From Candidatus Hadarchaeales archaeon (GTDB taxonomy: Archaea > Hadarchaeota > Hadarchaeia > Hadarchaeales > Hadarchaeaceae): a stretch of DNA of 64,000 nucleotides. Below the pieces are notes generated by a model. The model saw only the letters and a list, made by a program, of their open reading frames with translations, did not search any database and was not told the origin of the DNA. Where the stretch lies: contig JAWCLG010000002.1 of the NCBI GenBank assembly GCA_038851075.1, forward strand, positions 49,098 through 113,097. The letters run 5' to 3'. Below are positions 1-64,000 of this stretch, one piece after another (positions within the stretch are counted from its first letter, which is position 1; each line of letters opens with the position of its first letter). The position numbers and the translations under genes were made by a program.

Positions 1-327
1 GGGCACATCCATCCATCGGTAGAATTCAGAGATAAAATGGGCGGGCGCGCAACCGCTCCAGTTTGGTTAAGATGCACAATGAACCCAGAGAAGATGCCTA
101 AAAAAATTGAAAAACATGCCGGGAAAAAACTGCCCAAGTTGATAGTTCTCCCGGCTTTCAGCGATCTTGTGGGATATGCCCCGGTGAACAGGGAAATGCC
201 GGGCGAGCTGATAGGTCCACTTTTCAGGTCGGGAGTGGTCAACCTATCCGATGCTGAGGTCTACATGCTAGACGGCACATTTGTCGGAAAGGTCAACGAT
301 ATGAAAAAGCGGAATCAATTCCGCTAG
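1..327 (+). CDS. Calcineurin-like metallophosphoesterase, C-terminal part (5'-truncated by window)
   Basis: Frame open from base 1 reading GHIHPSV...; GHxHP and later LIVLPAFS motifs typical of archaeal metallophosphoesterases. Confidence 0.75.
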   Translation, partial: GHIHPSVEFRDKMGGRATAPVWLRCTMNPEKMPKKIEKHAGKKLPKLIVLPAFSDLVGYAPVNREMPGELIGPLFRSGVVNLSDAEVYMLDGTFVGKVNDMKKRNQFR

Positions 328-2420
328 CACAGCACCTTTTCGATTGAAAATATTCTCGCGTGGATCTTTCCGTCCTGTCTTCGGAGCTCTGAAACACCTA
401 CGAACTTTCTTCCCTTTCGAATAAGCATTCTCGGGCCATAGTAATCCTCGGCCGCGAGTTCGGCCCTGAGCCTGCTATCGACCACCAGAATCGCCCCTCC
501 CGGGACAACCCTCTCCACCTCGAACTCGTGCACTTCGCCCACGTGAAGAGACCGGGCTGGAAAAATCATGTCTCCTCTTATATCAACCTGACACTCCTCC
601 TTAAGTTTTGAAATAGCCGCTTCGAATGTGGATATATCATGTCCCTCTGAGGCCAGTTTCTCCCTGAGCGCTTCAGATGATATTCCTTCCCTTCCAGAGG
701 CAAGAACCAAGTCAAGAACGCTCCTCGACATATTTCTCATTTCGACCTCATCCAAAGTTTCCGATTCTGAATCGAACTCAGAATCCTGGCCCAAATCCTG
801 CAAACATTTATCGGCATCCTCGAGAAGCTCTTTCGGCATTATTTTAGTCTCCAGAGCCGCTGTTCTAAGAATCGGTTTCAGGTCGGAGTTCAGGCTCTTT
901 ATCACCCTCCGCATCTTTTCCGCCATCTTTCTGCTGGCATGAAGGTATGCAACGTCAACAGTGCCATCTGCGGCCAGAATGACGACCTTTCCAAATCTCC
1001 TCCTTCCGGTCCTGCCCTTTCTCTGTATGTACCTTATCTCGCTTGGAACGGGCTCGTAGAAAACCACAAGATCAACGCTCGGTATGTCAAGACCCTCCTC
1101 CCCTATGCTGGTCGCCACTAGGACGCTTATCTCTCCGCTCGAAAACCTCCTCAATATCTCTGCCTGCTCATCCTGAGAAAGCCCTATGTCGCCCTCTCTG
1201 GTTGCCTGACCGACGAATCTCTCTGCTCTTATCCCGGCCGCGGAGAGCCGTGAGACAAGATGGGCCGCTGTATCTCTATACTGAGTGAAAAGAATCACTC
1301 TGGACATCGGACTTGATCTGAGCTGCTCCGAGATTATGCCACATGCCAGTTCAACCTTTGGATGCTCTCCCACCTCTCCTGACTCGAGAAACCCGTAAAT
1401 TCCCTTCGATGCGAGCTCCGAAACGATACCGCTGTGCCCCCTCCTCCCGCTTTCCTTTATCCTTTTCAGGAAAGCGTACAGCGCATTCGCCCCTTGGCTT
1501 TCAAGGAGCTCCAGGGCGTGATATAACGACAGGGCGGACGAAAGAACCGAAATCGCGCCGAAGAGCGGGCCTCTTCTGTTTGGTGGAACCGTATGCAGCA
1601 TTTTTCTAAGTTTATCAGACGTTTCTATCAGGTCAGTCCTGAATATGTACTTGGGCGGTTTTTTTATGACTCCCATGGCAGAAAGCTTTCCCAGCCTGGC
1701 ATCGAGGCTTTCCCTTACTTTTCTGGAAATCTCCTGGTACTCAGGCGGCAGTGGGACTGTAATCCACTGAACAGAAACCCTGCTGATGTACGGTGCGACA
1801 TCAGGATCCTCCTCAGTCCTTGCCTCTATGTGCTCGATGAAGAGGGCGTCGCATATCTCCTTTATTTTGTCCCTATCGGCGCCAGGGCTGGCCGTAAGCC
1901 CCATTATGATCGGATGAGGAGACTCGTTTACGTACGCCTTAGCAACCTTCGTGTAAGAGTAATTTTTTCTCGCCCGGTGACACTCGTCGAATATCATGAG
2001 GCTGAATATGTCTAGCCTTAACCCTGAATCGTGGTCGTTCTCAATCACCTGCGGCGTCGCTATGAAAACTCTCGCATTTCCCTTCCACGCTTTAAAACGC
2101 GTCTGAGGTGACTGCTTTCCGGTCAACAGCTTTACGTCCTCGGGCCTGATCCTCAGAAGTCTGATGAACGTATTTCTGTGCTGGACTGCTAGAGGCCTAG
2201 TCGGTGCCATTATCAGCACCTTCATGTGGCTGTGGTTGTAGAGAAAGTGGGATGCCACCAAGGCTGCTATGACCGTCTTGCCGAGAGCGGTCGGCAGGAC
2301 CACCAGAGTGTTTTCCTTTACGGCCCTTTTCGCTATGTTTAACTGATACTCTCTCAGCTCGATCTCACTTGCCCTGACAAGTGGATTGATAAACTCAGTG
2401 GTTTTTGATTGATCCTCCAT
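324..2420 (-). CDS. Hef/FANCM-like DEAH-box SF2 helicase without a recognisable ERCC4 nuclease domain
   Basis: LPTALGKT, DECH, TASPG, ATSIGEEGLDIP, QRKGRTGR motifs; C-terminus lacks an ERKxxxD motif. Confidence 0.9.
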   Translation of the reverse strand: MEDQSKTTEFINPLVRASEIELREYQLNIAKRAVKENTLVVLPTALGKTVIAALVASHFLYNHSHMKVLIMAPTRPLAVQHRNTFIRLLRIRPEDVKLLTGKQSPQTRFKAWKGNARVFIATPQVIENDHDSGLRLDIFSLMIFDECHRARKNYSYTKVAKAYVNESPHPIIMGLTASPGADRDKIKEICDALFIEHIEARTEEDPDVAPYISRVSVQWITVPLPPEYQEISRKVRESLDARLGKLSAMGVIKKPPKYIFRTDLIETSDKLRKMLHTVPPNRRGPLFGAISVLSSALSLYHALELLESQGANALYAFLKRIKESGRRGHSGIVSELASKGIYGFLESGEVGEHPKVELACGIISEQLRSSPMSRVILFTQYRDTAAHLVSRLSAAGIRAERFVGQATREGDIGLSQDEQAEILRRFSSGEISVLVATSIGEEGLDIPSVDLVVFYEPVPSEIRYIQRKGRTGRRRFGKVVILAADGTVDVAYLHASRKMAEKMRRVIKSLNSDLKPILRTAALETKIMPKELLEDADKCLQDLGQDSEFDSESETLDEVEMRNMSRSVLDLVLASGREGISSEALREKLASEGHDISTFEAAISKLKEECQVDIRGDMIFPARSLHVGEVHEFEVERVVPGGAILVVDSRLRAELAAEDYYGPRMLIRKGRKFVGVSELRRQDGKIHARIFSIEKVLC

Positions 2421-2501
2421 ACGCTCACCTTTAAACTCAAATGACTTAGTTATAACCTCTGGGGCGCTTATATCCTACAGAAAAAATGTGTCTTTGATGC
2501 T

Positions 2502-3731
2502 ATGAAAGCTTTGGCGTTGCTGACTGCGGTGGTTATCATGTGCGGCTTATGCCAGGCGGAGGAGTGGCCGACTTTTAGAAGGGACTCACTGCAGACAGGA
2601 TATTCACAGGACGCTGGACCTGAGAGGCCAGATATCGCGTGGTCCGCTGAAATAGAGCATTGTACGGTACACCTGACCGTTTCTGAATACATCGCATACG
2701 TTGTAAGCGGAGAGTATGTTTATGCCATCAACGTGTTTAACGGCTCTAGGATATGGACAGTAAAGATGGACGGAAACGTGTCACCAGTTACGGTTTACGG
2801 CGGAGATATCTACTTCGGAACGGCTAAAGGTACAATCCACTGCCTCAAAGGAAAAACCGGATCGTTGAACTGGAGCAGCTCTGTTTCCGGAGGCGTCTAT
2901 GATGCCCCGTTGATTGCCAACGGCAGGATATACCTGATCGCGGGCACAAATGTTTACTCAATTTACCCATCAACGGGGCAAAAAATATGGGAAAGATCTC
3001 TCGAAGACACCGTCACTGGGCTCTCTGCAGATTCGAACTCTGCGGTGGTGGTCACGGAATCTGGATGCGTATGGAACTTTGACCCAAACGGGGGAATCTT
3101 GTGGAAAGTTGCGACAGGAGAGGAGATAATTCACGCTCCGTCCATATCAGATGGCCTGATATACGTCAGTGCTGGAAACAGGCTCATAGTCATAGATAAC
3201 GGTGCCGTTGCCGAGAATTTGGAGTTTGGATCAAAAGTTGGACCCGTTTCCGTTGGGCCCGATACCGCATACTTCGGGTGCGAGAACGGATCTGTGGTCG
3301 CGATTACTAAAAACACCTTTGAGGAAAGATGGAACTACGTAACTGGAGGAAAGATACTTTCTCCACCTGCAATAGGCAAAAATAGGATGTATGTTGTTTC
3401 TGGAGACGGTTGCCTTTACTGCATAAGCGCCGAAAACGGAGGGCTTATCTGGAAATCGAGGCTTGGGCTGAAGGAAAACTCCTATCCGGTCATCGCTTAT
3501 CTCAAGATATTCGTCTTCTCAGGCAACAGTGTGTACTGCATCGGGAGCTGGGGGTCCGTGCCGAACGGTGCCCTGACCAACGGTCTTATCTACTTAATAA
3601 TCTCAATGTGCTTTTTTGCCTCCATTTTTGCTCTGAGAAAATTATCGCCCGAGGAAAAACCGGACAAAAAGCGAAAAGCTGTGAGAAAGCACGTAAGGAA
3701 AAAGAGAAGCGGAAAAAAACACAGTAGATAA
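2502..3731 (+). CDS. Secreted, membrane-anchored PQQ-like (BamB-type) beta-propeller protein
   Basis: Signal peptide, WPTFRRD start, repeated G..xW blades, C-terminal TM helix and basic tail. Confidence 0.85.
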   Translation: MKALALLTAVVIMCGLCQAEEWPTFRRDSLQTGYSQDAGPERPDIAWSAEIEHCTVHLTVSEYIAYVVSGEYVYAINVFNGSRIWTVKMDGNVSPVTVYGGDIYFGTAKGTIHCLKGKTGSLNWSSSVSGGVYDAPLIANGRIYLIAGTNVYSIYPSTGQKIWERSLEDTVTGLSADSNSAVVVTESGCVWNFDPNGGILWKVATGEEIIHAPSISDGLIYVSAGNRLIVIDNGAVAENLEFGSKVGPVSVGPDTAYFGCENGSVVAITKNTFEERWNYVTGGKILSPPAIGKNRMYVVSGDGCLYCISAENGGLIWKSRLGLKENSYPVIAYLKIFVFSGNSVYCIGSWGSVPNGALTNGLIYLIISMCFFASIFALRKLSPEEKPDKKRKAVRKHVRKKRSGKKHSR

Positions 3732-3736
3732 TGGAC

Positions 3737-4951
3737 CTAGCCCCGCTCCCTGAAAATTCTAAATGAGTACTTTATAAGCAATGGTGCTACCACCGTGGTC
3801 GCGAGGACTATCAGCACCGTCAATGAGAGAAGAGAATGAGAGACAACGCCCGATTTCACGCCTATGGCGGCTATGACCAACGCCACCTCCCCTCTGGGAA
3901 CCATCCCTACTCCAACTCTCAGAGAATCTCCGGCAGAAAAACCGCCAATCAGAGCACCAACCCCACATCCGAGTATTTTGCTGATGAAAGACATGACGAT
4001 CACAACCGATCCGACCAGAATGCCTATGCTTGCGAGCTCACCAAAATTCATCCTTACGCCCATTTCTGTGAAAAAAATTGGAATGAAAAGAGCGTAGCCA
4101 ATTGTTGTGATCTTGGCTCTCAGCGATTTTGCCACGGGAAGTCTGCTCATGACCATGCCTGCCAAAAAAGCCCCAGTAATTGCCGCCAAGCTCACTAACT
4201 CCGAAAGCGCGCTAACGAGGAATATTATCACAATTGTCAGGGAGAGTATAACCTCCTCAATGTTAAATCTCCCGATAAAACGCATTATTCCGGGTAAAAT
4301 CTTGAGGCCGAACAGAAGCACTAGCACTATGAAAATAACCATCAGCGCTACGACCCGCGAAACTCCAAAAAGCGAGAGCGATCCCAAGGCGGCGCCAGAA
4401 AGCACGCTCAGAATCATTATCCCCAGAATATCATCGATCACGGCCGCCTCAAGAATCGCCACACCAACTGGGGTGTGGAGTTTTCCTATGTCGACAAGCG
4501 CTCTAACAGTTAGACCAACGCTTGTGGCGGTGAGGACGGCGCCAAGGAAAGCAGCCTCGATGGTCCCCCACCCCAAAAACCATGCCAACGCGAAGCCAAA
4601 AATAAAAGAGACCACAACTCCGGAAGAAGCCACCGCAATCGCGACCTTTCCCGATTTTTTAAACTCATCAATATCTATGGACACCCCGGCGAGGAAGAGT
4701 AGTAAAATTATGCCTATATCGCTGAAAACGTTCACCACACTGCCTGAAGGTGAATCCAGATTTATGAATAGATGATGTCCGAGAATCAAGTTCGAAATCT
4801 GGCCAGCAACAAAAGGCCCTATCATAATCCCGGAGATTAGTTCACCAACTACGGGGGGCTGCTTCAATCTCGAAAACAGTTCCCCGCCTAACCGCGCTGA
4901 AAGCAGGATAACCGCCAAGTAGATGAGAACGGAGGATATCTCAACTTCCAT
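3737..4951 (-). CDS. Cation:proton antiporter, CPA2 (NapA/KefB) family
   Basis: QPPVVGELISG, TATSVG, AAVIDD, GMVPRGEV motifs, many TM segments; start moved to ATG 4951. Confidence 0.9.
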   Translation of the reverse strand: MEVEISSVLIYLAVILLSARLGGELFSRLKQPPVVGELISGIMIGPFVAGQISNLILGHHLFINLDSPSGSVVNVFSDIGIILLLFLAGVSIDIDEFKKSGKVAIAVASSGVVVSFIFGFALAWFLGWGTIEAAFLGAVLTATSVGLTVRALVDIGKLHTPVGVAILEAAVIDDILGIMILSVLSGAALGSLSLFGVSRVVALMVIFIVLVLLFGLKILPGIMRFIGRFNIEEVILSLTIVIIFLVSALSELVSLAAITGAFLAGMVMSRLPVAKSLRAKITTIGYALFIPIFFTEMGVRMNFGELASIGILVGSVVIVMSFISKILGCGVGALIGGFSAGDSLRVGVGMVPRGEVALVIAAIGVKSGVVSHSLLSLTVLIVLATTVVAPLLIKYSFRIFRERG

Positions 4952-5030
4952 ATTTCTCCCCAGTTTTCCACATATGAAACCAACGGTGTACCTCAAAAAA
5001 AGAATGCCCGGCAACCTCCAGATCTAAACT

Positions 5031-5435
5031 TCACCTTAGAAGCCTGTAGAACTCAATTATCTTCCTGAGATTGATGAGCCCCACAAGTTTTCCTCTCTCC
5101 GTGACAGGAAGACTTCTCAACTTATGAATTGACATTATGTTAAGCACCTCCTCCATGTTCATATCTGGTGAAACCGTGACAGGATCTCTCGTCATTATAT
5201 CTCCCACCTTAGTTGCCATCCTCTTCTTCAATTCCTGCACCATATCGGGGCCTACAACCGCCCTCTTTAAAGGTACCTGAAGAATCTGGAGCACATCGCT
5301 CTCGGTGACAATGCCTACGACTCTCTCCTTTTTGTCAACAACCGGAAAACTTCCCTCGATCTGGGAGAGAAGGCGTTCGATTAGCTCATCTATGGGGGTT
5401 TCTGGATTTACCTTTCTCGGCTTTGTGTTCATCAC
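5031..5435 (-). CDS. Tandem CBS-domain protein (true start may be further upstream)
   Basis: FPVVD..VVGIVTESD and KVGDIMTRDPVTV..LPV..LVGLI CBS pair. Confidence 0.88.
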   Translation of the reverse strand: MMNTKPRKVNPETPIDELIERLLSQIEGSFPVVDKKERVVGIVTESDVLQILQVPLKRAVVGPDMVQELKKRMATKVGDIMTRDPVTVSPDMNMEEVLNIMSIHKLRSLPVTERGKLVGLINLRKIIEFYRLLR

Positions 5436-5553
5436 GTCCTTAACCTTTATGAGCCTAAGTTGCTCCGGATTTATCGGTCCTCTTATCGCTGTGATTCGAA
5501 TCCCAATTGCTACTCTTTTTCTGCCTTATTAGCATTGTACATCCGGATTGAAG

Positions 5554-5631
5554 TGGTGGGGTCGCCGAGATTTGAACTCGGGTCACCGGCTCCCGAAGCC
5601 GGCAGGATGGACCAGTCTACCCCACGACCCC
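5554..5631 (-). tRNA. tRNA-Pro (anticodon CGG), CCA encoded
   Basis: GGGGTCG acceptor stem, CCGGC-TT-CGG-GA-GCCGG anticodon arm, GTTCAAATC T-loop, 3' ACCA. Confidence 0.96.
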
Positions 5632-5682
5632 CTGTAAAAAATATCGTCTGCAAGTAAAAGCTTACGAGTTCATTGTCCTGAT

Positions 5683-6870
5683 TCAGGTCTTTCTTCCCTC
5701 AAGCAGATTCTCAAGCTCTTTCTCCAGCCACGCCACTGGCGCTTCCTGTATACCGATCTTTTTCTTCCCTTTAGAGCGCGCCTCCTTCACCTCAACAAGT
5801 CCGAGTCCCTCCATTCTTTTTAAATACTCCCAGAACTGGCTCTTCTCTCGTGGCTGCTCTCCGTATTCTTCGCATGCCGCACGATATGTTTTGTCTAGGT
5901 CTTCCCTTAACGTGTACGCCTTACCGGAAGATCTGAGTCTCCTGCACAGAGAGAGCAGAAGTATCTTTTCGTGGGGTAACAGCTCGCGCAAAACCTCGCG
6001 CTTGATAACCGGATAAACCTCGGCCTTTGCCTCCCTGACGTGCTCCGGATTGACCGAACTCTCTAACTTTCCATCTGCGATGAGCCCTGCCCTCCACAAC
6101 AGCTCGAGCGCAAATCTAGCATCTCCAGTTGAAGATGCGATGTCGGCTATAAGATCCACAGACTCCTCCTCTACGGCCCCGGGTTTGAATGCCTCGTGGA
6201 TTCTCTGCTGAAGTATGTCTTTAAGCTGCTCGGCAGTGTACCTGTTAAGCTCAAGCACGTTATGCATAAACGTGCTCTGTGTCGGGAGGTCAAGCGATTT
6301 GAGAAACTCCCTGTCCTTAGCAACAGCTATGATACTTATTCTGTTAGGCTGGCCTTCATCCTCATACATCCTAGTCAGCGAGTACATCAGGTCGGGACCC
6401 TCCATGCGGACGTAATAGTCTATTTCATCAAGGCAAAGGGTGAGGTATGCATCGTGCGTCCTCATGTAGGTTGAGATCAGATCTATCAGTTTTTCCGGTG
6501 ACAGCCCATGATGAGGCCATTTTGGATTGTAATGATGATGTATTTTGGATATGATCGAAAAGTAGCTCTTGTCCTTTCTGCAGTTTATGTGGAGATAGCT
6601 CAGATTCATTCCTCTCCCCTTCGCCGTAGCCTCCAGATCGGCGCCAAACCTTCCCGCTATGGCAGTCTTTCCTACCCCAACGCTTCCTGTGATTAAAACC
6701 CGCTGGCTCATCCTGTTCTCCAGGAGAGGTCTAAAAACTCTGATTAACCATCTAAACTCCTCATCTCTGTGCACCAAAACCTGAGGGACGTAGTCTGGAG
6801 AGAGTTTGCTCGCGTCCCTGAAAACTGACGGCCTTTCCAGTTCCTCCTCGAAGAGATTCCTCATTTGCAC
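5683..6870 (-). CDS. cdc6: Orc1/Cdc6 replication initiator paralog
   Basis: LSPDYVP..HRDEE, Walker A GSVGVGKT, LDEID, GDARFAL, C-terminal winged helix. Confidence 0.92.
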   Translation of the reverse strand: MQMRNLFEEELERPSVFRDASKLSPDYVPQVLVHRDEEFRWLIRVFRPLLENRMSQRVLITGSVGVGKTAIAGRFGADLEATAKGRGMNLSYLHINCRKDKSYFSIISKIHHHYNPKWPHHGLSPEKLIDLISTYMRTHDAYLTLCLDEIDYYVRMEGPDLMYSLTRMYEDEGQPNRISIIAVAKDREFLKSLDLPTQSTFMHNVLELNRYTAEQLKDILQQRIHEAFKPGAVEEESVDLIADIASSTGDARFALELLWRAGLIADGKLESSVNPEHVREAKAEVYPVIKREVLRELLPHEKILLLSLCRRLRSSGKAYTLREDLDKTYRAACEEYGEQPREKSQFWEYLKRMEGLGLVEVKEARSKGKKKIGIQEAPVAWLEKELENLLEGRKT

Positions 6871-6911
6871 CCCCAGTATGAGATTTGCTGAGGCTCATAA
6901 AAACGGTGCAA

Positions 6912-8018
6912 TCATGCTATCCTTACCATGTGTGTCTGGAAATACCCACTAATCACAGGTATGTATCCCCTCAGCTCTGAATCTAGCCCCGGATCTCCCG
7001 TATCCACCTTAAGTACTGGTGTGAGGCTCAGTTTTTGAGGAGTGGCCAGAACTATGATGTTCTTCTTTCCAACCTTTTTGATAACCCTAGGGCTGATCTG
7101 CTGGTTCCCTCTTCCGAAGATGAATCCCTGTCTGCCAAGAGGACTCACAACAATTGCGGCAGGATTCTTCTCAATCTTCTCCATTATCTGATTTTCATTA
7201 ACATCCTTTCCAACAAGTTTATAGTCAAGTATCAAATCCACACCAAGCAGGGTAGAGTCATATATCCCAAGCTCTTCGGCGACTGCCCTTGTGGTTGTTC
7301 CCGGGCCAAGTATGTAAACCCTCCCTTTTTCCATTAACTCGACCATCCATCTTGCTATGGCCTTCTGGTCAGCTGTTTCGAACCCGGAGCTACTCTCCTT
7401 TCCAGTCTGCATCATGACCGGCTCATAGGGCACAACGGCGTATCCCTTCAGACTAACCGCCAGCTCGTCCCTCCTGTATGTATCCTCGTCTATATCCATC
7501 ACCTCGGCCTCTCTGACCGGTAACCCTCGTGAAAGAAAAAGCGAGGCCACATCTCCCGCGGCGCTCGGTGTGTTCGCAAAAACCGCTGAATATATCTTCA
7601 CTCCTGATGGCACTCCTAAAATTGGGACCTTGCTTCCGGCGACCTCATAAACGTCTCTCGCTGTTCCATCCCCACCTACAAACATCACAAGATCCACTCC
7701 CATCTCGATCATCTTTTTTACCGCAAGCTTTGTGTCCTCCGCTGTGGTCTGCCCCGGCTTTATGCTGCCTATGACTGTCGGCTCACACCCGCTCTCTCTC
7801 ACCACGGTCTCACCCATTTCTCCGGGATATGTTATTACCTGAACCTGATCTCGCATCCTCGTCAGCCTCTTCATGGCTTCTAGTCCTCTTTTGTGAGAAA
7901 CCGGTTCCGCACCGAGCTCAACTGCCCGTCTCAGAGCCTCTGGTCCATCAGTTCCCTTCAATCCCACGCGTCCGCCCATTCCGGCGATCGGGTTCACGAC
8001 AAACCCTATTTTCCTCAT
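6912..8018 (-). CDS. ATP-NAD kinase / AcoX-like protein (COG3199 type)
   Basis: VNPIAGMGGRVGLKGTDG, GGDGTARD, GRGNQQIS motifs; start moved to MRKIGF. Confidence 0.85.
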   Translation of the reverse strand: MRKIGFVVNPIAGMGGRVGLKGTDGPEALRRAVELGAEPVSHKRGLEAMKRLTRMRDQVQVITYPGEMGETVVRESGCEPTVIGSIKPGQTTAEDTKLAVKKMIEMGVDLVMFVGGDGTARDVYEVAGSKVPILGVPSGVKIYSAVFANTPSAAGDVASLFLSRGLPVREAEVMDIDEDTYRRDELAVSLKGYAVVPYEPVMMQTGKESSSGFETADQKAIARWMVELMEKGRVYILGPGTTTRAVAEELGIYDSTLLGVDLILDYKLVGKDVNENQIMEKIEKNPAAIVVSPLGRQGFIFGRGNQQISPRVIKKVGKKNIIVLATPQKLSLTPVLKVDTGDPGLDSELRGYIPVISGYFQTHMVRIA

Positions 8019-8025
8019 CTGTCTA

Positions 8026-9540
8026 TCAACTTCCGTTTTCATCTTGCTGATGCCCTGAGAGATACATTCTCCAGCTAAGTATTGGTTCCTTCGCTGCCTT
8101 CACCTCATCCAGCCTGCCGATTGCCGTGCACAGAGGAGCTGAACGCAGAAGCTCAGGATTTTCTCTCGCATCTTTAGCGATCTCCCGCATCACGCCGATG
8201 AACCTGTCAAGCTCCTCCTTTGTTTCCGTTTCAGTTGGCTCCACCATAAGAGCCTCGGAAACTATTGGTGGAAAGTAATAAGTCGGCGCGTGCATGCCAT
8301 AGTCAAGAATTCTCTTTGCGACGTCTCTTGCTGTTACTCCAGTCTCCCTCTTGAGCGGCTCCGCTGTAAATACCACCTCATGCTTGCATACTCCATCAAA
8401 CGCCGGCTTGAATCCGTCTATCTCTGATATTTTTTTTCTGATGTAGTTTGCATTCGCAACCGCTGTTTCAGTGACCTCCTGAAGTCCCTCTCCTCCCATC
8501 ATCAGAAGGTAAGTATAAGCCCTGACAAGCACGCCGAAGTTTCCATAAAATGACCTGATCTTGCCTATCGAGTCCGGCCTGTCATAGTTCAAATAATATC
8601 TATTTTTTTCTTGATCGTACTCTATGAGAGGGACCGGCAAGAACCTCTCCAGCTTTTCGTTCACGCCCACCGGACCGGAACCGGGCCCTCCTCCGCCGTG
8701 TGGTGTGGAGAACGTCTTGTGAAGATTTAGATGGACCACATCAAAACCCATATCTCCTGGTCTGGTCCTGCCGAGAATGCCGTTCATATTTGCTCCGTCG
8801 TAGTATAGAAGACCTCCAGCCTCATGCACTATTTTTGCTATCTCATGGATCCCGTCCTCAAAGAGACCCAGCGTGTTTGGGTTTGTGAGCATGATCGCCG
8901 CGGTCTGATCGGAAACTGCAGCTCTCAGAGCATCGATATTCACCCTTCCGCGTGAGTCAGACGGAATGACTCTCACCCTGAACCCAGCCATCGCGGCGCT
9001 GGCAAAGTTTGTGCCGTGGGCCGAGTCCGGGATTATAACCTCAGTTCTGTGATCCTCCCTGTAATTGTGATATGCTCTTATTAAAAGAAGACCAAGAAGC
9101 TCCCCATGGGCCCCTGCTGCCGGATGGAGACAGACCCTCTTTACTCCGGCAATCTCCGCAAGCATTCTCTCGAGTCTGTACATGAGCTCTAAGCATCCCT
9201 GAACTGTGCTTTCATCCTGATACGGATGAACGTTTGTGCTATCCATCCATGCCATCTCATCGCATATTTTCGGATTGTACTTCATGGTGCAGGACCCTAT
9301 CGGATAAAAAACCAGATCTATGCAATAGTTCATCTGCGAAAGTCTTGTGTAGTGCCGCACAACTTCTGGCTCTGAAAGCTCTGGAAGATTGAGCGAGGTC
9401 CTCCTCAGTTTTTCCGGTATTTCAAAATCAGATGGCCTTTTCTGCGGCAGATGGACCCCTGTTTTTTCTGCCTTGCCAAGTTCAAAGATGATCGGCTCAA
9501 GTCCTGAACCGGTTGCCCACCTTGCCTGTCTGAAGTTCAT
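8026..9540 (-). CDS. gcvPB: Glycine dehydrogenase (decarboxylating) subunit 2
   Basis: GSCTMKYNP, SAHGTN, HLNLHKTFSTPHGGGGPG PLP-lysine motif. Confidence 0.97.
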   Translation of the reverse strand: MNFRQARWATGSGLEPIIFELGKAEKTGVHLPQKRPSDFEIPEKLRRTSLNLPELSEPEVVRHYTRLSQMNYCIDLVFYPIGSCTMKYNPKICDEMAWMDSTNVHPYQDESTVQGCLELMYRLERMLAEIAGVKRVCLHPAAGAHGELLGLLLIRAYHNYREDHRTEVIIPDSAHGTNFASAAMAGFRVRVIPSDSRGRVNIDALRAAVSDQTAAIMLTNPNTLGLFEDGIHEIAKIVHEAGGLLYYDGANMNGILGRTRPGDMGFDVVHLNLHKTFSTPHGGGGPGSGPVGVNEKLERFLPVPLIEYDQEKNRYYLNYDRPDSIGKIRSFYGNFGVLVRAYTYLLMMGGEGLQEVTETAVANANYIRKKISEIDGFKPAFDGVCKHEVVFTAEPLKRETGVTARDVAKRILDYGMHAPTYYFPPIVSEALMVEPTETETKEELDRFIGVMREIAKDARENPELLRSAPLCTAIGRLDEVKAAKEPILSWRMYLSGHQQDENGS

Positions 9541-10934
9541 AATCTCTCCTCCAGAATGGCCGAAACCGAATCGATAAACTTGTTCATATCATCCTCTGTA
9601 TGAAGTTCTGTTGCGCAGACAAGTGATGTCTCTCCAAGCTCAGGGAACTCTCTCTTAAGCGGTTTACCTCCATGAACTCCCCTCATCAGAAGCTCCGAAT
9701 TCATCTTTTCAATGCCGATCTCCTTTGAAACAATTTTCATTGTGAACTCATTGAAGTGCGGCGATTCGAATACGGGAGCAACAACGCCGCTTATTCTTCC
9801 AAGTCTCTTCATCAAGAATTTTGCATTGGAGGCGCAGATTTCTGCCACATCCCTGAGACCTCTAGGACCCATTGATGCGAGGTATATCGCGGCGGCTATT
9901 GCACAAAGCGTTTCATTCGAGCATATGTTGGATGTCGCTCTCTCTCGCCTTATGTGCTGTTCCCTTGTCTGAAGCGCCATTACAAATCCTCTGGTCTTTC
10001 CATCAACCGTGGTCGTCATTCCAGAAATTCTTCCGGGCAATGACCTTATCATCTTCTCCTCTCCCCTGCACGCGAAAAGGCCAAGCGCGGGGCCTCCAAA
10101 GCTCACCGGATTGCCAAGCGGCTGTCCCTCTCCAACAACTATGTCCGCGCCGTACTCGCCCGGTGGTTTCAGGAGTCCAAGCGAGATTGGATTGACCCCA
10201 ACCACGAACATCGCCCCAGCCTCATGCGCCATTCGCTCTATTTCGTCCACCTGAACTTCAAGGAATCCGAGATAAGCGGGGTTCTCTATGTATACTCCCG
10301 CGGTGTTTTTGTCCAGTTTTCTCTTAAGGTCTTCCAAATCCACATTCCCGGTTTTTTTATTGTGACCAACTCTGACTATCTCAAGGCCTGCCCCTGAGGA
10401 GTAATTTTTGAGCACAGAAAGACGATCACGTGACATTATATCGGGTACCAGGAATCTTTCCCTTTCGGTAACGCGGGCGCACATCAGGGCTGCTTCTCCA
10501 AGGGCCGTTGCCCAATCATACATAGACGCATTTGCCACATCCAATCCCACAAGCTCACATATCATGCTCTGGTACTCGAAGAGAGCCTGCAGGACACCTT
10601 GGCTGACCTCCGCCTGGTAAGGTGTGTAGGAAGTTAGGAACTCTGCCCTTGAAACAAGAGCTTTAACGTGCGCGGGAACGTAGTGGGGCCAGACACCGCC
10701 GCCGAGAAAAACTGGAAATTTGGTGAAGGGGACGTTTTTTGAGAGAATCTCCGTAACATGCCTCCTAACCTCCTGCTCCGACATTCTGGGCGGAAGACTG
10801 AGCGGACGCTTTAGTCTGACCTCTTCTGGGATATCTGAAAAAAGATCTTCTACGCTGTTCACTCCTATATCGACAAGCATCTCTTCTCTAATCCTCTTGA
10901 AGCTGGGGATATAGTGGTGGCTCATCTTCTGCAC
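9537..10934 (-). CDS. gcvPA: Glycine dehydrogenase (decarboxylating) subunit 1
   Basis: TSYTPYQAEVSQG, ANASMYD, QTREQHIRRERATSNIC. Confidence 0.97.
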   Translation of the reverse strand: MQKMSHHYIPSFKRIREEMLVDIGVNSVEDLFSDIPEEVRLKRPLSLPPRMSEQEVRRHVTEILSKNVPFTKFPVFLGGGVWPHYVPAHVKALVSRAEFLTSYTPYQAEVSQGVLQALFEYQSMICELVGLDVANASMYDWATALGEAALMCARVTERERFLVPDIMSRDRLSVLKNYSSGAGLEIVRVGHNKKTGNVDLEDLKRKLDKNTAGVYIENPAYLGFLEVQVDEIERMAHEAGAMFVVGVNPISLGLLKPPGEYGADIVVGEGQPLGNPVSFGGPALGLFACRGEEKMIRSLPGRISGMTTTVDGKTRGFVMALQTREQHIRRERATSNICSNETLCAIAAAIYLASMGPRGLRDVAEICASNAKFLMKRLGRISGVVAPVFESPHFNEFTMKIVSKEIGIEKMNSELLMRGVHGGKPLKREFPELGETSLVCATELHTEDDMNKFIDSVSAILEERL

Positions 10935-11378
10935 TTAGCCAGATGTTTTCAAATACTCTTTGTATTGGCTGGCGTTCATCAGATTTTTAAGCTCAACGTC
11001 AAGATTCTTTGCGCTTATCGCGCATATCCATCCTTCATTATAAGGATCTGTGTTTATCAATTCGGGGCGTTCTTTGAGAACTCTGTTAACTTCAAGTATC
11101 GTTCCACTTACCGGGGCATATACCGCCGAAACTGCTTTAATTGACTCTAGAACCGCAATCTCCATATCCCTCCCCTTTTTTTCCTCAAGCTGTCTGACTG
11201 CCTGGCCCTCTGCCGGAAGCTCAACGTAAACTATGTCCCCCAGCTTTGACTGTGCGTAATCTGTGACCCCCACTCTCACCATGGTGCCCTCTATCTTCGC
11301 CCACTCATGATCTCTCGTGTAATAGAGACCCTCAGGAATTTTTGTTTCAACTCTGCTCATATCTTGCACCTTTTCCAC
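10935..11378 (-). CDS. gcvH: Glycine cleavage system H protein
   Basis: YTRDHEW, GVTDYAQ..LGDIVYVELP, ESIKAV lipoyl lysine, INTDPYNEGW; start may be ATG 11360. Confidence 0.95.
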   Translation of the reverse strand: MEKVQDMSRVETKIPEGLYYTRDHEWAKIEGTMVRVGVTDYAQSKLGDIVYVELPAEGQAVRQLEEKKGRDMEIAVLESIKAVSAVYAPVSGTILEVNRVLKERPELINTDPYNEGWICAISAKNLDVELKNLMNASQYKEYLKTSG

Positions 11379-11381
11379 TAT

Positions 11382-12353
11382 TCAACCTGCAGTAAAAACC
11401 CTATCCCCCATCTCTTTCTTTATTCTTTCTATCTCAACCAAGGATGGTGGTCGGGGGTAGTTGTAAATCGGCCCTCGAGGAGATTCATTGAAAAACGGCC
11501 TGTTACAATGCGGACAACCGGATGTCATGAAAGGCTTCCCCGTGCTCACTATTCCGTCTAACCTTTTCTCCTTGATCCCAAAGCTAATTATCCTTCCGCC
11601 TCTGAATTCAAAGTCCTCCACCCTCGCAAGTTCACATGAAACAAGATACCGGATCACCTGAACCCTCCGATACGTTCTTATCTCCGGCTGGGGTCTGTTT
11701 TCCAATGGTGTTCCCCTCACCGGAAAAAACGCGAAGAGCCCCGTATCTACTCCAAGGTCATGCATCTGCTGAATTGTTCTCGCAATTTCCACCTCGCTCT
11801 CTCCTAATCCGACGATAAGGTGTGTGGTCGCCTTGCCGAAAACCCTTCGTGCTTCGACTAGGGCCTCAATATGCTTCGTCCAAGTATAGTACGGCCCCTT
11901 CATCCTTGCGAAGATGGCAGGAGCTGAACAGTCAAGTGGGATACACATCCTCTCAGCTCCAGCCTCTCTGAGGGCTTCTATCCCTTCAAGGCTCAAAGGC
12001 GGACAGCATACTGATATCGGGGCGCCGCAAACTTCGCTCAATTCCCTGACCGTCTGGAGGAGATCAGGGAAAGAATTTTTGTAGTTAACCTGCTGAACAC
12101 ATATTCTCCCGAAGTCCGATCTCGCCAGCCTTTCCACCACTTCCTCGGCCCTCCACTCCGGCCAGATCACTCTCGAGACGGTAGAGGGGTCCCCCACTGC
12201 CTCCTTCGCCTTAGGACAGAACCTGCAGTTCGACAAACATTTTCCATTTCTATCGATCATGATATGGGCGGTGGAGGGAGCCACCTCCTGCTTTCCGCCC
12301 CAGAGACCTAGGACTATTCCCGTCCCGAATGCCACTCTCAACCTTTCAACCAT
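11382..12353 (-). CDS. lipS2: Archaeal-type lipoyl synthase subunit LipS2 (radical SAM)
   Basis: CxxxCxxC (CLSNCRFC) plus C-terminal TSGCPHCNRP signature; adjacent to gcvH; start moved to MVERL. Confidence 0.85.
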   Translation of the reverse strand: MVERLRVAFGTGIVLGLWGGKQEVAPSTAHIMIDRNGKCLSNCRFCPKAKEAVGDPSTVSRVIWPEWRAEEVVERLARSDFGRICVQQVNYKNSFPDLLQTVRELSEVCGAPISVCCPPLSLEGIEALREAGAERMCIPLDCSAPAIFARMKGPYYTWTKHIEALVEARRVFGKATTHLIVGLGESEVEIARTIQQMHDLGVDTGLFAFFPVRGTPLENRPQPEIRTYRRVQVIRYLVSCELARVEDFEFRGGRIISFGIKEKRLDGIVSTGKPFMTSGCPHCNRPFFNESPRGPIYNYPRPPSLVEIERIKKEMGDRVFTAG

Positions 12354-13249
12354 CTGACCCACTCTCTTGCCCCGAGAGGCACCGAACAGCACACGTTCAT
12401 CACGCCGATCCTTATCCCCATCCCAGATGCCTGCTCAACAGTCTGTCTGCTTGGAATCTCCATCCTGTCCACCCCTGCCATTAGGGCTTCCCGCTCGTAT
12501 TCCTCTCTATAAATTCCTTTGGGCCTCATGCAACCTAGAGAGATCTCTCCAGATATTAGCCCCCTTGCCCTGGCAATCACCTCTCCGACTGATTTTGGAT
12601 CTGGGGGACATACATCGTGCAGAGCTGTATCCTGAGCGGGCACGAAAATCAGAAAAACGATGACCTCAGGATCTGCCTCCGCTGCTATATCTACCGCTCT
12701 TTCCCCAAGCAGCTCCCCTCCATGCGCGCCTATACATACGTGGGGGACCACATGAGGGATGTGTCTGCGAAGATCGTTCATGACCCTCATGTAGTCTTTT
12801 GGAGTCCTGTCAAGCCCTGTCATGAGTTTTATTGTCCTGCAATCTCCAAAGAGTTCAAAGTCCACCAGATCTATACCCGCCCTGCCAAGCTCCCTCGCCA
12901 GCCAGCTTGGAACAAGTCCGGTGTGCGCCGCCAAGAAAAGGTTTGTTTCCTCCTTTATCCTCTGGATGATATCAAGGTATGAATTCAGCGGCACATATCC
13001 ATCTTCATTGCACCCTCCGCTTAACAGAACTCCAAATGCCCCACTGGCCTCCAGATCCAAGCACCTGTCGTATAGATTCTCAGGGGTCAAGCACGGAATC
13101 ATTCCCTTCAGGTACCTGCCCCTGCATCGCGCGCACATCAGCTCACAGCTCACGCCTGTTATGGATATCGCTGGAAACCTGTCTCCTGGAAAACTGGCAA
13201 TGAAATGTCGCTGCGCAGCCTGCGTTGTTCTCACCTCATCGCGTTCCAC
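12338..13249 (-). CDS. lipS1: Archaeal-type lipoyl synthase subunit LipS1 (radical SAM)
   Basis: CELMCARC, GCMR and CC motifs; lies between lplA and lipS2. Confidence 0.85.
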   Translation of the reverse strand: MERDEVRTTQAAQRHFIASFPGDRFPAISITGVSCELMCARCRGRYLKGMIPCLTPENLYDRCLDLEASGAFGVLLSGGCNEDGYVPLNSYLDIIQRIKEETNLFLAAHTGLVPSWLARELGRAGIDLVDFELFGDCRTIKLMTGLDRTPKDYMRVMNDLRRHIPHVVPHVCIGAHGGELLGERAVDIAAEADPEVIVFLIFVPAQDTALHDVCPPDPKSVGEVIARARGLISGEISLGCMRPKGIYREEYEREALMAGVDRMEIPSRQTVEQASGMGIRIGVMNVCCSVPLGAREWVRWLKG

Positions 13250-13986
13250 TCAACGGATGCGTATTTCCTCCTCAGCTCCAGCGCAAGCCTTAACTCATCC
13301 TCCATAATATCCCCGCGGAAAATCTCTGCCTCCATGACCTCCATGAACCCCTGAATCATGTGCTCCCTCACCTCCTTAATGTCAGGCCTTCTTTTGATCT
13401 CCCTTTCCACAGTGGTTACTCTATCGTAAACGCTCTCTATCCCCTTATCCGATATTTTTGCTCCACCGACCCTTAGTACCTCAAACATCCTCCTCACATC
13501 TGGAGAAATGAGTATAGTTCCGTGCTGCAGGACGCTCCCCCACCTCCGCGTCTGCGCGCTCCCAGAGATCTTCCTTCCTTTCACCTGGATGTCGTTTACT
13601 GGTCTGAAATCCGCCTCTACTCCCATCCTCCTGAGGCCGGACACCAGCCCCCCGCAGATGATCTCATAGGACTCTATTATGTCCCTCGGCACGTTCTCCT
13701 CACTGCACACAAAGCTGTACGTGAGTTCACCTTCGGAATCGTGAAAGACTGCTCCACCGCCTGTGATTCTCCTAACTACCTGCATGTGGTATCTGCCAGC
13801 TGCTTCAAGGTCGACCTCTCTGGCCAAACTCTGGAAAAAACCTATGGAAACAGCGGAGGGGGTCCATGTCCAGAATCTCAGGGTGCTCGGTGACCTTCCA
13901 TTGGAGTTGAGCCTGAGCAGTGCTTCATCTATGGCCATGCTCGTGAAGGCATCGTCCCTGCGCATCGGCAAAACCCTAATCCTCAT
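13231..13986 (-). CDS. lplA: Lipoate-protein ligase, catalytic subunit
   Basis: MAIDEALL, VVRRITGGGAVFH, NDI..GRKISGSAQ, LQHGT. Confidence 0.93.
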   Translation of the reverse strand: MRIRVLPMRRDDAFTSMAIDEALLRLNSNGRSPSTLRFWTWTPSAVSIGFFQSLAREVDLEAAGRYHMQVVRRITGGGAVFHDSEGELTYSFVCSEENVPRDIIESYEIICGGLVSGLRRMGVEADFRPVNDIQVKGRKISGSAQTRRWGSVLQHGTILISPDVRRMFEVLRVGGAKISDKGIESVYDRVTTVEREIKRRPDIKEVREHMIQGFMEVMEAEIFRGDIMEDELRLALELRRKYASVEWNAMR

Positions 13987-14260
13987 GGCTCCCAGCCGCC
14001 CTCATCACTGCCTCAACCCAGTGTTCAACGTCAACCATAGGCGTCTTGGCTCCGGTCCTCCCGTAAAATCTCCTCACGGCCTCCCTCACGGCCTCCCTCT
14101 CCACGGCCACGCCGATAAGTTCTCTCTCCAGCTCGAAAAGCGCCTCCTCAGGGTACATGAAGAAATCCCCGGTGATGGATACACGTGATATTCTGTTTTC
14201 CTCGATGCCCACTTCCACCCTTATCAGTCCCTTCGGGGCCTTGAAATCCGCCCGTCCCAC
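13976..14260 (-). CDS. lplB: Lipoate-protein ligase accessory subunit (LplB, free C-terminal domain)
   Basis: KAPKGLIRV...ITGDFFMYPEE..LERELIG; GTG start at 14260 preceded by GAGGTG and overlapping the upstream stop. Confidence 0.85.
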   Translation of the reverse strand: MGRADFKAPKGLIRVEVGIEENRISRVSITGDFFMYPEEALFELERELIGVAVEREAVREAVRRFYGRTGAKTPMVDVEHWVEAVMRAAGSHED

Positions 14261-15042
14261 TACTTCCACCTCGTGAGTATTTCCTCCCTTCTGAAGGTCA
14301 CCTTGCTCAGGAAAAAGAGCCCAGCATCCGCTAGCCCCAGCGCCGCCGCAAAGAGTCCGAGCGAGAGCGGGTTGAGGGAAATCGAACCAATCATGTACAT
14401 CATGTAGAATGCGATGAACGGCAAAATCGGGATGGAGCCGATCTGCATTGCCGCCCTGACATCGCTCACCTTGGACGAAACGAAAACGCAGAACGAAACT
14501 GAAAGGAGGGCCATCAGCGGGCAGTAGACGCAAAGCACAGCTATGGAGAGGAGATTGGGCAGAAGCAGGTGCCCCAACGCCTGAAACGTGAGCACATCCA
14601 CCACGACTGTGAGGCAGACGAAGGAGAAAACCGTGGCGAGCATTGCCGGAATGAAGGCACCCAGCATCTTCCCGGCGAGAATTTCCAAATCCGTGGCTGG
14701 GGTCGCCAGGAGCGGCTCCAGCTGCCTGTTGACCTTCTCCCCCACGAAGGTGTAGGATGCTATAACTGAAGGCACCATGACCGGGATGACCATGAAAAGC
14801 AGGAGAGTCATGTTGACCATTGCCATTACCATTGCCTCTCTGTACGGAACACCTGCTGGGGCAAACGGCGGGAGCTCTTCACTGAGTGGCAACTCCATGT
14901 TCAAAACGGGATAGATGTACACGATCGGCAGGACAACGGAAAGCACAAGCGGCAGCACGACCATGCCGTAAATCACATATCTGTGTTTCCTCGCGCTCGC
15001 CATGTCCTTCTTCGCTATTTCCCAGACCCTATCTCTCCTCAT
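14260..15042 (-). CDS. ABC-2 type transporter permease
   Basis: About 6 TM segments, FVGEK..QLEPLLATP..EILAGK motif; start moved to MRRDRV. Confidence 0.9.
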   Translation of the reverse strand: MRRDRVWEIAKKDMASARKHRYVIYGMVVLPLVLSVVLPIVYIYPVLNMELPLSEELPPFAPAGVPYREAMVMAMVNMTLLLFMVIPVMVPSVIASYTFVGEKVNRQLEPLLATPATDLEILAGKMLGAFIPAMLATVFSFVCLTVVVDVLTFQALGHLLLPNLLSIAVLCVYCPLMALLSVSFCVFVSSKVSDVRAAMQIGSIPILPFIAFYMMYMIGSISLNPLSLGLFAAALGLADAGLFFLSKVTFRREEILTRWK

Positions 15043-15955
15043 TCCTTCCCACCAGCCTGAGGTAGACCTCCTCCAGGACGTTCGGCGGCCTCGTGACATA
15101 CCTTATCCTCCCGCCCGCCCCCACCACAGCGCTGACTATGGAAGGATTCACCCTGTCCGGATCCTCCACCTCCACAAGCAGCCTGTTTCCCTCTGCGCTC
15201 ACCCTCCCCACGCCCCTGACCCTCTTCAGCGCCCCCACGAACCTCCTGGCCGGACCTTCCAGATGTATCTCCGTTTTGGACCTCCCAAACTGACGCTCCA
15301 GCTCCCTCGTGGAACCAACCGCCACCAGCCTCGTGTTCAGTATTGCCACGCGATCGCATAGTCTCTCGGCCTCGTATAGGTTGTGAGTACACATCATTAT
15401 CGTTCTCCTCTCCCGCTTCAGCTCCTGCACGAAATCCCTGACTATCTTCGCAGCATCAGGCGAGAGCGAGGCTGTGGGCTCGTCTAGGAACAGCACCTCG
15501 GGCTCGTGAACCATTGCCCTTATGATCGCTATCTTCTGCTGCATGCCCTTAGAAAACCTCCCCACCGGCTCATCCCTCCTTCCCCACAGCCCGACCATCC
15601 TGAGCAGCTCCTCTATGCGCCTCCTTCTTTTGGCCTCCGGCACGCCGTACATCCTGGCGTAGAAATCTAGGTTTCTGTACGCGCTAAGCTCCGGGTACAG
15701 CCCGGGGTTCTCTGGAAGGAGCCCGATGATCTCCCTTATCCTCATCGACTCCATCCCTATTTCATGTCCGCCGACAAACGCCGTCCCGGATGTGGGCCTC
15801 AGCAGGCAGCAGAGCATCCTTACAGTGGTTGTCTTCCCGGCGCCGTTAGGGCCCAGAAGCCCGAATATCTCCCCCCTCCTCACCTGCAGCGTGAGATCCT
15901 CAACTGCGGTCGTGCCGTCATATCTCTTGGTGAGACCCGCAAGTTCGACCATCAC
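15029..15955 (-). CDS. ABC exporter ATP-binding protein
   Basis: GPNGAGKTT, FSKGMQQK, FLDEPT, TH switch; start GTG 15955 or ATG 15952. Confidence 0.93.
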   Translation of the reverse strand: MMVELAGLTKRYDGTTAVEDLTLQVRRGEIFGLLGPNGAGKTTTVRMLCCLLRPTSGTAFVGGHEIGMESMRIREIIGLLPENPGLYPELSAYRNLDFYARMYGVPEAKRRRRIEELLRMVGLWGRRDEPVGRFSKGMQQKIAIIRAMVHEPEVLFLDEPTASLSPDAAKIVRDFVQELKRERRTIMMCTHNLYEAERLCDRVAILNTRLVAVGSTRELERQFGRSKTEIHLEGPARRFVGALKRVRGVGRVSAEGNRLLVEVEDPDRVNPSIVSAVVGAGGRIRYVTRPPNVLEEVYLRLVGRNEER

Positions 15956-16479
15956 TTCAGCTTTTCCAGCCAAGCGCTCACCATCCCCTCGTTCCTGTCG
16001 CACAGTATGATTTTCTTCAGGGCCTTTGGCCTGAACCCCCTAACCGCGGAGATCATTGCCTCAGCGGCAGAGGCAAACGAAAGCCCACCGACCCCTGTGC
16101 CCATTCCAGGGAACACAATGCTTTCCGCCCCGACCTCATCCGCACACCTCAGCGCGGCCAGGACAGCCATTCTCACCTTCTCCTGGGTTGTGGGCATCGC
16201 TGGCCTCTCCATGGTTGGAGCGTGTATCACCCATCTTGCGGTGAGCCTGCCCGCGGTTGTCGCAATCGCCCTGCCGACCGGAACCGGAGCATGCCTGAGC
16301 GCCTCCTTTTCTATAACCTCCCCACCCGCCCTCTTCAGTGCCCCGGCGGCACCGCCCCCCATGTACATCAGGCTATTCGCGGGGTTACATATCGCGTCCG
16401 CCTTCATTCCCGTAATATCTCCGGTGGTCGTTTCCACCGCAAATACGCCAATCCTGCACTTTTTCACGCCACTCATCAT
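15952..16479 (-). CDS. Macro domain protein (ADP-ribose binding/hydrolase, AF1521-like)
   Basis: GDIT..ADAICNPANS..MGGGAAGA, VIHAPTM, PGMGTGVGG. Confidence 0.93.
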   Translation of the reverse strand: MMSGVKKCRIGVFAVETTTGDITGMKADAICNPANSLMYMGGGAAGALKRAGGEVIEKEALRHAPVPVGRAIATTAGRLTARWVIHAPTMERPAMPTTQEKVRMAVLAALRCADEVGAESIVFPGMGTGVGGLSFASAAEAMISAVRGFRPKALKKIILCDRNEGMVSAWLEKLK

Positions 16480-16538
16480 TCTTTACCTAAAGCGTTCATA
16501 ATTTTATTCTCACGCCCGATAGTACTCTTGGTGAAAAA

Positions 16539-16880
16539 ATGAAAACGAGACTGAAAACGGTGCTTTTTGACTTTATCTTCGGCGGTCTCCTGGTTGCCGG
16601 CGCTCTGCTAGTGGCCGCGTTTCTCGGACCATCTGCCGGAGGCATCCTAGCCGGAGCTCCGATAAGAACAAGCGGAGTGATTCTATTGCAGTATCTCCAC
16701 AAAGGACTGGAGTCAGCCGCGGAACTCACGAGGGGAGTGCTTCTAGCTATGATTGCAAACGTTGCATTCGCCCTCGTACTTTATCTAACGATGCCGAGAT
16801 ACGGGATAGTTGCCGGGTTTGCTGCTTCAGGGATTACATTTGCGGTTGCCGTGTCCGCGCTCAACATGCTGGTTCCGTGA
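16539..16880 (+). CDS. Small 4-TM membrane protein (DUF3147-like)
   Basis: Hydrophobic 113 aa with FIFGG..GGILAGAP pattern. Confidence 0.65.
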   Translation: MKTRLKTVLFDFIFGGLLVAGALLVAAFLGPSAGGILAGAPIRTSGVILLQYLHKGLESAAELTRGVLLAMIANVAFALVLYLTMPRYGIVAGFAASGITFAVAVSALNMLVP

Positions 16881-16889
16881 CCAAGCTCA

Positions 16890-17711
16890 CTAGCGCCCCC
16901 CCATAATGGCGCGGAGAAGCTTTGCAGAGATGCCCTCAAGCGGGCTACCTTCATAAGAGCGTGATTTTAGATCCACCTCTCCAACAACCAGCTTCGCCAA
17001 ATCGTTCACCACCCGTGACGCTTCGCAATCAGGGTCGTACACGATGAATGGCACACCTTCATGTTCAGCTTCTTGCACTCTTTGGTCCTCAGGAATCTCG
17101 GCGATTACCGGTACATCTCCGACCGCTCTCAACATGAATCCTTCTATTTCCTGCCGCGTGAGTTCGGATCTTCCAGTGGTTCGATTTATGACTATGCCTC
17201 TGGTCCAGGTCCCGAGCAGGTTTGCCATTCTGATTATTTTATGTCCGTCCACCATACTCGTATATGTTGGATTCAGCACGGGAATCATTTCCTTGGCTGC
17301 GGCCATTGATATTATCGTGTCCTCACCTATCCCACCGGGTGCGTCTATGAGAAGAAACTCTGTCTGCTCGAGGAGATCTGTGACTGCCTCTTCAACCTTT
17401 TCCCTTCTGACATTGGAAATGACCTCATTGATGTCGCCGAACCTGAAGCCCATAGGCACGACTTTTATACCATAGTTTTTATAAAGGACATCGCTTACTC
17501 TTGCCCTCCCCATCAACACATCCTGAAAAGATCGGCCTATTTTTGGCATCCCCAGAACTATCGCCAGGTTCGCCATTGTTAAGTCTGCATCGAGAATCGT
17601 GACATCTTTTCCCATGGCACCAAGTGCTATGCCCAGATTGGCCGTAATTGTTGTCTTGCCTGTCCCTCCCTTGCCAGAGGTTATTGATATTGAACGTGGT
17701 TTGTGCCTCAC
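16890..17711 (-). CDS. minD: MinD-family ATPase
   Basis: SGKGGTGKTT..NLG, DADL.MANL, IDAPGG, IPED..V. Confidence 0.88.
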   Translation of the reverse strand: MRHKPRSISITSGKGGTGKTTITANLGIALGAMGKDVTILDADLTMANLAIVLGMPKIGRSFQDVLMGRARVSDVLYKNYGIKVVPMGFRFGDINEVISNVRREKVEEAVTDLLEQTEFLLIDAPGGIGEDTIISMAAAKEMIPVLNPTYTSMVDGHKIIRMANLLGTWTRGIVINRTTGRSELTRQEIEGFMLRAVGDVPVIAEIPEDQRVQEAEHEGVPFIVYDPDCEASRVVNDLAKLVVGEVDLKSRSYEGSPLEGISAKLLRAIMGGR

Positions 17712-17902
17712 CGTCCTCCCTCTTTTTAATTTGGATAGGGGCTATAAAAAGAGAAAAAAACGAGAATTTTATTGATCGAGCATACCACCGAATGCGACCA
17801 AACTTGTTGTTATTTCTCACCAATCACCACGACAGAGAATGCTCCCCAGTTAAAACGATCGGATAAAATCGCAAAATTTATTTGCTTTGAAGAACAAACA
17901 TA

Positions 17903-19033
17903 ATGATAATGGCTGGAGCGAGGGGTTCTAGAGCGATTTCATCTAGGAAAGGGAGTAAACCCGATCCTGCACGAAGAGTGGCCAGAAGCATAATTGCTTT
18001 TACATTTATAATCGTGTGTATTTTCCTTACCCTCCTCATCCTGAATATACGAGGAATCATTGCTCTCAGGGGTTCGGACGTTTCTTTCTCTTTTTATCCA
18101 TACGGTGTGTCTGTCTATGATGTCGTGCAGTTCACCGAAAACCCAAACAATTCTAACAAGGCAATTGTGACACGGATATGGGACTTTGGAGACGGGACAA
18201 CGTCAACGGAAAACGCCCCCGTACACCAGTATACCTCTCCTGGAGAGTACACTGTCTCCCTAACACTGATTGATAGTGAAGGCAAACGTGAGACATCTTC
18301 AAGAAAGATATATGTCAGTGGATCGGATTCTTCAAACTGGGTTCTAGTCTGGAGCGACGAGTTTAACGGAAATTCCGTCGATCGGAGCAAGTGGCAATTT
18401 GAATTGGGCGGGTGGGGATGGGGCAACAACGAATTGCAGTACTACACGAATGGAGGGAATGCTAAAGTCGAAAACGGTTTGTTGATTATCACGGCAAAAA
18501 AGGAGAGAATGGGAAGCTGTAATTATACATCAGCTAGATTAAAAACACAGGGTTTGTTCGATATTCAATATGGCAGGATAGAAGCCAGACTTTCTGTGCC
18601 GATGGGAGATGGACTGTGGCCTGCCTTCTGGATGCTCGGCAGGAACATTGGATCAGTCGGATGGCCAAAATGTGGAGAGATAGACATCATGGAACACATT
18701 AACAACGAAACCACAATATATGGCACGATGCACTGGCATTACAACGGTCACGTTTCTTCAGGGGGGCAAGTGCTAAATCTAACTCCAAATTCCTTCCACG
18801 TATACGCCGTTGAGTGGGACTCGTCCTCAATAAAGTGGTTCCAAGACGGTGTACAATACTATGAGGTACCGATTCAGAACAGCATGGATAGCACTGAAGA
18901 GTTCCACCAGCCCTTCTTTATTATTTTGAACTTGGCGGTCGGTGGGAACTGGCCTGGCCCCCCCAGCTCAAACACGCCTTTCCCGGCGGAATATAAAATC
19001 GACTACGTCCGCGTGTTCAAACCTACAAGCTGA
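17903..19033 (+). CDS. Membrane-anchored PKD + GH16 beta-1,3-glucanase (laminarinase-like)
   Basis: N-terminal TM; WDFGDG..PVHQY PKD; WSDEF, GWGNNELQYY, WPAFWMLG and catalytic EIDIME. Confidence 0.92.
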   Translation: MIMAGARGSRAISSRKGSKPDPARRVARSIIAFTFIIVCIFLTLLILNIRGIIALRGSDVSFSFYPYGVSVYDVVQFTENPNNSNKAIVTRIWDFGDGTTSTENAPVHQYTSPGEYTVSLTLIDSEGKRETSSRKIYVSGSDSSNWVLVWSDEFNGNSVDRSKWQFELGGWGWGNNELQYYTNGGNAKVENGLLIITAKKERMGSCNYTSARLKTQGLFDIQYGRIEARLSVPMGDGLWPAFWMLGRNIGSVGWPKCGEIDIMEHINNETTIYGTMHWHYNGHVSSGGQVLNLTPNSFHVYAVEWDSSSIKWFQDGVQYYEVPIQNSMDSTEEFHQPFFIILNLAVGGNWPGPPSSNTPFPAEYKIDYVRVFKPTS

Positions 19034-19036
19034 GCA

Positions 19037-20005
19037 TCAGGCGGTGTGTAGCTTTTCGAAATACTTGCGCACCGGAGCAAACAACTCCGCCAAACCATGT
19101 GAAACTGCTTCTTTGAGGTCCGCCGGGTGTAGATTGCCCTCTGAGTAAAGTTTTCTCAGCTCTGAAGTCGTTTCTACTTCTATTGTACCACCATACTTCT
19201 GCGGCCTCTCTATCCTAAGCTTCCCCATGCGCTGTAATAATAGGTGTTCTGCGTATTCGATAACCGGGTTTCCATCTATTTTCTTTGGTGGGCAGAAGGC
19301 CTTTCCTATTTTTTCCTTTATCTCGCTAGGAGAATCGTCAACAGCCACAAAATTACCCTTACTGGACGACATCTTATCTGAGCCGTCTATTCCGCGAAGG
19401 AGGGGCATGTGAATGCATACTGGTTTTTTGTGTCCCAATGCCGGTAACTTCTCTCTGGCAATCATGTGAACTTTTCTCTGGTCTTCACCTCCAACCGCTA
19501 TGTCGACGTTCAGATGGGCAATGTCCACCGCCTGCATGAGCGGATAAATCACTTGCGCCACGTCGGGATCCTCCATCCTTCTGGCTATTTCTGCCATCGA
19601 TCTTCTAGCCCTCAGCAGCGTTGTCTGTGTTGCCATCTTGAATACGTCCATCACGTATTGTCTATCAGTCTGAAATTCAGAGCCCAACTTAAATTCGGTG
19701 GTACGTGGATCCAACCCCAAACCAATAAAACAACGCTTATTATATTCTGCTATCTTTCTTATTTCATCCAATTCTCCCTTGCCGTTTAAATACGCGTGAA
19801 GATCTGCCAGAAGAACCGTGACCTTGGCCCCCGCTTTTTGCAAATCCAGTAACTTGAACGCGGTTAAAACGTGCCCGAAATGTATTTTGCCTGATGGCTC
19901 ATAACCGCAGTAAGCTGTGAATCTCCCGGCTGTCAGGTCGGCTAGCTCTTCGGCCGTGATCACCTCAGACGCGCCTTTAATAACTAGCGAGAGCCTTTCG
20001 TTCAA
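19037..20005 (-). CDS. tyrS: Tyrosyl-tRNA synthetase
   Basis: YCGYEPSGKIHFGH, YPLMQAVD, GGEDQRK, KMSSS. Confidence 0.97.
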   Translation of the reverse strand: MNERLSLVIKGASEVITAEELADLTAGRFTAYCGYEPSGKIHFGHVLTAFKLLDLQKAGAKVTVLLADLHAYLNGKGELDEIRKIAEYNKRCFIGLGLDPRTTEFKLGSEFQTDRQYVMDVFKMATQTTLLRARRSMAEIARRMEDPDVAQVIYPLMQAVDIAHLNVDIAVGGEDQRKVHMIAREKLPALGHKKPVCIHMPLLRGIDGSDKMSSSKGNFVAVDDSPSEIKEKIGKAFCPPKKIDGNPVIEYAEHLLLQRMGKLRIERPQKYGGTIEVETTSELRKLYSEGNLHPADLKEAVSHGLAELFAPVRKYFEKLHTA

Positions 20006-20054
20006 CCTACCACCATGAAAAAGTCGTTACTATAACTAAAAGTCTACCGCATCG

Positions 20055-20456
20055 CTACTGAACCGACATTTTTCTGCGTCCCCTAGCTTTCCACTGGAGG
20101 ACCCTGTCCTTCCACTTTTCAAATTTCTCTGTTTCAAACGAGGGCCCACCCCATTTTAAAATAAAATCTAAAAGACGAAAAAGATCTTCTTTTCTCCTTA
20201 ACTCCAATCTATAAAGCCCGCCGCGCGTTACCACTTTACCCGCACCCAAAATTTTTCTAGCGGTTTCCACTGGATAGATCTTCTTAGAGTCTGCGTAAAA
20301 GACCGGATTGATGTAGCCGTATTTTATTTCTCCTTTTTTAGTTTTTTTTGTTATATTTATTTTATTTACTGTATAAACCCCTTTAAACTCAAGAAATGCT
20401 ATAAGCCATCCTATATCATACTCTTTTCCTTTCATTTTATCTAATATATTTATCAT
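20055..20456 (-). CDS. Degenerate LAGLIDADG homing-endonuclease-like protein
   Basis: GWLIAFLEFKG helix then ..PVFY....VETARKILGAGKV....YRLELRRKEDLFRLLDFI, the pattern of a single LAGLIDADG domain; acidic motif altered. Confidence 0.55.
   Translation of the reverse strand: MINILDKMKGKEYDIGWLIAFLEFKGVYTVNKINITKKTKKGEIKYGYINPVFYADSKKIYPVETARKILGAGKVVTRGGLYRLELRRKEDLFRLLDFILKWGGPSFETEKFEKWKDRVLQWKARGRRKMSVQ
20080..20099 (-). promoter_or_regulatory. ORB-like element (origin recognition box) with G-string
   Basis: Minus strand CTCCAGTGGAAAGCTAGGGG, nearly identical to the 20483 element. Confidence 0.6.
20263..20274 (-). promoter_or_regulatory. Mini-ORB
   Basis: Minus strand TCCAGTGGAAAC. Confidence 0.5.
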
Positions 20457-20695
20457 AACTATTTATTAATAATAGATAATTATTCCAGTGGAAACTAAGG
20501 GGTGGCCGTCAAGTGCGGGGAAAAAATTGTTATGTTTTTTTCTTAAAATAAAAAATAAATAGTTTAGAAAACCGAAAAATGGTAATTAAATGTTTGATAA
20601 CGTCCAAATTGGTAAAATAAAAAACATGAAAATCAAGGCCAGTCCGGCGACCCCCCTCCCCAAAGTTGGCTTAAGGCAAACTAAACAAACAAAGT
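20457..20695. other. Candidate replication origin (ORB plus AT-rich unwinding element)
   Basis: Non-coding; ORB at 20483; very AT-rich 20521-20637 bracketed by G-rich (20499-20520) and C-rich (20645-20661) tracts. Confidence 0.65.
20483..20502 (+). promoter_or_regulatory. ORB element with G-string
   Basis: TTCCAGTGGAAACTAAGGGG matches the archaeal ORB consensus TTCCAnTGGAAAnnnnGGGG. Confidence 0.8.
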
Positions 20696-21532
20696 TTGGG
20701 TAGGGAAGTGTACTACCAAAGAATTGACGTAAAAAACGCCGTTTGTGGATATTCGACGTCTAGTAAGAGCTATGGGGTACGAGAGGGGGCTTTTTTTAAT
20801 GCTAGAAAAAAGACATTTCAGAGGTACACTGAAACGATAGATGGGAAAAAACCAGTGGAGCTTACCCCATCAGAGGTTTCCAAGGCAGCCGAGGCAGGGG
20901 CAATAGCATTTTACTGTTCGTACTGGCTATACGACTGTAACGACTTTAGAGAACCGACCGGTAGAGATCTCGTTTGGGTTATCCGAATAGAGAAAGGGGA
21001 CTTGGAGTTCGCGAAAAAGTTGACGAGAGCAGCCGCAGAGGCATTGTGGGAAGCAGGGGCGGAGCCTTTTGTAAAGTATTCTGGAGACCTAGGATTCGAC
21101 ATTATATTGCCTCTAGAAAGCATACCGTTCGAAGTCTGGCATGGAAATATAGACGCACTGGATGACCTTCAGGGTGAGCTTTCCGATGTCATAGTCAGCA
21201 GTATCCGCTCACGGCTAGGGCTGGTTGTAGAGGGAGACAGACACTCGTTTAAAATAAAAGAGGATGAAAAAACCTCCCTCCTCTCCGAACTCCGGGTGAA
21301 GCGAGGCCTTTTGCTTGCGCCGATGAGCATAAACCCGGAGACAGGGCTGGTTTCTGTCCCGGTGGATCCTAGGGAGCTAGATAATTTTACAATCTTTGAC
21401 GCGAGCCCGTCTAAAGTCATAGGCAAAATATGGAGATTCGGTTCTGGCCCGAGTTATGGTCTAATCAAATACGCGAAGCTTGGTCAAGTTCGATCTTTGG
21501 AGGATAATCAGTCAGAGGAGCAGGCGTTTTAG
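20696..21532 (+). CDS. Archaeo-eukaryotic primase (PriS-like) fold protein, catalytic residues degenerate
   Basis: YYQRIDV, GAIAFYCS..W, GRDLVWVI, VKYSGDLGFDIILP, RGLLLAPMSINPETGLVSVP correspond to AEP motifs I-III; start uncertain. Confidence 0.7.
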   Translation: MGREVYYQRIDVKNAVCGYSTSSKSYGVREGAFFNARKKTFQRYTETIDGKKPVELTPSEVSKAAEAGAIAFYCSYWLYDCNDFREPTGRDLVWVIRIEKGDLEFAKKLTRAAAEALWEAGAEPFVKYSGDLGFDIILPLESIPFEVWHGNIDALDDLQGELSDVIVSSIRSRLGLVVEGDRHSFKIKEDEKTSLLSELRVKRGLLLAPMSINPETGLVSVPVDPRELDNFTIFDASPSKVIGKIWRFGSGPSYGLIKYAKLGQVRSLEDNQSEEQAF

Positions 21533-21554
21533 GCACCCATGAGTAAAATATTTC

Positions 21555-22178
21555 GTGGAGGCCCTTATCTCAAGAATAAACGAGATCCGGTGTCAACATA
21601 AGGAAGCGAGAAAAAGGATACGGGAATTTATAAACATGCAGAAATGTGGGAACGAGGATTGGTTTTCCGAACTGTGTTTTTGTATTTTGACCGCAAATTC
21701 CACGGCGGAGTCTGGGATTCGATCGCAGAGGCGGATAGGGACAAAAGGATTTCTTACTCTTTCAGAGAAGCAGCTGGCAAAAGAACTTAGGAAATCTAAG
21801 CATAGGTTCCCAAACGTTAGGGCAAAATTCATAGTGGAGGCGAGAAAGCACATGAAAATCAAGGACGCCGTAATGAATGCCGGCAGCCCACAAAAAGCGC
21901 GCGCTTGGCTTGTGAAAAATGTAAAGGGTATCGGCTGGAAGGAAGCGAGTCATTTTTTGAGAAATGTGGGATATCTAGACCTTGCCATTCTGGACAGACA
22001 TGTGTTGAGAATTCTTCGTGAATATGGCATAATAAAGGAGATTCCGCGCCATCTTTCAGAGAAAAGTTATCTCGAAATAGAGGAAAAAATGAAGGAACTG
22101 GCAAATAGAATGAAAATGAGTCTAGGGGAGCTGGATCTGTATTTGTGGTGTATTAAAACCGGAAGGATTCTCAAGTAG
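21555..22178 (+). CDS. ogg: 8-oxoguanine DNA glycosylase/AP lyase
   Basis: ELCFCILTAN, HRFPN.RA, VKGIGWKEASHFLRNVG, LAILDRH, ELDLYLW. Confidence 0.93.
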   Translation: MEALISRINEIRCQHKEARKRIREFINMQKCGNEDWFSELCFCILTANSTAESGIRSQRRIGTKGFLTLSEKQLAKELRKSKHRFPNVRAKFIVEARKHMKIKDAVMNAGSPQKARAWLVKNVKGIGWKEASHFLRNVGYLDLAILDRHVLRILREYGIIKEIPRHLSEKSYLEIEEKMKELANRMKMSLGELDLYLWCIKTGRILK

Positions 22179-23031
22179 TCTTTATGAGATGCGTGCCGTC
22201 GCAGGTACCCCCGGTGTTGAGGTGTGGCAGGCCCTCCCTGCACGATGAGAACGTGACACCAGTTTCAAGGCAGGCGGCCCTGACAGAACGCATGAGATCC
22301 TCTCTAATTTTCTTAGGCAGGTACCATCCGCGTCTTTTCTCTCCTTTGTTGAAGTACAGGTCCCGTAGCTTTAGCGCCTCATCAGGAAAAGCGGATGAGA
22401 ATCTACGCCATCCATCGAGCCTTGGTTTGAATGTGGATGCAGTTACATGAGAAACACCGGCTTCGGAGGCAACCTCAACTATCTCCCTTACCTCGTCATC
22501 ATTGACGAATGGAATTATCGGATCGAGCCGTAGAGAAGTTGGCACACGTTTAGAGAGAGTTTTGATAGTGGCCAGCCTTAATGATGGCTTAGGTGCACCT
22601 GGTTCTAGCCTGCGGGCCAGTGAGTCATCAATAGTTGTGACGGTGAAACTTACAACGCATGGAATTTTTTTAAGCACGTCGAAATCACGAGCCACAATGT
22701 TTGATTTCGTAATTATCTGTACCCTGCATCCCTTTTTAGAGATGATCTCGAGACATTTTCTTGTGAGCCCGAGTTTTGCTTCAACTGGGGGATACGGGTC
22801 CGAACTGTTTGACATGCTTATTATGGTATTTGAATCCATTTTTTCGATATCACGTTCTACCTTAGAAATCAGGTCCTTTTTTTCTCTTGCCTCGAATGCA
22901 TTCGGTATATATGAGGAGATATAGCAGTAAACGCACGAGTGGGAGCACCCGGTATATGGATTCAGACCGTATTTTTTGGGACAGGTACAGAGGGGGTCTT
23001 TCCAAGGATCAAACTCTCTAACTACTGCCAT
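22171..23031 (-). CDS. Radical SAM protein, SplB-like (COG1533)
   Basis: FDPW..LCTCPKKY..NPYTGCSHSCVYCY, SDPYPP, LEPGAP....RL; start moved to ATG 23031. Confidence 0.88.
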   Translation of the reverse strand: MAVVREFDPWKDPLCTCPKKYGLNPYTGCSHSCVYCYISSYIPNAFEAREKKDLISKVERDIEKMDSNTIISMSNSSDPYPPVEAKLGLTRKCLEIISKKGCRVQIITKSNIVARDFDVLKKIPCVVSFTVTTIDDSLARRLEPGAPKPSLRLATIKTLSKRVPTSLRLDPIIPFVNDDEVREIVEVASEAGVSHVTASTFKPRLDGWRRFSSAFPDEALKLRDLYFNKGEKRRGWYLPKKIREDLMRSVRAACLETGVTFSSCREGLPHLNTGGTCDGTHLIKTT

Positions 23032-23051
23032 TTTCTCAGAAAAACGATAAC

Positions 23052-23327
23052 ACGCGCCGAGATAAAGGCCCCCACATCCCTCCAGACCCCGGGCGATGTA
23101 GCCCAGCCGAACCGCCAAGGGCAGCCCGCCGAACCACATCGTTCCGACCTTTTCAGATCGTGTGGTTACCCTTTCGAGTTACCACGCCGCGGCCCTGAGG
23201 AGACTCCGAACAAGTCTTGTCAGCCTGCTGTTCAGAACACCGCAGATCGGCCAATCTGCAGTGCCCCTACCAGTGGGATCCACCAAGACCCATTCTAGAG
23301 ACCTTCCGGATCGCCCTCTCGGCGCGT
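23052..23327 (-). ncRNA. Unassigned structured RNA (~276 nt)
   Basis: 11-bp terminal stem, several long G-U-rich hairpins, two GAAA tetraloops, TATA-like box ~25 nt upstream. Confidence 0.7.
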
Positions 23328-23347
23328 TTTTTACTCTATCTTCTTGG

Positions 23348-23360
23348 TTAAAAATTTTCC
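23348..23360 (-). promoter_or_regulatory. BRE/TATA-like promoter for the structured RNA
   Basis: Minus strand GGAAAATTTTTAA ending ~21 nt before the RNA 5' stem. Confidence 0.5.
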
Positions 23361-23429
23361 GTTGTGTATCCCTGTTCACAAAGGGTTAAATATGGGTCTC
23401 CACTAATCTCAAAAAACGGGAGGAGCCTC

Positions 23430-23567
23430 ATGCCAAGGTGCTGCCCCTCTTGCTATTTGTATGATGAATGCGAAAAAAGGGGAGAGTGCTGCGAGGAATG
23501 CGATTTTTACAGCAGGGGCAAGTGCATGTTAATGGACAAGGAATCTTATGGAATACTCGACAAATAA
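23430..23567 (+). CDS. Small Cys-rich putative metal-binding protein (45 aa)
   Basis: GGGAGGAG before ATG 23430; MPRCCPSC..C...CC..C...C with 8 Cys. Confidence 0.65.
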   Translation: MPRCCPSCYLYDECEKRGECCEECDFYSRGKCMLMDKESYGILDK

Positions 23568-23616
23568 CCAGAGGGCTAGGTTAATTAGATAGGTTAAATA
23601 TGTGAGGTGGGGGAGC

Positions 23617-24165
23617 ATGTCTTTGGATCCATTCGATGAGGACTTTTTCAAATATTTCTTCAAACGTTTCCGAGAGATAGAGAGAGAATTTCAGGAATTC
23701 GAAAAGAGATTTCAGATCGATCTTAGAGAATTTGAAAGAACGCCTGGGGTAAAGGGGTTCAAAATAGAGATAAGGGACACTGGGAAAGGAAGGCCCGAGG
23801 TAAAGGTTTCTAGATTCGGAGAGCCGCAGAAGATCAAGGTGGAAAAACCAGCTGCGGTTCTTGAAAATAAAAGAAAAATCGTTGAAGAAAAAAGAATCAG
23901 GCCGGTCAAAAAGATGCTTGATACAAATGTGTGCAAAATTGACAGACCGAACGAAGTTGTCATAACTATGCAAGCTCCTGAGGTGAAAAAGGAGGACGTT
24001 GACGTGAGAATAGTCGGGAGCACTGCCGAGATTATAGCAAGAAAACGGACCGGGGAAGCTTACTTCTGTACGGTCGAAATACCTAGCGACGTTGTGACGG
24101 ACGAAATAAAAAAATCCTTTAAAGGGGACATATTGATTGTCACAATTCCACGACGCAAGCTCTAA
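23617..24165 (+). CDS. Small heat-shock protein (Hsp20/alpha-crystallin family)
   Basis: DPFDEDFF N-terminus, PEVKKEDVDV, FKGDILIVTIP; start moved to ATG 23617. Confidence 0.8.
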   Translation: MSLDPFDEDFFKYFFKRFREIEREFQEFEKRFQIDLREFERTPGVKGFKIEIRDTGKGRPEVKVSRFGEPQKIKVEKPAAVLENKRKIVEEKRIRPVKKMLDTNVCKIDRPNEVVITMQAPEVKKEDVDVRIVGSTAEIIARKRTGEAYFCTVEIPSDVVTDEIKKSFKGDILIVTIPRRKL

Positions 24166-24225
24166 ATGCTCCCTGATTCTTCGGAAAGATATAACAATGG
24201 AAACCGACGTGTAGGAGGGGTGCTC

Positions 24226-25422
24226 TTGAAATATGTTATAGTGGTCGGGGACGGAATGTCTGATTATCCAGTACAGAAAATCGGGGGGAAGACACCGCTT
24301 CAAGTTGCGCATAAGCCGAATATGGACTGGATCGCCTACAACGGAAAAAGCGGACTTCTAAGGACAATACCCAAGGGAACAGATCCCGGCTCTGACATAG
24401 CAATAATGTCTATTTTGGGGTACGACCCGAAAAGGTTTCATACCGGAAGGGGGCCAATAGAGGCCGCAGCGCTTGGGATAAAGCTAGATGGGGGAGCCGT
24501 TGCCTTCAGGTGTAATCTGATAACAGCTGAGAACGGAATTATAAAAGATTACAGTGGCGGCCACATAACCACGAAGGAGGCAAAAAAACTTTTGGATGCT
24601 ATCTCCAAAAAGTACGGAAATATCGGGGAGTTCCACGTGGGGCTCAGTTACAGAAACATCTTTGTCCTAAAAAATGCACTTTTCGAAGCTGTAAAAATAA
24701 AGACCACCCCGCCACACCATGCAGTTGGGGACAAAGTCCTTGATAAACTGGCTTCGCCTAAGAAAAACAAAATTGCGCAGTTGATAAACGAGATGATGCT
24801 TGATTCAAAAAATATACTTTCAAATCATCCTGTGAACATACTTAGAGTCAAAAAAGGTCAGAACCCCGCCAACATGATATGGTTGTGGGGACAGGGAGGA
24901 AGGCCGGACATGCCAAGTATGAAGGAGAAATATGGCCTTGACGGTTCAGTTATATCCGCAGTTATGGTCGTGAAAGGTGTCGGCGCCCTTGCCGGGCTGG
25001 ATGCTCCAGAGGTACCTGGTGCAACAGGGTACTATGACACAAACTATAGCAACAAGGCAAGATATGCTTTGAAGGTCCTAAAGAAAAGGAACTTTGTGGT
25101 AGTCCATGTGGAAGCTCCTGACGAGGCAGGACACGAGGGCGATTTGGACGAAAAAATAAGGGCGATAGAAAACATAGATTCCAAAATTGTAGGAAAAATA
25201 CTTGACGGCATCGGGGACGAGGATTTTAAAATAGCTGTGATGGCTGATCATCCGACCCCTGTGGAGGTGAGAAGGCATACGTCAGATCCAGTACCGTTTT
25301 CGGTGGCATCGTCTACCAGCAGGGGAGACGGACTCAAATGTTATGATGAGGAATCCGCTAAAAAAGGATCTTTAGGGCTAATGATGGGTCCAATGTTTAT
25401 CAAAAAAATGATTGAAATTTGA
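24226..25422 (+). CDS. apgM: Cofactor-independent phosphoglycerate mutase family (ApgM / proposed homoserine kinase)
   Basis: GDGMSD, PGSDIA, HVEAPDEAGH, ADHPTP...H; first gene of the ACT-hom-thrC run; TTG start. Confidence 0.88.
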   Translation: MKYVIVVGDGMSDYPVQKIGGKTPLQVAHKPNMDWIAYNGKSGLLRTIPKGTDPGSDIAIMSILGYDPKRFHTGRGPIEAAALGIKLDGGAVAFRCNLITAENGIIKDYSGGHITTKEAKKLLDAISKKYGNIGEFHVGLSYRNIFVLKNALFEAVKIKTTPPHHAVGDKVLDKLASPKKNKIAQLINEMMLDSKNILSNHPVNILRVKKGQNPANMIWLWGQGGRPDMPSMKEKYGLDGSVISAVMVVKGVGALAGLDAPEVPGATGYYDTNYSNKARYALKVLKKRNFVVVHVEAPDEAGHEGDLDEKIRAIENIDSKIVGKILDGIGDEDFKIAVMADHPTPVEVRRHTSDPVPFSVASSTSRGDGLKCYDEESAKKGSLGLMMGPMFIKKMIEI

Positions 25423-25469
25423 GGATGAGGATTATAAGGTGCCCGGTTGAATTTAAAGAGGAGGAAAGA

Positions 25470-25964
25470 ATGCTGATCAAACTTGTTCTTGAGCTTGAGG
25501 ATACTCCTGGTCAGCTTCTGAAGGCGCTGGAGCCGATATCCAGGCACGGAGGAAATGTTAGGAGCATCATGCATGATCGAGAACAAAAAACACCAACAGG
25601 GAGGCTCCCCGTAACCCTGGCTTTTGATATAGCCAACAGGGCCCTTTTGGGTAAAATACTCTGCGATCTTGAGAAAACTGGAATAAGGGTGATTCAGATC
25701 GGTGAAAAGCCTGCCGTCAGAAAAACTGTGCTACTCATAGGCCATATAATTCACACGGACGTTAGAGACACAATAGACCGCCTTAACAGGGTGAAAGGAG
25801 TGATGGTTTCCGATCTGGATCTTGAGATGGGGGGCCCAAGCAGGGAGTCTGCAGCCGCCATAACAATTTCAGCGTCCGATGAGACGACGGCGGAAAAAGC
25901 TATCTCTATTCTCGGAAACATATCAGAAAAGAAAGGCCTGCTTATGTTGACTTCATTGGAGTGA
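25470..25964 (+). CDS. ACT-domain amino acid-binding protein (homoserine dehydrogenase-associated)
   Basis: LELEDTPGQLLKALEPI..HGGNV.SI.H, LLIGHIIHTD. Confidence 0.85.
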   Translation: MLIKLVLELEDTPGQLLKALEPISRHGGNVRSIMHDREQKTPTGRLPVTLAFDIANRALLGKILCDLEKTGIRVIQIGEKPAVRKTVLLIGHIIHTDVRDTIDRLNRVKGVMVSDLDLEMGGPSRESAAAITISASDETTAEKAISILGNISEKKGLLMLTSLE

Positions 25965-25970
25965 TGTGCT

Positions 25971-26978
25971 GTGAGGATAATTCTAATTGGCTTCGGCAAC
26001 TTGGGCAGGGGGCTGGCGAGAATTTTTATTAAAAAAGCAGCTGCCCTCAGAAAAATTGGAATTATCGCAAAGGTGGTTGCAGCTGTTGATGAAAAAGGGG
26101 CGGCGGTGGACAGTAACGGTCTGGAACTCAGACGACTTCTCTCAGTGGCGGAGCAGAGGGGCACTGTGGCGGCTTACAGTCACGGGCAGAAAGGGATGCT
26201 GGCAAATCAAGTACTCGATGAGGTCGAGGCAGATGTTGTTTTCGAGCTTACTCCGACCAATATAAAAACAGGAGAGCCCGGAATAACACACATAAAGCGG
26301 GCGATGATGGCGGGAAGGCACGTTATAACCTCAAACAAGGGCCCTTTGGTCGTGGCGTTCAGGGAGCTTGAATCTCTATCCAGAAAGTGTGGGGTGGAGT
26401 TCAGGTACTCCGCATCAGTCGGTGGAGCGGTGCCTGTAATAGGTCTGGCAAAAAAACTGCTTTCATCAAACGAGATAACTGAGATAAGGGGAGTTTTGAA
26501 CGGAACCACGAATTACATATTAAGCAGAATGACAAGCGAGGAAGTTCCTTTTGAGATGGTGTTGAGAGAAGCCCAAGAGATGGGCGCGGCCGAAAAGGAT
26601 CCGTCTCTTGATATAAAGGGAATCGACACTGCATGTAAGCTGACGATACTGGCGAATTCTATTCTTGGTCTGAGCGCAACTCTCAAGGATGTGAATATTA
26701 CAGGCATAGAGAGGATTTCACTGGAGGCAATAAGGCTCGCCAAGGAGTCAGGCAGAACTATAAAGCTGATAGGAATTGCAAGAAAAGACAGACTAGAAGT
26801 CGCCCCAAAACTCATTCAGTTCGGTCATCCTCTGGCAGTTGGCGGGACCCTTAATTCCGTGACCTACAAACTTGACCTTGCCAGAGAGATCACAATATCC
26901 GGTTACGGCGCGGGCCCGCAGGAGACCTCAAGCTCTCTGCTCAGCGACCTTATAGATATTCACCGGAGTCTGGAGTAA
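25971..26978 (+). CDS. hom: Homoserine dehydrogenase
   Basis: GFGNLG, TSNKGP, SVGGAVP, GVLNGTTNYIL, GYGAG. Confidence 0.95.
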   Translation: MRIILIGFGNLGRGLARIFIKKAAALRKIGIIAKVVAAVDEKGAAVDSNGLELRRLLSVAEQRGTVAAYSHGQKGMLANQVLDEVEADVVFELTPTNIKTGEPGITHIKRAMMAGRHVITSNKGPLVVAFRELESLSRKCGVEFRYSASVGGAVPVIGLAKKLLSSNEITEIRGVLNGTTNYILSRMTSEEVPFEMVLREAQEMGAAEKDPSLDIKGIDTACKLTILANSILGLSATLKDVNITGIERISLEAIRLAKESGRTIKLIGIARKDRLEVAPKLIQFGHPLAVGGTLNSVTYKLDLAREITISGYGAGPQETSSSLLSDLIDIHRSLE

Positions 26979-28196
26979 ATGTGGCTAGAGTGCATAGAAT
27001 GCGGCAATAAACTGGATTTAGACGAGAGAAAATTCGAGTGCCCCAAATGCGGCGGATTGCTAGAGGTTGAGTTTGATCTGGGCAAGCTTAAGAAGAGCTT
27101 AAATGTTGAAAAAATTAAAAAAGAGCCCCCACGTGTATGGAAATACAGGGAATTTCTTCCGATAAAGGACGATTCCAAAATAGTTACGCTTGAGGAGGGA
27201 GGCACGCCTCTCTATCGTTGCGACCGCCTTGCAAGGGAGTTGGGGGTTAGAGAGCTTTACGTGAAGTACGAAGGTGCCAACCCTACAGGGTCATTCAAGG
27301 ACAGGGGAATGACGGTGGGGATTACGAAGGCTAGGGAGTTCGGGGTAAAAATAGTCGCGTGCGCGTCGACAGGAAATACATCTGCGTCTCTCGCTGCGTA
27401 TGCTGCCAAAGCAGGGATAAGGTGCCTTGTGCTTCTTCCGAGCGGAAAGGTGGCGCTTGGGAAGCTTGCCCAGGCGGCCATGTATGGGGCTGAGATTATC
27501 TCAGTAAAGGGAAACTTTGATGAAGCGCTGGACATAGTAAAGCGATTATGTGAAGAAAAGGAGGATATCTATCTCATGAACTCTATCAACCCTTTCAGAC
27601 CACAGGGGCAGAAGACGATAGGGTTTGAAATCGCTGACCAGCTCGGGCTAAATCCTCCCGATAGGGTCATAGTTCCAATGGGCAACTGTGCGAACATATG
27701 GGCGATATATAAGGGATTTTTTGAGTACGAGCGCGTTGGCATAATAAAGAAAGTTCCAATGATGACAGGAATACAGGCGGAGGGATCTATGCCCATAGTC
27801 GATGCGATAAAAAAGGGACTGAAGCATTTCACTCCAGTAAAAAGGCCGGAGACCATAGCAACAGCTATAAGGATAGGCAATCCAGTGAACGGACCAAAGG
27901 CAATCAGGGCCATAAGGAACACCGGTGGAACGGCTGAAAGCGTGAGTGATGCGGAGATTATTTGGGCACAGAAGATCATGGCGAGGATGGAAGGAATAGG
28001 TGTGGAGCCATCCAGCGCTTCGACAATATCCGGGTTAAAAAAGCTGCTTGACCAGGGTATTGTTGGCAGGAACGAAAGAGTTGTTTGCGTGGCAACAGGA
28101 AATGTACTCAAGGATCCGGAGGAAGCGGTATCAATATGCAAAAAGCCAATCGAAATCGATGCTAAATACGAGAAGATCGTAAAATACCTGGAGTGA
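26979..28196 (+). CDS. thrC: Threonine synthase
   Basis: N-terminal Zn ribbon, NPTGSFKDRG, ASTGNTSAS, VPMGN. Confidence 0.95.
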   Translation: MWLECIECGNKLDLDERKFECPKCGGLLEVEFDLGKLKKSLNVEKIKKEPPRVWKYREFLPIKDDSKIVTLEEGGTPLYRCDRLARELGVRELYVKYEGANPTGSFKDRGMTVGITKAREFGVKIVACASTGNTSASLAAYAAKAGIRCLVLLPSGKVALGKLAQAAMYGAEIISVKGNFDEALDIVKRLCEEKEDIYLMNSINPFRPQGQKTIGFEIADQLGLNPPDRVIVPMGNCANIWAIYKGFFEYERVGIIKKVPMMTGIQAEGSMPIVDAIKKGLKHFTPVKRPETIATAIRIGNPVNGPKAIRAIRNTGGTAESVSDAEIIWAQKIMARMEGIGVEPSSASTISGLKKLLDQGIVGRNERVVCVATGNVLKDPEEAVSICKKPIEIDAKYEKIVKYLE

Positions 28197-28200
28197 TCGG

Positions 28201-29508
28201 ATGAACCCTAGGGAAATGATGGAGAAAACATTCGCTCTTCTGAAGGAGCATCACGAATGGTTCAAAAGGTCTATACCCCTGATCGCGAGCGAGAATGTTA
28301 CTAGCCCAGCTGTCAGGGAGGCCATGATATGCGACTTTCAGCACAGATATGCGGAGGGATGGCCAACCGAGAGAGTCTATGCAGGCTGCAGGTACATTGA
28401 TCAGGTTGAGATTCTCACAATGGATCTAGCAAAAAACCTTTTTGGTGCTGAGCACGCAAACGTCCAGCCGATATCGGGAGTCGTTGCAAATCTGGCCATG
28501 TACACGGCTTTGACCAAGCCCGGTGATATTTTATTGTGTCTGTCAATACCATGCGGCGGACACATCAGCATGGGGAAGGAGCAGATGGGTGGCACAGCCG
28601 GGGCGGTTCACGGTTTGAGGATAGAATACTGGCCTTTCGATGAAAAACGCATGAACATAGATGTTGACGCGGCAGCGAAAAAACTGCGGGAAGTAAAACC
28701 GAAGCTGGCACTTTTTGGTGGAAGCGTGTTCCTGTTTCCCCACCCCCTCAGGGAGCTCATTGATGTGGCAAAGGAAGTGGGAGCGTATGTGGGGTACGAT
28801 GCGGCACACGTTTCCGGGCTCATAGCCGGCGGGCAGTTTCAGCATCCGATTCGTGAGGGTGTTGACATAATGACATGCAGCACACACAAGACCCTTCCAG
28901 GGCCACAGCGTGGAATGATATTGTGCAAAAGGGAACTGGCCGATGCCGTTAACCGTGCGGTTTTCCCAGGAGTTGTCAGTAATCATCACCTCCATTCGAT
29001 GGCCGCCCTGGCGGTGGCACTGGCCGAAATGATGGAATTTGGCAGGGATTATGCGGCACAGATAGTTAAAAATTCCAGAGCCTTAGGAAAGGAAATGTTC
29101 GATCTAGGATTTGATGTTCTCTGCCCGGACTTCGGGTTCACGAGCTCTCACACAATCGTTGTGAACGTTTTGAAGTACGGTGACGGAGGGGAAATAGAAA
29201 GGAGACTGGAGGAGGCGAATATCATACTAAACAGAAACCTTCTTCCGTGGGACATAAGAGAGGGTAGAAACTTCAGAAAACCAGGGGGGATAAGGCTGGG
29301 CGTCTCCGAGGTAACAAGATTAGGGATGAAAGAGGCTGAGATGAGAGAAATAGCAGAGTTCATAAAGAGAGTAGTTATAGATGGAGAGAGTCCAAGCCGG
29401 ATATCTCAAGAAATTTCAGAGTTCAGAAAGGATTACCAGAAGATTCATTATTGTTTTGATTCAGCTGCGGATGCTTACGAATATATCGAACTCAGAAAAA
29501 AATTTTAA
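28201..29508 (+). CDS. glyA: Serine hydroxymethyltransferase
   Basis: LIASEN, YAEG, DAAH, STHKTLPGP. Confidence 0.97.
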   Translation: MNPREMMEKTFALLKEHHEWFKRSIPLIASENVTSPAVREAMICDFQHRYAEGWPTERVYAGCRYIDQVEILTMDLAKNLFGAEHANVQPISGVVANLAMYTALTKPGDILLCLSIPCGGHISMGKEQMGGTAGAVHGLRIEYWPFDEKRMNIDVDAAAKKLREVKPKLALFGGSVFLFPHPLRELIDVAKEVGAYVGYDAAHVSGLIAGGQFQHPIREGVDIMTCSTHKTLPGPQRGMILCKRELADAVNRAVFPGVVSNHHLHSMAALAVALAEMMEFGRDYAAQIVKNSRALGKEMFDLGFDVLCPDFGFTSSHTIVVNVLKYGDGGEIERRLEEANIILNRNLLPWDIREGRNFRKPGGIRLGVSEVTRLGMKEAEMREIAEFIKRVVIDGESPSRISQEISEFRKDYQKIHYCFDSAADAYEYIELRKKF

Positions 29509-29524
29509 ATTTTAAATACACTCG

Positions 29525-29690
29525 CGGGGGGCAAAGTTTCCAGACTTAGTTTTCCACTGATTTCCACTGATTCCACTGGAAAAAGAAAGAAAAAGGTAAG
29601 TTTTAAGAAAAAGAGCGTTTTTCTAGCCGATAAAAAAAGAACTAAAAATAAGCTAGATTCGTCAGATGCTGGAGTTTTCCAGTTACCACT
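29525..29690. repeat. Tandem mini-ORB-like repeats plus A-rich tract upstream of mcm (second candidate origin or Cdc6-binding site)
   Basis: TTTCCACTGA TTTCCACTGA TTCCACTGGA at 29551-29580, GTTTCCAGA after a G-run, CTGGAGTTTTCCAG inverted repeat near 29669-29682. Confidence 0.6.
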
Positions 29691-29931
29691 CCCTAAAAAT
29701 GACAAAAAAACGGTGTTTTATAGTTTTATACGGTCTGGCAGCCGGAGGTTTTTGGAATGAAGCCCGAGATATCAAGAGTTACCTGCTATACCGATGTTGA
29801 AAACGGTGTATATTTTTATTTGTTCAATAAAGTTAAAGAAGAAAATATTTCACTTGTCATGGCTAATGAAGTAAAAAGTTTTTACAGAACTCCTTTTAAG
29901 CACATCTGGAATATCCTTTCTGGCAGTTGGT

Positions 29932-31953
29932 TTGGAGGCTGGGCGATTGGTTGGCAGTACAGTTAAAGAGAGGCTAGAGGAATTCATCCGCCGTAAGGAT
30001 TTCCTGAAAGAAACCAAAAAGAGGACCGCGTCCGGACATAAGTCGGTAGTGGTTTCTTTCTCGGAAATTTTGGATTTCGATAAAGATCTGGCAAACGGGC
30101 TTTTGGATTCTCCTTCAGATATACTGGACTGGGCTGATAAAAAACTTGAGGAGATCACCGGCATTCCGAACATGCACCTCCGGGTGTATGGTCTGCCAGA
30201 AACAGTGGAGATAAGAAATATACGCGCAGACCACGTTGGGAAGTTCATTCAGGTTGACGGTATACTTACAAAGGCAGGAGAAGTAAAACCGGAGGCAAGG
30301 GAGGCCGTTTTCAAGTGCAGGTTCTGCGGTGAGGAAAATAGGGTGATACAGGCAGGCGAGTTCTTCAGGGAGCCGCTTTCATGTGAGAATCCGAACTGCA
30401 GGAGAAAGGGTGCTTTTGAACTCGTTATAGAGAGCACAGTATTCAGAGACTGGCAGAGCATTTCTGTGCAGGAACCACCAGAGAAGCTTAGGGGAGGAAG
30501 AATCCCGCAGAAGTTGGACGGTATACTCAGAGACGACTTCGTTGATAGAGCAGTCCCAGGAAACCATGTCACCGTAACAGGTGTTCTAAAGGTTTTCCAT
30601 GAGAGGCAGAAGAGAGAGCGCAGAACCACATTTAGGAAAATACTGTTTGTCAATCACATAGATGTGCGGCAGAAAGGAGTGGAGGAAACTGAGCTGACCC
30701 CTGAGGATGAGAAGAAGATAAGCGAACTTGCTAAGGATCCATGGCTCAGGAACAAAATAATTCAGTCAATAGCGCCTGCGATTCACGGCCATGAGGTCAT
30801 AAAAGAAGCAGTTGCATTGCAGTTATTCGGCTGTAATCCAGTAGAACTCCAGGATGGAACTAGAATAAGGGGTGATGTTCACATTTTGTTATGCGGCGAT
30901 CCGGGAACTGCAAAGAGCCAGATTCTTAAGTGGGTTTCAAACGTTGCCCCCCGTGGACTTTATACATCTGGAATGAAAACCACGGCCGCTGGAATCACTG
31001 CAGCGGCTGTTCGAGATGAGATAGGAGGCGGGTGGGCGCTTGAGGCGGGAGCCCTCGTGATAGCGGATGGGGGTATTGCGTGCGTAGATGAGTTTGAGAA
31101 AATGGATGCGCAGGAGTCCTCGGCGATCTTGGAGTCTATGGAGCAGCAGACAGTTAGCATAGCCAAGGCTGGTATAGTGGCCACGCTGAACACCCGCACT
31201 GCGGTCCTCGCCGCGACAAATCCCAAGTATGGGAGATTCGAGAGAAACATACCACCTCCCAAACAGCTTGCGATAGAGCCAGTTCTTCTCTCTAGGTTCG
31301 ACCTGATACTTTTGCTTAAAGACGAGCCAAGACCTGACCTCGATCACTCAATAGCACAGCACGTTCTTCAGCTTCACTCTTCACCAAAAAAGGTCACCAA
31401 GGCACCGTTTGATGTGGATTTTCTGAGAAAAATAGTGATATATTCAAGAAAGTATCTTGACCCTAAGATACAGGACAAAGAGGTGATGAAGGCAATAGAG
31501 GACTTTTTCGTGGAGTGGAGAAAAGTAGTTTCTCAGGGAGCCCCGCTTCCGATAACCGTCAGGCAACTGGAATCAATAATCCGGCTCGCAAAGTGCAATG
31601 CTAGGATGAGGTTGAGCGACAGAGTAACAGTTGAGGACGCAAACAAGGCAGTGGCGCTAATAAAAACCAGTCTAAGTGAGGCAGGAATAGATACGGAGGC
31701 AAACGTCGTTGACATAGATTTAATAATGACGGGAATTCCAAAGTCACAGAGGGATAAGCGCCAGAGGATAATGGACATCATAGGACAGCTCGAGGAACAG
31801 TATGGAGGTGCGGCCCCGATATCCAAGGTAAAGGACCTTGCCTCATCGGAGGGAATATCAGAAAATTTTGTGGAGCGGATGATTGAGGAAGAAAAGAAAC
31901 GTGGATATCTGTACTCTCCGACTCCGGAGACCGTAAGCAGGGCGGTGAAGTGA
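29932..31953 (+). CDS. mcm: MCM replicative helicase (no intein); start possibly TTG 29947
   Basis: Zn finger, GDPGTAKSQ, CVDEFEKM, MEQQTVSIAKAG, SRFD, C-terminal winged helix. Confidence 0.97.
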   Translation: MEAGRLVGSTVKERLEEFIRRKDFLKETKKRTASGHKSVVVSFSEILDFDKDLANGLLDSPSDILDWADKKLEEITGIPNMHLRVYGLPETVEIRNIRADHVGKFIQVDGILTKAGEVKPEAREAVFKCRFCGEENRVIQAGEFFREPLSCENPNCRRKGAFELVIESTVFRDWQSISVQEPPEKLRGGRIPQKLDGILRDDFVDRAVPGNHVTVTGVLKVFHERQKRERRTTFRKILFVNHIDVRQKGVEETELTPEDEKKISELAKDPWLRNKIIQSIAPAIHGHEVIKEAVALQLFGCNPVELQDGTRIRGDVHILLCGDPGTAKSQILKWVSNVAPRGLYTSGMKTTAAGITAAAVRDEIGGGWALEAGALVIADGGIACVDEFEKMDAQESSAILESMEQQTVSIAKAGIVATLNTRTAVLAATNPKYGRFERNIPPPKQLAIEPVLLSRFDLILLLKDEPRPDLDHSIAQHVLQLHSSPKKVTKAPFDVDFLRKIVIYSRKYLDPKIQDKEVMKAIEDFFVEWRKVVSQGAPLPITVRQLESIIRLAKCNARMRLSDRVTVEDANKAVALIKTSLSEAGIDTEANVVDIDLIMTGIPKSQRDKRQRIMDIIGQLEEQYGGAAPISKVKDLASSEGISENFVERMIEEEKKRGYLYSPTPETVSRAVK

Positions 31954-32495
31954 TGCGGAAGAGCGTCATGTTTGGAGAAGAGATGGAAGAAGTTAAGCTC
32001 GTTGATAGGACGTTAGGACCGTTTTCTGCCGGAGATGAGGTTGAGCTCTGGAAATGGGATGCAGAAGTGCTCGAAAAGCATTCTCTGGTGGTTCCTTCAA
32101 AGTTATTTTCAGTTCAGGATATGCGCAAGTTAGCACTGCTTCAGGAGAGAAGTCAGAGCCCGATTACTCTCCCAGCAGACTTTTACAGCATCGCATTAGA
32201 CAGCTTTAGGGACATTCTATCTTCTGAGGGCAGGAAGGCGGCCGATGAGATGAAATCCGCATTGATGTCTCTTGTTGAGATAAGGATACCAAAACTGGTT
32301 TTACTTTCCGTGTCTTCCGGTTCGGGTTTTAATCTTCCACCGGAGGAGATGGTGCTTATCAACAGGATTTCGGAGGAAGTTGATGAATGGAGCAGAAAAT
32401 TTTTGAATGAGCTGAAAAAAATCGGGGAGGAGGTAGAAAAAGGTGGTTCAGGAGGGACTGTTCCACGAAATTCTACGGACGAGGCAGATATTTAA
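31950..32495 (+). CDS. gins23: GINS subunit, Gins23 type (B-A domain order)
   Basis: N-terminal LGPFSAGDEVELWKWDA beta domain, then helical LPADFY...RIPKLV domain; overlaps the mcm stop. Confidence 0.72.
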   Translation: MMRKSVMFGEEMEEVKLVDRTLGPFSAGDEVELWKWDAEVLEKHSLVVPSKLFSVQDMRKLALLQERSQSPITLPADFYSIALDSFRDILSSEGRKAADEMKSALMSLVEIRIPKLVLLSVSSGSGFNLPPEEMVLINRISEEVDEWSRKFLNELKKIGEEVEKGGSGGTVPRNSTDEADI

Positions 32496-33717
32496 AAATA
32501 GGGAGTATCTCAGACCGAGCTACACGCCGGATGAACTCCCACATAGAGAAGATCAGATCAAACAGCTCGCCAGAATACTCGCCGCACCACTGCGTGGAGA
32601 AACTCCATCCAACATATTCATATATGGAAAACCCGGCACCGGAAAGACGGCATGTGTCAACTATGTCGGAAAGGAACTCGAAAAAGTCAGCGATAATGCA
32701 CCTTTTGGGGTGGAGGTTGTTTACCTTAACTGCGAGATCATCAACACACCGTATCGCATTCTCGCTAGGCTGTCAGACCACTTCATAGATAAGTTAAAAA
32801 GATCCGAGGAAGGCGGAGATCAGGCGGTTATTCCGGAGAAGGCGCCTAAAACGGGATGGCCGATGGATGAAGTTTACAGGATTTTTTTCAACGCTTTGGA
32901 CTCCAGAAAACAGCTTGGGGTGGTAATTCTCGACGAGGTAGATAAACTGGTTAAGAAGAGCGGAGACGATATACTTTACATCCTCACGAGGATGAATTCA
33001 GACCTTAAGTCATCCAAAGTCGCTGTGGTTGGAATTTCAAATGACACCAACTTTATGGAGTACCTTGATCCAAGGGTTAGAAGTAGCCTTGGACAAGAGG
33101 AAATAGTTTTTCCGGCCTACAACGCGCTGCAGCTGGCAGATATACTGCGAAAAAGAGCGGAGATGAGCTTTGTTGAAGGGGCTGTTGGGATTGGTGTGAT
33201 AGACCTCTGTGCTGCTCACGCGGCCAGAGAACACGGCGATGCTAGGAGAGCGCTTGATCTGCTGAGGGTTTCAGGCGAGATAGCAGAGTCAAAAAACGCA
33301 GAGGCAGTCACTACTGAGCATGTGATGCTGGCGCACTTGCAGATAGAGCGGGACAAAATGGTCGAGGTGATAAAAACCCTTCCAGCACAATCAAAGCTCG
33401 TCCTTTACAGTATAGTTTACCTCATGGAAAGGACACCACGTAGGATAGTGAGCGGCGATGTTTACAGCGTATATCGAGAAAAGTGTATCAGCACTGGAAA
33501 TTCGGTGCTCACCCCGAGAAGAGTGAGCGACCTTATATCTGAGTTGGATACACTTGGCATAATCAGCGCAACAATAATCAACAAAGGCAGATACGGCAGA
33601 ACAAAGGAGATAAAGCTGAATGTTCATCCCACCCAGGTGATGGCGGCGATCATCGAAGACCTACATGGAGTGAGCGCTAGCACAACAAGCGTTGCGGGGA
33701 CCAGTTTTGGTTTTTAG
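32443..33717 (+). CDS. cdc6: Orc1/Cdc6 replication initiator (Orc1-1 type)
   Basis: YTPDELPHRE, GKPGTGKT, LDEVD, HGDARRALDLL, LTPRRVSDLISEL, GRYGRTK. Confidence 0.96.
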   Translation: MVQEGLFHEILRTRQIFKNREYLRPSYTPDELPHREDQIKQLARILAAPLRGETPSNIFIYGKPGTGKTACVNYVGKELEKVSDNAPFGVEVVYLNCEIINTPYRILARLSDHFIDKLKRSEEGGDQAVIPEKAPKTGWPMDEVYRIFFNALDSRKQLGVVILDEVDKLVKKSGDDILYILTRMNSDLKSSKVAVVGISNDTNFMEYLDPRVRSSLGQEEIVFPAYNALQLADILRKRAEMSFVEGAVGIGVIDLCAAHAAREHGDARRALDLLRVSGEIAESKNAEAVTTEHVMLAHLQIERDKMVEVIKTLPAQSKLVLYSIVYLMERTPRRIVSGDVYSVYREKCISTGNSVLTPRRVSDLISELDTLGIISATIINKGRYGRTKEIKLNVHPTQVMAAIIEDLHGVSASTTSVAGTSFGF

Positions 33718-35259
33718 GTGGGACATGTGGAGGAAAACATTCTTATTCACAGGTTTATGGACCTAGGAGTACAGCTGAGCGAGGGGGCCCTCAAGTATAT
33801 AATGAGCCAGAGCGACCCTGAGGCGACGGCATATCTTGTGATATCAAAGTTATCAAAGATGGAAAAAAGACCATTTTTAATAACAACTGATGCGATATCC
33901 GCAATTTTAATGGAATCAATGGAGGAAACCCAAGTATTACATGAGGATCAGACTAGACCATCTGAGATAATTAAAAAATCCGTTCACACAAAGTTCAGGC
34001 CCGTTGCAGCGGAGTACGAGTCTAAAGTCAGTGTGAGGAGAGATATAACTGGAAAAAGCTACAGTGAAGGTGACATAAGGGACTTTTGGAGCCTTTTTTC
34101 AGATAGGTACGATAGGGTGAGCAGGCTCCTCCGTAACAGGGTGGAGCTCAGGGAAGCTGTTCCAATGGAAACCCTATCAAGTATGGGTGAAAGGGAAAAA
34201 GTAAGTGTAATAGGGATGGTCGCGGATAGACGCGAATCTTCTGCTGGAAATATAATAATAGACCTGGAGGATCCAACCGGCAGGGCCTTGGCTCTGGTTT
34301 TCAAGGGGAAGAAGGACCTTGTTTCTAAGGCTATGGATGTGGTAACTGACGAGGTCATAGGTGTTGTAGGATCACTTAGACCAGGTGATAGAATCCCGCG
34401 CATTTTCGTTACCGACATAGTTTGGCCGGATCTCCCCGTCAAACACGAGCTTGGCAGATCAGAGGACCCAGTCTGCGCGGCACTTATATCCGACCTACAT
34501 GTCGGAAGCGAAATGTTTCTTGAGGATGTGTTCATGAAGTTCATGAAATGGCTTAATGAAGGGGCGGATGGGAAAGCTGAGGCGGAGCTGGCCGGAAAGG
34601 TGAAGTACCTGGTTGTTGCGGGCGACATTGTGGACGGAATAGGAGTTTATCCCGGCCAGGAGGGTGAGCTTCTTGTCGATGATATATTCAAACAGTATGA
34701 GATAGCGGCAAAACTTTTGGCTGAAGTACCGGACTACATAACTGTTATTGTCACACCGGGTAATCACGATGCAGTGCGTCCGTCCGAACCGCAGCCGGCG
34801 ATACCGAAGGATATTGCGGGTGATTTTTATGAGAGAGGGTTCTTGATGGCAGGAAATCCGGTTTTGGCCAACATCCATGGCGTGAATTTCATAGTATATC
34901 ATGGAAGGAGCGTTGATGATATGGTAGGCGCCGTTCCGGGTCTTGACAGAAAGGATTCGGTAAAGCCGTTTGTAAAGCTTCTTCAGAAGAGGCACCTCGC
35001 ACCGATTTATGGCGGAAGAACTGCGATCTCCCCTGAGAGAGCGGACTATATGGTTATCGATGAAGTGCCGGACGTCTTGCACTGCGGCCATGTCCACGTT
35101 AATGGGTACTCTAAGTACAGGGAAGTTTCGATCGTAAACTCTGGAACTTTTCAGTCAAAAACTCTATACATGCAAAAACTTGGGGTTGAGCCGACCCCTG
35201 GGATGGTACCGATATTTGATCTGCAGACCCACCAGGTGAGGGTGGTTCGATTTGCTTAG
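33718..35259 (+). CDS. polB: DNA polymerase D small (proofreading) subunit DP1
   Basis: OB fold, SDLHVGS, AGDIVDG, PGNHD, YHG, GHVH. Confidence 0.96.
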   Translation: MGHVEENILIHRFMDLGVQLSEGALKYIMSQSDPEATAYLVISKLSKMEKRPFLITTDAISAILMESMEETQVLHEDQTRPSEIIKKSVHTKFRPVAAEYESKVSVRRDITGKSYSEGDIRDFWSLFSDRYDRVSRLLRNRVELREAVPMETLSSMGEREKVSVIGMVADRRESSAGNIIIDLEDPTGRALALVFKGKKDLVSKAMDVVTDEVIGVVGSLRPGDRIPRIFVTDIVWPDLPVKHELGRSEDPVCAALISDLHVGSEMFLEDVFMKFMKWLNEGADGKAEAELAGKVKYLVVAGDIVDGIGVYPGQEGELLVDDIFKQYEIAAKLLAEVPDYITVIVTPGNHDAVRPSEPQPAIPKDIAGDFYERGFLMAGNPVLANIHGVNFIVYHGRSVDDMVGAVPGLDRKDSVKPFVKLLQKRHLAPIYGGRTAISPERADYMVIDEVPDVLHCGHVHVNGYSKYREVSIVNSGTFQSKTLYMQKLGVEPTPGMVPIFDLQTHQVRVVRFA

Positions 35260-36055
35260 ATGCAGAGCGCTCGACGGAATTTCAGGCGTTATAATTGACC
35301 TTGATGGAGTCGTGTGGGTGGGTAGAACAACAGTGGCTGGGGTCCAAGAGGCCATTCAGGCCATAAGAAGGATGGGAAAGCGAATAGTTTTCACGACAAA
35401 TAACTCCTCAAAAAGCAGGAAGGAGTACGTAAAGATGCTCAGGAGGTCAGGGGGGGATGCAGAGGAGCATGAGGTCTTAACTTCAGGATATGCTGCTGCG
35501 GAGTACCTTAGGCGAAAAAAAGACGCAGTCCGGGCCCATGTAGTTGGCGAGAGGGGACTTAGAGAGGAACTCGTGCGCGCCGGAATAAAGATTCTCCCAG
35601 AAGAAAAATCGGAGGATGCCACCCATCTGGTTGTTGGCTTAGACAGAACGATCAACTACAGAAAAATATGGTTCGCCATGAAGTCTCTCATGTCAGGAGC
35701 GGAGTTCGTGGCAACAAACACAGATCCAACTTACCCAACTGAACTCGGGCTTACACCAGGGGCTGGGGCGATTGTCGGTGCAATCTCAGGATGCTCGGGC
35801 AGAAATCCAGATGTAGTGCTCGGAAAACCATATCCTTACATCATGAAAATGGCTCTTGAATTGCTGGGCACAGGCGCAGGTCAGACCGCGATAATTGGCG
35901 ACAGGCTGGAGGTTGATGTAAAGGCAGGAAAATTGTGTGGCATAAGGACAATACTAGTTTTGAGTGGGGTTACAAAAAGAGAAGATCTGAGAAAAGTGGA
36001 GAGGGATATGAGGCCAGATTTTGTTTTTAACAGTCTTTCAGAGGTGGTGTCATGA
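35252..36055 (+). CDS. HAD-IIA (NagD-like) phosphatase
   Basis: DLDGV, TNNS, ATNTD, GKP, IGDRLEVD, VLSGVT. Confidence 0.92.
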   Translation: MLRCRALDGISGVIIDLDGVVWVGRTTVAGVQEAIQAIRRMGKRIVFTTNNSSKSRKEYVKMLRRSGGDAEEHEVLTSGYAAAEYLRRKKDAVRAHVVGERGLREELVRAGIKILPEEKSEDATHLVVGLDRTINYRKIWFAMKSLMSGAEFVATNTDPTYPTELGLTPGAGAIVGAISGCSGRNPDVVLGKPYPYIMKMALELLGTGAGQTAIIGDRLEVDVKAGKLCGIRTILVLSGVTKREDLRKVERDMRPDFVFNSLSEVVS

Positions 36056-39000
36056 GCGGAGGTAACATGTTGGAGTACTTTAGGTCTATGAACGAGCAGA
36101 TAGACGGCATATATGAAATTGCCATAAAGGCGAGAGCTAAGGGGATAGATCCAGAACTTGAACCAGAAATACCGCGCGCCGGGGATCTCGCCTCTAGAGT
36201 TGAGCAACTTGTTGGTCCCAAAGGAGTTGCCGAGGTTATTCGAGACATGGAGAAGATCATGGGCAGAGAAGAGATGGCGCTGAAGATTGCGGAAATGATA
36301 ATAGACGGCAGATTTGGAAGGTTAGATGAGGAAAAGGCGGCAGAGCAGGCGTTGAGGACGGTACTCGCGATTCTTACAGAGGGCGTGGTTATAGCCCCTC
36401 TTGAGGGCATAACTGGAGTTAGGATAAGAAAGAACTATGACAACACCAGATATCTCTCAATCTCTTTTGCAAGCCCAATTAGAGCGGCCGGAGGCACAGC
36501 CGCTGCGCTTTCCGTGCTGGCCGGAGATTTTGTCAGAAGGAAGCTGTTTCTGAGCCACTACAAACCAACCGTGGAAGAGGTGGAGAGGTTCGTTGAGGAG
36601 GTTGAGATATACGGCTTAGTGGCCCATGAGCAGTACAAGCCTCACGCTGACCACATACGTCTTGCAATACAGAACATCCCGGTTGAGATCACAGGGGAAC
36701 CAACCGAGAGAGATGTCACGGTAACTGCGTTCAGGAACATCGAGCGCATCGGGCATAATATGGTAAGGGGAGGTGCGGTACTTGCACTGACCGAGGGAGT
36801 TCTCCAGAAGGCTTCAAAGATAATGAAGTATGTGGAGAAACTTGGCATAGATGGATGGGCATGGCTTTCGAACGTTGTTCCTAAGACCACACCTGAGGAA
36901 TCTGAAACTATTTTCCCGAAGGGAGATAGATATCTGGGAGAGGTAATAGCGGGAAGACCCATACTATCCCATCCAGGAACCGAGGGGCAGATGGGTAGAA
37001 GGGGAGGTTTTAGGCTCAGGTACGGACATTCGAGAAATACGGGAATCGCGGCGATCGGCATTCATCCTGCCACAATGATAATTTGCGATGACTTCATCGC
37101 GGTTGGTACGCAGTTGAAGGTCGAGCGTCCCGGAAAGGGCGGGGCCGTGACCCCAGTGGATTCCATAGAGGGACCGGTGGTAAAGCTTAAAGACGGCTCG
37201 GTTTTGCAGGTTTATTCAGAAGAGGAAGCGCTAAAAGTAAGGGATAGTGTTGCGGAAATACTCTGCCTAGGAGATATTCTTGTTGGATACGGGGAGTTCT
37301 TGGAGAACAATCATCCGTTGATGCCGGCAGGTTATTGTGAGGAATGGTGGAGTCAGGAGGTTAAAAAGGCGCTATCGGGGAAGGAGAGAAGGGACCTAGA
37401 AAAATATATTGAAAAACCGTATCCGAGACCTAGCTCTGATCTTGCCGTCAGAATTTCGGAAGAACTTGGAGTACCGCTTCACCCGGCTTACACTTATCCA
37501 TACCACGACTTGGAGATAGAGGATCTCGTGAGTCTGGCAAGGTGGTTGGTCAAGGGGAGGCCGGAGTTTGACGGAGGGGTGCTGAGAAAACTGAGAATTC
37601 AGATCGAGGAGGTTCCTAAACGAATTCTGGAAGAGCTATGCGTTCCCCACGGTGTTGATGGGAAAGATGTGGTTATTGAAGAGCATGCATATGCCCTGTG
37701 CAGGTCTCTCGGGTTGGTCTTCGGTGACTCACTTGTCATTGAGAGATTTGAGGGGGTCATGCGGTCCAGTTCAACCAAGGACATAATGGAGATAGTACAG
37801 GAACTCGCAGGTTTTCCGATCAGAAAGAAGGCCCCGACAAGAATAGGTGCAAGGATGGGCAGACCGGAGAAGGCCAAGGAGAGGGAGATGAGCCCACCAG
37901 TCCATGCTCTTTTTCCAGTAGGTTTTAAGGGGGGATCCACCCGCAGCATAGCGAGAGCAGCGGAGTCTGATGACCTAGAGGTGGAGCTTGCGAACATGGT
38001 TTGCCCGAGCTGTGGCTGGAGCGGTTTTACGAGAAAATGTCAGAAGTGCGGTTCTAAGGCTGAGCCTGTAAGAGTATGCCAGAAATGCATGGCCCCTGTT
38101 GATGAAGATCGATGCCCAATCTGCAACTCACGCGCGGAGTTCTTCATTAAAAGAAGAATTAAACTAAAAGCAATGCTTGAGTCAGCGCTGAAGAGACTTG
38201 ATGAATATCCGGAGCTCGTTAAAGGAGTGCAGGGCATGACAAGCGACTGGAAAATTCCGGAGCCGCTTGAAAAGGGAATCCTGCGGGCAAAACACGGAGT
38301 TCAGGTATTCAAGGATGGAACAGTTAGATTTGACGAGACAAATGTTCCGCTCACCCATTTCAAGCCAAAGGAGATTGGCGTCTCGGTGGAAAAGCTAAGA
38401 GATCTTGGATACACAGTCGACTTTAACGGAAATCCGCTTGAGGCGGAAGATCAGGTGGTTGAGCTTAAGGTTCAGGATATTGTTATCTCGAGGGCATGTG
38501 CAGAATATCTGTTCAAAGCATCTAGGTTCATTGACGAGCTTCTGGAAAAGGTATATGGTCTTGCCCCTTATTACAATGCTAAAAGACCGGAGGACCTTTT
38601 GGGGCACATAGTCCTCGGTCTGGCTCCCCACACATCGGTTGGAATAGCGGGGCGCATCATAGGTTTCGTCGATGCCAGCGTTGGATATGCGCATCCATTT
38701 TTCCACGCTGCGAAAAGGAGGGACGCGGACGGTGATGAAGATTGTGTAATGTTGCTTCTCGATGCTTTATTGAACTTTAGCAGACGCTTTCTGCCTTCAA
38801 AACGCGGTGGTCTAATGGACGCGCCGCTTATCCTCAGCACTCGGATAAATCCGGCAGAAATAGATAAGCAGGCTCATAACATGGACATAATGAATTTTTA
38901 CCCGCTTGAGTTCTATGAGGCAACTTTGCGCTATGCGAGACCTCAGGAGGTTTTTGCTCAGATGAAAACAGCAGGTAAAAAAATAGGTACAGAGGATGAG

Positions 39001-39477
39001 TACACCGGATTTGGCTACACCCATGAGACTAACGATATTTCGGCAGGTCCGAAGTCAACTAGGTACATAAAGTTGACGACTATGGAGGAAAAGATTTCTG
39101 CCCAGCTGAGCCTGGCAAGGAAAATAAGGGCTGTTGATGAGAGAGATGTCGCAGAGCGGCTTATAAAGCACCACTTCATCCCAGACCTCAAAGGAAATTT
39201 GAGGACGTTTGCGACTCAAAAGTTCAGGTGTACATCATGCAATAATAGCCATCGCAGGATACCGCTCTCAGGAAAATGCACGAGGTGCGGAGGAAAACTC
39301 GTTCTTACTGTAACGAGAGGTGGGGTTGAAAAATACCTGCGTGTTGCCATGGACGTTGCCGATGACTACCATGTGAGTGAATACACAAAACAGAGGCTGA
39401 AGATGACAAAAAAGGACATAGAGTCGATGTTCGAAAGTGATGCCTCCAGACAGCTGAGTCTGGCAGATTTCCTGTAA
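36052..39477 (+). CDS. polC: DNA polymerase D large subunit DP2 (no intein)
   Basis: PIRAAGGTA, GGFRLRYG, RMGRPEK, AAKRRDADGDED, Zn modules, C-terminal QLSLADFL PIP box. Confidence 0.97.
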   Translation: MSGGNMLEYFRSMNEQIDGIYEIAIKARAKGIDPELEPEIPRAGDLASRVEQLVGPKGVAEVIRDMEKIMGREEMALKIAEMIIDGRFGRLDEEKAAEQALRTVLAILTEGVVIAPLEGITGVRIRKNYDNTRYLSISFASPIRAAGGTAAALSVLAGDFVRRKLFLSHYKPTVEEVERFVEEVEIYGLVAHEQYKPHADHIRLAIQNIPVEITGEPTERDVTVTAFRNIERIGHNMVRGGAVLALTEGVLQKASKIMKYVEKLGIDGWAWLSNVVPKTTPEESETIFPKGDRYLGEVIAGRPILSHPGTEGQMGRRGGFRLRYGHSRNTGIAAIGIHPATMIICDDFIAVGTQLKVERPGKGGAVTPVDSIEGPVVKLKDGSVLQVYSEEEALKVRDSVAEILCLGDILVGYGEFLENNHPLMPAGYCEEWWSQEVKKALSGKERRDLEKYIEKPYPRPSSDLAVRISEELGVPLHPAYTYPYHDLEIEDLVSLARWLVKGRPEFDGGVLRKLRIQIEEVPKRILEELCVPHGVDGKDVVIEEHAYALCRSLGLVFGDSLVIERFEGVMRSSSTKDIMEIVQELAGFPIRKKAPTRIGARMGRPEKAKEREMSPPVHALFPVGFKGGSTRSIARAAESDDLEVELANMVCPSCGWSGFTRKCQKCGSKAEPVRVCQKCMAPVDEDRCPICNSRAEFFIKRRIKLKAMLESALKRLDEYPELVKGVQGMTSDWKIPEPLEKGILRAKHGVQVFKDGTVRFDETNVPLTHFKPKEIGVSVEKLRDLGYTVDFNGNPLEAEDQVVELKVQDIVISRACAEYLFKASRFIDELLEKVYGLAPYYNAKRPEDLLGHIVLGLAPHTSVGIAGRIIGFVDASVGYAHPFFHAAKRRDADGDEDCVMLLLDALLNFSRRFLPSKRGGLMDAPLILSTRINPAEIDKQAHNMDIMNFYPLEFYEATLRYARPQEVFAQMKTAGKKIGTEDEYTGFGYTHETNDISAGPKSTRYIKLTTMEEKISAQLSLARKIRAVDERDVAERLIKHHFIPDLKGNLRTFATQKFRCTSCNNSHRRIPLSGKCTRCGGKLVLTVTRGGVEKYLRVAMDVADDYHVSEYTKQRLKMTKKDIESMFESDASRQLSLADFL

Positions 39478-39509
39478 TTTATTATCCATGGGAATAAGTT
39501 TTATTGGGT

Positions 39510-39598
39510 GCCGGGGTAGCGAAGCCAGGTAACGCGCCAGACTCGAGATCTGGTTCTCCTCTCGGAGAGCGGGGGTTCAAATCCCCTCCCCGGCGCCA
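39510..39598 (+). tRNA. tRNA-Ser (anticodon CGA), CCA encoded
   Basis: GCCGGGG acceptor, CCAGA-CT-CGA-GA-TCTGG anticodon arm, long variable arm, G discriminator. Confidence 0.95.
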
Positions 39599-39610
39599 TA
39601 ATTTTCCGGA

Positions 39611-40213
39611 TTAAAGCTTCTTTTCAAAAACTTCTCCGTTCGGCTCCTTTTCAGAAAATATCTGGGCGGTGAACCTGCTTATCTTTATTCCCTTTTCGAA
39701 CCAAGCATCGGGGGGCAGGCCGGCTTTCATGCAGGCCTGTGAGAGAAATTCTTCCGCATCCCATCCAAGCTCAACTGCAACCTGCGGCAGGAGCAAACCA
39801 GCGTAAGCCCCCAGCTCAACGATGAGACCATCCCTTCCTATCACAATGGACTTTGGGTATTCGGATGGGTGTTTCACTTTTATGGGGGACGGATCGGTCA
39901 GAACGCTGACCTCGATTTCTATTTCATCTATCTCATCCTTGGTTACTGGAGGAAACCTCGGATCTCTTGTCGCCGAGCTTATCGCTGCATCAATGATGGC
40001 CTCTATGAGAGGCAGGTGCGGGATGGGATATCCTATACAGCCCCTTAGTTCACCTCCACTTGTGAGGGTAACAAACACTCCTCTGCGCTCCTTCAGTTTG
40101 CCAGAAACTTTCGGCGGGCGCGTTACGGTTCCTCTTTCCAAATACGTTTTTATGGCATTTCTAGCGACTTTTACAAGAGTGGTGCCCTCCTCAAGGGTCA
40201 GCAAAGGCATCAC
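39611..40213 (-). CDS. AMMECR1-domain protein
   Basis: GVFVTL...LRGCIG, DPRF, EVSVL, GLLLPQV, KAGL. Confidence 0.93.
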   Translation of the reverse strand: MMPLLTLEEGTTLVKVARNAIKTYLERGTVTRPPKVSGKLKERRGVFVTLTSGGELRGCIGYPIPHLPLIEAIIDAAISSATRDPRFPPVTKDEIDEIEIEVSVLTDPSPIKVKHPSEYPKSIVIGRDGLIVELGAYAGLLLPQVAVELGWDAEEFLSQACMKAGLPPDAWFEKGIKISRFTAQIFSEKEPNGEVFEKKL

Positions 40214-40701
40214 TTCATTATCTGATTATATCTCTGCACGGTTTTAAGCATGCTTTTCCAGTGTTTTCCTTTCCAGTATACTTTTCCGCAGGATGAACAT
40301 TTCCAAAATTCTTCCATGTCGAGTACCTTTTTGGGCACTAGTCCTTTGACCGAACTTGAATCAGCTCTGTCCAGCGCACCGTTACACATGGGACATCTCG
40401 ATTTTTCAGGGTCTATTTTTAACCTCTGTTTGGTTTTTCTGCAGAGTTCAACCATCTGAGACACGACATCTCCGGAACCTATCAGCGTACTTTTCGCTCC
40501 TGACCTCATAGCATTCCTGTGCAGCTTTATGTCGGACGTAAGTAGCCTCCTGTTTTGGAGCAGTGCGATATCGATGAGGGACGGGTCCTGTTTTTCAGGC
40601 GGTATTCCGAGGTCACCAACGTATACAACATCGTATCCAGCGAGCCTCAGCCATCTTGTGAGCTTTCCGAGCATGGCGTCGGAGACAAATTTTTCCATCA
40701 A
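40210..40701 (-). CDS. Mut7-C RNase (PIN-like) domain protein
   Basis: DAMLGKLTRWLR..GYD, RCPMCNG, CSSCGKVYWKGKH. Confidence 0.9.
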   Translation of the reverse strand: MMEKFVSDAMLGKLTRWLRLAGYDVVYVGDLGIPPEKQDPSLIDIALLQNRRLLTSDIKLHRNAMRSGAKSTLIGSGDVVSQMVELCRKTKQRLKIDPEKSRCPMCNGALDRADSSSVKGLVPKKVLDMEEFWKCSSCGKVYWKGKHWKSMLKTVQRYNQIMK

Positions 40702-40779
40702 ATCTGATTTGTTTTATTGGGAAAAATGCATTTGGAAAATGTTTTTTCAGAGAAGATACAGAATTAAACCGGTGAGTGG

Positions 40780-41142
40780 TTGAGACAAAGGCTTCAGGTC
40801 AAATGTCCTCTATGCGGCAAGACCTTTGATCTAGAGGTAGACGTTACGACGTATCTAACAGCCGAGCCCGCAATAACACAGCCAAAGAGCCGCGCGGCCT
40901 TTATTCTCAGGGGACATGAGGCAAAGGTCGACTTCGTGCTCAGAGCCATGAGGGCGCTTGCCAGCAAGGACCCAAGCGGAATGGTTGAGGTTGATGAGAT
41001 AGTGGAAATTGCTGAGAAGGTTGGACTCAACCGCGAAGAGGTAAATGAGGTTATCTCAGCAGAGAAGGAAGCTGGTAGAATGTATGAGCCAAGGCCTGGG
41101 TTAGTGGCGTTTACAGCACCGCTTGAGCGCGCCAAGGATTAA
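40780..41142 (+). CDS. Hypothetical protein: CPxC knuckle plus MCM-C-terminal-like winged helix
   Basis: KCPLCG; VEVDEIVEIAEKVGL....VNEVI..EKEAGRMYEPRPG resembles the MCM tail in this window. Confidence 0.7.
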   Translation: MRQRLQVKCPLCGKTFDLEVDVTTYLTAEPAITQPKSRAAFILRGHEAKVDFVLRAMRALASKDPSGMVEVDEIVEIAEKVGLNREEVNEVISAEKEAGRMYEPRPGLVAFTAPLERAKD

Positions 41143-41261
41143 TCCTCTACAACAATTTCCTCGTTCAGTTTGTTAACAAGTTCACTTATCTCTCGCTCTT
41201 CCATTTTCCTCGTTTTTTTGCTCCCCTTCCTCTCTTTCTCGCGTCGCCTGAAACGGCGCAA
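41139..41261 (-). CDS. Possible small basic/acidic protein (40 aa)
   Basis: TTG..TAA ORF (M)RRFRRREKERKGSKKTRKMEEREISELVNKLNEEIVVED fills the intergenic gap; purine-rich coding strand. Confidence 0.35.
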   Translation of the reverse strand: MRRFRRREKERKGSKKTRKMEEREISELVNKLNEEIVVED

Positions 41262-41348
41262 GGGAACACCAATAGTATATTTATCTTGCCGGAAAAAAGC
41301 TCTTTTTCTTCTTATAAATTACCGGTGCGGAAGGATATGTGGGGAGAT

Positions 41349-42536
41349 ATGCCTAAAAAATACGATATAGTTGTGGCTGGCGGTGGACCATCTGGACTTT
41401 CGGCGGCCATAAAGGCTGCTTCAATGGGTTGCAACGTTCTTGTTCTCGAAATGCAGTCCCAGATAGGTGGGCTGGGGCAGCCTGCATGGGTTGATGATAG
41501 GATTGGCAGTACAGTTCCAAGTTCGGTTCTCGCGAGCGTGAGAAAGGTCGGCTTCAGAACTCCAAGCGTCAGTCTCGATGTTCGCGGAAATTTTGGTGTC
41601 GTGCTGGACAGAAGAGATTTTGACAGGGGACTGGCTATTAAGGCGGCTGATGCCGGCGTGGAAATATGGCTCAGCGCTCCAGTTAGAGATTTTGTAATGG
41701 AAGGTGGCAGGGTCGCGGGAGTTAAAATAGGGGTTGGAGGGTGGTCAGAAGAGGTACGTGCCGATGTTGTAATAGATGCCACTGGAGCGAGAGGAGAATG
41801 GTCCGGTCTTTTTTTGAAAAAAATCTCGGGAAAGGAGTGGGCCAGAGAGGAGCTGGCTTTCAGCAGCGAATATCTGCTGGCAAATTTTGAACAGAAAAAG
41901 GTGAGCCTGCTTTTCAACTCTTATTTGACTCCTAGCGGCCATGCATGGGTTTACCCCTGCGGGTCCGGGGTGTCTTCTGCGGGTGTTCAGGGAATCAGAA
42001 TCAACCCGGAACTTGCTCTGGACGAGCTGATAGGGAGAAACGCGATTGATGGCATAAAAAAATCTGTGACGGTGGCCTCTTTCAGATCGCAGTGCCCCAT
42101 TGTAGGTCCATTGGATTCCGCCTGCAGTGACGGCGTCGTGGCTGTCGGTTCAGCCGCAGGTCATGTTTATCAGTTTTCCATGAGGGGCCTGCGTCACGCG
42201 ATAGGAGCGGGAGAAATTGCGGGCGAGGTTGCCGCGGAGTCAATAAATTCTGGAGATTTTTCAAAAGATAGGCTCTCCGAGTTTGATACTTTGCTTAAGG
42301 ACAGGTTTTCCCATGATTTCTTCCTGGGAAGCGTTTTGAGGGAGGCATTGGGGTCTTTTTCAGATAGGAAGATGAGTTTAATCCTCTCTGAGGTCGAGGG
42401 AGATAGAAGGCTGGGTCGTGCCGTTGTGGATCTATTCCTGTGCAGAAACCTGAAAAAATCTGTTGAGATCATAATGGAAAATAAAGCCCTTTCAGAGATT
42501 TTTGGTAGAAGATTACTGGAGGGGCAGCACAGTTGA
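41349..42536 (+). CDS. Geranylgeranyl reductase-family FAD oxidoreductase (divergent)
   Basis: YDIVVAGGGPSG, LDRRDFD, VIDATG, HAWVYP, VGSAAG; start moved to ATG 41349. Confidence 0.8.
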   Translation: MPKKYDIVVAGGGPSGLSAAIKAASMGCNVLVLEMQSQIGGLGQPAWVDDRIGSTVPSSVLASVRKVGFRTPSVSLDVRGNFGVVLDRRDFDRGLAIKAADAGVEIWLSAPVRDFVMEGGRVAGVKIGVGGWSEEVRADVVIDATGARGEWSGLFLKKISGKEWAREELAFSSEYLLANFEQKKVSLLFNSYLTPSGHAWVYPCGSGVSSAGVQGIRINPELALDELIGRNAIDGIKKSVTVASFRSQCPIVGPLDSACSDGVVAVGSAAGHVYQFSMRGLRHAIGAGEIAGEVAAESINSGDFSKDRLSEFDTLLKDRFSHDFFLGSVLREALGSFSDRKMSLILSEVEGDRRLGRAVVDLFLCRNLKKSVEIIMENKALSEIFGRRLLEGQHS

Positions 42537-42554
42537 GCGGAGCGTGGTTTTTGA

Positions 42555-43430
42555 ATGAGGTGCCCCACATGCGGGAGCGGTTCAGTGCTGCACGATCGAA
42601 CACGGGGAGAGATAATATGCACGAGATGTGGTCTCGTCATTTTGGAGCGCCTGCTGGATCCTGGTCCTGAGTGGAGAGTAAAGGAACATGAAGAGAGGGG
42701 TCGAGCCGAGCTTTCAGGTTCGGATCTAACTCAGCATGATTTGGGCCTTGGAACGACGTTCAGCGTTTCAATTGATGCACCCCCAAGCGTCCGCGCTTCC
42801 CTGCGGAGGATGGAAAAACTGCAGAGCAGATCACGGGTATCAGGTTGGAAGGACAGGAATCTCAGGGATGTGCTTGTTGATCTTGAGAAGCTCTGCGGGA
42901 TACTCGGCCTTCCTAAGGGCATAAGGGCCGAAATAAGCTTGGCCTACAGGAAGATCAATAAAAAAGGAATGACGGTCGGGAGGAACCACGTGGTTGTGCT
43001 CGCGGCCTTGGCTTTCTTGATCTGCAGGTCACGCGGACTGCCACGGACTTTTGAGGAGATAATTGAGGCATTGAATGAGAAGTTTGGCCTATCGCCCGCG
43101 GTCAAGCCCAGAACCGTGAGAAAGCTCGCCTCAACCATTTCAAGAGAACTTGGGCTGAAGCCTAGACCAATTTCTCCGGAAGATTATCTGGAAAGATTTG
43201 CATCTCAGCTTAACATGGAGCCAGGGTCCATATCGGCAGCGAGGGATTTCATGTCAAAAATTCCCGAGAAGTTCAAAAAAACTAGGTCGCCCGTTCTGCT
43301 CGCTGCAATTTCTATTTATATGGCATCCTCTTCGGCCGGCCTCGGCCTTACTCTCAGCAGAATCTCAAATGTCACCGGTGCAGGCGTTTCGACGATCTCG
43401 AAGAACCTATCTCTCCTGAAGGGGCGCTGA
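42555..43430 (+). CDS. tfb: Transcription initiation factor IIB paralog
   Basis: CPTC..CTRCG Zn ribbon, DPGPEWR B-reader, HDLGLGT, two cyclin repeats. Confidence 0.88.
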   Translation: MRCPTCGSGSVLHDRTRGEIICTRCGLVILERLLDPGPEWRVKEHEERGRAELSGSDLTQHDLGLGTTFSVSIDAPPSVRASLRRMEKLQSRSRVSGWKDRNLRDVLVDLEKLCGILGLPKGIRAEISLAYRKINKKGMTVGRNHVVVLAALAFLICRSRGLPRTFEEIIEALNEKFGLSPAVKPRTVRKLASTISRELGLKPRPISPEDYLERFASQLNMEPGSISAARDFMSKIPEKFKKTRSPVLLAAISIYMASSSAGLGLTLSRISNVTGAGVSTISKNLSLLKGR

Positions 43431-43964
43431 TGGTATAACCATCTCTCCTTCCTCGTGGCATCCGACAGTTTTAGTCCTTCCGCGGAGATGAAGATATCCA
43501 GTAATCGCGGCCAAACAGGCGTCAATCTCATGCTCTGTTTTGGCTGGTTTCGGATAGAAACCCATTTTTCTCATCCCTCTGATCCAGTCCTCACGTTTAC
43601 AGCTTCTGAATAGCAGTATGCCGGAGCTTCTTGGATGAACTTCAATAACTTTGATCCCTGCTGAGCCAAGTGAGGATGATATGCTGATTCCTCTCCGGGT
43701 TAGTGAAATCATGCCCGAAAAAGTTGGAGGAAAGACTCGCAGCCCTCTTCTGATCATCTCTCTATCTGAGCTTCTGAGGCATCCCGACTTTGGCATGCTG
43801 AGCGGTGCATCGATTGCCACAATCTCCGGATTTCTTTTGAGGCACAGCCCGATTATTTCATCATCCGTTTTAAGAGTCCCTAATTCAATATTTCTGCCGC
43901 TTATGATTGCAAATCCAGTTTTTCGTATCGGAGACCCGGAGAGATCCAGCCCGATTACTGTCAT
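43407..43964 (-). CDS. DUF429 predicted RNase H-like nuclease
   Basis: IGLDLSG, VAIDAPLS, R..DR, IEVHP, HEIDA. Confidence 0.85.
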   Translation of the reverse strand: MTVIGLDLSGSPIRKTGFAIISGRNIELGTLKTDDEIIGLCLKRNPEIVAIDAPLSMPKSGCLRSSDREMIRRGLRVFPPTFSGMISLTRRGISISSSLGSAGIKVIEVHPRSSGILLFRSCKREDWIRGMRKMGFYPKPAKTEHEIDACLAAITGYLHLRGRTKTVGCHEEGEMVIPSAPLQER

Positions 43965-43988
43965 GGAATATCAAATACATCTTTGAAC

Positions 43989-43996
43989 TTATAAAT
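43989..43996 (+). promoter_or_regulatory. TATA box of tRNA-Trp
   Basis: TTATAAAT ~27-34 nt upstream of the tRNA. Confidence 0.55.
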
Positions 43997-44022
43997 CCGT
44001 AAAGCTGTATCTAATCATCGGT

Positions 44023-44151
44023 GGGGCTGTGGTGTAGCTTGGTATCACGGCAGGCTCCAGTGGATGATGTGGGTCTTCTGACTGATGGATGATGACCCAC
44101 TGGAGCCGAAGAGACCTGCAAACCCGGGTTCAAATCCTGGCAGCCCCACCA
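44023..44151 (+). tRNA. tRNA-Trp (anticodon CCA) with ~53-nt intron at 37/38 (44061-44113)
   Basis: GGGGCTG acceptor, GCAGG-CT-CCA-G..A-CCTGC arm interrupted by intron, GTTCAAATC, 3' ACCA, T-run downstream. Confidence 0.93.
44061..44113 (+). ncRNA. Intron-encoded box C/D-like guide RNA
   Basis: ATGATGT (C), CTGA (D'), ATGATGA (C'), CCGA (D-like); guides complementary to the host anticodon arm. Confidence 0.7.
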
Positions 44152-44277
44152 CTTTTTATCAGAGAATAAGACAGCCGACTAAATTCGGTGTTAATGAATT
44201 TGCATGATTTCTAGCAAAAAGTTTATTATGAATGGCTCTCAAGAGAATCTGTTGCTGAAAGTTTAGGAGGAGATAAG

Positions 44278-44943
44278 ATGGAAGTTAGCGAGTACGAGCC
44301 GATTTTGAGGGTGGACTGGGATATCCCTAGAAAACAGTATCCTCCGAAGGTTGTGACATTGCCAACGGGAGAAAAGATGGTCATAAGGGAGATAGAGAGA
44401 GAGGAGGCCCCGATTCTTTTGGATGCTCTTAGACCCCTGATAACGGTGCCGCGGGATTACTACGATATAGTCGCGGCGAGGATTTACGCTGAGGTGCTCG
44501 GCTGGTGTAGGTATAGAGTTAGAAATGAATACGTTCTGATTGGTGTTGTCAATGGAGATCTCGCCGGAGTTGCAAACAACCGTCTGGTCAACAGCAAAAC
44601 CTGCATGAGCTTACACACAATGGCTTTCAAAAGAGGGGGCAGAGTGGGAGCGCACATGTTTGCGGCGAAACATGAACACGCGATTGAAAATTATGGTGTG
44701 GAGGAAATACTCGTAACGGCGGAAAGCCCCATAGGTTTTCAGAGGTGGATGGTAGAATGGAGCTTAGAGCCGCGTCCAGGAGTTCAGCACGAGCTTGGAG
44801 GTGCGAATACATGGGCGTTGACAAAGGAAAATTATTACAAGATAAAGTCCAAGATGGTGTTTGGTCAGAGACCGGTTCCAGATGAGCTCTACAGACAGTC
44901 TCTCAATCCTAGATTGATTGTGCCCGATGTTGTGAAAGGATGA
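44278..44943 (+). CDS. GNAT-like N-acyltransferase (putative)
   Basis: MVIREIEREE, VLIGVVNGDLAG, RGGRVGA acyl-CoA-binding-like loop; GGAGG ribosome-binding site. Confidence 0.6.
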   Translation: MEVSEYEPILRVDWDIPRKQYPPKVVTLPTGEKMVIREIEREEAPILLDALRPLITVPRDYYDIVAARIYAEVLGWCRYRVRNEYVLIGVVNGDLAGVANNRLVNSKTCMSLHTMAFKRGGRVGAHMFAAKHEHAIENYGVEEILVTAESPIGFQRWMVEWSLEPRPGVQHELGGANTWALTKENYYKIKSKMVFGQRPVPDELYRQSLNPRLIVPDVVKG

Positions 44944-46133
44944 ACATGTTTCGGAAAGCGTCGGTTGTCGGCTGTGGCATGACAAAATTCGGCCGCCACG
45001 ACGATAAGACCCTGCTGGAGATGTTGACTGAAGCTTCGCTCAAAGCGCTTGATGATGCAGGACTCGGGGAGAAGGATGTCGATGCGATATATGTTTCAAA
45101 CATGCTCGGCGGTGAGCTTACACGGCAGACGGCTCTGGCCACAGCCCTCTCAGACCAGCTTGGGATGTTTCCGGTAGCGGCTGACAGGGTTGAGAACGGT
45201 CCAGCTTCTGGCGGATCGGCTGTAAAAAACGCATCTTTGGCCATCGCTTCAGGGGTCTTTGATAGGGTGCTTGTCGTTGGCGGAGAGAAGATGAGGCATG
45301 TTTCAGGTGAGACAATAACAGATTACATCGCCACAATGACACATCCTCTTGCAGAATATCCGCAGGGTGCAACCCTTCCATCTCTGGCAGGAATGCTGGC
45401 CAGGCTTTACATGCACCGTTACGGTGTTAAGCGCGACCATCTTGCCATGATAGCCGTGAAAAATCACGAGAATGCGCTGAAAAATCCATATGCCCACATA
45501 CGGACAAAAATAACGATGGAAGGCATTCTCTACTCTCCCGAGGCAGAACAGAACAATCCGCTTGTTGCAGATCCGCTCAGGCTCTATGACTGTTGTCCGA
45601 TAACAGACGGAGCGGCAGCGCTTGTTTTATCATCGAGCGAACGGGCAAGAGAGTTTACGGATTCTCCGGTTGTTGTTGAGGGCATCGGACAGGCAAACGA
45701 TACTCTCGCCCTACATGAGAGAAAGGACCCCACAGTCCTCTATTCTGTGAGGAGCTCGGCAAAGAGAGCTTTTGATATGGCCAAGATAGGTCCTGAGGAT
45801 GTAGACGTGGCCGAACTTCATGACGCGTTTACAATACTGGAGCTTGCCGAGAGTGAGGATGCGGGATTTTTTGAAAAGGGAACCGGGCACAAAGCTGTTG
45901 AGGAGGGCGCAACGCAAATCGGAGGAAAGCTTCCAATAAACCCATCAGGCGGTCTCAAAGCTAGAGGGCATCCCGTTGGTGCCACCGGTGTTGCCCAGGT
46001 GGTCGAGATAACTTGGCAGCTCAGAGGTGAAGCTGACGAAAGACAGGTTAAAGGGGCGGAAATAGGATTCACATGTAACTTCGGAGGATTTGGGAATAAT
46101 GTTGTCTCTTTTGTCTTCAGGAGGGGCGACTGA
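44940..46133 (+). CDS. SCP2/Ltp2-type thiolase-superfamily protein lacking the nucleophilic Cys
   Basis: GMTKFG, VENGPASG (normally ExACASG), CCPITDGAAA, ELHDAF, NPSGGL..GHP. Confidence 0.88.
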   Translation: MNMFRKASVVGCGMTKFGRHDDKTLLEMLTEASLKALDDAGLGEKDVDAIYVSNMLGGELTRQTALATALSDQLGMFPVAADRVENGPASGGSAVKNASLAIASGVFDRVLVVGGEKMRHVSGETITDYIATMTHPLAEYPQGATLPSLAGMLARLYMHRYGVKRDHLAMIAVKNHENALKNPYAHIRTKITMEGILYSPEAEQNNPLVADPLRLYDCCPITDGAAALVLSSSERAREFTDSPVVVEGIGQANDTLALHERKDPTVLYSVRSSAKRAFDMAKIGPEDVDVAELHDAFTILELAESEDAGFFEKGTGHKAVEEGATQIGGKLPINPSGGLKARGHPVGATGVAQVVEITWQLRGEADERQVKGAEIGFTCNFGGFGNNVVSFVFRRGD

Positions 46134-46480
46134 TGGTTCAGACCAGAAAGATGTTTGCATACAGGTGTAAAAGATGCGGTGCAATTTACTACCCCAAAAG
46201 GGCAAGATGCGCCAAGTGCAAGTTCAGGGATTTTGATGAGATTGAGCTCGGGGGTTCATGCACCGTGGTCACCTACACGAAACTGTATGCGATACCGAGA
46301 GGCATTGATAGGGTCCCTCTTGTACTTGGGATTGTGGAATTCGAAAACGGTGTTAGAGCTTTTGGTCAGATAAGGGCAGAAAATGTTGAGATAGGAATGA
46401 GACTGAGACCGGTGTGGGGAAAACTTAGAACATCTGAAGGCAGAGAGATGCATGGGTTCATGTTTGAACCGGACTCGTGA
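46133..46480 (+). CDS. DUF35 Zn-ribbon/OB-fold thiolase partner
   Basis: RCKRCG..YYP.R..CAKC, then OB fold; coupled to the thiolase stop. Confidence 0.92.
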   Translation: MVQTRKMFAYRCKRCGAIYYPKRARCAKCKFRDFDEIELGGSCTVVTYTKLYAIPRGIDRVPLVLGIVEFENGVRAFGQIRAENVEIGMRLRPVWGKLRTSEGREMHGFMFEPDS

Positions 46481-46533
46481 GCAAATTTTAGTTTTGGCTA
46501 AATCTTTTACCAAGTTAGTTGCAATGTAATATT

Positions 46534-46812
46534 GTGAAGGTTAAGGTAAGATTTATCGGGCCTTTTCGGGATGCAGCCGGAGTTGGCGAGACAGAGGTAT
46601 GTGGTATCAGCGATTTGCGTGGGCTTTTTGAGTACCTGGTCAAAAGTTTTGGAAAGCTGAAAAACGAGATGTTCGACCCGAAAACTAATAGGCTTCTTGA
46701 TTGGGTTTTCGTTTCACTTAACGGGACAACCGTAAGATTGCCTGAGGACTTCGACAGAAAATTGAAGGATGGGGACGTGATCGTTATCTACCCTCCGCTC
46801 GCCGGAGGATAA
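46534..46812 (+). CDS. MoaD/SAMP ubiquitin-like sulfur carrier
   Basis: VKVRF..FRDAAG, VSLNG, LKDGDVIVIYPPLAGG C-terminal diglycine. Confidence 0.92.
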   Translation: MKVKVRFIGPFRDAAGVGETEVCGISDLRGLFEYLVKSFGKLKNEMFDPKTNRLLDWVFVSLNGTTVRLPEDFDRKLKDGDVIVIYPPLAGG

Positions 46813-46853
46813 CTTCAGAAAATTTTATTAGATAATGGGGTGAAATTTTTCAC

Positions 46854-47348
46854 ATGAATTCAGAAAAATTAAAAGAGAAAAGAAGCACGCTTTTCACGGA
46901 TGAGAGGAAGTGCACGGGTTGTAGATCATGTGAACTCGCCTGTTCTTTTTATCATTACAGGGAGCACAATCCTTCTCGCGCGTTTTTAAAAATAGTAAAA
47001 ATAGAAGAACAGTTCAGAGACGTCCCCGTGATATGCAGGCACTGCGGTAAGGCGCCCTGCATTGAGGTATGCCCTGTCGGAGCGATTGGAAGGAACGAGA
47101 GGACGGGGGCGGTGGTTATAGATCAGGAAAAATGCATAAGATGCAGGGCATGCGTCGAAGCCTGTCCGTTCTCAGTAATAATTGTCGACCCAAAAACTGG
47201 AAAAATAGCCAAGTGCGATCTGTGTGAAGGAAACCCTAGATGTGCCCAGGCCTGTGTAACCGGAGCTATTTTTTTTCGGAGGTCGGACGTAGGACCTAGG
47301 GTTCTGATGAGAAGCAAAATAGAGAGGAAAGAGATGAAAAAACCGTGA
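46854..47348 (+). CDS. 4x[4Fe-4S] electron-transfer subunit (DmsB/HycB-like), AOR partner
   Basis: CTGCRSCELAC, CRHC..APCIEVCP, CIRCRACVEACP, KCDLC...PRC...C. Confidence 0.93.
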   Translation: MNSEKLKEKRSTLFTDERKCTGCRSCELACSFYHYREHNPSRAFLKIVKIEEQFRDVPVICRHCGKAPCIEVCPVGAIGRNERTGAVVIDQEKCIRCRACVEACPFSVIIVDPKTGKIAKCDLCEGNPRCAQACVTGAIFFRRSDVGPRVLMRSKIERKEMKKP

Positions 47349-47358
47349 GGTTGGGAAT

Positions 47359-49257
47359 ATGGATGAAAAAATCTATGGATGGGCTGGAGTAATTTTGAGG
47401 GTTGATTTAAACAGGGAGAAAGTAGTGAAGCAACCACTGCCAGAAGAACTTTCGATGAACTTTCTTGGGGGAGCCGGAATAAACGCCAAGATTCTGTACG
47501 ATGAGGTTCCGCCAGAGGTGAACGAGTTTGACCCGGAGAACAGGCTCATTGCTGGAGTCGGGCCCCTCACCGGAACACTTCTTCCAACAGGCGGAAGAAC
47601 AACGTTCACCGCTAGAAGCCCCCTGACATTTGCCTTTGGAGACAGCAACGTCGGAGGTCATTTTGGTTCAGAGCTCAAATTTGCAGGTTACGATATCATA
47701 GTTTTTCAGGGGAGAGCCAGCAGGCCTCTTTATCTGTGGATCGACGATGACAAAGTTGAGCTCAGAGATGCATCAAAATTATGGGGAAGGGACGTTTTCC
47801 AGACAGACGATATGATAAAGGAGGAGCTGGGAGACCCGGACCTGAAAATAGCCTCAATTGGCCCAGCAGGCGAAAACTTGGTGAGAAGCGCTGCGATAAT
47901 GACAGATCGTACAAGAGCCGCAGGCTGGGGAGGAGTGGGAGCTGTAATGGGATCAAAGAGGCTGAAGGCAATAGCTGTACGTGGGACTAGGGGAGTGCAG
48001 GTGGCACATCCCGAGAAAATAGAAGATCTGTTCAAGAAATGCGTTCAGATGATGAAGGGTGCAGCGAAGTACAAGTGGTACAGTTATTACGGAAAGCCAT
48101 GGCTCACATGGCTTAGAAACGAAAAGCAAAAGTCTAACCCAACCAAGAATTTTACCCTCCCGCGGGTCCCTGCTTCAGAGTTCCCGAAGGTCGACCATGA
48201 AGCTTTTGCCAAGCATATAATCAGATGGAAGGGCTGTTTCAACTGCCAGATGCACTGCGGGCACGTTTTGAGGGGATTGGCAGGGCCGTATAAGGACATC
48301 GTGGGGGAAGGATACGAATACAACCAGCTTATAGACGGTTACATGATGGGAATATTCGACCTCAATTTTGTCCTGAAGTGGACTGTCGAGACAAACAGGC
48401 TTGGAGTTGACTGCGACTGGCCTGCATACACAATCGCCTGGGCCATGGAGCTCTGGGAAAAAAGGATCATCTCAGAAAAGGACACGGATGGCATAAAGCT
48501 GGAGTGGGGAAACCAGGAGGCTGCACTTACGATGCTTAACAAGATAGTCTACAGGGATGGTTTTGGGGATCTGCTCGCGGAGGGGGCCTGGGTTGCGTCC
48601 AAGAAGTTGGGCAGAGGATCCGAAAAGTTCGCGCATCACTCAAAGGGAGGCAGACTTGAGATAGACCCCAGGACCGGATGGGGGACGGCCCTTTCACACG
48701 CCACCTCGACAAGGGGGGCCGATCATCTTAAAGGAATGCCGCTCAGCAACGCTTACGGAAAGTGGGCCGGAATAGAGTACAACTATGCAGACGACAGCAG
48801 CGTGGAGCACAAGGCTGAAGCAGTGATATTTTTTGAGAATTTAAATGCGGTGATTGACTCTCTAACCCTTTGCAAAAATGTCACCTGGACTCAAAGCGAG
48901 GACAGTTTTGGTCTTCCGGAGTTCTCCGAGTGGATGTACGCGGTTACTGGACGTGAGTTCTCTCCTGTTAGACTGCTGGAGATAGGGGAGAGGATATATA
49001 ATGTTGAGAGAGCGTTCAACTCAAAGTGCGGACTTACAAGAGACAATGACACATTCACCGACAAATTTTTCACGGAACCGATTGAGTCGAAGATAAGGGT
49101 GCTGGACAGGAACATTTTCGAGAAGCTGAAGGATAGGTATTACGAAAAGAGGGGATGGGATGTGAAGACCGGACATCCAACAAAGGAAAAACTAGTGTCG
49201 CTTGGTCTGAGCGATGTTGCGGACGACCTCATAAAAAGAGGAATTATTAAGGGATAA
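47359..49257 (+). CDS. Tungsten aldehyde:ferredoxin oxidoreductase family protein 1
   Basis: RSPLT, DSNVGG, IGPAGEN, GAVMGSKRLKAI, CFNCQMHC, RGADH, YY..RGWD. Confidence 0.93.
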   Translation: MDEKIYGWAGVILRVDLNREKVVKQPLPEELSMNFLGGAGINAKILYDEVPPEVNEFDPENRLIAGVGPLTGTLLPTGGRTTFTARSPLTFAFGDSNVGGHFGSELKFAGYDIIVFQGRASRPLYLWIDDDKVELRDASKLWGRDVFQTDDMIKEELGDPDLKIASIGPAGENLVRSAAIMTDRTRAAGWGGVGAVMGSKRLKAIAVRGTRGVQVAHPEKIEDLFKKCVQMMKGAAKYKWYSYYGKPWLTWLRNEKQKSNPTKNFTLPRVPASEFPKVDHEAFAKHIIRWKGCFNCQMHCGHVLRGLAGPYKDIVGEGYEYNQLIDGYMMGIFDLNFVLKWTVETNRLGVDCDWPAYTIAWAMELWEKRIISEKDTDGIKLEWGNQEAALTMLNKIVYRDGFGDLLAEGAWVASKKLGRGSEKFAHHSKGGRLEIDPRTGWGTALSHATSTRGADHLKGMPLSNAYGKWAGIEYNYADDSSVEHKAEAVIFFENLNAVIDSLTLCKNVTWTQSEDSFGLPEFSEWMYAVTGREFSPVRLLEIGERIYNVERAFNSKCGLTRDNDTFTDKFFTEPIESKIRVLDRNIFEKLKDRYYEKRGWDVKTGHPTKEKLVSLGLSDVADDLIKRGIIKG

Positions 49258-49260
49258 ATC

Positions 49261-50244
49261 TTGATAGTAGACTTTCATGCGGAAATCATAACAAAGCGCT
49301 ACTTTAAGAGGATGTTGAGATCACGTGGAGTTCCAAGGATCGAAACGGTGAAAGGAGGATATAGGATTTTTTACGGGGATAACCTGGCGTACCATTTCGA
49401 CAATAGAATGCTTGAGATGGATATCCGTGAAAGAGAAATGGAACAAAGCGGGGTGGATATCCAGGTTATAGGGCTGGCGATGCCGGGTGTTGATATGCTG
49501 AAAAAGAGAGAGGCCATCGACGCTTCAAAGGAATCAAACGATGACCTCTGTGAAGTCGTTGGAAAGAGCTCCAAGTTTTTGGGGCTTGCCACCGTTCCAA
49601 TGAAATATCCCGAAATTGCGGTTAGGGAGATTGAGAGGTGTGTGGATGAGCTCGGGCTGAGCGGATTAAAAATACCATCAAATGTCGACGGGGTACCGCT
49701 TGACTGGGAAGGTTTTCACCAGATATATGAAGCTGCTGAAGAGATGGGCGTTCCCGTCATGATCCATCCGGCAAAACCCGTGATGGCAGATTTCACGATG
49801 GAATACGGATTGACTAACGTTGTTGGCTTTTTATTTGACACCACACTGGCAGCTCTCAGACTTGTTTTTGGAGGAGTCATGGAGAAATTCAGAAAATTAA
49901 AGGTCATCCTCCCTCATGCTGGAAGCACCATTCCTTACATCATAAGCAGGATAGACCACCAGCACGGCATAAACGTAGACTGCAGAGAGCATATACGCCG
50001 TCCCCCGAGCAGTTATATAAAAAAGATTTACATAGACACAGCGCAGGCTTTCCATGCTCCGGCGTTTATGTGCGCCAGAGAGCTGATGACCTCAGACAGG
50101 ATTATTTTTGGAACCGATTATCCTTTTGCGTCAATAGAAAAGTCTGTGGAGTTCATAAGGAGCCTTGATATACCAGAGGATGAAAAATCAAAAATTTTAT
50201 ACAAAAATGCTGAGGTAATCCTAAAGGTATTACGGGAAAAATAA
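49261..50244 (+). CDS. Amidohydrolase-2 family (ACMSD/decarboxylase-like)
   Basis: DFHAE, VMIHP, HAGSTIPY..R, FGTDYPF. Confidence 0.85.
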   Translation: MIVDFHAEIITKRYFKRMLRSRGVPRIETVKGGYRIFYGDNLAYHFDNRMLEMDIREREMEQSGVDIQVIGLAMPGVDMLKKREAIDASKESNDDLCEVVGKSSKFLGLATVPMKYPEIAVREIERCVDELGLSGLKIPSNVDGVPLDWEGFHQIYEAAEEMGVPVMIHPAKPVMADFTMEYGLTNVVGFLFDTTLAALRLVFGGVMEKFRKLKVILPHAGSTIPYIISRIDHQHGINVDCREHIRRPPSSYIKKIYIDTAQAFHAPAFMCARELMTSDRIIFGTDYPFASIEKSVEFIRSLDIPEDEKSKILYKNAEVILKVLREK

Positions 50245-51512
50245 TGCCAGAAAAAGATTTCAATTCGCTGATTGACGAGGCCAACATTTCCGCGGTTGAG
50301 CGGATCATGGAATCGCATCCTTTTCTTGTTGGAATTGACAGGGCTATCAGAAAGATACCTGGAATGAAAGAGCGCATGCTTCTGCATGCCGGATATCCCC
50401 GCCTATCCTGGGAGGAGATGATAGGCCCCATGAAGGGAGCTGTAATAGGGGCAATTCTGTATGAGGGATGGGCGGATTCCAAAGAGAAGGCTATCCGGAT
50501 GGCCGAAAGGGGAGAGATAGAGTTCTCGCCGACAGTGGACCACAGTTCAGTCGCCCCGATGGCAGGAATAATCTCCCCGTCCATGCCTGTTTTTTTGGTT
50601 GAGAACAGAACATACGGAAACTTTGCTTATTCCAATATAAACGAGGGACTTGGAAAAGCGCTGAGATTCGGTGCTTTTGATGATGAGGTGATAAAAAGGC
50701 TCAGATGGATCGAGGAGGTCCTAATGCCGAGCCTTGAGATAGTGCTCAGGGAGATGCGTGAGATTGATTTGAGGGGTTTTATAGAGGGGGCCCTTCACAG
50801 GGGAGATGAATGCCACAACAGGAATAAGACAGTTTCTCTGATGTTTCTCTCCAGCATATCCTCTGTCCTGATAAGATCGGATCTAGACAGGGAGAAGGTC
50901 GCTGAGGTCGTTGATTTCATCAACGGAAACCCTCACTTCTTTCTCAACCTTTCAATACCTTCCAGCAAGTGCTCTCTTGACGCCGCCCATGGAATAAATT
51001 ACAGCACAGTGGTCAGCGGCCTTACAACAAACGGAAAAAATCTGGCAATGAGGGTGAGCGGCTTGGATAACTGGATAACCGCACCTTCAGTTATTGCAAA
51101 GGCCAAGTACTTCAGAGGTTTTGATGAAAGCTGTGCGGCCCCGGTCCTTGGAGACTCTTATCACTCTGAGCCGGCAGGTATTGGAGCTTTTGCAATGGCT
51201 GCGGCTCCCGCGATAGTGAGTTTTGTCGGGGGGGAGCCGGATATGGGGTTCAAGGCGACAACAGAGATGTACCGAATAACAGTGGCCGAGCACAGGTACT
51301 ACAAAATAGCGAATCTTGGGTATCGCGGGACTCCAACGGGAATTGACATAAGGAAGGTCTTGAAAACTGGAATAACGCCGATAATAAACACGGGAGTTGC
51401 GCATCGTGAGCCAGGTGTTGGTCAGATAGGTGCGGGGATACTCAGGTTGCCAATGGAACTTTTTACGAAGGCGAAAAAGGAATTTGAAGAAAAATACGGA
51501 GTACGGCTGTGA
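50244..51512 (+). CDS. DUF1116 family protein (YlbE/AllG-like)
   Basis: LLHAG, VAPMAGIISPSMPV, NEGLGKALRFGA, GDECHNRN, INTGVAH..PGVGQIGAG. Confidence 0.9.
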   Translation: MPEKDFNSLIDEANISAVERIMESHPFLVGIDRAIRKIPGMKERMLLHAGYPRLSWEEMIGPMKGAVIGAILYEGWADSKEKAIRMAERGEIEFSPTVDHSSVAPMAGIISPSMPVFLVENRTYGNFAYSNINEGLGKALRFGAFDDEVIKRLRWIEEVLMPSLEIVLREMREIDLRGFIEGALHRGDECHNRNKTVSLMFLSSISSVLIRSDLDREKVAEVVDFINGNPHFFLNLSIPSSKCSLDAAHGINYSTVVSGLTTNGKNLAMRVSGLDNWITAPSVIAKAKYFRGFDESCAAPVLGDSYHSEPAGIGAFAMAAAPAIVSFVGGEPDMGFKATTEMYRITVAEHRYYKIANLGYRGTPTGIDIRKVLKTGITPIINTGVAHREPGVGQIGAGILRLPMELFTKAKKEFEEKYGVRL

Positions 51513-51513
51513 T

Positions 51514-52278
51514 TTACTCTTCTATGAACGCGACCACCCTACATGGGCAGGATTCCCCACCAACTATCTTTAACGGAAAACATCCTATGTAGGCTCTTCT
51601 GTTAAGGACTTGATCAATGTCGCCCCCAACGTTTTCCACGTGAATTATCTCGTGAGGTTTTGGAAACAGGGTTGCGTGCATCATGTGGTCCATGTCTGCA
51701 GTGAATATCTCATCCAGAGGTCTGCCCAGCTTTTCCTCCGCTTCTCTGGCCACGAGCGGATTCATCTTCCTCAGGCAGGTGTTCATCGGATGGTCAGCGG
51801 ATCCGCAGTCAACTCCGATCCACTTAAAGTTCATCTTGGCGCACCAGTCCCTGAACTCGCGATGTGGTCCGGGGTGCTTATAGAAGTAGGCAATTTCATC
51901 GGGGTCCCTGTCTCCAGGAAAATACTTGTGGAATCCAGTGTGAATTATCAGAATATCCTCTCTTTTTATTTCCACCTTGCCCTCGAAGTTTTTTGGAGAG
52001 TAGATCCCGTAAGCACCGACCTCGCTCACATCGACTATCGCTCCCTCCCCGAAGAGCTTGTCTATCGGGAGACTGCTCAGGTCGCGACCCTTTGGATCAA
52101 AGTGGAGTGGGCCGTCCAGGTGTGTGCTGATATGAGTCGTGAATTTTATTTCCTGCTGTCCGTATCCATCGGTCGAGATCCTGTTCACGTACCTTATGGT
52201 CGGTGAAACACCTCCGGGCCAAGGTGGAGTGAATATGCCAAGGGGCTGGGTCAAATCAACGGCCCGTATTCTCGCCAT
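51514..52278 (-). CDS. Cyclase family metallohydrolase (kynurenine formamidase-like)
   Basis: DLTQP, HISTHLDGP, IIHTG, GVDCGSAD, HVEN; start moved to ATG 52278. Confidence 0.9.
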   Translation of the reverse strand: MARIRAVDLTQPLGIFTPPWPGGVSPTIRYVNRISTDGYGQQEIKFTTHISTHLDGPLHFDPKGRDLSSLPIDKLFGEGAIVDVSEVGAYGIYSPKNFEGKVEIKREDILIIHTGFHKYFPGDRDPDEIAYFYKHPGPHREFRDWCAKMNFKWIGVDCGSADHPMNTCLRKMNPLVAREAEEKLGRPLDEIFTADMDHMMHATLFPKPHEIIHVENVGGDIDQVLNRRAYIGCFPLKIVGGESCPCRVVAFIEE

Positions 52279-52375
52279 AATAATCAAATAGACGTGTTGC
52301 TCATACAATAAATATTTTCCGATGTTTTTAGGACCCACGAATAATTTTTTATCCAACCGGTGTAGTAAGTATTTG

Positions 52376-53908
52376 ATGAAGTCCAAAGGGCATTCCGGTG
52401 AAGTGGTTCTGGAGATGAAGGGGATAACAAAGAGATTCCCCGGAGTCGTTGCCAATGATCACATAGATTTTGTTCTTAAGAGGGGCGAAATCCACAGCAT
52501 TCTAGGAGAAAACGGAGCCGGAAAGACCACCCTGATGAAAATTCTTTACGGGCTCTATCAGCCGGACGAGGGTGAGATCAGAGTATTCGGAAAAAAAGTG
52601 CAAATAAAATCCCCAAGGGACTCTATCAGACTGGGCATAGGACTTGTCCCTCAAATAAGCATGCTTGTTCCAACTTTGACCGTGAGGGAAAATATCGTCC
52701 TGGGGCTTGAGCCCTGTAGAGGCGTGTTTATCGATGTCAAGGAGGAGATAAAAAGAATAAACGAACTACAGAAAAAGTTCGGATTGGAAGTTCCTTTAGA
52801 TGCTAAGCCGTGGCAGCTTTCTGTCGGAGAAAAACAGAAGGTGGAAATACTCCGTGCTCTCTATCGCGGCAGCAAAATCCTGATAATGGACGAACCAACT
52901 TCAGTGCTGTCTCCTCCTGAAAAAAAGTCACTTCTTGAGAGCATGAAAAAAATGGCCAGGTCTGGGATAGCCTCGGTTCCTTTCATCACGCATAAGATCC
53001 CGGAGGTCTTGGCGGTGAGCGATCGCATTACCATTCTTAGGAGAGGCAAAGTAACGGGAAGACTTGAGACAAGAAAAGCATCCAGGGAAAAAATAATAAT
53101 GAGCATGATAGGAAGGTCCGTGGAATTCAGAAGAGAGAGAATTAGCGCCAAAAAAGGCAGGAAGATACTTGAAGTTTCGTGCCTGAAAAGCTTCAGCGAC
53201 AAGGGAGTTCTTGCGGTTAAGGGAGTCTCTTTTTTTGTTGGCCAGGGGGAGATTCTCGGAATAGCCGGGGTTGCCGGAAACGGCCAGAAAGAGCTGGCTG
53301 AGACAATAATGGGTCTCAGAAGAGCTTCCGAGGGAAAAATACTGTATGCCGGAAAAGACATCACAAACAAATCGCCTTCCTTCATACGTTCTTTAAATAT
53401 CGGTTTCATCCCCGGAGAGAGGTTTAAGTGGGGAATTTCGCCAAGCCTGACCGTATATGAAAACGTGGCAATGGGTTACTACAACAAGTACCCATTTTCG
53501 AAAAGGGGAATGCTGAACTACGGTGAGGTTATAAGGCTCACCGAGGAGTTGATTAAAAAATTTGATATAAGGGCACCGTCTCCCAGTACAGTGGCTAGAA
53601 CTCTATCAGGTGGGAACATTCAAAAGCTGATTCTGGCAAAGGAGCTCTCATCCAGCCCCGGTTTTATACTGGCGGAAGAGCCAACGGCCGGGCTCGATGT
53701 CGGGTGCCAGGAGTTCATTCATAATGTTCTCATTCAGGAAAAGAAGAAAGGGACCGCAGTGCTCCTGTTTTCAGGAGATCTCGATGAAATAATGAAAATC
53801 AGCGACAGAATTGGTGTAATGTATGAAGGAAAGATAGTCTCAGTCGTACCCGCGGCCAAGGCGAAGAAGGAAAAGATTGGAAGCATGATGGTGGGGAAGA
53901 GGGTATAA
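52376..53908 (+). CDS. Nucleoside-type (CUT2) ABC transporter ATP-binding protein
   Basis: ITKRFPGVVAND, GENGAGKTT, LSVGEKQ, GVAGNGQ, LSGGNIQK. Confidence 0.93.
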   Translation: MKSKGHSGEVVLEMKGITKRFPGVVANDHIDFVLKRGEIHSILGENGAGKTTLMKILYGLYQPDEGEIRVFGKKVQIKSPRDSIRLGIGLVPQISMLVPTLTVRENIVLGLEPCRGVFIDVKEEIKRINELQKKFGLEVPLDAKPWQLSVGEKQKVEILRALYRGSKILIMDEPTSVLSPPEKKSLLESMKKMARSGIASVPFITHKIPEVLAVSDRITILRRGKVTGRLETRKASREKIIMSMIGRSVEFRRERISAKKGRKILEVSCLKSFSDKGVLAVKGVSFFVGQGEILGIAGVAGNGQKELAETIMGLRRASEGKILYAGKDITNKSPSFIRSLNIGFIPGERFKWGISPSLTVYENVAMGYYNKYPFSKRGMLNYGEVIRLTEELIKKFDIRAPSPSTVARTLSGGNIQKLILAKELSSSPGFILAEEPTAGLDVGCQEFIHNVLIQEKKKGTAVLLFSGDLDEIMKISDRIGVMYEGKIVSVVPAAKAKKEKIGSMMVGKRV

Positions 53909-53918
53909 GGGTATACCG

Positions 53919-55250
53919 ATGATCGATAAAATTCTGATAGACAACGGAATTGTCCTCACAATGAACCACAGGCGAGAGATAATCAGGAATGGTTCCGTTC
54001 TTGTCGAGGGAAATAGAATAGTTGAAGTCGGCGAAGCTGATACGCTGAAAAAGAAGCATGCGCCTGACACCGTCATAGATGCAAGGGACAAGGTTGTGAT
54101 GCCGGGTCTTGTGAACCTGCACTTTCATTCTGACAACATGTCCAGAAGCGTTGGCGAACACATGGGTCTGGAAGAATGGCTCGACAATCTTTACTATCCA
54201 ATGTTGAAGGCAATGACTCCCGAAGACGTTTACTATTCAGCACTTCTAGCCTATGCCGAGGCCCTCCTCTCAGGGACAACAGTGGTTGACGATATGTACA
54301 TAAAGCTTCCGAGCTGTGCGGAGGCGGCAGAGAAAATAGGCATAAAGTCTGTCCTGTCAAGTACCACGGCAGACCTCGTAGAAGGACTTGAGAGTTTGCA
54401 TGATAATGAAAAATACGTTAGAGAGATAAAATCAAAGAGCGGCAGGGTGAAAGTGTGGTTTGGGGTCGAGTGGCTCCCACTTTGTTCAGATGAATTTCTC
54501 CAAAAAACCAGGGAGCTGGCAGACAGATACGAAACCGGGATACACATCCATTTGAATGAGTCCAAGGGAGAAGTGGATGTTTGCGTGGAGAAGTTTGGAA
54601 AGAGGCCAACGGAGCGCGCCCACGAGTTCGGGGTGATGGGACCGGACGTTGTTGCGGCTCACTGCGTCTGGCTCTCAGAGCGCGAGATGAAGCTCTACGC
54701 GGAGACCGGGACACATATATCCCACAATCCTGTTTCAAACGCCAAGCTGGGAAACGGGCTCGCCAAGGTGCCGGAACTCATGGAGCTCGGGGTGAACGTT
54801 GGGCTGGGGACTGATGATGCCCCATGCAATAATACAGTTAACATGTTCGAGACGATGAAGTTCGCATCCCTAGCCCAGAAGTCAAGGTTCACCGACGCCT
54901 CCCGGATGCCGGCCATGACCGTTCTGGAGATGGCAACGCTCAACGGGGCCAGGGCTCTCGGGATGGAGAAGGAGATAGGTTCGATAGAGCCCGGAAAAAG
55001 GGCAGACATCATCCTTGTGGACCTCAACGTCCCGAACATGAGACCGGTTCACTTCGGCGAGTACCCAAACATCTGTCAGAACCTCGTCTACTCCTCACTG
55101 GGGAACTCGGTTCACACGGTCATGGTTGACGGAAGGGTTGTTGTGAAGGGAGGAAAGCTGGTTACGATGGATCTGGGCAGCATCATCAGAAAGCACGGTG
55201 AGCTTGCGGCCGACCTGCTGGAGAGGAGAAAGGAGTTCATAGGGAGGTAG
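53919..55250 (+). CDS. Amidohydrolase, MTA/SAH-deaminase (SsnA/AtzA-like) family
   Basis: MPGLVNLHFH, HIHLNE, AAHCVW, HNPVSNAKL, GLGTDD. Confidence 0.9.
   Translation: MIDKILIDNGIVLTMNHRREIIRNGSVLVEGNRIVEVGEADTLKKKHAPDTVIDARDKVVMPGLVNLHFHSDNMSRSVGEHMGLEEWLDNLYYPMLKAMTPEDVYYSALLAYAEALLSGTTVVDDMYIKLPSCAEAAEKIGIKSVLSSTTADLVEGLESLHDNEKYVREIKSKSGRVKVWFGVEWLPLCSDEFLQKTRELADRYETGIHIHLNESKGEVDVCVEKFGKRPTERAHEFGVMGPDVVAAHCVWLSEREMKLYAETGTHISHNPVSNAKLGNGLAKVPELMELGVNVGLGTDDAPCNNTVNMFETMKFASLAQKSRFTDASRMPAMTVLEMATLNGARALGMEKEIGSIEPGKRADIILVDLNVPNMRPVHFGEYPNICQNLVYSSLGNSVHTVMVDGRVVVKGGKLVTMDLGSIIRKHGELAADLLERRKEFIGR
53925..54108 (+). repeat. Direct repeat copy 1 (184 nt, matches 63817-64000)
   Basis: Base-by-base comparison shows a single synonymous mismatch (GCG vs GCA). 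Confidence 0.95.
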
Positions 55251-55254
55251 GGGG

Positions 55255-56346
55255 ATGTTTTCGAAAGTTAAAGTCTGGTTTGGAAGAATGATAGTCCGAC
55301 TTGGAATAAGAAAATCGCAGGTTACCATGGGGTTGATGAACCTAGTAGCAATCGTCGCAGTTATTGCACTGACAATCGTTGTATCATCTCTGGTGGCCGG
55401 TGTAGATGTGGGGAGAAGTTTCTCAACTTTTCTAAGCCGCACAGTTGGTTCTGACCAGGGCATATTATTTGTGCTGAAAAGGGCCACTCCGCTTATAATC
55501 GCCTCGCTCGGGCTTGTGGTCGCTTTTCGTTCCGGTTTCTGGAATATAGGTGCAGAAGGACAGATAGCTATAGGTGCAATAGCTACAACCGGGGTCTGCC
55601 TCTACTTGGGACTACCCGGGATTATCGCCGTAATTATCTCCTTTTTGATGAGTTTCATGGCAGCCGGTCTTTACAGTGGGGTTTCCGGTTACCTGAGGAT
55701 AAGATGGGGAGTTAATGACATAGTTGTGACGATGATGATGAACTTCATAGCGCTTGGCATATTCCATTATCTTATATCGGGGCCTTGGTTCTGGAGAGAG
55801 GGGGGAGCCGTCGGGCTTTACTCAAGAACCGCCCCGATTCCATACGAGATGAGATTTCCGTTTATCAGCAATCCCCTGAGTTCCACATTCATATTGGCTA
55901 TAGCGCTCGTCTTTGTTGTATTCTTTCTCATGAAAATGACGGTTCTCGGATACAAAATGAAGGTCGTTGGCGATAACCAGAACGCCGCATTTTCACAGGG
56001 GATAAACGTCAGGCGAGTTTTTACGTCCAGCGCAATAATAAGCGGAGGGCTGTGCGGGATTACCGGCATGGCGCTTGTGCTCGGAGAGTTCTTCAGGATG
56101 CAGGCAGGCATAACCGGAAATTATGGGTTTTTTGCCATACCGATAGCTCTTTTCTGCAGGAACGAGCCCGCCCTGATACCATTTGGGGCCTTTTTGGTGG
56201 CGGTTATAATCGAAGGAACACTTTCACTTACTGTGCTGGGGATTCCATCAGCGCTTTCAGAAGTACTTCTTGGTATTCTTTTCCTTGTGGTGTTTTTCCC
56301 GGAATTGGTCAGGTGGATTAAAATGAGGAGGTCTAAAAAATGTTAG
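55255..56346 (+). CDS. Nucleoside-type ABC transporter permease 1
   Basis: ATPLI, WNIGAEGQ, VVGDN..AA. Confidence 0.9.
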   Translation: MFSKVKVWFGRMIVRLGIRKSQVTMGLMNLVAIVAVIALTIVVSSLVAGVDVGRSFSTFLSRTVGSDQGILFVLKRATPLIIASLGLVVAFRSGFWNIGAEGQIAIGAIATTGVCLYLGLPGIIAVIISFLMSFMAAGLYSGVSGYLRIRWGVNDIVVTMMMNFIALGIFHYLISGPWFWREGGAVGLYSRTAPIPYEMRFPFISNPLSSTFILAIALVFVVFFLMKMTVLGYKMKVVGDNQNAAFSQGINVRRVFTSSAIISGGLCGITGMALVLGEFFRMQAGITGNYGFFAIPIALFCRNEPALIPFGAFLVAVIIEGTLSLTVLGIPSALSEVLLGILFLVVFFPELVRWIKMRRSKKC

Positions 56347-57209
56347 ATGTTATAAGTTCGGTCCTCTCCTACTTTCCAGTTATAGGTTTGGCTGCTCTGG
56401 GAGGGCTGATCGGACAGAAGGCAGGAGTATACAACATAGCAACAGAAGGCATAATGCTTTTTGGCGCAGTTGGCGGACTTTACGGTTATTACGTTTCAGG
56501 TTCTCTGTGGGTCGGTCTTTTATTCGGACTATTTTTCGGGTCAATTTTCGGAGTTCTGCTGTCGGTCCTGACGGTATATTGCGCCTTGAATCAGATAGTT
56601 ATTGGATTCACCCTGTGGTTCCTCGCTGAAGGTCTTGGAAAATTCCTGTTCCCGGTGCTCCTTCCCGGGGCTTTTAAGGTTCCGGAGAGGTTCGGCTATA
56701 TACTTGGTTTTGATCAAGTTTTCTGGCTGGCGGTCATACTTTTTGCAGCAACCGTTGTGCTTTTCAGGTGGAGCAGGTACGGCATATCGATTCACGTGGC
56801 GGGTGAAAGTCCGGAAGTGGGGGATATTGCAGGAATAAATGTGTTCAGGGTGAGATGGATCTGCAACATAATAGGTGCGAGTTTGATGGGCATGGCTGGA
56901 GCGTATCTTTCAGTACACGTTCTTCAGGGATTTAACTATGAGATGGTTGCGGGTTACGGATGGGTGGCATTTGCAATAGTTCTGTTCGGAAGATTTTCAC
57001 CTATAGGGGTTTTCCTCGGGACTCTGTTCTTTTCCAGCATAATAGGCATACAGACGAGGCTTCAGGTAATCGGTGCGATGTTCCTGCCTTCGGAGCTGAT
57101 GGTGGTCCTGCCTCATATAGGGGTGGTTATTATCTTGGCGATAATCGGAATTCTTGGCAAAAAATCAGGTATTCCATCCGCGCTTGGAGTGCCATACAGA
57201 AGAGAATAA
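56340..57209 (+). CDS. Nucleoside-type ABC transporter permease 2
   Basis: AGVYNIATEGIML, AGESP....AGINV, GYGWVAFA, PSALGVPY. Confidence 0.9.
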   Translation: MLDVISSVLSYFPVIGLAALGGLIGQKAGVYNIATEGIMLFGAVGGLYGYYVSGSLWVGLLFGLFFGSIFGVLLSVLTVYCALNQIVIGFTLWFLAEGLGKFLFPVLLPGAFKVPERFGYILGFDQVFWLAVILFAATVVLFRWSRYGISIHVAGESPEVGDIAGINVFRVRWICNIIGASLMGMAGAYLSVHVLQGFNYEMVAGYGWVAFAIVLFGRFSPIGVFLGTLFFSSIIGIQTRLQVIGAMFLPSELMVVLPHIGVVIILAIIGILGKKSGIPSALGVPYRRE

Positions 57210-57218
57210 AGATGCATC

Positions 57219-58964
57219 ATGGTGGATGAAAGATTGAATGCCGGATACGCTGGCAGGATTCTGGATGTGAACTTGAATTACGGTGAAATAAAAGTAAAAG
57301 AAACTTCCAAAGAACACGTGAGGTGGATAGGAGGAGCCGGACTTGCTACAAAGTTGGTAACCGATCTTGTTGACCCAGGGGTCGATCCTTTCAGCGAATC
57401 AAATGTTCTGGTCTTCTGCACCGGACCTGTAACCGGCACCATACCGATGTCGAGCAGATACGTAGTCGCTTCAAAGTCACCACTTACCGGAACAATTGGA
57501 GATGCCGACTCTGGAGGGTTCTGGGGACCAGAGCTTAAGGGCGCCGGTTTTGACGCGATAATTGTGAGAGGAAGATCAAAAAGACCGGTTTTTATCTGGG
57601 CAGCGGACTCTGCAGCGGAGATCAGGGATGCCGGAGAGATATGGGGGATGGACACGCGTAGGACTGAAAACGAAATAAAAAAGCAATGCGGAAATTGTAA
57701 AGTGGCTTTAATAGGTCCTGCAGGGGAGAATCTTGTCAGGTTTTCAGTTATTCTAAACGATGGAGGAAGAGTGGCTGGGAGAAGCGGGCTCGGGGCTGTC
57801 ATGGGTTCAAAGAATCTGAAGGCAATCGCTGTGAAAGGAGATTTTGAGTACAGCCTCTCTGACGACGCAAAAGCCTTGGTAACCGAGATGACGCGGCATC
57901 TGATCAGCAGGGACGGTGTTAAGAGGCTTTCAAGTTTCGGCACAGGAGCGTATCTGGAGATTTTTCTGTCTAGAGGAAATCTTCCGCTGAAAAACTGGTC
58001 TCAGGATGACTGGTCGGAGGACTCTGCGAGGAGGATTTCCGCCAATAGACTATCCGAGTTCGTCAATGTTAAGATGAAAGCGTGCAGGCTCTGCCCGGTT
58101 GGCTGTGAGAAGAGAATAGAGTACGACGGAGTGGAGGAGAAGGGTCCTGAATATGAAACGATAGCAGCCCTCGGTTCACTCTGCCTCATTGACGATCCTA
58201 TGGAAATCGTGCGGGCAAACAGTATATGCAATCTGCTCGGTGTGGACACAATAGAGACAGGAACTCTTGTTGCGTTCTTGATGGAATGTGTTGAGAGGAA
58301 AATTTTGTCAGAGAAAACAATAGGAGTCCCGCTTTCGTGGGGTAACGGGGACAGAATCCCGGATTTGGTTGAAATGATCTCATTCAGGCGCGGCTACGGC
58401 AATTTTCTTGCAGAGGGGGTTAAAAGAGTCTCAGATCTGCTGGAGCCTGAGGCGGCCAGCTTGGCAATGCATGTGAAAGGGGCCCCCATATGCATGCATG
58501 ACCCCAGGGTTCAGCAGGATAGAGGACTTAACTATGCAACTCTGCCTTCGGGTGCCTACCACGGTAAGGGAGGAAGCAATTACGCTGGACTCCCAGAAAG
58601 TCGAAGTCTGGCGGAGGAGTTAGTTAGAAGGCAGAACATGGCGGAAGTTATAGACAGTCTTGTAATGTGCTCCTTTGCGTTCGAGATTTGGGCCGGTGGA
58701 CTCCCTGTGGAGTTCATACCGAGGATACTGAGGTGCACATCAAATATCGATCTCAGTTTGTCAGATCTTGATAAAATCGGAGGAGATATATTCAATATGA
58801 AAGTTTCATTCACGAAAGCAGCTTTAGGCATTGAGAGAATAGGTGAAAAACTGCCAGAGAGGTTTAAGGTCGTGCCACGCGTTCGTGAAGGGGTTGTCCA
58901 CACCTTTGATGCAGAGAGATACTTGGGGGAATATCACATGCTCAGAGGTAGATCCCGGAATTAG
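57219..58964 (+). CDS. Tungsten aldehyde:ferredoxin oxidoreductase family protein 2
   Basis: KSPLTG, DADSGG, IGPAGEN, GRSGLGAVMGSKNLK, CRLCPVGC, GPEYET. Confidence 0.92.
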   Translation: MVDERLNAGYAGRILDVNLNYGEIKVKETSKEHVRWIGGAGLATKLVTDLVDPGVDPFSESNVLVFCTGPVTGTIPMSSRYVVASKSPLTGTIGDADSGGFWGPELKGAGFDAIIVRGRSKRPVFIWAADSAAEIRDAGEIWGMDTRRTENEIKKQCGNCKVALIGPAGENLVRFSVILNDGGRVAGRSGLGAVMGSKNLKAIAVKGDFEYSLSDDAKALVTEMTRHLISRDGVKRLSSFGTGAYLEIFLSRGNLPLKNWSQDDWSEDSARRISANRLSEFVNVKMKACRLCPVGCEKRIEYDGVEEKGPEYETIAALGSLCLIDDPMEIVRANSICNLLGVDTIETGTLVAFLMECVERKILSEKTIGVPLSWGNGDRIPDLVEMISFRRGYGNFLAEGVKRVSDLLEPEAASLAMHVKGAPICMHDPRVQQDRGLNYATLPSGAYHGKGGSNYAGLPESRSLAEELVRRQNMAEVIDSLVMCSFAFEIWAGGLPVEFIPRILRCTSNIDLSLSDLDKIGGDIFNMKVSFTKAALGIERIGEKLPERFKVVPRVREGVVHTFDAERYLGEYHMLRGRSRN

Positions 58965-58998
58965 GTCTAGCGCTGTCTCATCTGTTTTGTTCTGAAAC

Positions 58999-60021
58999 CT
59001 ATGGCATTGCAACAACGCGGCCAATAATCTTTCTTTCTTTAATCTGGTCCAGCGCGCTCGGTATCTCTTCAAGGCTGATTGTTTTTGAAACAACCGGGCT
59101 TATCTTTTTCATATGGGCGAGGTTTACCACATCTACCAGGTTTTGGTGAGTGTACGAGACAGAACCTATCACGTGATATTCACCTACAACCAGCAGAAGC
59201 GGACTCACCTCGAGCAGGTCTTTTGTGTATCCTATTATCACATACCTTCCCATTTTTGCCAAGCTGTTTATCGCGTTGCTCATGGTCTTTTTTAGACCCA
59301 CGAGCTCAACGGCAACGTTCACACCCTTTCCGCCGGTCATCTTCTTTATCTCTTCACCAACGTTTTCTGTCGACCCGTCAATAACTCCGTCCGCTCCCAT
59401 CTCCTCAGCGAGCTTTAGCTTTTCTTTAGATACATCCACTACAAAGACCCTGGCACCGATGTGTTTCGCCACCTGAAAGGCGCTTGTCCCAAGCCCACCA
59501 AAACCGTTTATCAGAAGACTTTCTCCGGACTGAAGTTTGGCCAGATCCACGAGCGCATGATAGACCGATCCAACAGCGCATGGCAGAACTGCCGCTTTCT
59601 CAAACGGCACATCGCTGGGGAGTTTTATCAGAGTTCTTTCAACGGTTTTCACGTACTCGGCGTATCCGCCGTCTATCGTAAATCCATGCTGGTCTAGGTC
59701 AGAACATAAGTTCTGCTTCCCCATCCTGCAGTAATCACACTTGCCGCAGCTTTTGTTGTTGTTGACGACGACGCGGTCTCCTTTTTTAAAGTTTTTAATG
59801 TTTTTTCCTGTTTCTTCTACTTCACCAGCGATCTCATGGCCGAGTGTTATAGGCAGCGTTCCTTTCCACGGGACCAGTGTACCATCAAGAAAGTGAAGAT
59901 CAGTGTGGCAGACTCCAGCAGCCTTAATTTTTATAAGAACTTCATCGTCCCCGATTTGCGGAACTTCGACGTTTTCTACCTTAAGCGGTTTATTTGGCCC
60001 GTAGTATCTCACAGCTTTCAT
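58999..60021 (-). CDS. Zinc-dependent alcohol dehydrogenase (MDR family)
   Basis: GVCHTD, GHE, CGKCDYC...C, GFGGLG. Confidence 0.94.
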   Translation of the reverse strand: MKAVRYYGPNKPLKVENVEVPQIGDDEVLIKIKAAGVCHTDLHFLDGTLVPWKGTLPITLGHEIAGEVEETGKNIKNFKKGDRVVVNNNKSCGKCDYCRMGKQNLCSDLDQHGFTIDGGYAEYVKTVERTLIKLPSDVPFEKAAVLPCAVGSVYHALVDLAKLQSGESLLINGFGGLGTSAFQVAKHIGARVFVVDVSKEKLKLAEEMGADGVIDGSTENVGEEIKKMTGGKGVNVAVELVGLKKTMSNAINSLAKMGRYVIIGYTKDLLEVSPLLLVVGEYHVIGSVSYTHQNLVDVVNLAHMKKISPVVSKTISLEEIPSALDQIKERKIIGRVVAMP

Positions 60022-60142
60022 GATTTCGGTTTATTTTGCACTTTGGTTGTAATAAGTTTAACGGTCAAACGGCTTATAAAATATGCCCGCAAATAAAACG
60101 ATGACAAAAAAATAAAAAATTAGATTTGATAGCGCCCGTTGT

Positions 60143-61207
60143 TTAGTCCACCCATTCACTATTATCCGGCACGACAACAGTTCCGTTTATGATGTTCTCC
60201 TTGAGTTCAGCAGCATACGCCTTTATCTCCTCGGTAACCATGTTGCCCCATGTTGGGATATCCAGCGATCCGTCCTCCAGGCTGAGGTAAATCTCAGCAC
60301 TTGCCGATCTAAGATTGTTCCAAGTGCCGTTCACTATGGCCTCCACGGCCCTTTCCAGCGGTTTAGTCCAGTCCCAGATGCATGACCCGAACAGAGTATC
60401 CGGATAGTACTGTACCATGTCAATGTACTCCTGAGTTGTGTACATCCCTAGGGCCGCAGCTTCGAGTGTTCCGGCGAAATCATCCTGGTTTATGAATACC
60501 ACATCGATTCCTGCCTCATGGAAGCTCCTCACAGTGTCTCTCGCCCTAGCGGGATCGGAATAACTATTCATGTCAACCCTTGTAACGGTGATATTCGGAT
60601 TTGAGTATCTGGCGCCCTCCCTGAACGGATTTGCCACCGTTCTGTTTGCTCTTGGTCCGGGAATTGCTATTATCAGCCCGAGTTTATTGGTCTGTGTCAA
60701 AAGTCCTGCAACTGCTCCGGCTATGAAGTGAAGCTGGTGCACATTGGCGGCATTTATGCATATCATGTTGTTTGGAATTGAGTATGGAGCATTTTCTATC
60801 GGCCCCGCTTCCCATTCCTGAATGAAGTACACGTCTGGGTGCCGCTCCGCGGCAGCGATAGCAGCTTCGATAAATTCGTCAGTTTCAACGTAAACAATGT
60901 CATAAGTTGAGGCCGCCTGTTCGATTACGCTTGCAACGTCTTGTATGCCGGTTTCTTCAATCCAGGTGTAGACAATGCCATATCTTCCGCAGACTGACTC
61001 GACAGCCTTGGCATGGCTTGGAGACCAAGTGCCTTCATCATGATGCCACCACATCACAACACCCATGGTGAGCTGTGTCGGCTGCGGGGTTGGGGTCGTT
61101 TGTTCCACAGTTTTGGGTGCTATAACGTATCCTACTCCGACACCAATCACTAGTCCGATTATAAGCGCTATCACAAAAACAACGGATGTTGCCATTCCTC
61201 TTTCCAT
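60143..61207 (-). CDS. BMP/PnrA-family ABC substrate-binding protein
   Basis: N-terminal anchor plus PT linker, AAERHPDVYF, FIAGAVAG..TQTNKLG, SYSDP..A. Confidence 0.85.
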   Translation of the reverse strand: MERGMATSVVFVIALIIGLVIGVGVGYVIAPKTVEQTTPTPQPTQLTMGVVMWWHHDEGTWSPSHAKAVESVCGRYGIVYTWIEETGIQDVASVIEQAASTYDIVYVETDEFIEAAIAAAERHPDVYFIQEWEAGPIENAPYSIPNNMICINAANVHQLHFIAGAVAGLLTQTNKLGLIIAIPGPRANRTVANPFREGARYSNPNITVTRVDMNSYSDPARARDTVRSFHEAGIDVVFINQDDFAGTLEAAALGMYTTQEYIDMVQYYPDTLFGSCIWDWTKPLERAVEAIVNGTWNNLRSASAEIYLSLEDGSLDIPTWGNMVTEEIKAYAAELKENIINGTVVVPDNSEWVD

Positions 61208-61351
61208 TTTTCCCCACCTTTTTTGATAAACTCTGGAGAGTACTTGTTTTTATCTCTTGCGGACGTAATCGCTTTTTGTATTTGACAAAAACACGTTTGT
61301 CTGCTGACCGAAATTTATTTTAGATATAAAGAAAAAATAACACGTGAGTTT

Positions 61352-62029
61352 ATGAGATTTACAGACCTTTTATATAAAAAAAATAAAGATCTGTGGGATT
61401 TGCAACTTAATCACCCTTTTATCAGGGAGATGGGCGAGGGCACTCTTGACGTTGCAAAGTTCAGATTTTATGCGAAGGAGAACTACAAGTATCTCAAAGC
61501 TTACGCGAGGGTACTGGCTGCGGCCGTTTCTCGATCCCGTGAGGAAGACATGATGAAGAAACTGCTTGAGCTTCTAAATTTCACCGTTAACGTTGAGATA
61601 GATCTTAATCGCAACTACGCGTTGGAGCTAGGAGTATCGATAAAGGAGCTGGAAAACGAGGAGATGGCACCCGTGACAAAAGCGTATTCCGATCATCTGC
61701 TCTCCGCAGCTGGAGAGGGACTCTGTGAGGTTCTGGTGGCAGTTCTTCCGTGTTACTGGGGCTATCATGAGGTGTTTACCAGCTTAAAGTCTAGGATATC
61801 CAAAAAAATAAATGCAATTTACTCCAGAACGATAGACCTCTATTCCGGTGAAGAAGGAAAAAAGGTAACAGTTTTATTGAGGGGCATAATAGACAGGCTT
61901 GCCAAAGAAGTGGGAGACAGCGAAAAAAAGAAACTTGAGGAGATATTCAGGATGAGCAGCAGATATGAATATCTTTTCTGGGATGCCGCGTATAATTTAA
62001 TAATGTGGCCCGACGTTGGTAGGGGATGA
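61352..62029 (+). CDS. tenA: Thiaminase II / aminopyrimidine aminohydrolase
   Basis: HPF..MGEGTL..FRFY, LPCYWGY catalytic Cys, SRYEYLFWD. Confidence 0.9.
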   Translation: MRFTDLLYKKNKDLWDLQLNHPFIREMGEGTLDVAKFRFYAKENYKYLKAYARVLAAAVSRSREEDMMKKLLELLNFTVNVEIDLNRNYALELGVSIKELENEEMAPVTKAYSDHLLSAAGEGLCEVLVAVLPCYWGYHEVFTSLKSRISKKINAIYSRTIDLYSGEEGKKVTVLLRGIIDRLAKEVGDSEKKKLEEIFRMSSRYEYLFWDAAYNLIMWPDVGRG

Positions 62030-63786
62030 AACGAATGGAACATTATAAACTTGACAAGATAATGCGCGTAGACCTGAAAAACGGATTAATAAGTTCTGAG
62101 CAGCTTGATAAAAAGGCAGAGACGTTCATCGGGGGAAAGGGCATAGGGGTTTACTACCTTTTGAAAGAGCTTAAACCAAAAATAGACCCGCTTTCTCCAG
62201 AAAACAAGCTCATATTTGCTTGGGGCCCGCTGACCGGAATAGCCCCCACAACCTCCAGGCTTGTGGTTTGTACAAAGTCACCGCTTACCGGTGCTTTCTT
62301 GGACTCGTATTCTGGCGGAGTGTTTCCCGCCAAGCTTAGGTTTGGATTACCTGGCCACGTTGGAATAATTTTTGAGGGAAGGGCGGATAGGCTATCATAT
62401 CTCTTCATTGATCACGGAAATGCTGAGCTCAGGGATGCAAGCGAATTGAAAGGATTGAGCGTTGCGGAGCTCTACGGCAAGTTCGGAAATGGTGTTGAGA
62501 TAGCAGGCATAGGCGTCGGCGGAGAGAATATGGTCAGATATGCAACGATTTCTTCTGATTGGGGTACTCATCATGCTGGAAGAGGGGGAGCCGGTGCGGT
62601 GATGGGATCCAAGAATTTGAAGTGCGTTGTTGTAAAAAGCGATCCACCTGTTTTGCCAAAGGCGCTGAAGGAACTCTCTATAAAATACGTGAAGAAGCTG
62701 AGAGAAAATCCTGGAACTCAGTGGGCCATCCAGATTGGAACAGCGGGCACCACTTTTTCATCTCAGAGTGCGGGCATCCTGCCGACCAGAGGGTGGTCAA
62801 TGGGTAGATTCGATGGCTATGATGGGATAGGTCCTGAAAAAGTCAAGGAGAGTGTGGTAGAAAGGAAGACGTGTTACAACTGTCCTCTGGCATGCGGCTA
62901 TTCTCTGAGGCTCAAGGGCAAGTATGAGATAAACACGAGAAAGGGTCCCGAGTACGAAACAATTGCAATGATGGGTCCAAACTGCGGCATATCGGATCTC
63001 AGCGCTGTTTCAAAGCTGGACATGACATGCGGTGAGTACGGCATAGACACAATTGAGGTTGGGGGTATCTTGGGCTGGCTCATGAGATGCAATCAGGAGG
63101 GAATCAGAATTCACGATATAAAGTTTGGAGATGTTGAAAAAGGATTGGATCTGATAGAAGAAATCGCTCGCAGGAAAGGCGATCTCGGAAACGTTCTTGC
63201 TGATGGCATAAGAAAGGCCGTATCCGCTTATGGTGGCAAAGAATTTGCAGCCGAGTGCAAGGGAATGTGTTATCCGGGATATGACCCCCGAGGTAGCGTT
63301 GCCATGGCTCTTGCGTATGCAACGAGCGATCGGGGCGCATGTCACAAGCGATCCTGGGCGGTCGGTGCAACTACCTTCTGGGGCGATGCTGCTTTTGACT
63401 ATGAGAGGGCCCCAGCCTTCGTTAAAAACGATCATATTAACAATTCGGTGCTCTGGTGCCTCGCGATATGTGACTTTGGGAGCCCGGCTTATCTGGAGGA
63501 CCTTGGAAAGGAATGGCTGGATTCCCTCGGGTACAGTTTTACAGTAGAGGATCTTAGGTCAATAGGTGCCCGCGTCTGGAACATGGCCAGAGAATTCAAT
63601 GTTAGAGAGGGTTTTGACAGGAAGGACGATTCGCTCCCAGAGATAATGAAAAGAAAACTTGAGGGTGAAGGGCCAGCGAGCGGCAGGAGTATAGATCAGG
63701 AAAAATTCAGCATGATGCTTGATAAATATTATGAGATGGTTGGGTGGACAAAAGACGGTAAGCCGACAGATAGTGACACTGGGTGA
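62026..63786 (+). CDS. Tungsten aldehyde:ferredoxin oxidoreductase family protein 3
   Basis: KSPLTG, DSYSGG, AGRGGAGAVMGSKNLK, CYNCPLAC, GPEYET, DRGACH. Confidence 0.93.
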   Translation: MKRMEHYKLDKIMRVDLKNGLISSEQLDKKAETFIGGKGIGVYYLLKELKPKIDPLSPENKLIFAWGPLTGIAPTTSRLVVCTKSPLTGAFLDSYSGGVFPAKLRFGLPGHVGIIFEGRADRLSYLFIDHGNAELRDASELKGLSVAELYGKFGNGVEIAGIGVGGENMVRYATISSDWGTHHAGRGGAGAVMGSKNLKCVVVKSDPPVLPKALKELSIKYVKKLRENPGTQWAIQIGTAGTTFSSQSAGILPTRGWSMGRFDGYDGIGPEKVKESVVERKTCYNCPLACGYSLRLKGKYEINTRKGPEYETIAMMGPNCGISDLSAVSKLDMTCGEYGIDTIEVGGILGWLMRCNQEGIRIHDIKFGDVEKGLDLIEEIARRKGDLGNVLADGIRKAVSAYGGKEFAAECKGMCYPGYDPRGSVAMALAYATSDRGACHKRSWAVGATTFWGDAAFDYERAPAFVKNDHINNSVLWCLAICDFGSPAYLEDLGKEWLDSLGYSFTVEDLRSIGARVWNMAREFNVREGFDRKDDSLPEIMKRKLEGEGPASGRSIDQEKFSMMLDKYYEMVGWTKDGKPTDSDTG

Positions 63787-63810
63787 TTTATTAGGGGTCT
63801 GGAGGACAAA

Positions 63811-64000
63811 ATGACAGATAAAATTCTGATAGACAACGGAATTGTCCTCACAATGAACCACAGGCGAGAGATAATCAGGAATGGTTCCGTTCTTGTCGAG
63901 GGAAATAGAATAGTTGAAGTCGGCGAAGCTGATACGCTGAAAAAGAAGCATGCACCTGACACCGTCATAGATGCAAGGGACAAGGTTGTGATGCCGGGTC
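63811..64000 (+). CDS. Second MTA/SAH-deaminase-family amidohydrolase (3'-truncated by window)
   Basis: GGAGG then ATG 63811, MTDKILIDNGIVLTMN...VVMPG, same as the 53919 gene. Confidence 0.85.
   Translation, partial: MTDKILIDNGIVLTMNHRREIIRNGSVLVEGNRIVEVGEADTLKKKHAPDTVIDARDKVVMPG
63817..64000 (+). repeat. Direct repeat copy 2 (runs to window end)
   Basis: Matches 53925-54108 with one mismatch. Confidence 0.95.

Follow-up and report, generated by a model that had tools for sequence, protein, structure and literature searches.

Archaeo-eukaryotic primases (AEPs) are characterized by motifs that have been defined as hhhDhD/E (motif I), sxH (motif II, in which some families tolerate Gln for His), hD/E (motif III, which may be either hD or hE) and a nucleotide-binding Arg or Lys residue (motif IV) (PMC10250227). 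Work on PolpTN2 revealed that mutating both Asp residues of motif I, or the Arg of motif IV alone, abolishes primase and polymerase activity; the His of motif II is naturally replaceable, so that its loss alone is not fatal, and in RepE/RepS a nearby acid may substitute (PMC5862659). A monomeric primase is, according to a 2026 preprint, restricted to one DPANN clade (10.64898/2026.06.17.729505), and the same preprint proposes a grouping of DPANN archaea with Hadarchaeota (10.64898/2026.06.17.729505; PMC7414124). PriX, a non-catalytic, lineage-specific protein derived from primase, has been described in Sulfolobales (PMC9258230). With respect to gene regulation, the damage response of Saccharolobus islandicus relies on an Orc1-2 element of 20 bases with the consensus AATAGTTTCRGWDTACTCWS, which lies shortly before the start codon and whose ANTTTC core is needed both for induction and for binding (PMC6061795).

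The gene reported here resides in a stretch of 64,000 nucleotides from Candidatus Hadarchaeales archaeon (GCA_038851075.1, contig JAWCLG010000002.1), which is referred to as the window (Table 1). Its product, which we call the dead AEP, resembles several described systems in part. The whole catalytic domain of the monomeric primases of DPANN cluster 2 and Undinarchaeota (e.g., NEQ395 from Nanoarchaeum equitans) can be aligned with it, and 18 scaffold positions are common to both families. However, these monomeric enzymes keep the catalytic Asp, His and Arg residues, all of which the dead AEP has lost, and they possess a fused PriL-type C-terminal domain that is missing from the dead AEP family, whose members end at about 270-280 aa; moreover, the host of the dead AEP retains a canonical PriS-PriL. 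A winged-helix AEP of Hadarchaeota and the LigD PolDom/Prim-PolC enzymes have the AEP fold as well, and share with the dead AEP a Lys in front of motif II, a Gly at position 204 and a repair-type context, but they keep the DxD pair, the third Asp and the Arg of motif IV, and the former carries a winged helix that the dead AEP lacks. The canonical archaeal PriS also possesses the AEP fold and resembles the dead AEP in the Tyr residues at positions 73 and 79 and in an RY element; the zinc knuckle after motif I, the large helical insert and the catalytic residues of PriS, in contrast, are all absent from the dead AEP. Like PriX, the dead AEP appears to be non-catalytic, lineage-specific and primase-derived, but PriX derives from PriL and is a proven primase subunit, whereas the dead AEP derives from the catalytic domain.

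Table 1. Features at and around the dead AEP gene; coordinates are those of the window.
Feature	Position	Strand	Remarks
LAGLIDADG-like ORF, conserved, 133 aa	20055..20456	-	inside the predicted origin; divergent from the dead AEP gene
Inverted origin recognition box (ORB) with G-string	20080..20099	-	
Mini-ORB without G-string	20262..20275	-	
AT-rich stretch, predicted unwinding element	20340..20480	.	80% A+T; between the inverted ORBs
ORB with G-string	20483..20502	+	points to the dead AEP gene; matches the euryarchaeal ORB consensus
Promoter-type element, GGCCAGTCCGGCGACCCCCCTC..CTTAA	20637..20674	+	retains the 3' half and a TATA-like box; the 5' half (ACTTTC) is eroded
Gene for the AEP-fold protein, predicted to be catalytically dead	20708..21532	+	274 aa from GTG 20708 (likely start)
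Remodelled motif I, D91-L-V-W-V95-I-R97	20966..20986	+	V95 and R97 stand in the places of both metal-binding Asp
Remodelled motif II, K127-YSG-D-L132-GF-D135	21074..21100	+	Lys, Ser and Gly kept; His replaced by an invariant Asp
Motif III/IV region, L195-N213	21278..21334	+	L196 at the Asp position; invariant E198; R200; R203 kept; G204 for His; L207 for the essential Arg
ogg, 8-oxoguanine DNA glycosylase	21555..22178	+	22 bp downstream of the dead AEP gene
Radical SAM gene, PA0069/Rv2578c type	22171..23139	-	convergent; weak spore photoproduct lyase match

An AEP fold and its closest active relatives

The open reading frame 20696..21532 (+), which the earlier note had reported as intact, indeed contains no internal stop and comprises 278 aa when counted from TTG 20696; all residue numbers given here refer to this frame. 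The GTG codon at position 20708 is the likely start, because homologs begin with M-YY, the database copy of the protein is 274 aa long and a purine-rich stretch lies ahead of this codon; the Atlas entry begins at residue 5. With a pI of 5.25, against a family median of 6.2, the dead AEP is no basic protein.

The dead AEP protein has the AEP fold, comprising the RRM-like catalytic core and the N-terminal (alpha/beta)2 unit, and its homology to these enzymes is beyond chance. A comparison of the family with 40 active fused primases by hhalign yielded a probability of 99.89 and an E-value of 8e-33 over 247 columns. Searches with the single sequence gave weak matches to LigD Prim-Pol in Pfam (E 0.009) and, over 33 residues, to eukaryotic primase in the PDB, no match in NCBIfam, and none above the cut-off for PF01896 or TIGR00335. 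When a profile built from 24 homologs was run against 1.84 billion representatives, 279 matches were obtained, with 10 family members ranking first, followed mostly by proteins of 400-550 aa at E 1e-17 or weaker; no longer form of the dead AEP scored in the family range in this search. Those of the 400-550-aa relatives that we examined possess intact AEP motifs and a PriL-like C-terminal domain, and these relatives are monomeric DPANN-type primases; the top-scoring protein outside the family belongs to a cluster named Aenigmarchaeota.

An AlphaFold model of moderate quality (pLDDT 73.5, pTM 0.67, with residues 202-208 below a pLDDT of 50) matched the LigD PolDom best among solved structures (Z 12.5, rmsd 3.1, 157 aligned residues) and archaeal PriS at Z 8.3-8.4. 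All ten structures with Z values of at least 8 are AEPs, the best matches of the LigD type spanning Z 12.5 to 10.2, and Foldseek likewise returned the LigD PolDom/Prim-PolC type (E 5e-5). The Atlas model reached TM values of 0.70-0.75 to primase clusters of Nanobdellota and Aenigmarchaeota and of 0.75-0.78 to clusters of Thermoproteota; hence, the structural relatives extend beyond DPANN.

While these data bear out the assignment to AEPs made in the earlier note, its label "PriS-like" does not stand in the strict sense. With the family profile, the PriS of the host scored -0.9 bits and the winged-helix AEP of Hadarchaeota 27-38 bits, as against 79 bits for the best fused primase, a comparison in which the monomeric primases had been picked with this same profile; furthermore, the zinc knuckle and the large helical insert typical of PriS are lacking. 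Judged by both profile and structure, the nearest active relatives are of the monomeric DPANN type. Two proteins of 650-680 aa (P0176 and P0258) each carry a tandem pair of AEP-like domains akin to the monomeric primase; in P0176, the second domain is apparently degenerate.

A tree of 54 rows, comprising 13 members of the dead family, 25 of the 92 monomeric primases and PriS proteins from Hadarchaeota only, placed the dead family (support 100/100), the monomeric primases (92/92), the winged-helix group (100/98) and PriS (100/99) each on one side of a branch. The best tree positions the dead family beside the winged-helix group with weak support (91/73), and neither of the sister-group alternatives was rejected (p-AU 0.254 for both). 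The dead family falls outside the clade of monomeric primases rather than being nested within it, and a recent transfer from within the DPANN primases is accordingly unsupported. A homolog of the monomeric primase in Hadarchaeota bears on the proposed link between DPANN and Hadarchaeota, a question that the trees presented here do not settle.

Catalytic residues and retention of the gene

To assess the active site, we aligned 126 family sequences (the query, 119 of 140 homolog matches and 6 proteins from the large profile search) with an active comparison set that consisted of 126 of 140 more distant matches, 14 having been dropped by length. The first Asp of motif I is found in none of the 126 family sequences (Thr in 90, Ile in 14, Ala in 11, Val in 6) versus 123 of the active enzymes, and the second likewise in none (Arg in 121, Lys in 2) versus 124. 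An Asp has replaced the His of motif II in the entire family, whereas the His is present throughout the active set, and a Leu occupies the position of the motif IV Arg in all 126 family members, versus 124 Arg and two Lys residues among the active enzymes. Since the corresponding PolpTN2 mutants are inactive and the His is replaceable, the losses of the motif I pair and of the motif IV Arg are the decisive ones. Overall, 18 scaffold positions are common to both sets, while the dead family departs from 15 conserved positions and has newly fixed 12 others. Several polar residues that are conserved among the active relatives are missing from it.

The earlier note had quoted the motifs DLVWVIR (aa 91-97), SGDLGFD (129-135) and RGLLLAPMSIN (203-213), along with the scaffold motifs YYxRxDV, GAxxFxCS and TGLVSVP, and all of these are present as quoted, the first two scaffold motifs in the form YYQRIDV and GAIAFYCS. 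Its proposal that all three catalytic motifs are substituted holds for the motif I Asp pair and the motif II His, and these exchanges are shared family-wide, as is the loss of the essential motif IV Arg; it is less secure for motif III. R203 is kept in the entire family (126/126, versus 121/126 active enzymes), and the change of His to Asn at position 213 was rejected as a lesion, as 47 of the 126 active enzymes naturally carry Asn there. Among 119 active sequences, 93 have the Asp of motif III seven residues ahead of the conserved Arg, and the ungapped register leads to L196; two residues away from this lost position stands E198, invariant in 126/126, so that motif III is less cleanly lost than first claimed. 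As for intact acids in the active site, which the earlier note would have counted against its own proposal, those of motif I are gone from all 126 sequences, and the invariant E198 next to the motif III position is what qualifies this picture. D91 corresponds to a non-catalytic acid that 121 of the 126 active enzymes carry as well. We consider it very probable that the dead AEP protein is not a primase.

The dead AEP gene was found in 45 of 66 Hadarchaeota genomes, as one copy each (in one case split over two contigs), and none of 46 matches contains an internal stop; the one stop that had been flagged, in L055, is located before the start codon and is no sign of decay. By genome group, it occurs in 36/45 of f1, 1/1 of f3 and 7/9 of f4, and it was not found in the remaining 21 genomes of the 66, which include all members of f2 (0/6), f5 (0/3) and f6 (0/1). 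Loss of the gene in f2 and f5 is likely because several of these genomes are more than 90% complete. Because the f4 proteins share 54-67% identity with a named MSBL1 protein, we infer that f4 corresponds to MSBL1. Labels of Hadarchaeota, Hadesarchaea or close spellings are attached to the homologs that carry a name and to 37 of 38 genome loci, and the remaining locus, a 3.7-kb contig labelled Bathyarchaeota, has an identical gene order.

The median dN/dS ratio, calculated over 98 non-independent pairs from 35 sequences, is 0.186 for the dead AEP gene versus 0.244 for ogg and 0.122 for tyrS; the gene is thus under purifying selection. A decaying pseudogene, the outcome that the earlier note had pitted against its proposal of a retained pseudo-primase, can be rejected in view of the intact frames and a dN/dS ratio of about 0.19, and retention is further borne out by the family-wide substitutions and by an intact priL-priS pair elsewhere in the genome. 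The dead AEP as the sole or a replacement primase was likewise rejected, since the PriS of the host is intact and PF01896 matched over the cut-off in 5/5 other genomes. A full-length active fused primase was not found in the 66 Hadarchaeota genomes; the best E-values of the corresponding search, near 1e-22, fell on the dead AEP, the winged-helix AEP or PriL.

The host genome also encodes a winged-helix AEP with LigD-like motifs. This type of protein (L002, 1354-2409, - strand) is widespread in Hadarchaeota, and its motif II His is replaced by Gln while its three Asp residues are intact. It is not listed for genus g15, in which 7/7 genomes possess the dead AEP gene, and it occurs in f2 and f5, where the dead AEP gene was not found; hence, presence and absence do not support an obligate pairing of the two proteins.

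Upstream element and predicted replication origin

Upstream of the dead AEP genes, the family form of a conserved element reads AATACTTTCGGYGACCYCYCTC and is followed by a CTTAAA box. By hand comparison, 17 of its positions are identical to the 20-base Orc1-2 consensus. When 34 upstream regions of dead AEP genes were scored against this consensus, at least 14 positions matched in 32 of them and at least 15 in 25, a score reached by 12 of 2000 random windows and 14 of 1700 shuffles; taken individually, the promoters of 33 relatives match at 13-18 of the 20 positions, 32 of them at 14 or more. The source genome itself departs from this pattern, with a score of 11/20 that equals background and with an eroded 5' half, as is also the case in G001 from the same genus. 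All four f4 loci examined keep the element without an ORB nearby, and it stays with the dead AEP gene where the latter has left the origin.

A pattern search recovered 149 sites in 30 of 41 genomes, versus 6 for a reversed control. We examined 70 of them, 65 of which have a downstream ORF, and ran 44 against NCBIfam and 24 against Pfam. These 70 sites precede radA ten times (in ten genomes), the dead AEP gene six times, nurA three times, top6B twice, and mcm, xpf, hel308 and a radical SAM gene of the PA0069 type once each. Seven further sites stand before TnpA/TnpB genes and seven before genes for LAGLIDADG-domain proteins, the remainder being without assignment; with at least 14 of the 70 sites in front of such genes, the element is not specific to repair genes. 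The IS200/IS605 tnpA/tnpB genes equipped with it are found at L124, L128, L159, L165, L172, L178 and L182, and such mobile genes may exploit the damage response of the host in this way. In the source genome, radA, top6B, xpf and hel308 lack the element and nurA was not found; a weight-matrix scan of this whole genome (G000) gave background except for one site, and the one other clear copy stands before a LAGLIDADG-HTH gene. Its position before many unrelated genes and ahead of a TATA-like box favours a promoter role over the reading of the element as an anti-Shine-Dalgarno hairpin.

Both in sequence and in its placement close ahead of the start codon, the element is similar to that of the Orc1-2 regulon of S. 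islandicus (PMC6061795), and the two Orc1/Cdc6 genes of the Hadarchaeal host are in line with such a regulon. The two systems differ in phylum and in their member genes, the Hadarchaeal regulon being a putative one. This similarity suggests that the Orc1-2-type damage response of Sulfolobales may also run in Hadarchaeota. The second and more divergent Orc1/Cdc6 gene (window 5683-6870, - strand) is a candidate for the regulator acting at this element, and a homolog of it is located directly downstream of the dead AEP gene at L071. A Hef-like helicase is encoded at 324-2420 (-).

The dead AEP gene adjoins a predicted oriC, characterized by inverted ORBs, an AT-rich element and a skew extremum (Table 1). 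The box at 20483 fits the euryarchaeal ORB consensus quoted in PMC1868953, and the cumulative G-C minimum of the contig, at 20486, falls on this box. The sequence TCCAGTGGAAA occurs four times in the 1.0-Mb genome, three times of which within 20088-20494 of the window and inverted around the AT-rich stretch. Across the phylum, an ORB pattern gave 38 matches in 29 of 41 genomes, one cluster per genome, versus 2 in the control. In G008, the skew changes sign at the gene, the flanking 20-kb samples being the lowest and the highest of 20 (-0.094 and +0.136), and is weak elsewhere in the genome. An ORB lies at most 900 bp upstream of the dead AEP gene in 26 of the 29 loci with that much upstream sequence. 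The tyrS-to-thrC block around the gene is syntenic as a whole, however, and its adjacency to the origin is therefore not specific; in G038, the gene is about 10 kb away from the ORBs, and in the f2 genomes, in G012 and in G030 the origin persists although the gene is missing.

There is no cdc6/orc1 gene next to the predicted oriC; two copies are located 12 and 14 kb away. A replication cluster (29932-39477, +) comprises mcm, a 181-aa gene, cdc6, the polD small subunit, a HAD hydrolase and the polD large subunit; the 181-aa product has no Pfam match, and we take it to be GINS-like from its position between mcm and cdc6. The LAGLIDADG-like gene inside the origin (112-144 aa, with the ORBs within its coding sequence) is present in several f1 genera and in f2, has a dN/dS ratio of 0.22, includes one orthologue that matches LAGLIDADG_1 at E 7e-9, and possibly encodes an origin-binding protein. 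Other lineages have an unannotated gene of about 185 aa right after the ORB instead (L073, 7339-7899, +; L020, 2339-3040, -), with a dN/dS ratio of 0.18, no Pfam match and a best Atlas value of 0.88 to an Iainarchaeota-rich cluster; the two genes never occur together at one origin among the loci examined. Either of these small genes is tied more tightly to the ORBs than is the dead AEP gene.

Genomic neighbours and possible function

The ogg gene next to the dead AEP gene is likely co-transcribed with it. Both are present in 33 genomes and adjacent in 30 of these; of the 66 genomes, 12 have the dead AEP gene without a detected ogg, 5 have ogg only and 16 neither. Consequently, an operon is supported but an obligate partnership of the dead AEP with Ogg is not. 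The ORF of the convergent radical SAM gene probably starts later than called.

The adjacent predicted origin and the damage-response-type promoter are the two most informative features of this context, and both had escaped the earlier note. Because the priming residues are lost and yet the upstream element found in its relatives is common to radA and other repair genes, we give an even chance to the dead AEP being a damage-induced, non-priming helper in DNA repair that binds DNA or nucleotides. An Orc1/Cdc6 paralogue would then bind the element and raise expression of the dead AEP upon DNA damage, which is how Orc1-2 acts in Saccharolobus. The former active-site cleft, with Arg97 and Asp135 in place of Asp and His and with the invariant or nearly invariant Lys127, Arg200 and Arg203, might hold a phosphate-bearing DNA end, a gap or a nucleotide in a metal-free manner and without extending it. 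In doing so, the protein would protect a repair intermediate, for instance an Ogg-generated nick or a 3' end that has stalled, or pass it on to the enzyme that acts next. Speaking against this helper are the non-basic character of the protein, the loss of several conserved polar residues, the erosion of the element in the source genome, its lack of specificity for repair genes, the 21 genomes without the dead AEP gene and the imperfect pairing with ogg; in addition, D135 and E198 could serve a new chemistry.

The promoter and the ogg context would fit equally well with a cleft that has been rebuilt as a new active site, the protein then being a repair enzyme such as a lyase, a phosphoesterase or a nucleotide-processing enzyme. 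The residues that could form it are D135, E198, R97, R200, R203 and K127, together with Y73, W77 and W94, and the replacement residues equal catalytic ones in their invariance (126/126 for D135 and E198, 124 for W94, 122 for R200, 121 for R97); in addition, motif III may be hE (PMC10250227) and in RepE/RepS an acid close by may take over (PMC5862659). We nevertheless regard this enzyme as doubtful, given that just two acids are left, that an Arg occupies a metal-ligand position, that the combined swap of Asp to Arg and of His to Asp would read as a salt bridge filling the site, and that part of the region concerned, residues 202-208, is poorly modelled. A role as an origin-associated replication factor, which would bind unwound origin DNA or modulate Orc1/MCM loading, draws on the proximity of the ORBs and the skew minimum, on the distance of both cdc6 copies from the origin, on mcm, cdc6 and polD lying 8-18 kb downstream and on the one mcm gene that carries the same upstream element. 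It is unlikely in our view, as the conserved synteny extends over the entire tyrS-thrC block, the gene and the ORBs are separated in G038, origins exist without the gene in f2, G012 and G030, and the small LAGLIDADG-like or 185-aa genes are the more closely linked to the ORBs.

Dead paralogues often regulate active ones, and the host possesses both an intact priL-priS pair and a winged-helix AEP, beside which the best tree places the dead family, although weakly. The scaffolding or regulation of the true primase that the earlier note proposed nevertheless gained no positive support here. A subunit acting as a decoy or regulator, which would bind PriL or the winged-helix AEP and thereby dampen priming once damage has occurred, is quite improbable: the segment after motif II, which carries the PriS-PriL interface, resembles that of the monomeric primases, which lack a PriL N-terminal domain, and not that of PriS, and the distributions of the winged-helix AEP and of the dead AEP gene diverge in g15, f2 and f5. 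The probability is slight indeed that the protein is still a primase or polymerase with relocated acids, or that its gene is a decaying pseudogene. Three invariant acids, D91, D135 and E198, lie close to the old site, and a third of the genomes yielded no copy of the gene; the first of these acids is non-catalytic in active enzymes too, however, the essential Arg of motif IV is missing, as is the PriL C-terminal domain, and the intact frames and the dN/dS ratio rule out decay.

Returning to the damage-induced helper, the dead family offers a small, soluble and testable case of an AEP fold repurposed after the loss of catalysis. A literature search of main texts, chiefly from open-access journals, yielded no description of it, although supplementary gene tables could list the family, and stand-alone, chromosomal and phylum-wide dead primases were not found within the same scope. 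The promoter element supplies a list of candidate member genes of a damage regulon in Hadarchaeota, and a predicted oriC of this phylum, without an adjacent cdc6, is located. As a tentative synthesis, which we hold to be possible rather than probable, a primase fold may have been rebuilt as a metal-free sensor of damaged ends or as a new repair enzyme, with an Arg at the position of the catalytic metal, wired into an Orc1-type damage regulon conserved between Sulfolobales and Hadarchaeota and encoded at an origin; it may also represent a relic of the monomeric primase outside DPANN.

Three further features of the window deserve mention. A non-coding stretch of about 250 nt (23085-23345, -), conserved in 19 loci, folds with covariation (24 of 77 pairs changed on both sides, a value not reached in any of 500 shuffles) and is a candidate orphan structured RNA; it matches no Rfam family, and the RNase P and SRP RNAs lie elsewhere. 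At about 23430-23565 (+), a small Cys-rich ORF precedes an Hsp20-like gene, and similar DNA exists in several relatives. Finally, a GH16 glycoside hydrolase with a PKD domain (17903-19033, +) is inserted between minD and tyrS.

Follow-up and report, generated by a model that had tools for sequence, protein, structure and literature searches.

A gene on the minus strand of this contig probably stands alone and encodes a structured non-coding RNA that is specific to one Hadarchaeota family, is made into a ring through a motif of bulge-helix-bulge (BHB) type and acts in trans. It constitutes a new RNA family, and the pathway that processes it is a known one. A preliminary description of the window (the whole 64,000-nucleotide stretch of DNA analysed) had placed a highly structured RNA at this locus; what appears to be new relative to it is the excision and circularisation of that RNA. 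The coordinates of all features are collected in Table 1.

Table 1. Positions, in the window, of the RNA gene, its processing signals and the structural elements of precursor and ring.
Feature	Positions	Strand	Basis
BRE/TATA promoter (GGAAAATTTTTAA)	23348..23360	minus	centre ~27 nt upstream of 23325, the first transcript base
Conserved primary transcript body, 272 nt, GCGCCGAG ... CUCGGCGC	23054..23325	minus	alignments A1, A2
Terminal stem, 9 conserved bp	23325-23317 with 23062-23054	minus	sequence, fold
5' leader cut off at the BHB, 15 nt	23311..23325	minus	BHB analysis; junction starts circle at 23310
Leader: outer helix h, 5' strand	23325-23317	minus	BHB analysis
Leader: central helix H, 5' strand, GGGC	23316-23313	minus	BHB analysis
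Leader: first two bases of 5' bulge, GA	23312-23311	minus	BHB analysis
Mature circular RNA, 247 nt; 3'-end U 23064 ligated to 5'-end U 23310	23064..23310	minus	contig junction
Junction tetraloop UCCG	23310-23307	minus	circular MFE fold
Closing hairpin, 5' strand, pairs with 23074-23064	23306-23296	minus	circular MFE fold and covariation
AAGGUCUC / GGGGCCUU stem ("second stem" of the preliminary description)	23304-23297 with 23073-23066	minus	sequence, fold
Arm D1: 12-bp basal stem, internal loops, variable 15-bp tip	23208..23295	minus	covariation helices 2-5
15-bp hairpin	23267-23253 with 23248-23234	minus	sequence, fold
Arm D2: stem closing a junction with three hairpins	23076..23204	minus	covariation helices 6-12, circular fold
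Two GAAA hairpins	23185-23162 and 23160-23145	minus	sequence, fold
Long G-U-rich hairpin	23141-23094	minus	sequence, fold
Central helix H, 3' strand, GCCU; later part of the ring's closing hairpin	23066..23069	minus	covariation
3' trailer cut off at the BHB: last base of 3' bulge, A (23063), and helix h 3' strand (23062-23054)	23054..23063	minus	
Oligo-T tract (TTTTT), probable archaeal terminator	23040..23044	minus	10 nt past last paired base

The helices drawn in the preliminary description were all found, on the minus strand, and an RNA does occupy the extent it gave (23052..23327); the conserved ends, 23325 and 23054, are 2 nt further in. Its 11-bp terminal stem likewise exists, with 9 bp conserved and the full 11 bp (23327/23052) confined to the source genome, G000. 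The TATA-like box noticed upstream has turned out to be a conserved BRE/TATA block, for an equivalent block (e.g. GAAAGTTATTTATGG) at the same spacing is seen by eye in 32/32 homologues. On the other side, a run of at least four T lies within 15 nt downstream of the RNA in 29 of the 32. The next gene in G000 is a radical SAM ORF (Pfam PF04055, 61.1 bits) on the same strand, whose ATG at 23031 is 22 nt past the last paired base, close to the ~20 nt first estimated. Judged by these sequence signals, the transcription unit is apparently independent, with its own promoter and oligo-T stop.

A 301-nt minus-strand stretch has a minimum free energy (MFE) of -153.9 kcal/mol, whereas 100 shuffled versions give -112.2 +/- 5.2 and none of them is as stable (z = -8.05); the plus-strand fold of the same region reaches z = -3.89. 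When the 247-nt ring is folded as a circle, z is -6.96 and 0/200 shuffles equal it. Circular folding predicts the closing hairpin, of 10-11 bp, at both 37 and 60 C. As to coding potential, each frame of the repeated circle has a longest stop-free run of 77 codons, less than one turn.

Homologues are present in 31 of 45 other genomes of the family. The 32 copies score 69.6-306 bits, that of G000 reaching 232.3 bits with model R1, and were aligned as sets of 22 (A1) and 32 (A2) sequences. Covariation, which had been named earlier as a check on the RNA, is strong: 96.0% of alignment cells are paired in the mature structure, and 49 of its 79 pairs are changed on both sides, against 24.5 +/- 2.8 in shuffles (0/500 reach 49) and 13-21 in slid controls. 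The basal stem of arm D1 has both-sided changes in 11 of 12 pairs, and the internal loops of this arm are invariant (GGAUCC / CAGCAGGCU); the two short hairpins of arm D2 carry GNRA-type loops.

As to wider distribution, model R1 finds the RNA in 0/20 genomes from the other five families of the phylum, and only matches of 19.1 and 15.7 bits in 38 selected genomes (4 of them of other phyla). A BLAST search of 9 genomes from genera g10 and g11 with the divergent copies of G023 and G069 turns up no additional copy, and in three other families the regions upstream of the orthologous radical SAM gene show nothing alike by eye. These searches are insensitive to weak matches. Within the family, the RNA was not found in 14 of the 45 genomes, including the near-complete G010 (95%, 9 contigs) and G011 (94%), so that those lineages can do without it. 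The divergent Cys-rich small gene near the RNA occurs in 39/45 family genomes, RNA-less ones included, and hence gives no co-occurrence signal with it.

Such patchiness, with a decayed copy in G018 and clean absence from G010 and G006, would suit a domesticated or selfish intron-like element of rRNA or tRNA type that landed in an intergenic spacer and has no cellular function, all the more as the excision signals described below are those of archaeal introns. This origin is nevertheless very improbable: the RNA is single-copy in every genome that has it, it has its own conserved promoter, and its locus always lies in one neighbourhood, that of ogg, the Cys-rich gene and apgM. At overall identities of 69-76%, the loops and junctions do not vary between genera, and viral contigs gave 0 matches to a 24-base gapped pattern.

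The archaeal BHB is described as a 4-bp helix set between two 3-nt bulges, one on each strand (PMC6379350); the strict form, hBHBh', also has flanking helices h and h'. By its sequence, the terminal stem region is evidently a canonical motif with such bulges and such a central helix. The bulges, GA|U (5') and UU|A (3'), are on opposite strands and 3 nt each. The outer helix alone (9 bp) is 99.3% paired, and the central helix has 97.6% of cells paired and all 4 of its 4 pairs changed on both sides; taken together, the two are 98.8% paired with 7 of 13 pairs changed on both sides. Across the 32 homologues, a 4-bp central helix and a 3-nt 5' bulge are each found in 29, and a 3-nt 3' bulge in all. 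Next to these parts is a short inner helix, CC(GG)/GG, which is present in either form in 30/32 homologues and is weak, amounting to at least 2 contiguous bp in only 10/32 and to at least 3 bp with one skipped base in 22/32.

Metatranscriptome data, also named earlier as a check, bear on this motif. Assembled contigs of the RNA runs X3 and X8 join 23310 to 23064, exactly at the predicted cleavage sites, each of which follows the second base of a 3-nt bulge. In X3, a 277-nt contig covers 23248..23064 followed by 23310..23219; its 30-nt ends overlap, so that it closes on itself across the whole 247 nt with no other joint. The X8 contig runs through 23208..23310, continues with 22 letters in which 23064-23085 is present as a strain variant, and then covers 23085..23116. 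The joint is thus seen in two sequence variants, one of G000 type and one a strain variant. Both contigs come from two metatranscriptome runs of one study, and DNA can be present in an RNA library; the two sides of the joint have no letters in common, the DNA runs X1 and X2 do not contain it, and no tandem copy of the locus occurs in 32 genomic or 26 metagenomic loci. If a 7-nt anticodon loop is assumed, the tRNA-Trp intron of this genome, whose bulges are then AG|U and AG|A, has its joint in the same place; this tRNA-Trp gene lies in the window at 44023-44148. The two RNA runs leave the flanking genes uncovered; uncovered parts of such data carry no evidential weight, and contig depth figures are not taken as expression levels.

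Archaeal rings with BHB ends are described as products of EndA followed by an RNA ligase (PMC6379350, PMC7714728, PMC12558985). The ligase RtcB is encoded in G000 (601.9 bits). EndA (PF01974) was not found in this assembly, which is 88% complete; it is present in 24 of 26 relatives searched, the same genus included, always as single ORFs of 174-239 aa, and the EndA of this lineage looks, from these sequences, like the single-subunit type. The weak inner helix, considered together with this enzyme type, counts against the BHB pathway, as does the lack of an EndA match in G000.

The following course of events can be proposed. Transcription would start ~27 nt downstream of the BRE/TATA element and mostly stop at the oligo-T tract, as the sequence suggests. 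The ends of the RNA then pair into the BHB, with its 9-bp outer helix, the 4-bp helix GGGC/GCCU, 3-nt bulges and short inner helix, as covariation shows. EndA, the tRNA-splicing endonuclease, is the likely enzyme to cut after the second base of each bulge, the positions being those of the observed junction, and RtcB would be the ligase that joins the new ends, 23310 to 23064, into the 247-nt circle whose junction appears in the RNA-library contigs. The freed 3' strand of the central helix would re-pair with AAGGUCUC into a 10-11-bp hairpin, with the ligation site in its UCCG loop. In the folding model, ring closure is thus predicted to turn the "second stem" into a hairpin capping the junction; its 7 aligned pairs are 87.4% paired, and 4 of them are changed on both sides. 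Fold and covariation suggest that the ring ends as a three-arm molecule made up of the closing hairpin, D1 and D2. The ring may be exonuclease-resistant and heat-stable, and probably acts in trans rather than on the neighbouring radical SAM gene.

The circle could instead be merely a processing intermediate or by-product, the working form being linear, either as the re-opened ring or as the unprocessed transcript. Circular pre-rRNAs are described as intermediates in archaea (PMC7714728, PMC12918454), and contigs give neither the strand and ends of the RNA nor a circular-to-linear ratio. The most divergent copy, that of G023, is without a BHB on our own reading of the locus and retains the fold; therefore ring closure may not be essential. 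A linear working form is unlikely all the same, since compensatory changes occur in a helix that forms only once the BHB strands are released, the ligation site is placed in the tetraloop of the closing hairpin, and the X3 contig is self-closing over 247 nt with no second joint.

As to the gene downstream, the preliminary description had considered a large cis-regulatory leader, and in a related form the RNA would lie as a BHB intron within the radical SAM mRNA's 5' UTR, its excision or folding controlling the gene. The short spacing on the same strand in G000 would fit, as would the radical SAM gene found downstream in 12 of the 23 RNA-bearing loci, and a 5'-UTR BHB intron is described for Haloferax HVO_1309 (PMC7714728). 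At 8 of the 23 loci, however, ogg follows in place of the radical SAM gene (one of them retains a 26-aa radical SAM remnant), and the distance ranges from 21 to 182 nt at the loci that have the gene; the downstream gene could not be judged in the remaining 3/23. In G010 and G006 the radical SAM gene adjoins the Cys-rich gene with no RNA between. Oligo-T separates the RNA from the following gene in 29/32 homologues, the conserved and covarying part is the 247-nt "intron" rather than its flanks, and the HVO_1309 intron is described as just 46 nt (PMC7714728). The leader proposal is thus not supported, and either form of cis action is highly unlikely.

In favour of a novel RNA, as first suggested, are its conservation with compensatory changes and the lack of a relevant Rfam match. 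At gathering score the 64-kb window yields 3 tRNAs and nothing else. The region 22950-23450 (501 bases) gives five chance-level matches only at E <= 10, the best being DUF3800-VI (23.5 bits against a cut-off of 35, spanning 38 nt), and six homologue loci give 0 matches at E <= 0.1; with no known family reaching threshold, novelty is not refuted. A box C/D or H/ACA guide RNA was considered and rejected: there is no snoRNA-type Rfam match and, by eye, no such layout, the GUGAUG-like and CUGA strings sitting in different arms and being unconserved.

An RNase P-like RNA of great divergence was another of the first suggestions. In its favour are the size of the RNA, its terminal stem and its two-domain layout, together with GGAAGGUC and GGCCUUUAU directly inside that stem, which had been noticed earlier. 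Type A archaeal RNase P RNA (RF00373) is similar in being ~270-290 nt long and multi-domain, with a terminal stem and GNRA-type loops; the RNA described here differs in failing the covariance model and in having neither a P4 pseudoknot nor the conserved CR regions. No RNase P model matches the RNA region at gathering score or at E <= 10, the SRP model RF01857 matches neither window nor region, and no RNase P, MRP or SRP match is found in the region (E <= 10) or in the six homologue loci (E <= 0.1). Canonical RNAs, whose presence elsewhere in the genome was another check named earlier, are both encoded there: RNaseP_arch (RF00373) on contig C12 with 208 bits and Archaea_SRP (RF01857) on contig C10 with 127.6 bits. 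On these loci model R1 gives at most 11.7 bits, and that match lies outside the RNase P gene. The echo of CR-I and CR-V also has another explanation: these bases form the BHB central helix in the precursor and the nested closing hairpin in the ring, and the candidate P4 strands make a nested helix around both domains, with variable bases lying 5' of the 3' strand. It is barely credible, then, that RNase P RNA or SRP RNA has in this RNA a very divergent paralogue, in the former case an MRP-like second P RNA. The RNaseP-T model (RF02357) has no match in G000, a negative without weight because its control is likewise matchless everywhere.

Among known systems, the archaeal BHB rings, namely tRNA introns and pre-16S/23S rRNA, share the signal, the cut positions and the ring product with the RNA described here. 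The tRNA-Trp intron of archaea is a carrier of box C/D RNA. In contrast to BHB introns, no host gene is split at the present locus; a 15-nt leader and a 10-nt trailer without evident role stand in the place of "exons", and the excised part is the conserved, structured product, being neither rRNA, guide RNA nor short-lived intron. Thermoproteus has a circularly permuted SRP RNA with its own gene, which is BHB-processed and ligated to a ring (PMC4731332). There, closure restores a permuted known RNA, whereas here the helix order is equal in precursor and ring, no known family matches the RNA, and the genome has an ordinary SRP RNA gene at another place. The HVO_1309 intron is alike in that it too is a circular RNA with BHB flanks, belongs to neither a tRNA nor an rRNA gene and lies upstream of a protein gene; it differs in length (46 against 247 nt) and in that the available parts of the report mention no elaborate conserved fold (PMC7714728), while for the present RNA the downstream gene varies. 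Circular isoforms are also described for the omega RNAs of Halobacterium IS200/IS605 elements, which arise without a BHB and at transposase genes (PMC12558985); the present locus has a BHB and lacks a transposase in its vicinity.

A different likeness is to OLE, GOLLD, ROOL and raiA, which are large folded, lineage-restricted RNAs with their own promoters and with roles that are unknown or recently glimpsed; some bacterial orphan RNAs of this group self-assemble via loop-loop contacts. All of them are bacterial or phage RNAs and linear, unlike the archaeal and ring-shaped RNA described here, and these Rfam families show no sequence or model similarity in the window and the RNA region. To our knowledge, very few large orphan RNAs are known in Archaea, to which this one would be added. 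In the literature searched, mainly open-access main texts, neither this RNA nor any other non-coding RNA of Hadarchaeota was found described.

Known archaeal BHB rings are introns, rRNA intermediates, one short 5'-UTR intron and the permuted SRP RNA. A gene devoted to a conserved, intricately folded 247-nt ring of no known family, its only evident product, would broaden the uses of the tRNA-splicing machinery. It would also contain a built-in switch, in which a single strand serves first the processing helix and next the closing hairpin of the ring. That ~1-Mb genomes of an uncultivated deep-subsurface and hot-spring lineage keep a non-coding gene of 270 bp argues for a real function. The system is amenable to study in vitro with a T7 transcript, EndA and RtcB.

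The invariant junction and internal loops, together with GNRA-type and UAA/GAN-like loops, indicate in the structural model a probable compact tertiary fold. Folds of this kind are typical of protein-binding scaffolds, self-assembling RNAs or catalytic RNAs. The best guess on function is a stable trans-acting RNA, either scaffold or self-assembling; the more specific role of a ribonucleoprotein scaffold is a guess that could well be wrong. There is an outside chance that the RNA is the first known of a class of archaeal RNAs that are gene-encoded, are closed at a BHB and function as rings of elaborate tertiary structure, perhaps self-assembling via GGCC or acting as a ribozyme. As a ribozyme, the ring might use its invariant three-way junction as the active site. 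In the case of self-assembly, a homodimer or larger body might form through GGCC, a self-complementary tetranucleotide of the apical loop in arm D1. This motif is present in 30/32 genomic and 24/26 metagenomic copies, and no single-base variants occur among these 32 and 26 copies; the sole variant, AGCU, is likewise self-complementary and occurs in two different sequence backgrounds.

The minus-strand element is a genuine RNA, both structured and conserved. The 301-nt stretch around it folds at −153.9 kcal/mol, against −112.2 ± 5.2 for shuffled sequences (z = −8.05; 0 of 100 shuffles as good), while the plus strand reaches a z of only −3.89; the abundant G-U pairs fit the minus-strand orientation. 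Every helix named in the preliminary description is recovered in the folding. An RNA does lie at the limits proposed there (23052..23327), with its conserved ends 2 nt further inside (23325 and 23054). BLAST finds full-length relatives with 69–91% identity in related genomes, and R1, a covariance model of the RNA, finds one copy each in 31 of 45 further genomes of the same family. In the phylum's other five families, R1 matches none of 20 genomes, in a search whose method loses weak matches. Of 21 genome contigs that match the RNA, 19 bear Hadesarchaea or Hadarchaeota in their public titles; the titles of the remaining two, L079 and L080 (Candidatus Hodarchaeaceae and Candidatus Bathyarchaeota, the Bathyarchaeota contig being 3.7 kb long), are probably binning or naming errors, given those of the other 19.

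Covariation among homologues, proposed earlier as a check, is present in two alignments. For 22 sequences aligned with MAFFT, RNAalifold predicts 87 pairs, of which 43 show compensatory changes. In a 32-sequence alignment, 96.0% of cells in the three-arm structure described below are paired, and both sides change in 49 of 79 pairs, versus 24.5 ± 2.8 in shuffled controls (0 of 500 reach this value) and 13–21 in slid controls; this alignment was fitted to the model and favours the structure, a bias from which the RNAalifold result is free.

Features of the RNA, its precursor and its surroundings
Feature	Position	Strand	Remarks
Structured RNA element, 272 nt	23325 (GCGCCGAG...) to 23054 (...CUCGGCGC)	minus	from sequence
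Outer helix h, 9 bp	23325-23317 with 23062-23054	minus	precursor ends
Central helix H, 4 bp	GGGC 23316-23313 with GCCU 23069-23066	minus	precursor ends
5'-strand bulge GAU, 3 nt	23312-23310	minus	at one end of H
3'-strand bulge UUA, 3 nt	23065-23063	minus	at the opposite end of H from GAU
Short inner helix h'	CC 23309-23308 with GG 23071-23070	minus	precursor ends
Arm D1	23295-23208	minus	internal loops invariant, tip variable
Arm D2	23204-23076	minus	two hairpins with GNRA-type caps, one long hairpin rich in G-U pairs
BRE/TATA-like block GGAAAATTTTTAA	23360-23348	minus	upstream; centre ~27 nt before 23325
TTTTT tract	23044-23040	minus	downstream of the element; from sequence
Radical SAM ORF	start 23031	minus	PF04055, 61.1 bits
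Small ORF, 45 aa	23430-23567	plus	eight Cys; no Pfam match; divergent from the RNA
187-aa ORF	23602-24165	plus	weak HSP20/CS-domain matches, E 0.006-0.04; in line with the Cys-rich ORF and apgM
243-aa ORF	23581-24312	minus	overlaps the 187-aa ORF; no family; poorly conserved
tRNA-Trp(CCA) gene	44023-44148	plus	53-nt intron in anticodon loop; Rfam, no call by ARAGORN

The RNA family is new. At gathering score, Rfam 15 finds only three tRNAs in the whole 64-kb window; at permissive settings, 22950-23450 yields five matches of chance level, none of them to an RNase P, MRP or SRP model, and six homologue loci have no match at E ≤ 0.1. A divergent RNase P-like RNA had been suggested as one identity, and the presence of canonical RNase P and SRP RNAs elsewhere in the genome as a means of deciding. 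Both genes exist in the source assembly (1.01 Mb in 29 contigs, 88% complete), namely RNaseP_arch on contig C12 (208 bits) and Archaea_SRP on contig C10 (127.6 bits), and R1 matches neither. These results speak against the RNase P-like identity and support the suggestion of a novel non-coding RNA. No account of this RNA, nor of any non-coding RNA from Hadarchaeota, turned up in a literature search of incomplete coverage.

The RNA is also its own transcription unit. By eye, the BRE/TATA-like block recurs at equal distance in all 32 homologues, in agreement with the promoter postulated earlier, and 29 of 32 have at least four T within 15 nt past the last pair. The other possibility raised was a cis-regulatory leader of the radical SAM gene, which does follow at 21–182 nt in 12 of 23 RNA-bearing loci. 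In eight others ogg is directly downstream, once with a 26-aa radical SAM remnant (three loci were not judgeable), and in two relatives (G010 and G006) the radical SAM and Cys-rich genes are neighbours, the RNA being absent from the space between. The own promoter, the T tract, the variable downstream gene and the radical SAM gene without RNA argue against a leader and for an RNA that acts in trans.

In the window itself, the radical SAM ATG lies just 22 nt past the last pair of the RNA (23031-23066), so that its promoter must overlap the RNA 3' end or the gene needs read-through past the T5 tract; a candidate promoter, TTTAT, occurs at 23066-23062 within this end. The Cys-rich gene is found in 39 of 45 family genomes, both RNA-bearing and RNA-less. 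The 243-aa ORF is probably not a gene, given its poor conservation and the lack of a family match.

The terminal stem of the precursor matches the bulge-helix-bulge (BHB) motif, given in the definition quoted from PMC6379350 as a 4-bp helix separating two 3-nt bulges. Helix H has 4 bp in 29 of 32 homologues, the bulges measure 3 nt in 29 (5') and 32 (3'), and h' is present in 30, although it is weak, 22 of these needing one skipped base. Both-side changes occur at all four H pairs; one pair, for example, is GC in 18 homologues and AU in another 13.

The RNA appears as a 247-nt ring in assembled contigs of a single study. Four public runs were mapped on 22600-23800, and each of the two metatranscriptome runs, X3 and X8, holds one contig that "goes back". 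The X3 contig (277 nt) runs from 23248 to 23064 and then from 23310 to 23219, which makes a 247-nt circle; its ends overlap by 30 bases, as expected when 31-mers are assembled. The X8 contig, from a strain variant, runs from 23208 to 23310, through 22 letters that differ from 23064-23085 at two places, and on from 23085 to 23116; the joint is identical. The two sides of the joint have no letters in common, the DNA runs X1 and X2 cross 23064 and 23310 linearly, and no tandem copy exists among the genomic or metagenomic loci checked. The joint falls past the second base of each bulge (GA/U and UU/A), matching the predicted BHB cut sites.

Biogenesis of the ring would follow the known EndA/ligase route, documented for tRNA introns and pre-rRNAs; the processing pathway is not new. 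The route is also on record for a 46-nt intron in a Haloferax 5' UTR (PMC7714728) and for the permuted SRP RNA of Thermoproteus (PMC4731332), and the classes named in surveys of archaeal circular RNAs are rRNA, tRNA, 5S, SRP and omega-RNA (PMC12558985, PMC3326292). What is new is the arrangement, in which one gene is dedicated to making a large structured ring that belongs to no known family.

RtcB is encoded in the source genome (601.9 bits). EndA (PF01974) was not found in its 88%-complete assembly despite the intron-bearing tRNA; it is present in 24 of 26 relatives, the same genus among them, as single ORFs of 174–239 aa, and its absence is provisionally taken to be an assembly gap. Besides the full RtcB on contig C8, two RtcB-like fragments ~1.4 kb apart lie on C3 (G000:C3:103233-104972), the first containing two stop codons; they may represent a second copy that is broken or split by an intein.

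With splice sites placed by the 7-nt loop rule, the tRNA-Trp intron has bulges AG/U and AG/A, and its cut position and topology would be the same as in the new RNA. Its BHB has one C-A mismatch in helix H and an inner helix of 2 bp. The intron also carries the box C/D-like strings GAUGAUG, CUGA and UGAUGA, a content described for euryarchaeal tRNA-Trp introns.

One strand of the new RNA is used twice. In the BHB, GGGC is the partner of the 3' strand GGCCUU(U), which can instead pair with AAGGUCUC, giving the "second stem" of the preliminary description, and covariation backs both pairings. The BHB pairing is possible in the precursor only, since cleavage removes its 5' partner; the second stem forms in the circular fold. 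There, a hairpin of 10-11 bp (23306-23296 with 23074-23064) is predicted at both 37 and 60 °C, with the ligation site inside its UCCG loop (23310-23307). In genus g12 the usual partner misfits and, by eye, a 3'-region insertion offers another partner for the same 5' strand. With this closing hairpin, the ring would be a three-arm molecule; the junction uniting the hairpin with D1 and D2 is conserved, reading CUAG in 31 of 32 homologues.

Invariant loops and junctions, together with GNRA-type loops and UAA/GAN-like internal loops, are evidence of compact folding. Tentatively, the stable trans-acting ring may be a protein-binding scaffold or a self-assembling RNA. Among genomic copies, 30 of 32 have GGCC in the D1 tip loop, as do 24 of 26 metagenomic ones; the sole variant, AGCU, is likewise self-complementary, and no single-base variant between the two occurs among the 58 copies. 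AGCU appears in two sequence backgrounds, that of G036 (L042) and the metagenomic L144, and that of the metagenomic L140; judged by overall sequence likeness, the two events would be independent. This pattern is compatible with two rings in contact through their loops, and also with a pairing to the 3'-strand GGCU, present in both AGCU carriers.

The RNA is retained in ~1-Mb genomes of at least nine genera and lost from most of genera g10 and g11 and from g6; it is dispensable in some lineages. G018, of genus g11, keeps a decayed remnant in the syntenic place (L062:1565-1803, 10.6 bits), with D2 recognisable and D1 mostly gone. Absence is clean in G010 (L060) and G006 (L065), where the Cys-rich gene abuts the radical SAM gene. 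The most divergent copy, in G023 (L056:1001-1259, 69.6 bits), keeps both arms; judged by eye, an unbroken 12-bp stem that contains a small internal loop replaces the BHB at its ends, and this copy may stay linear.
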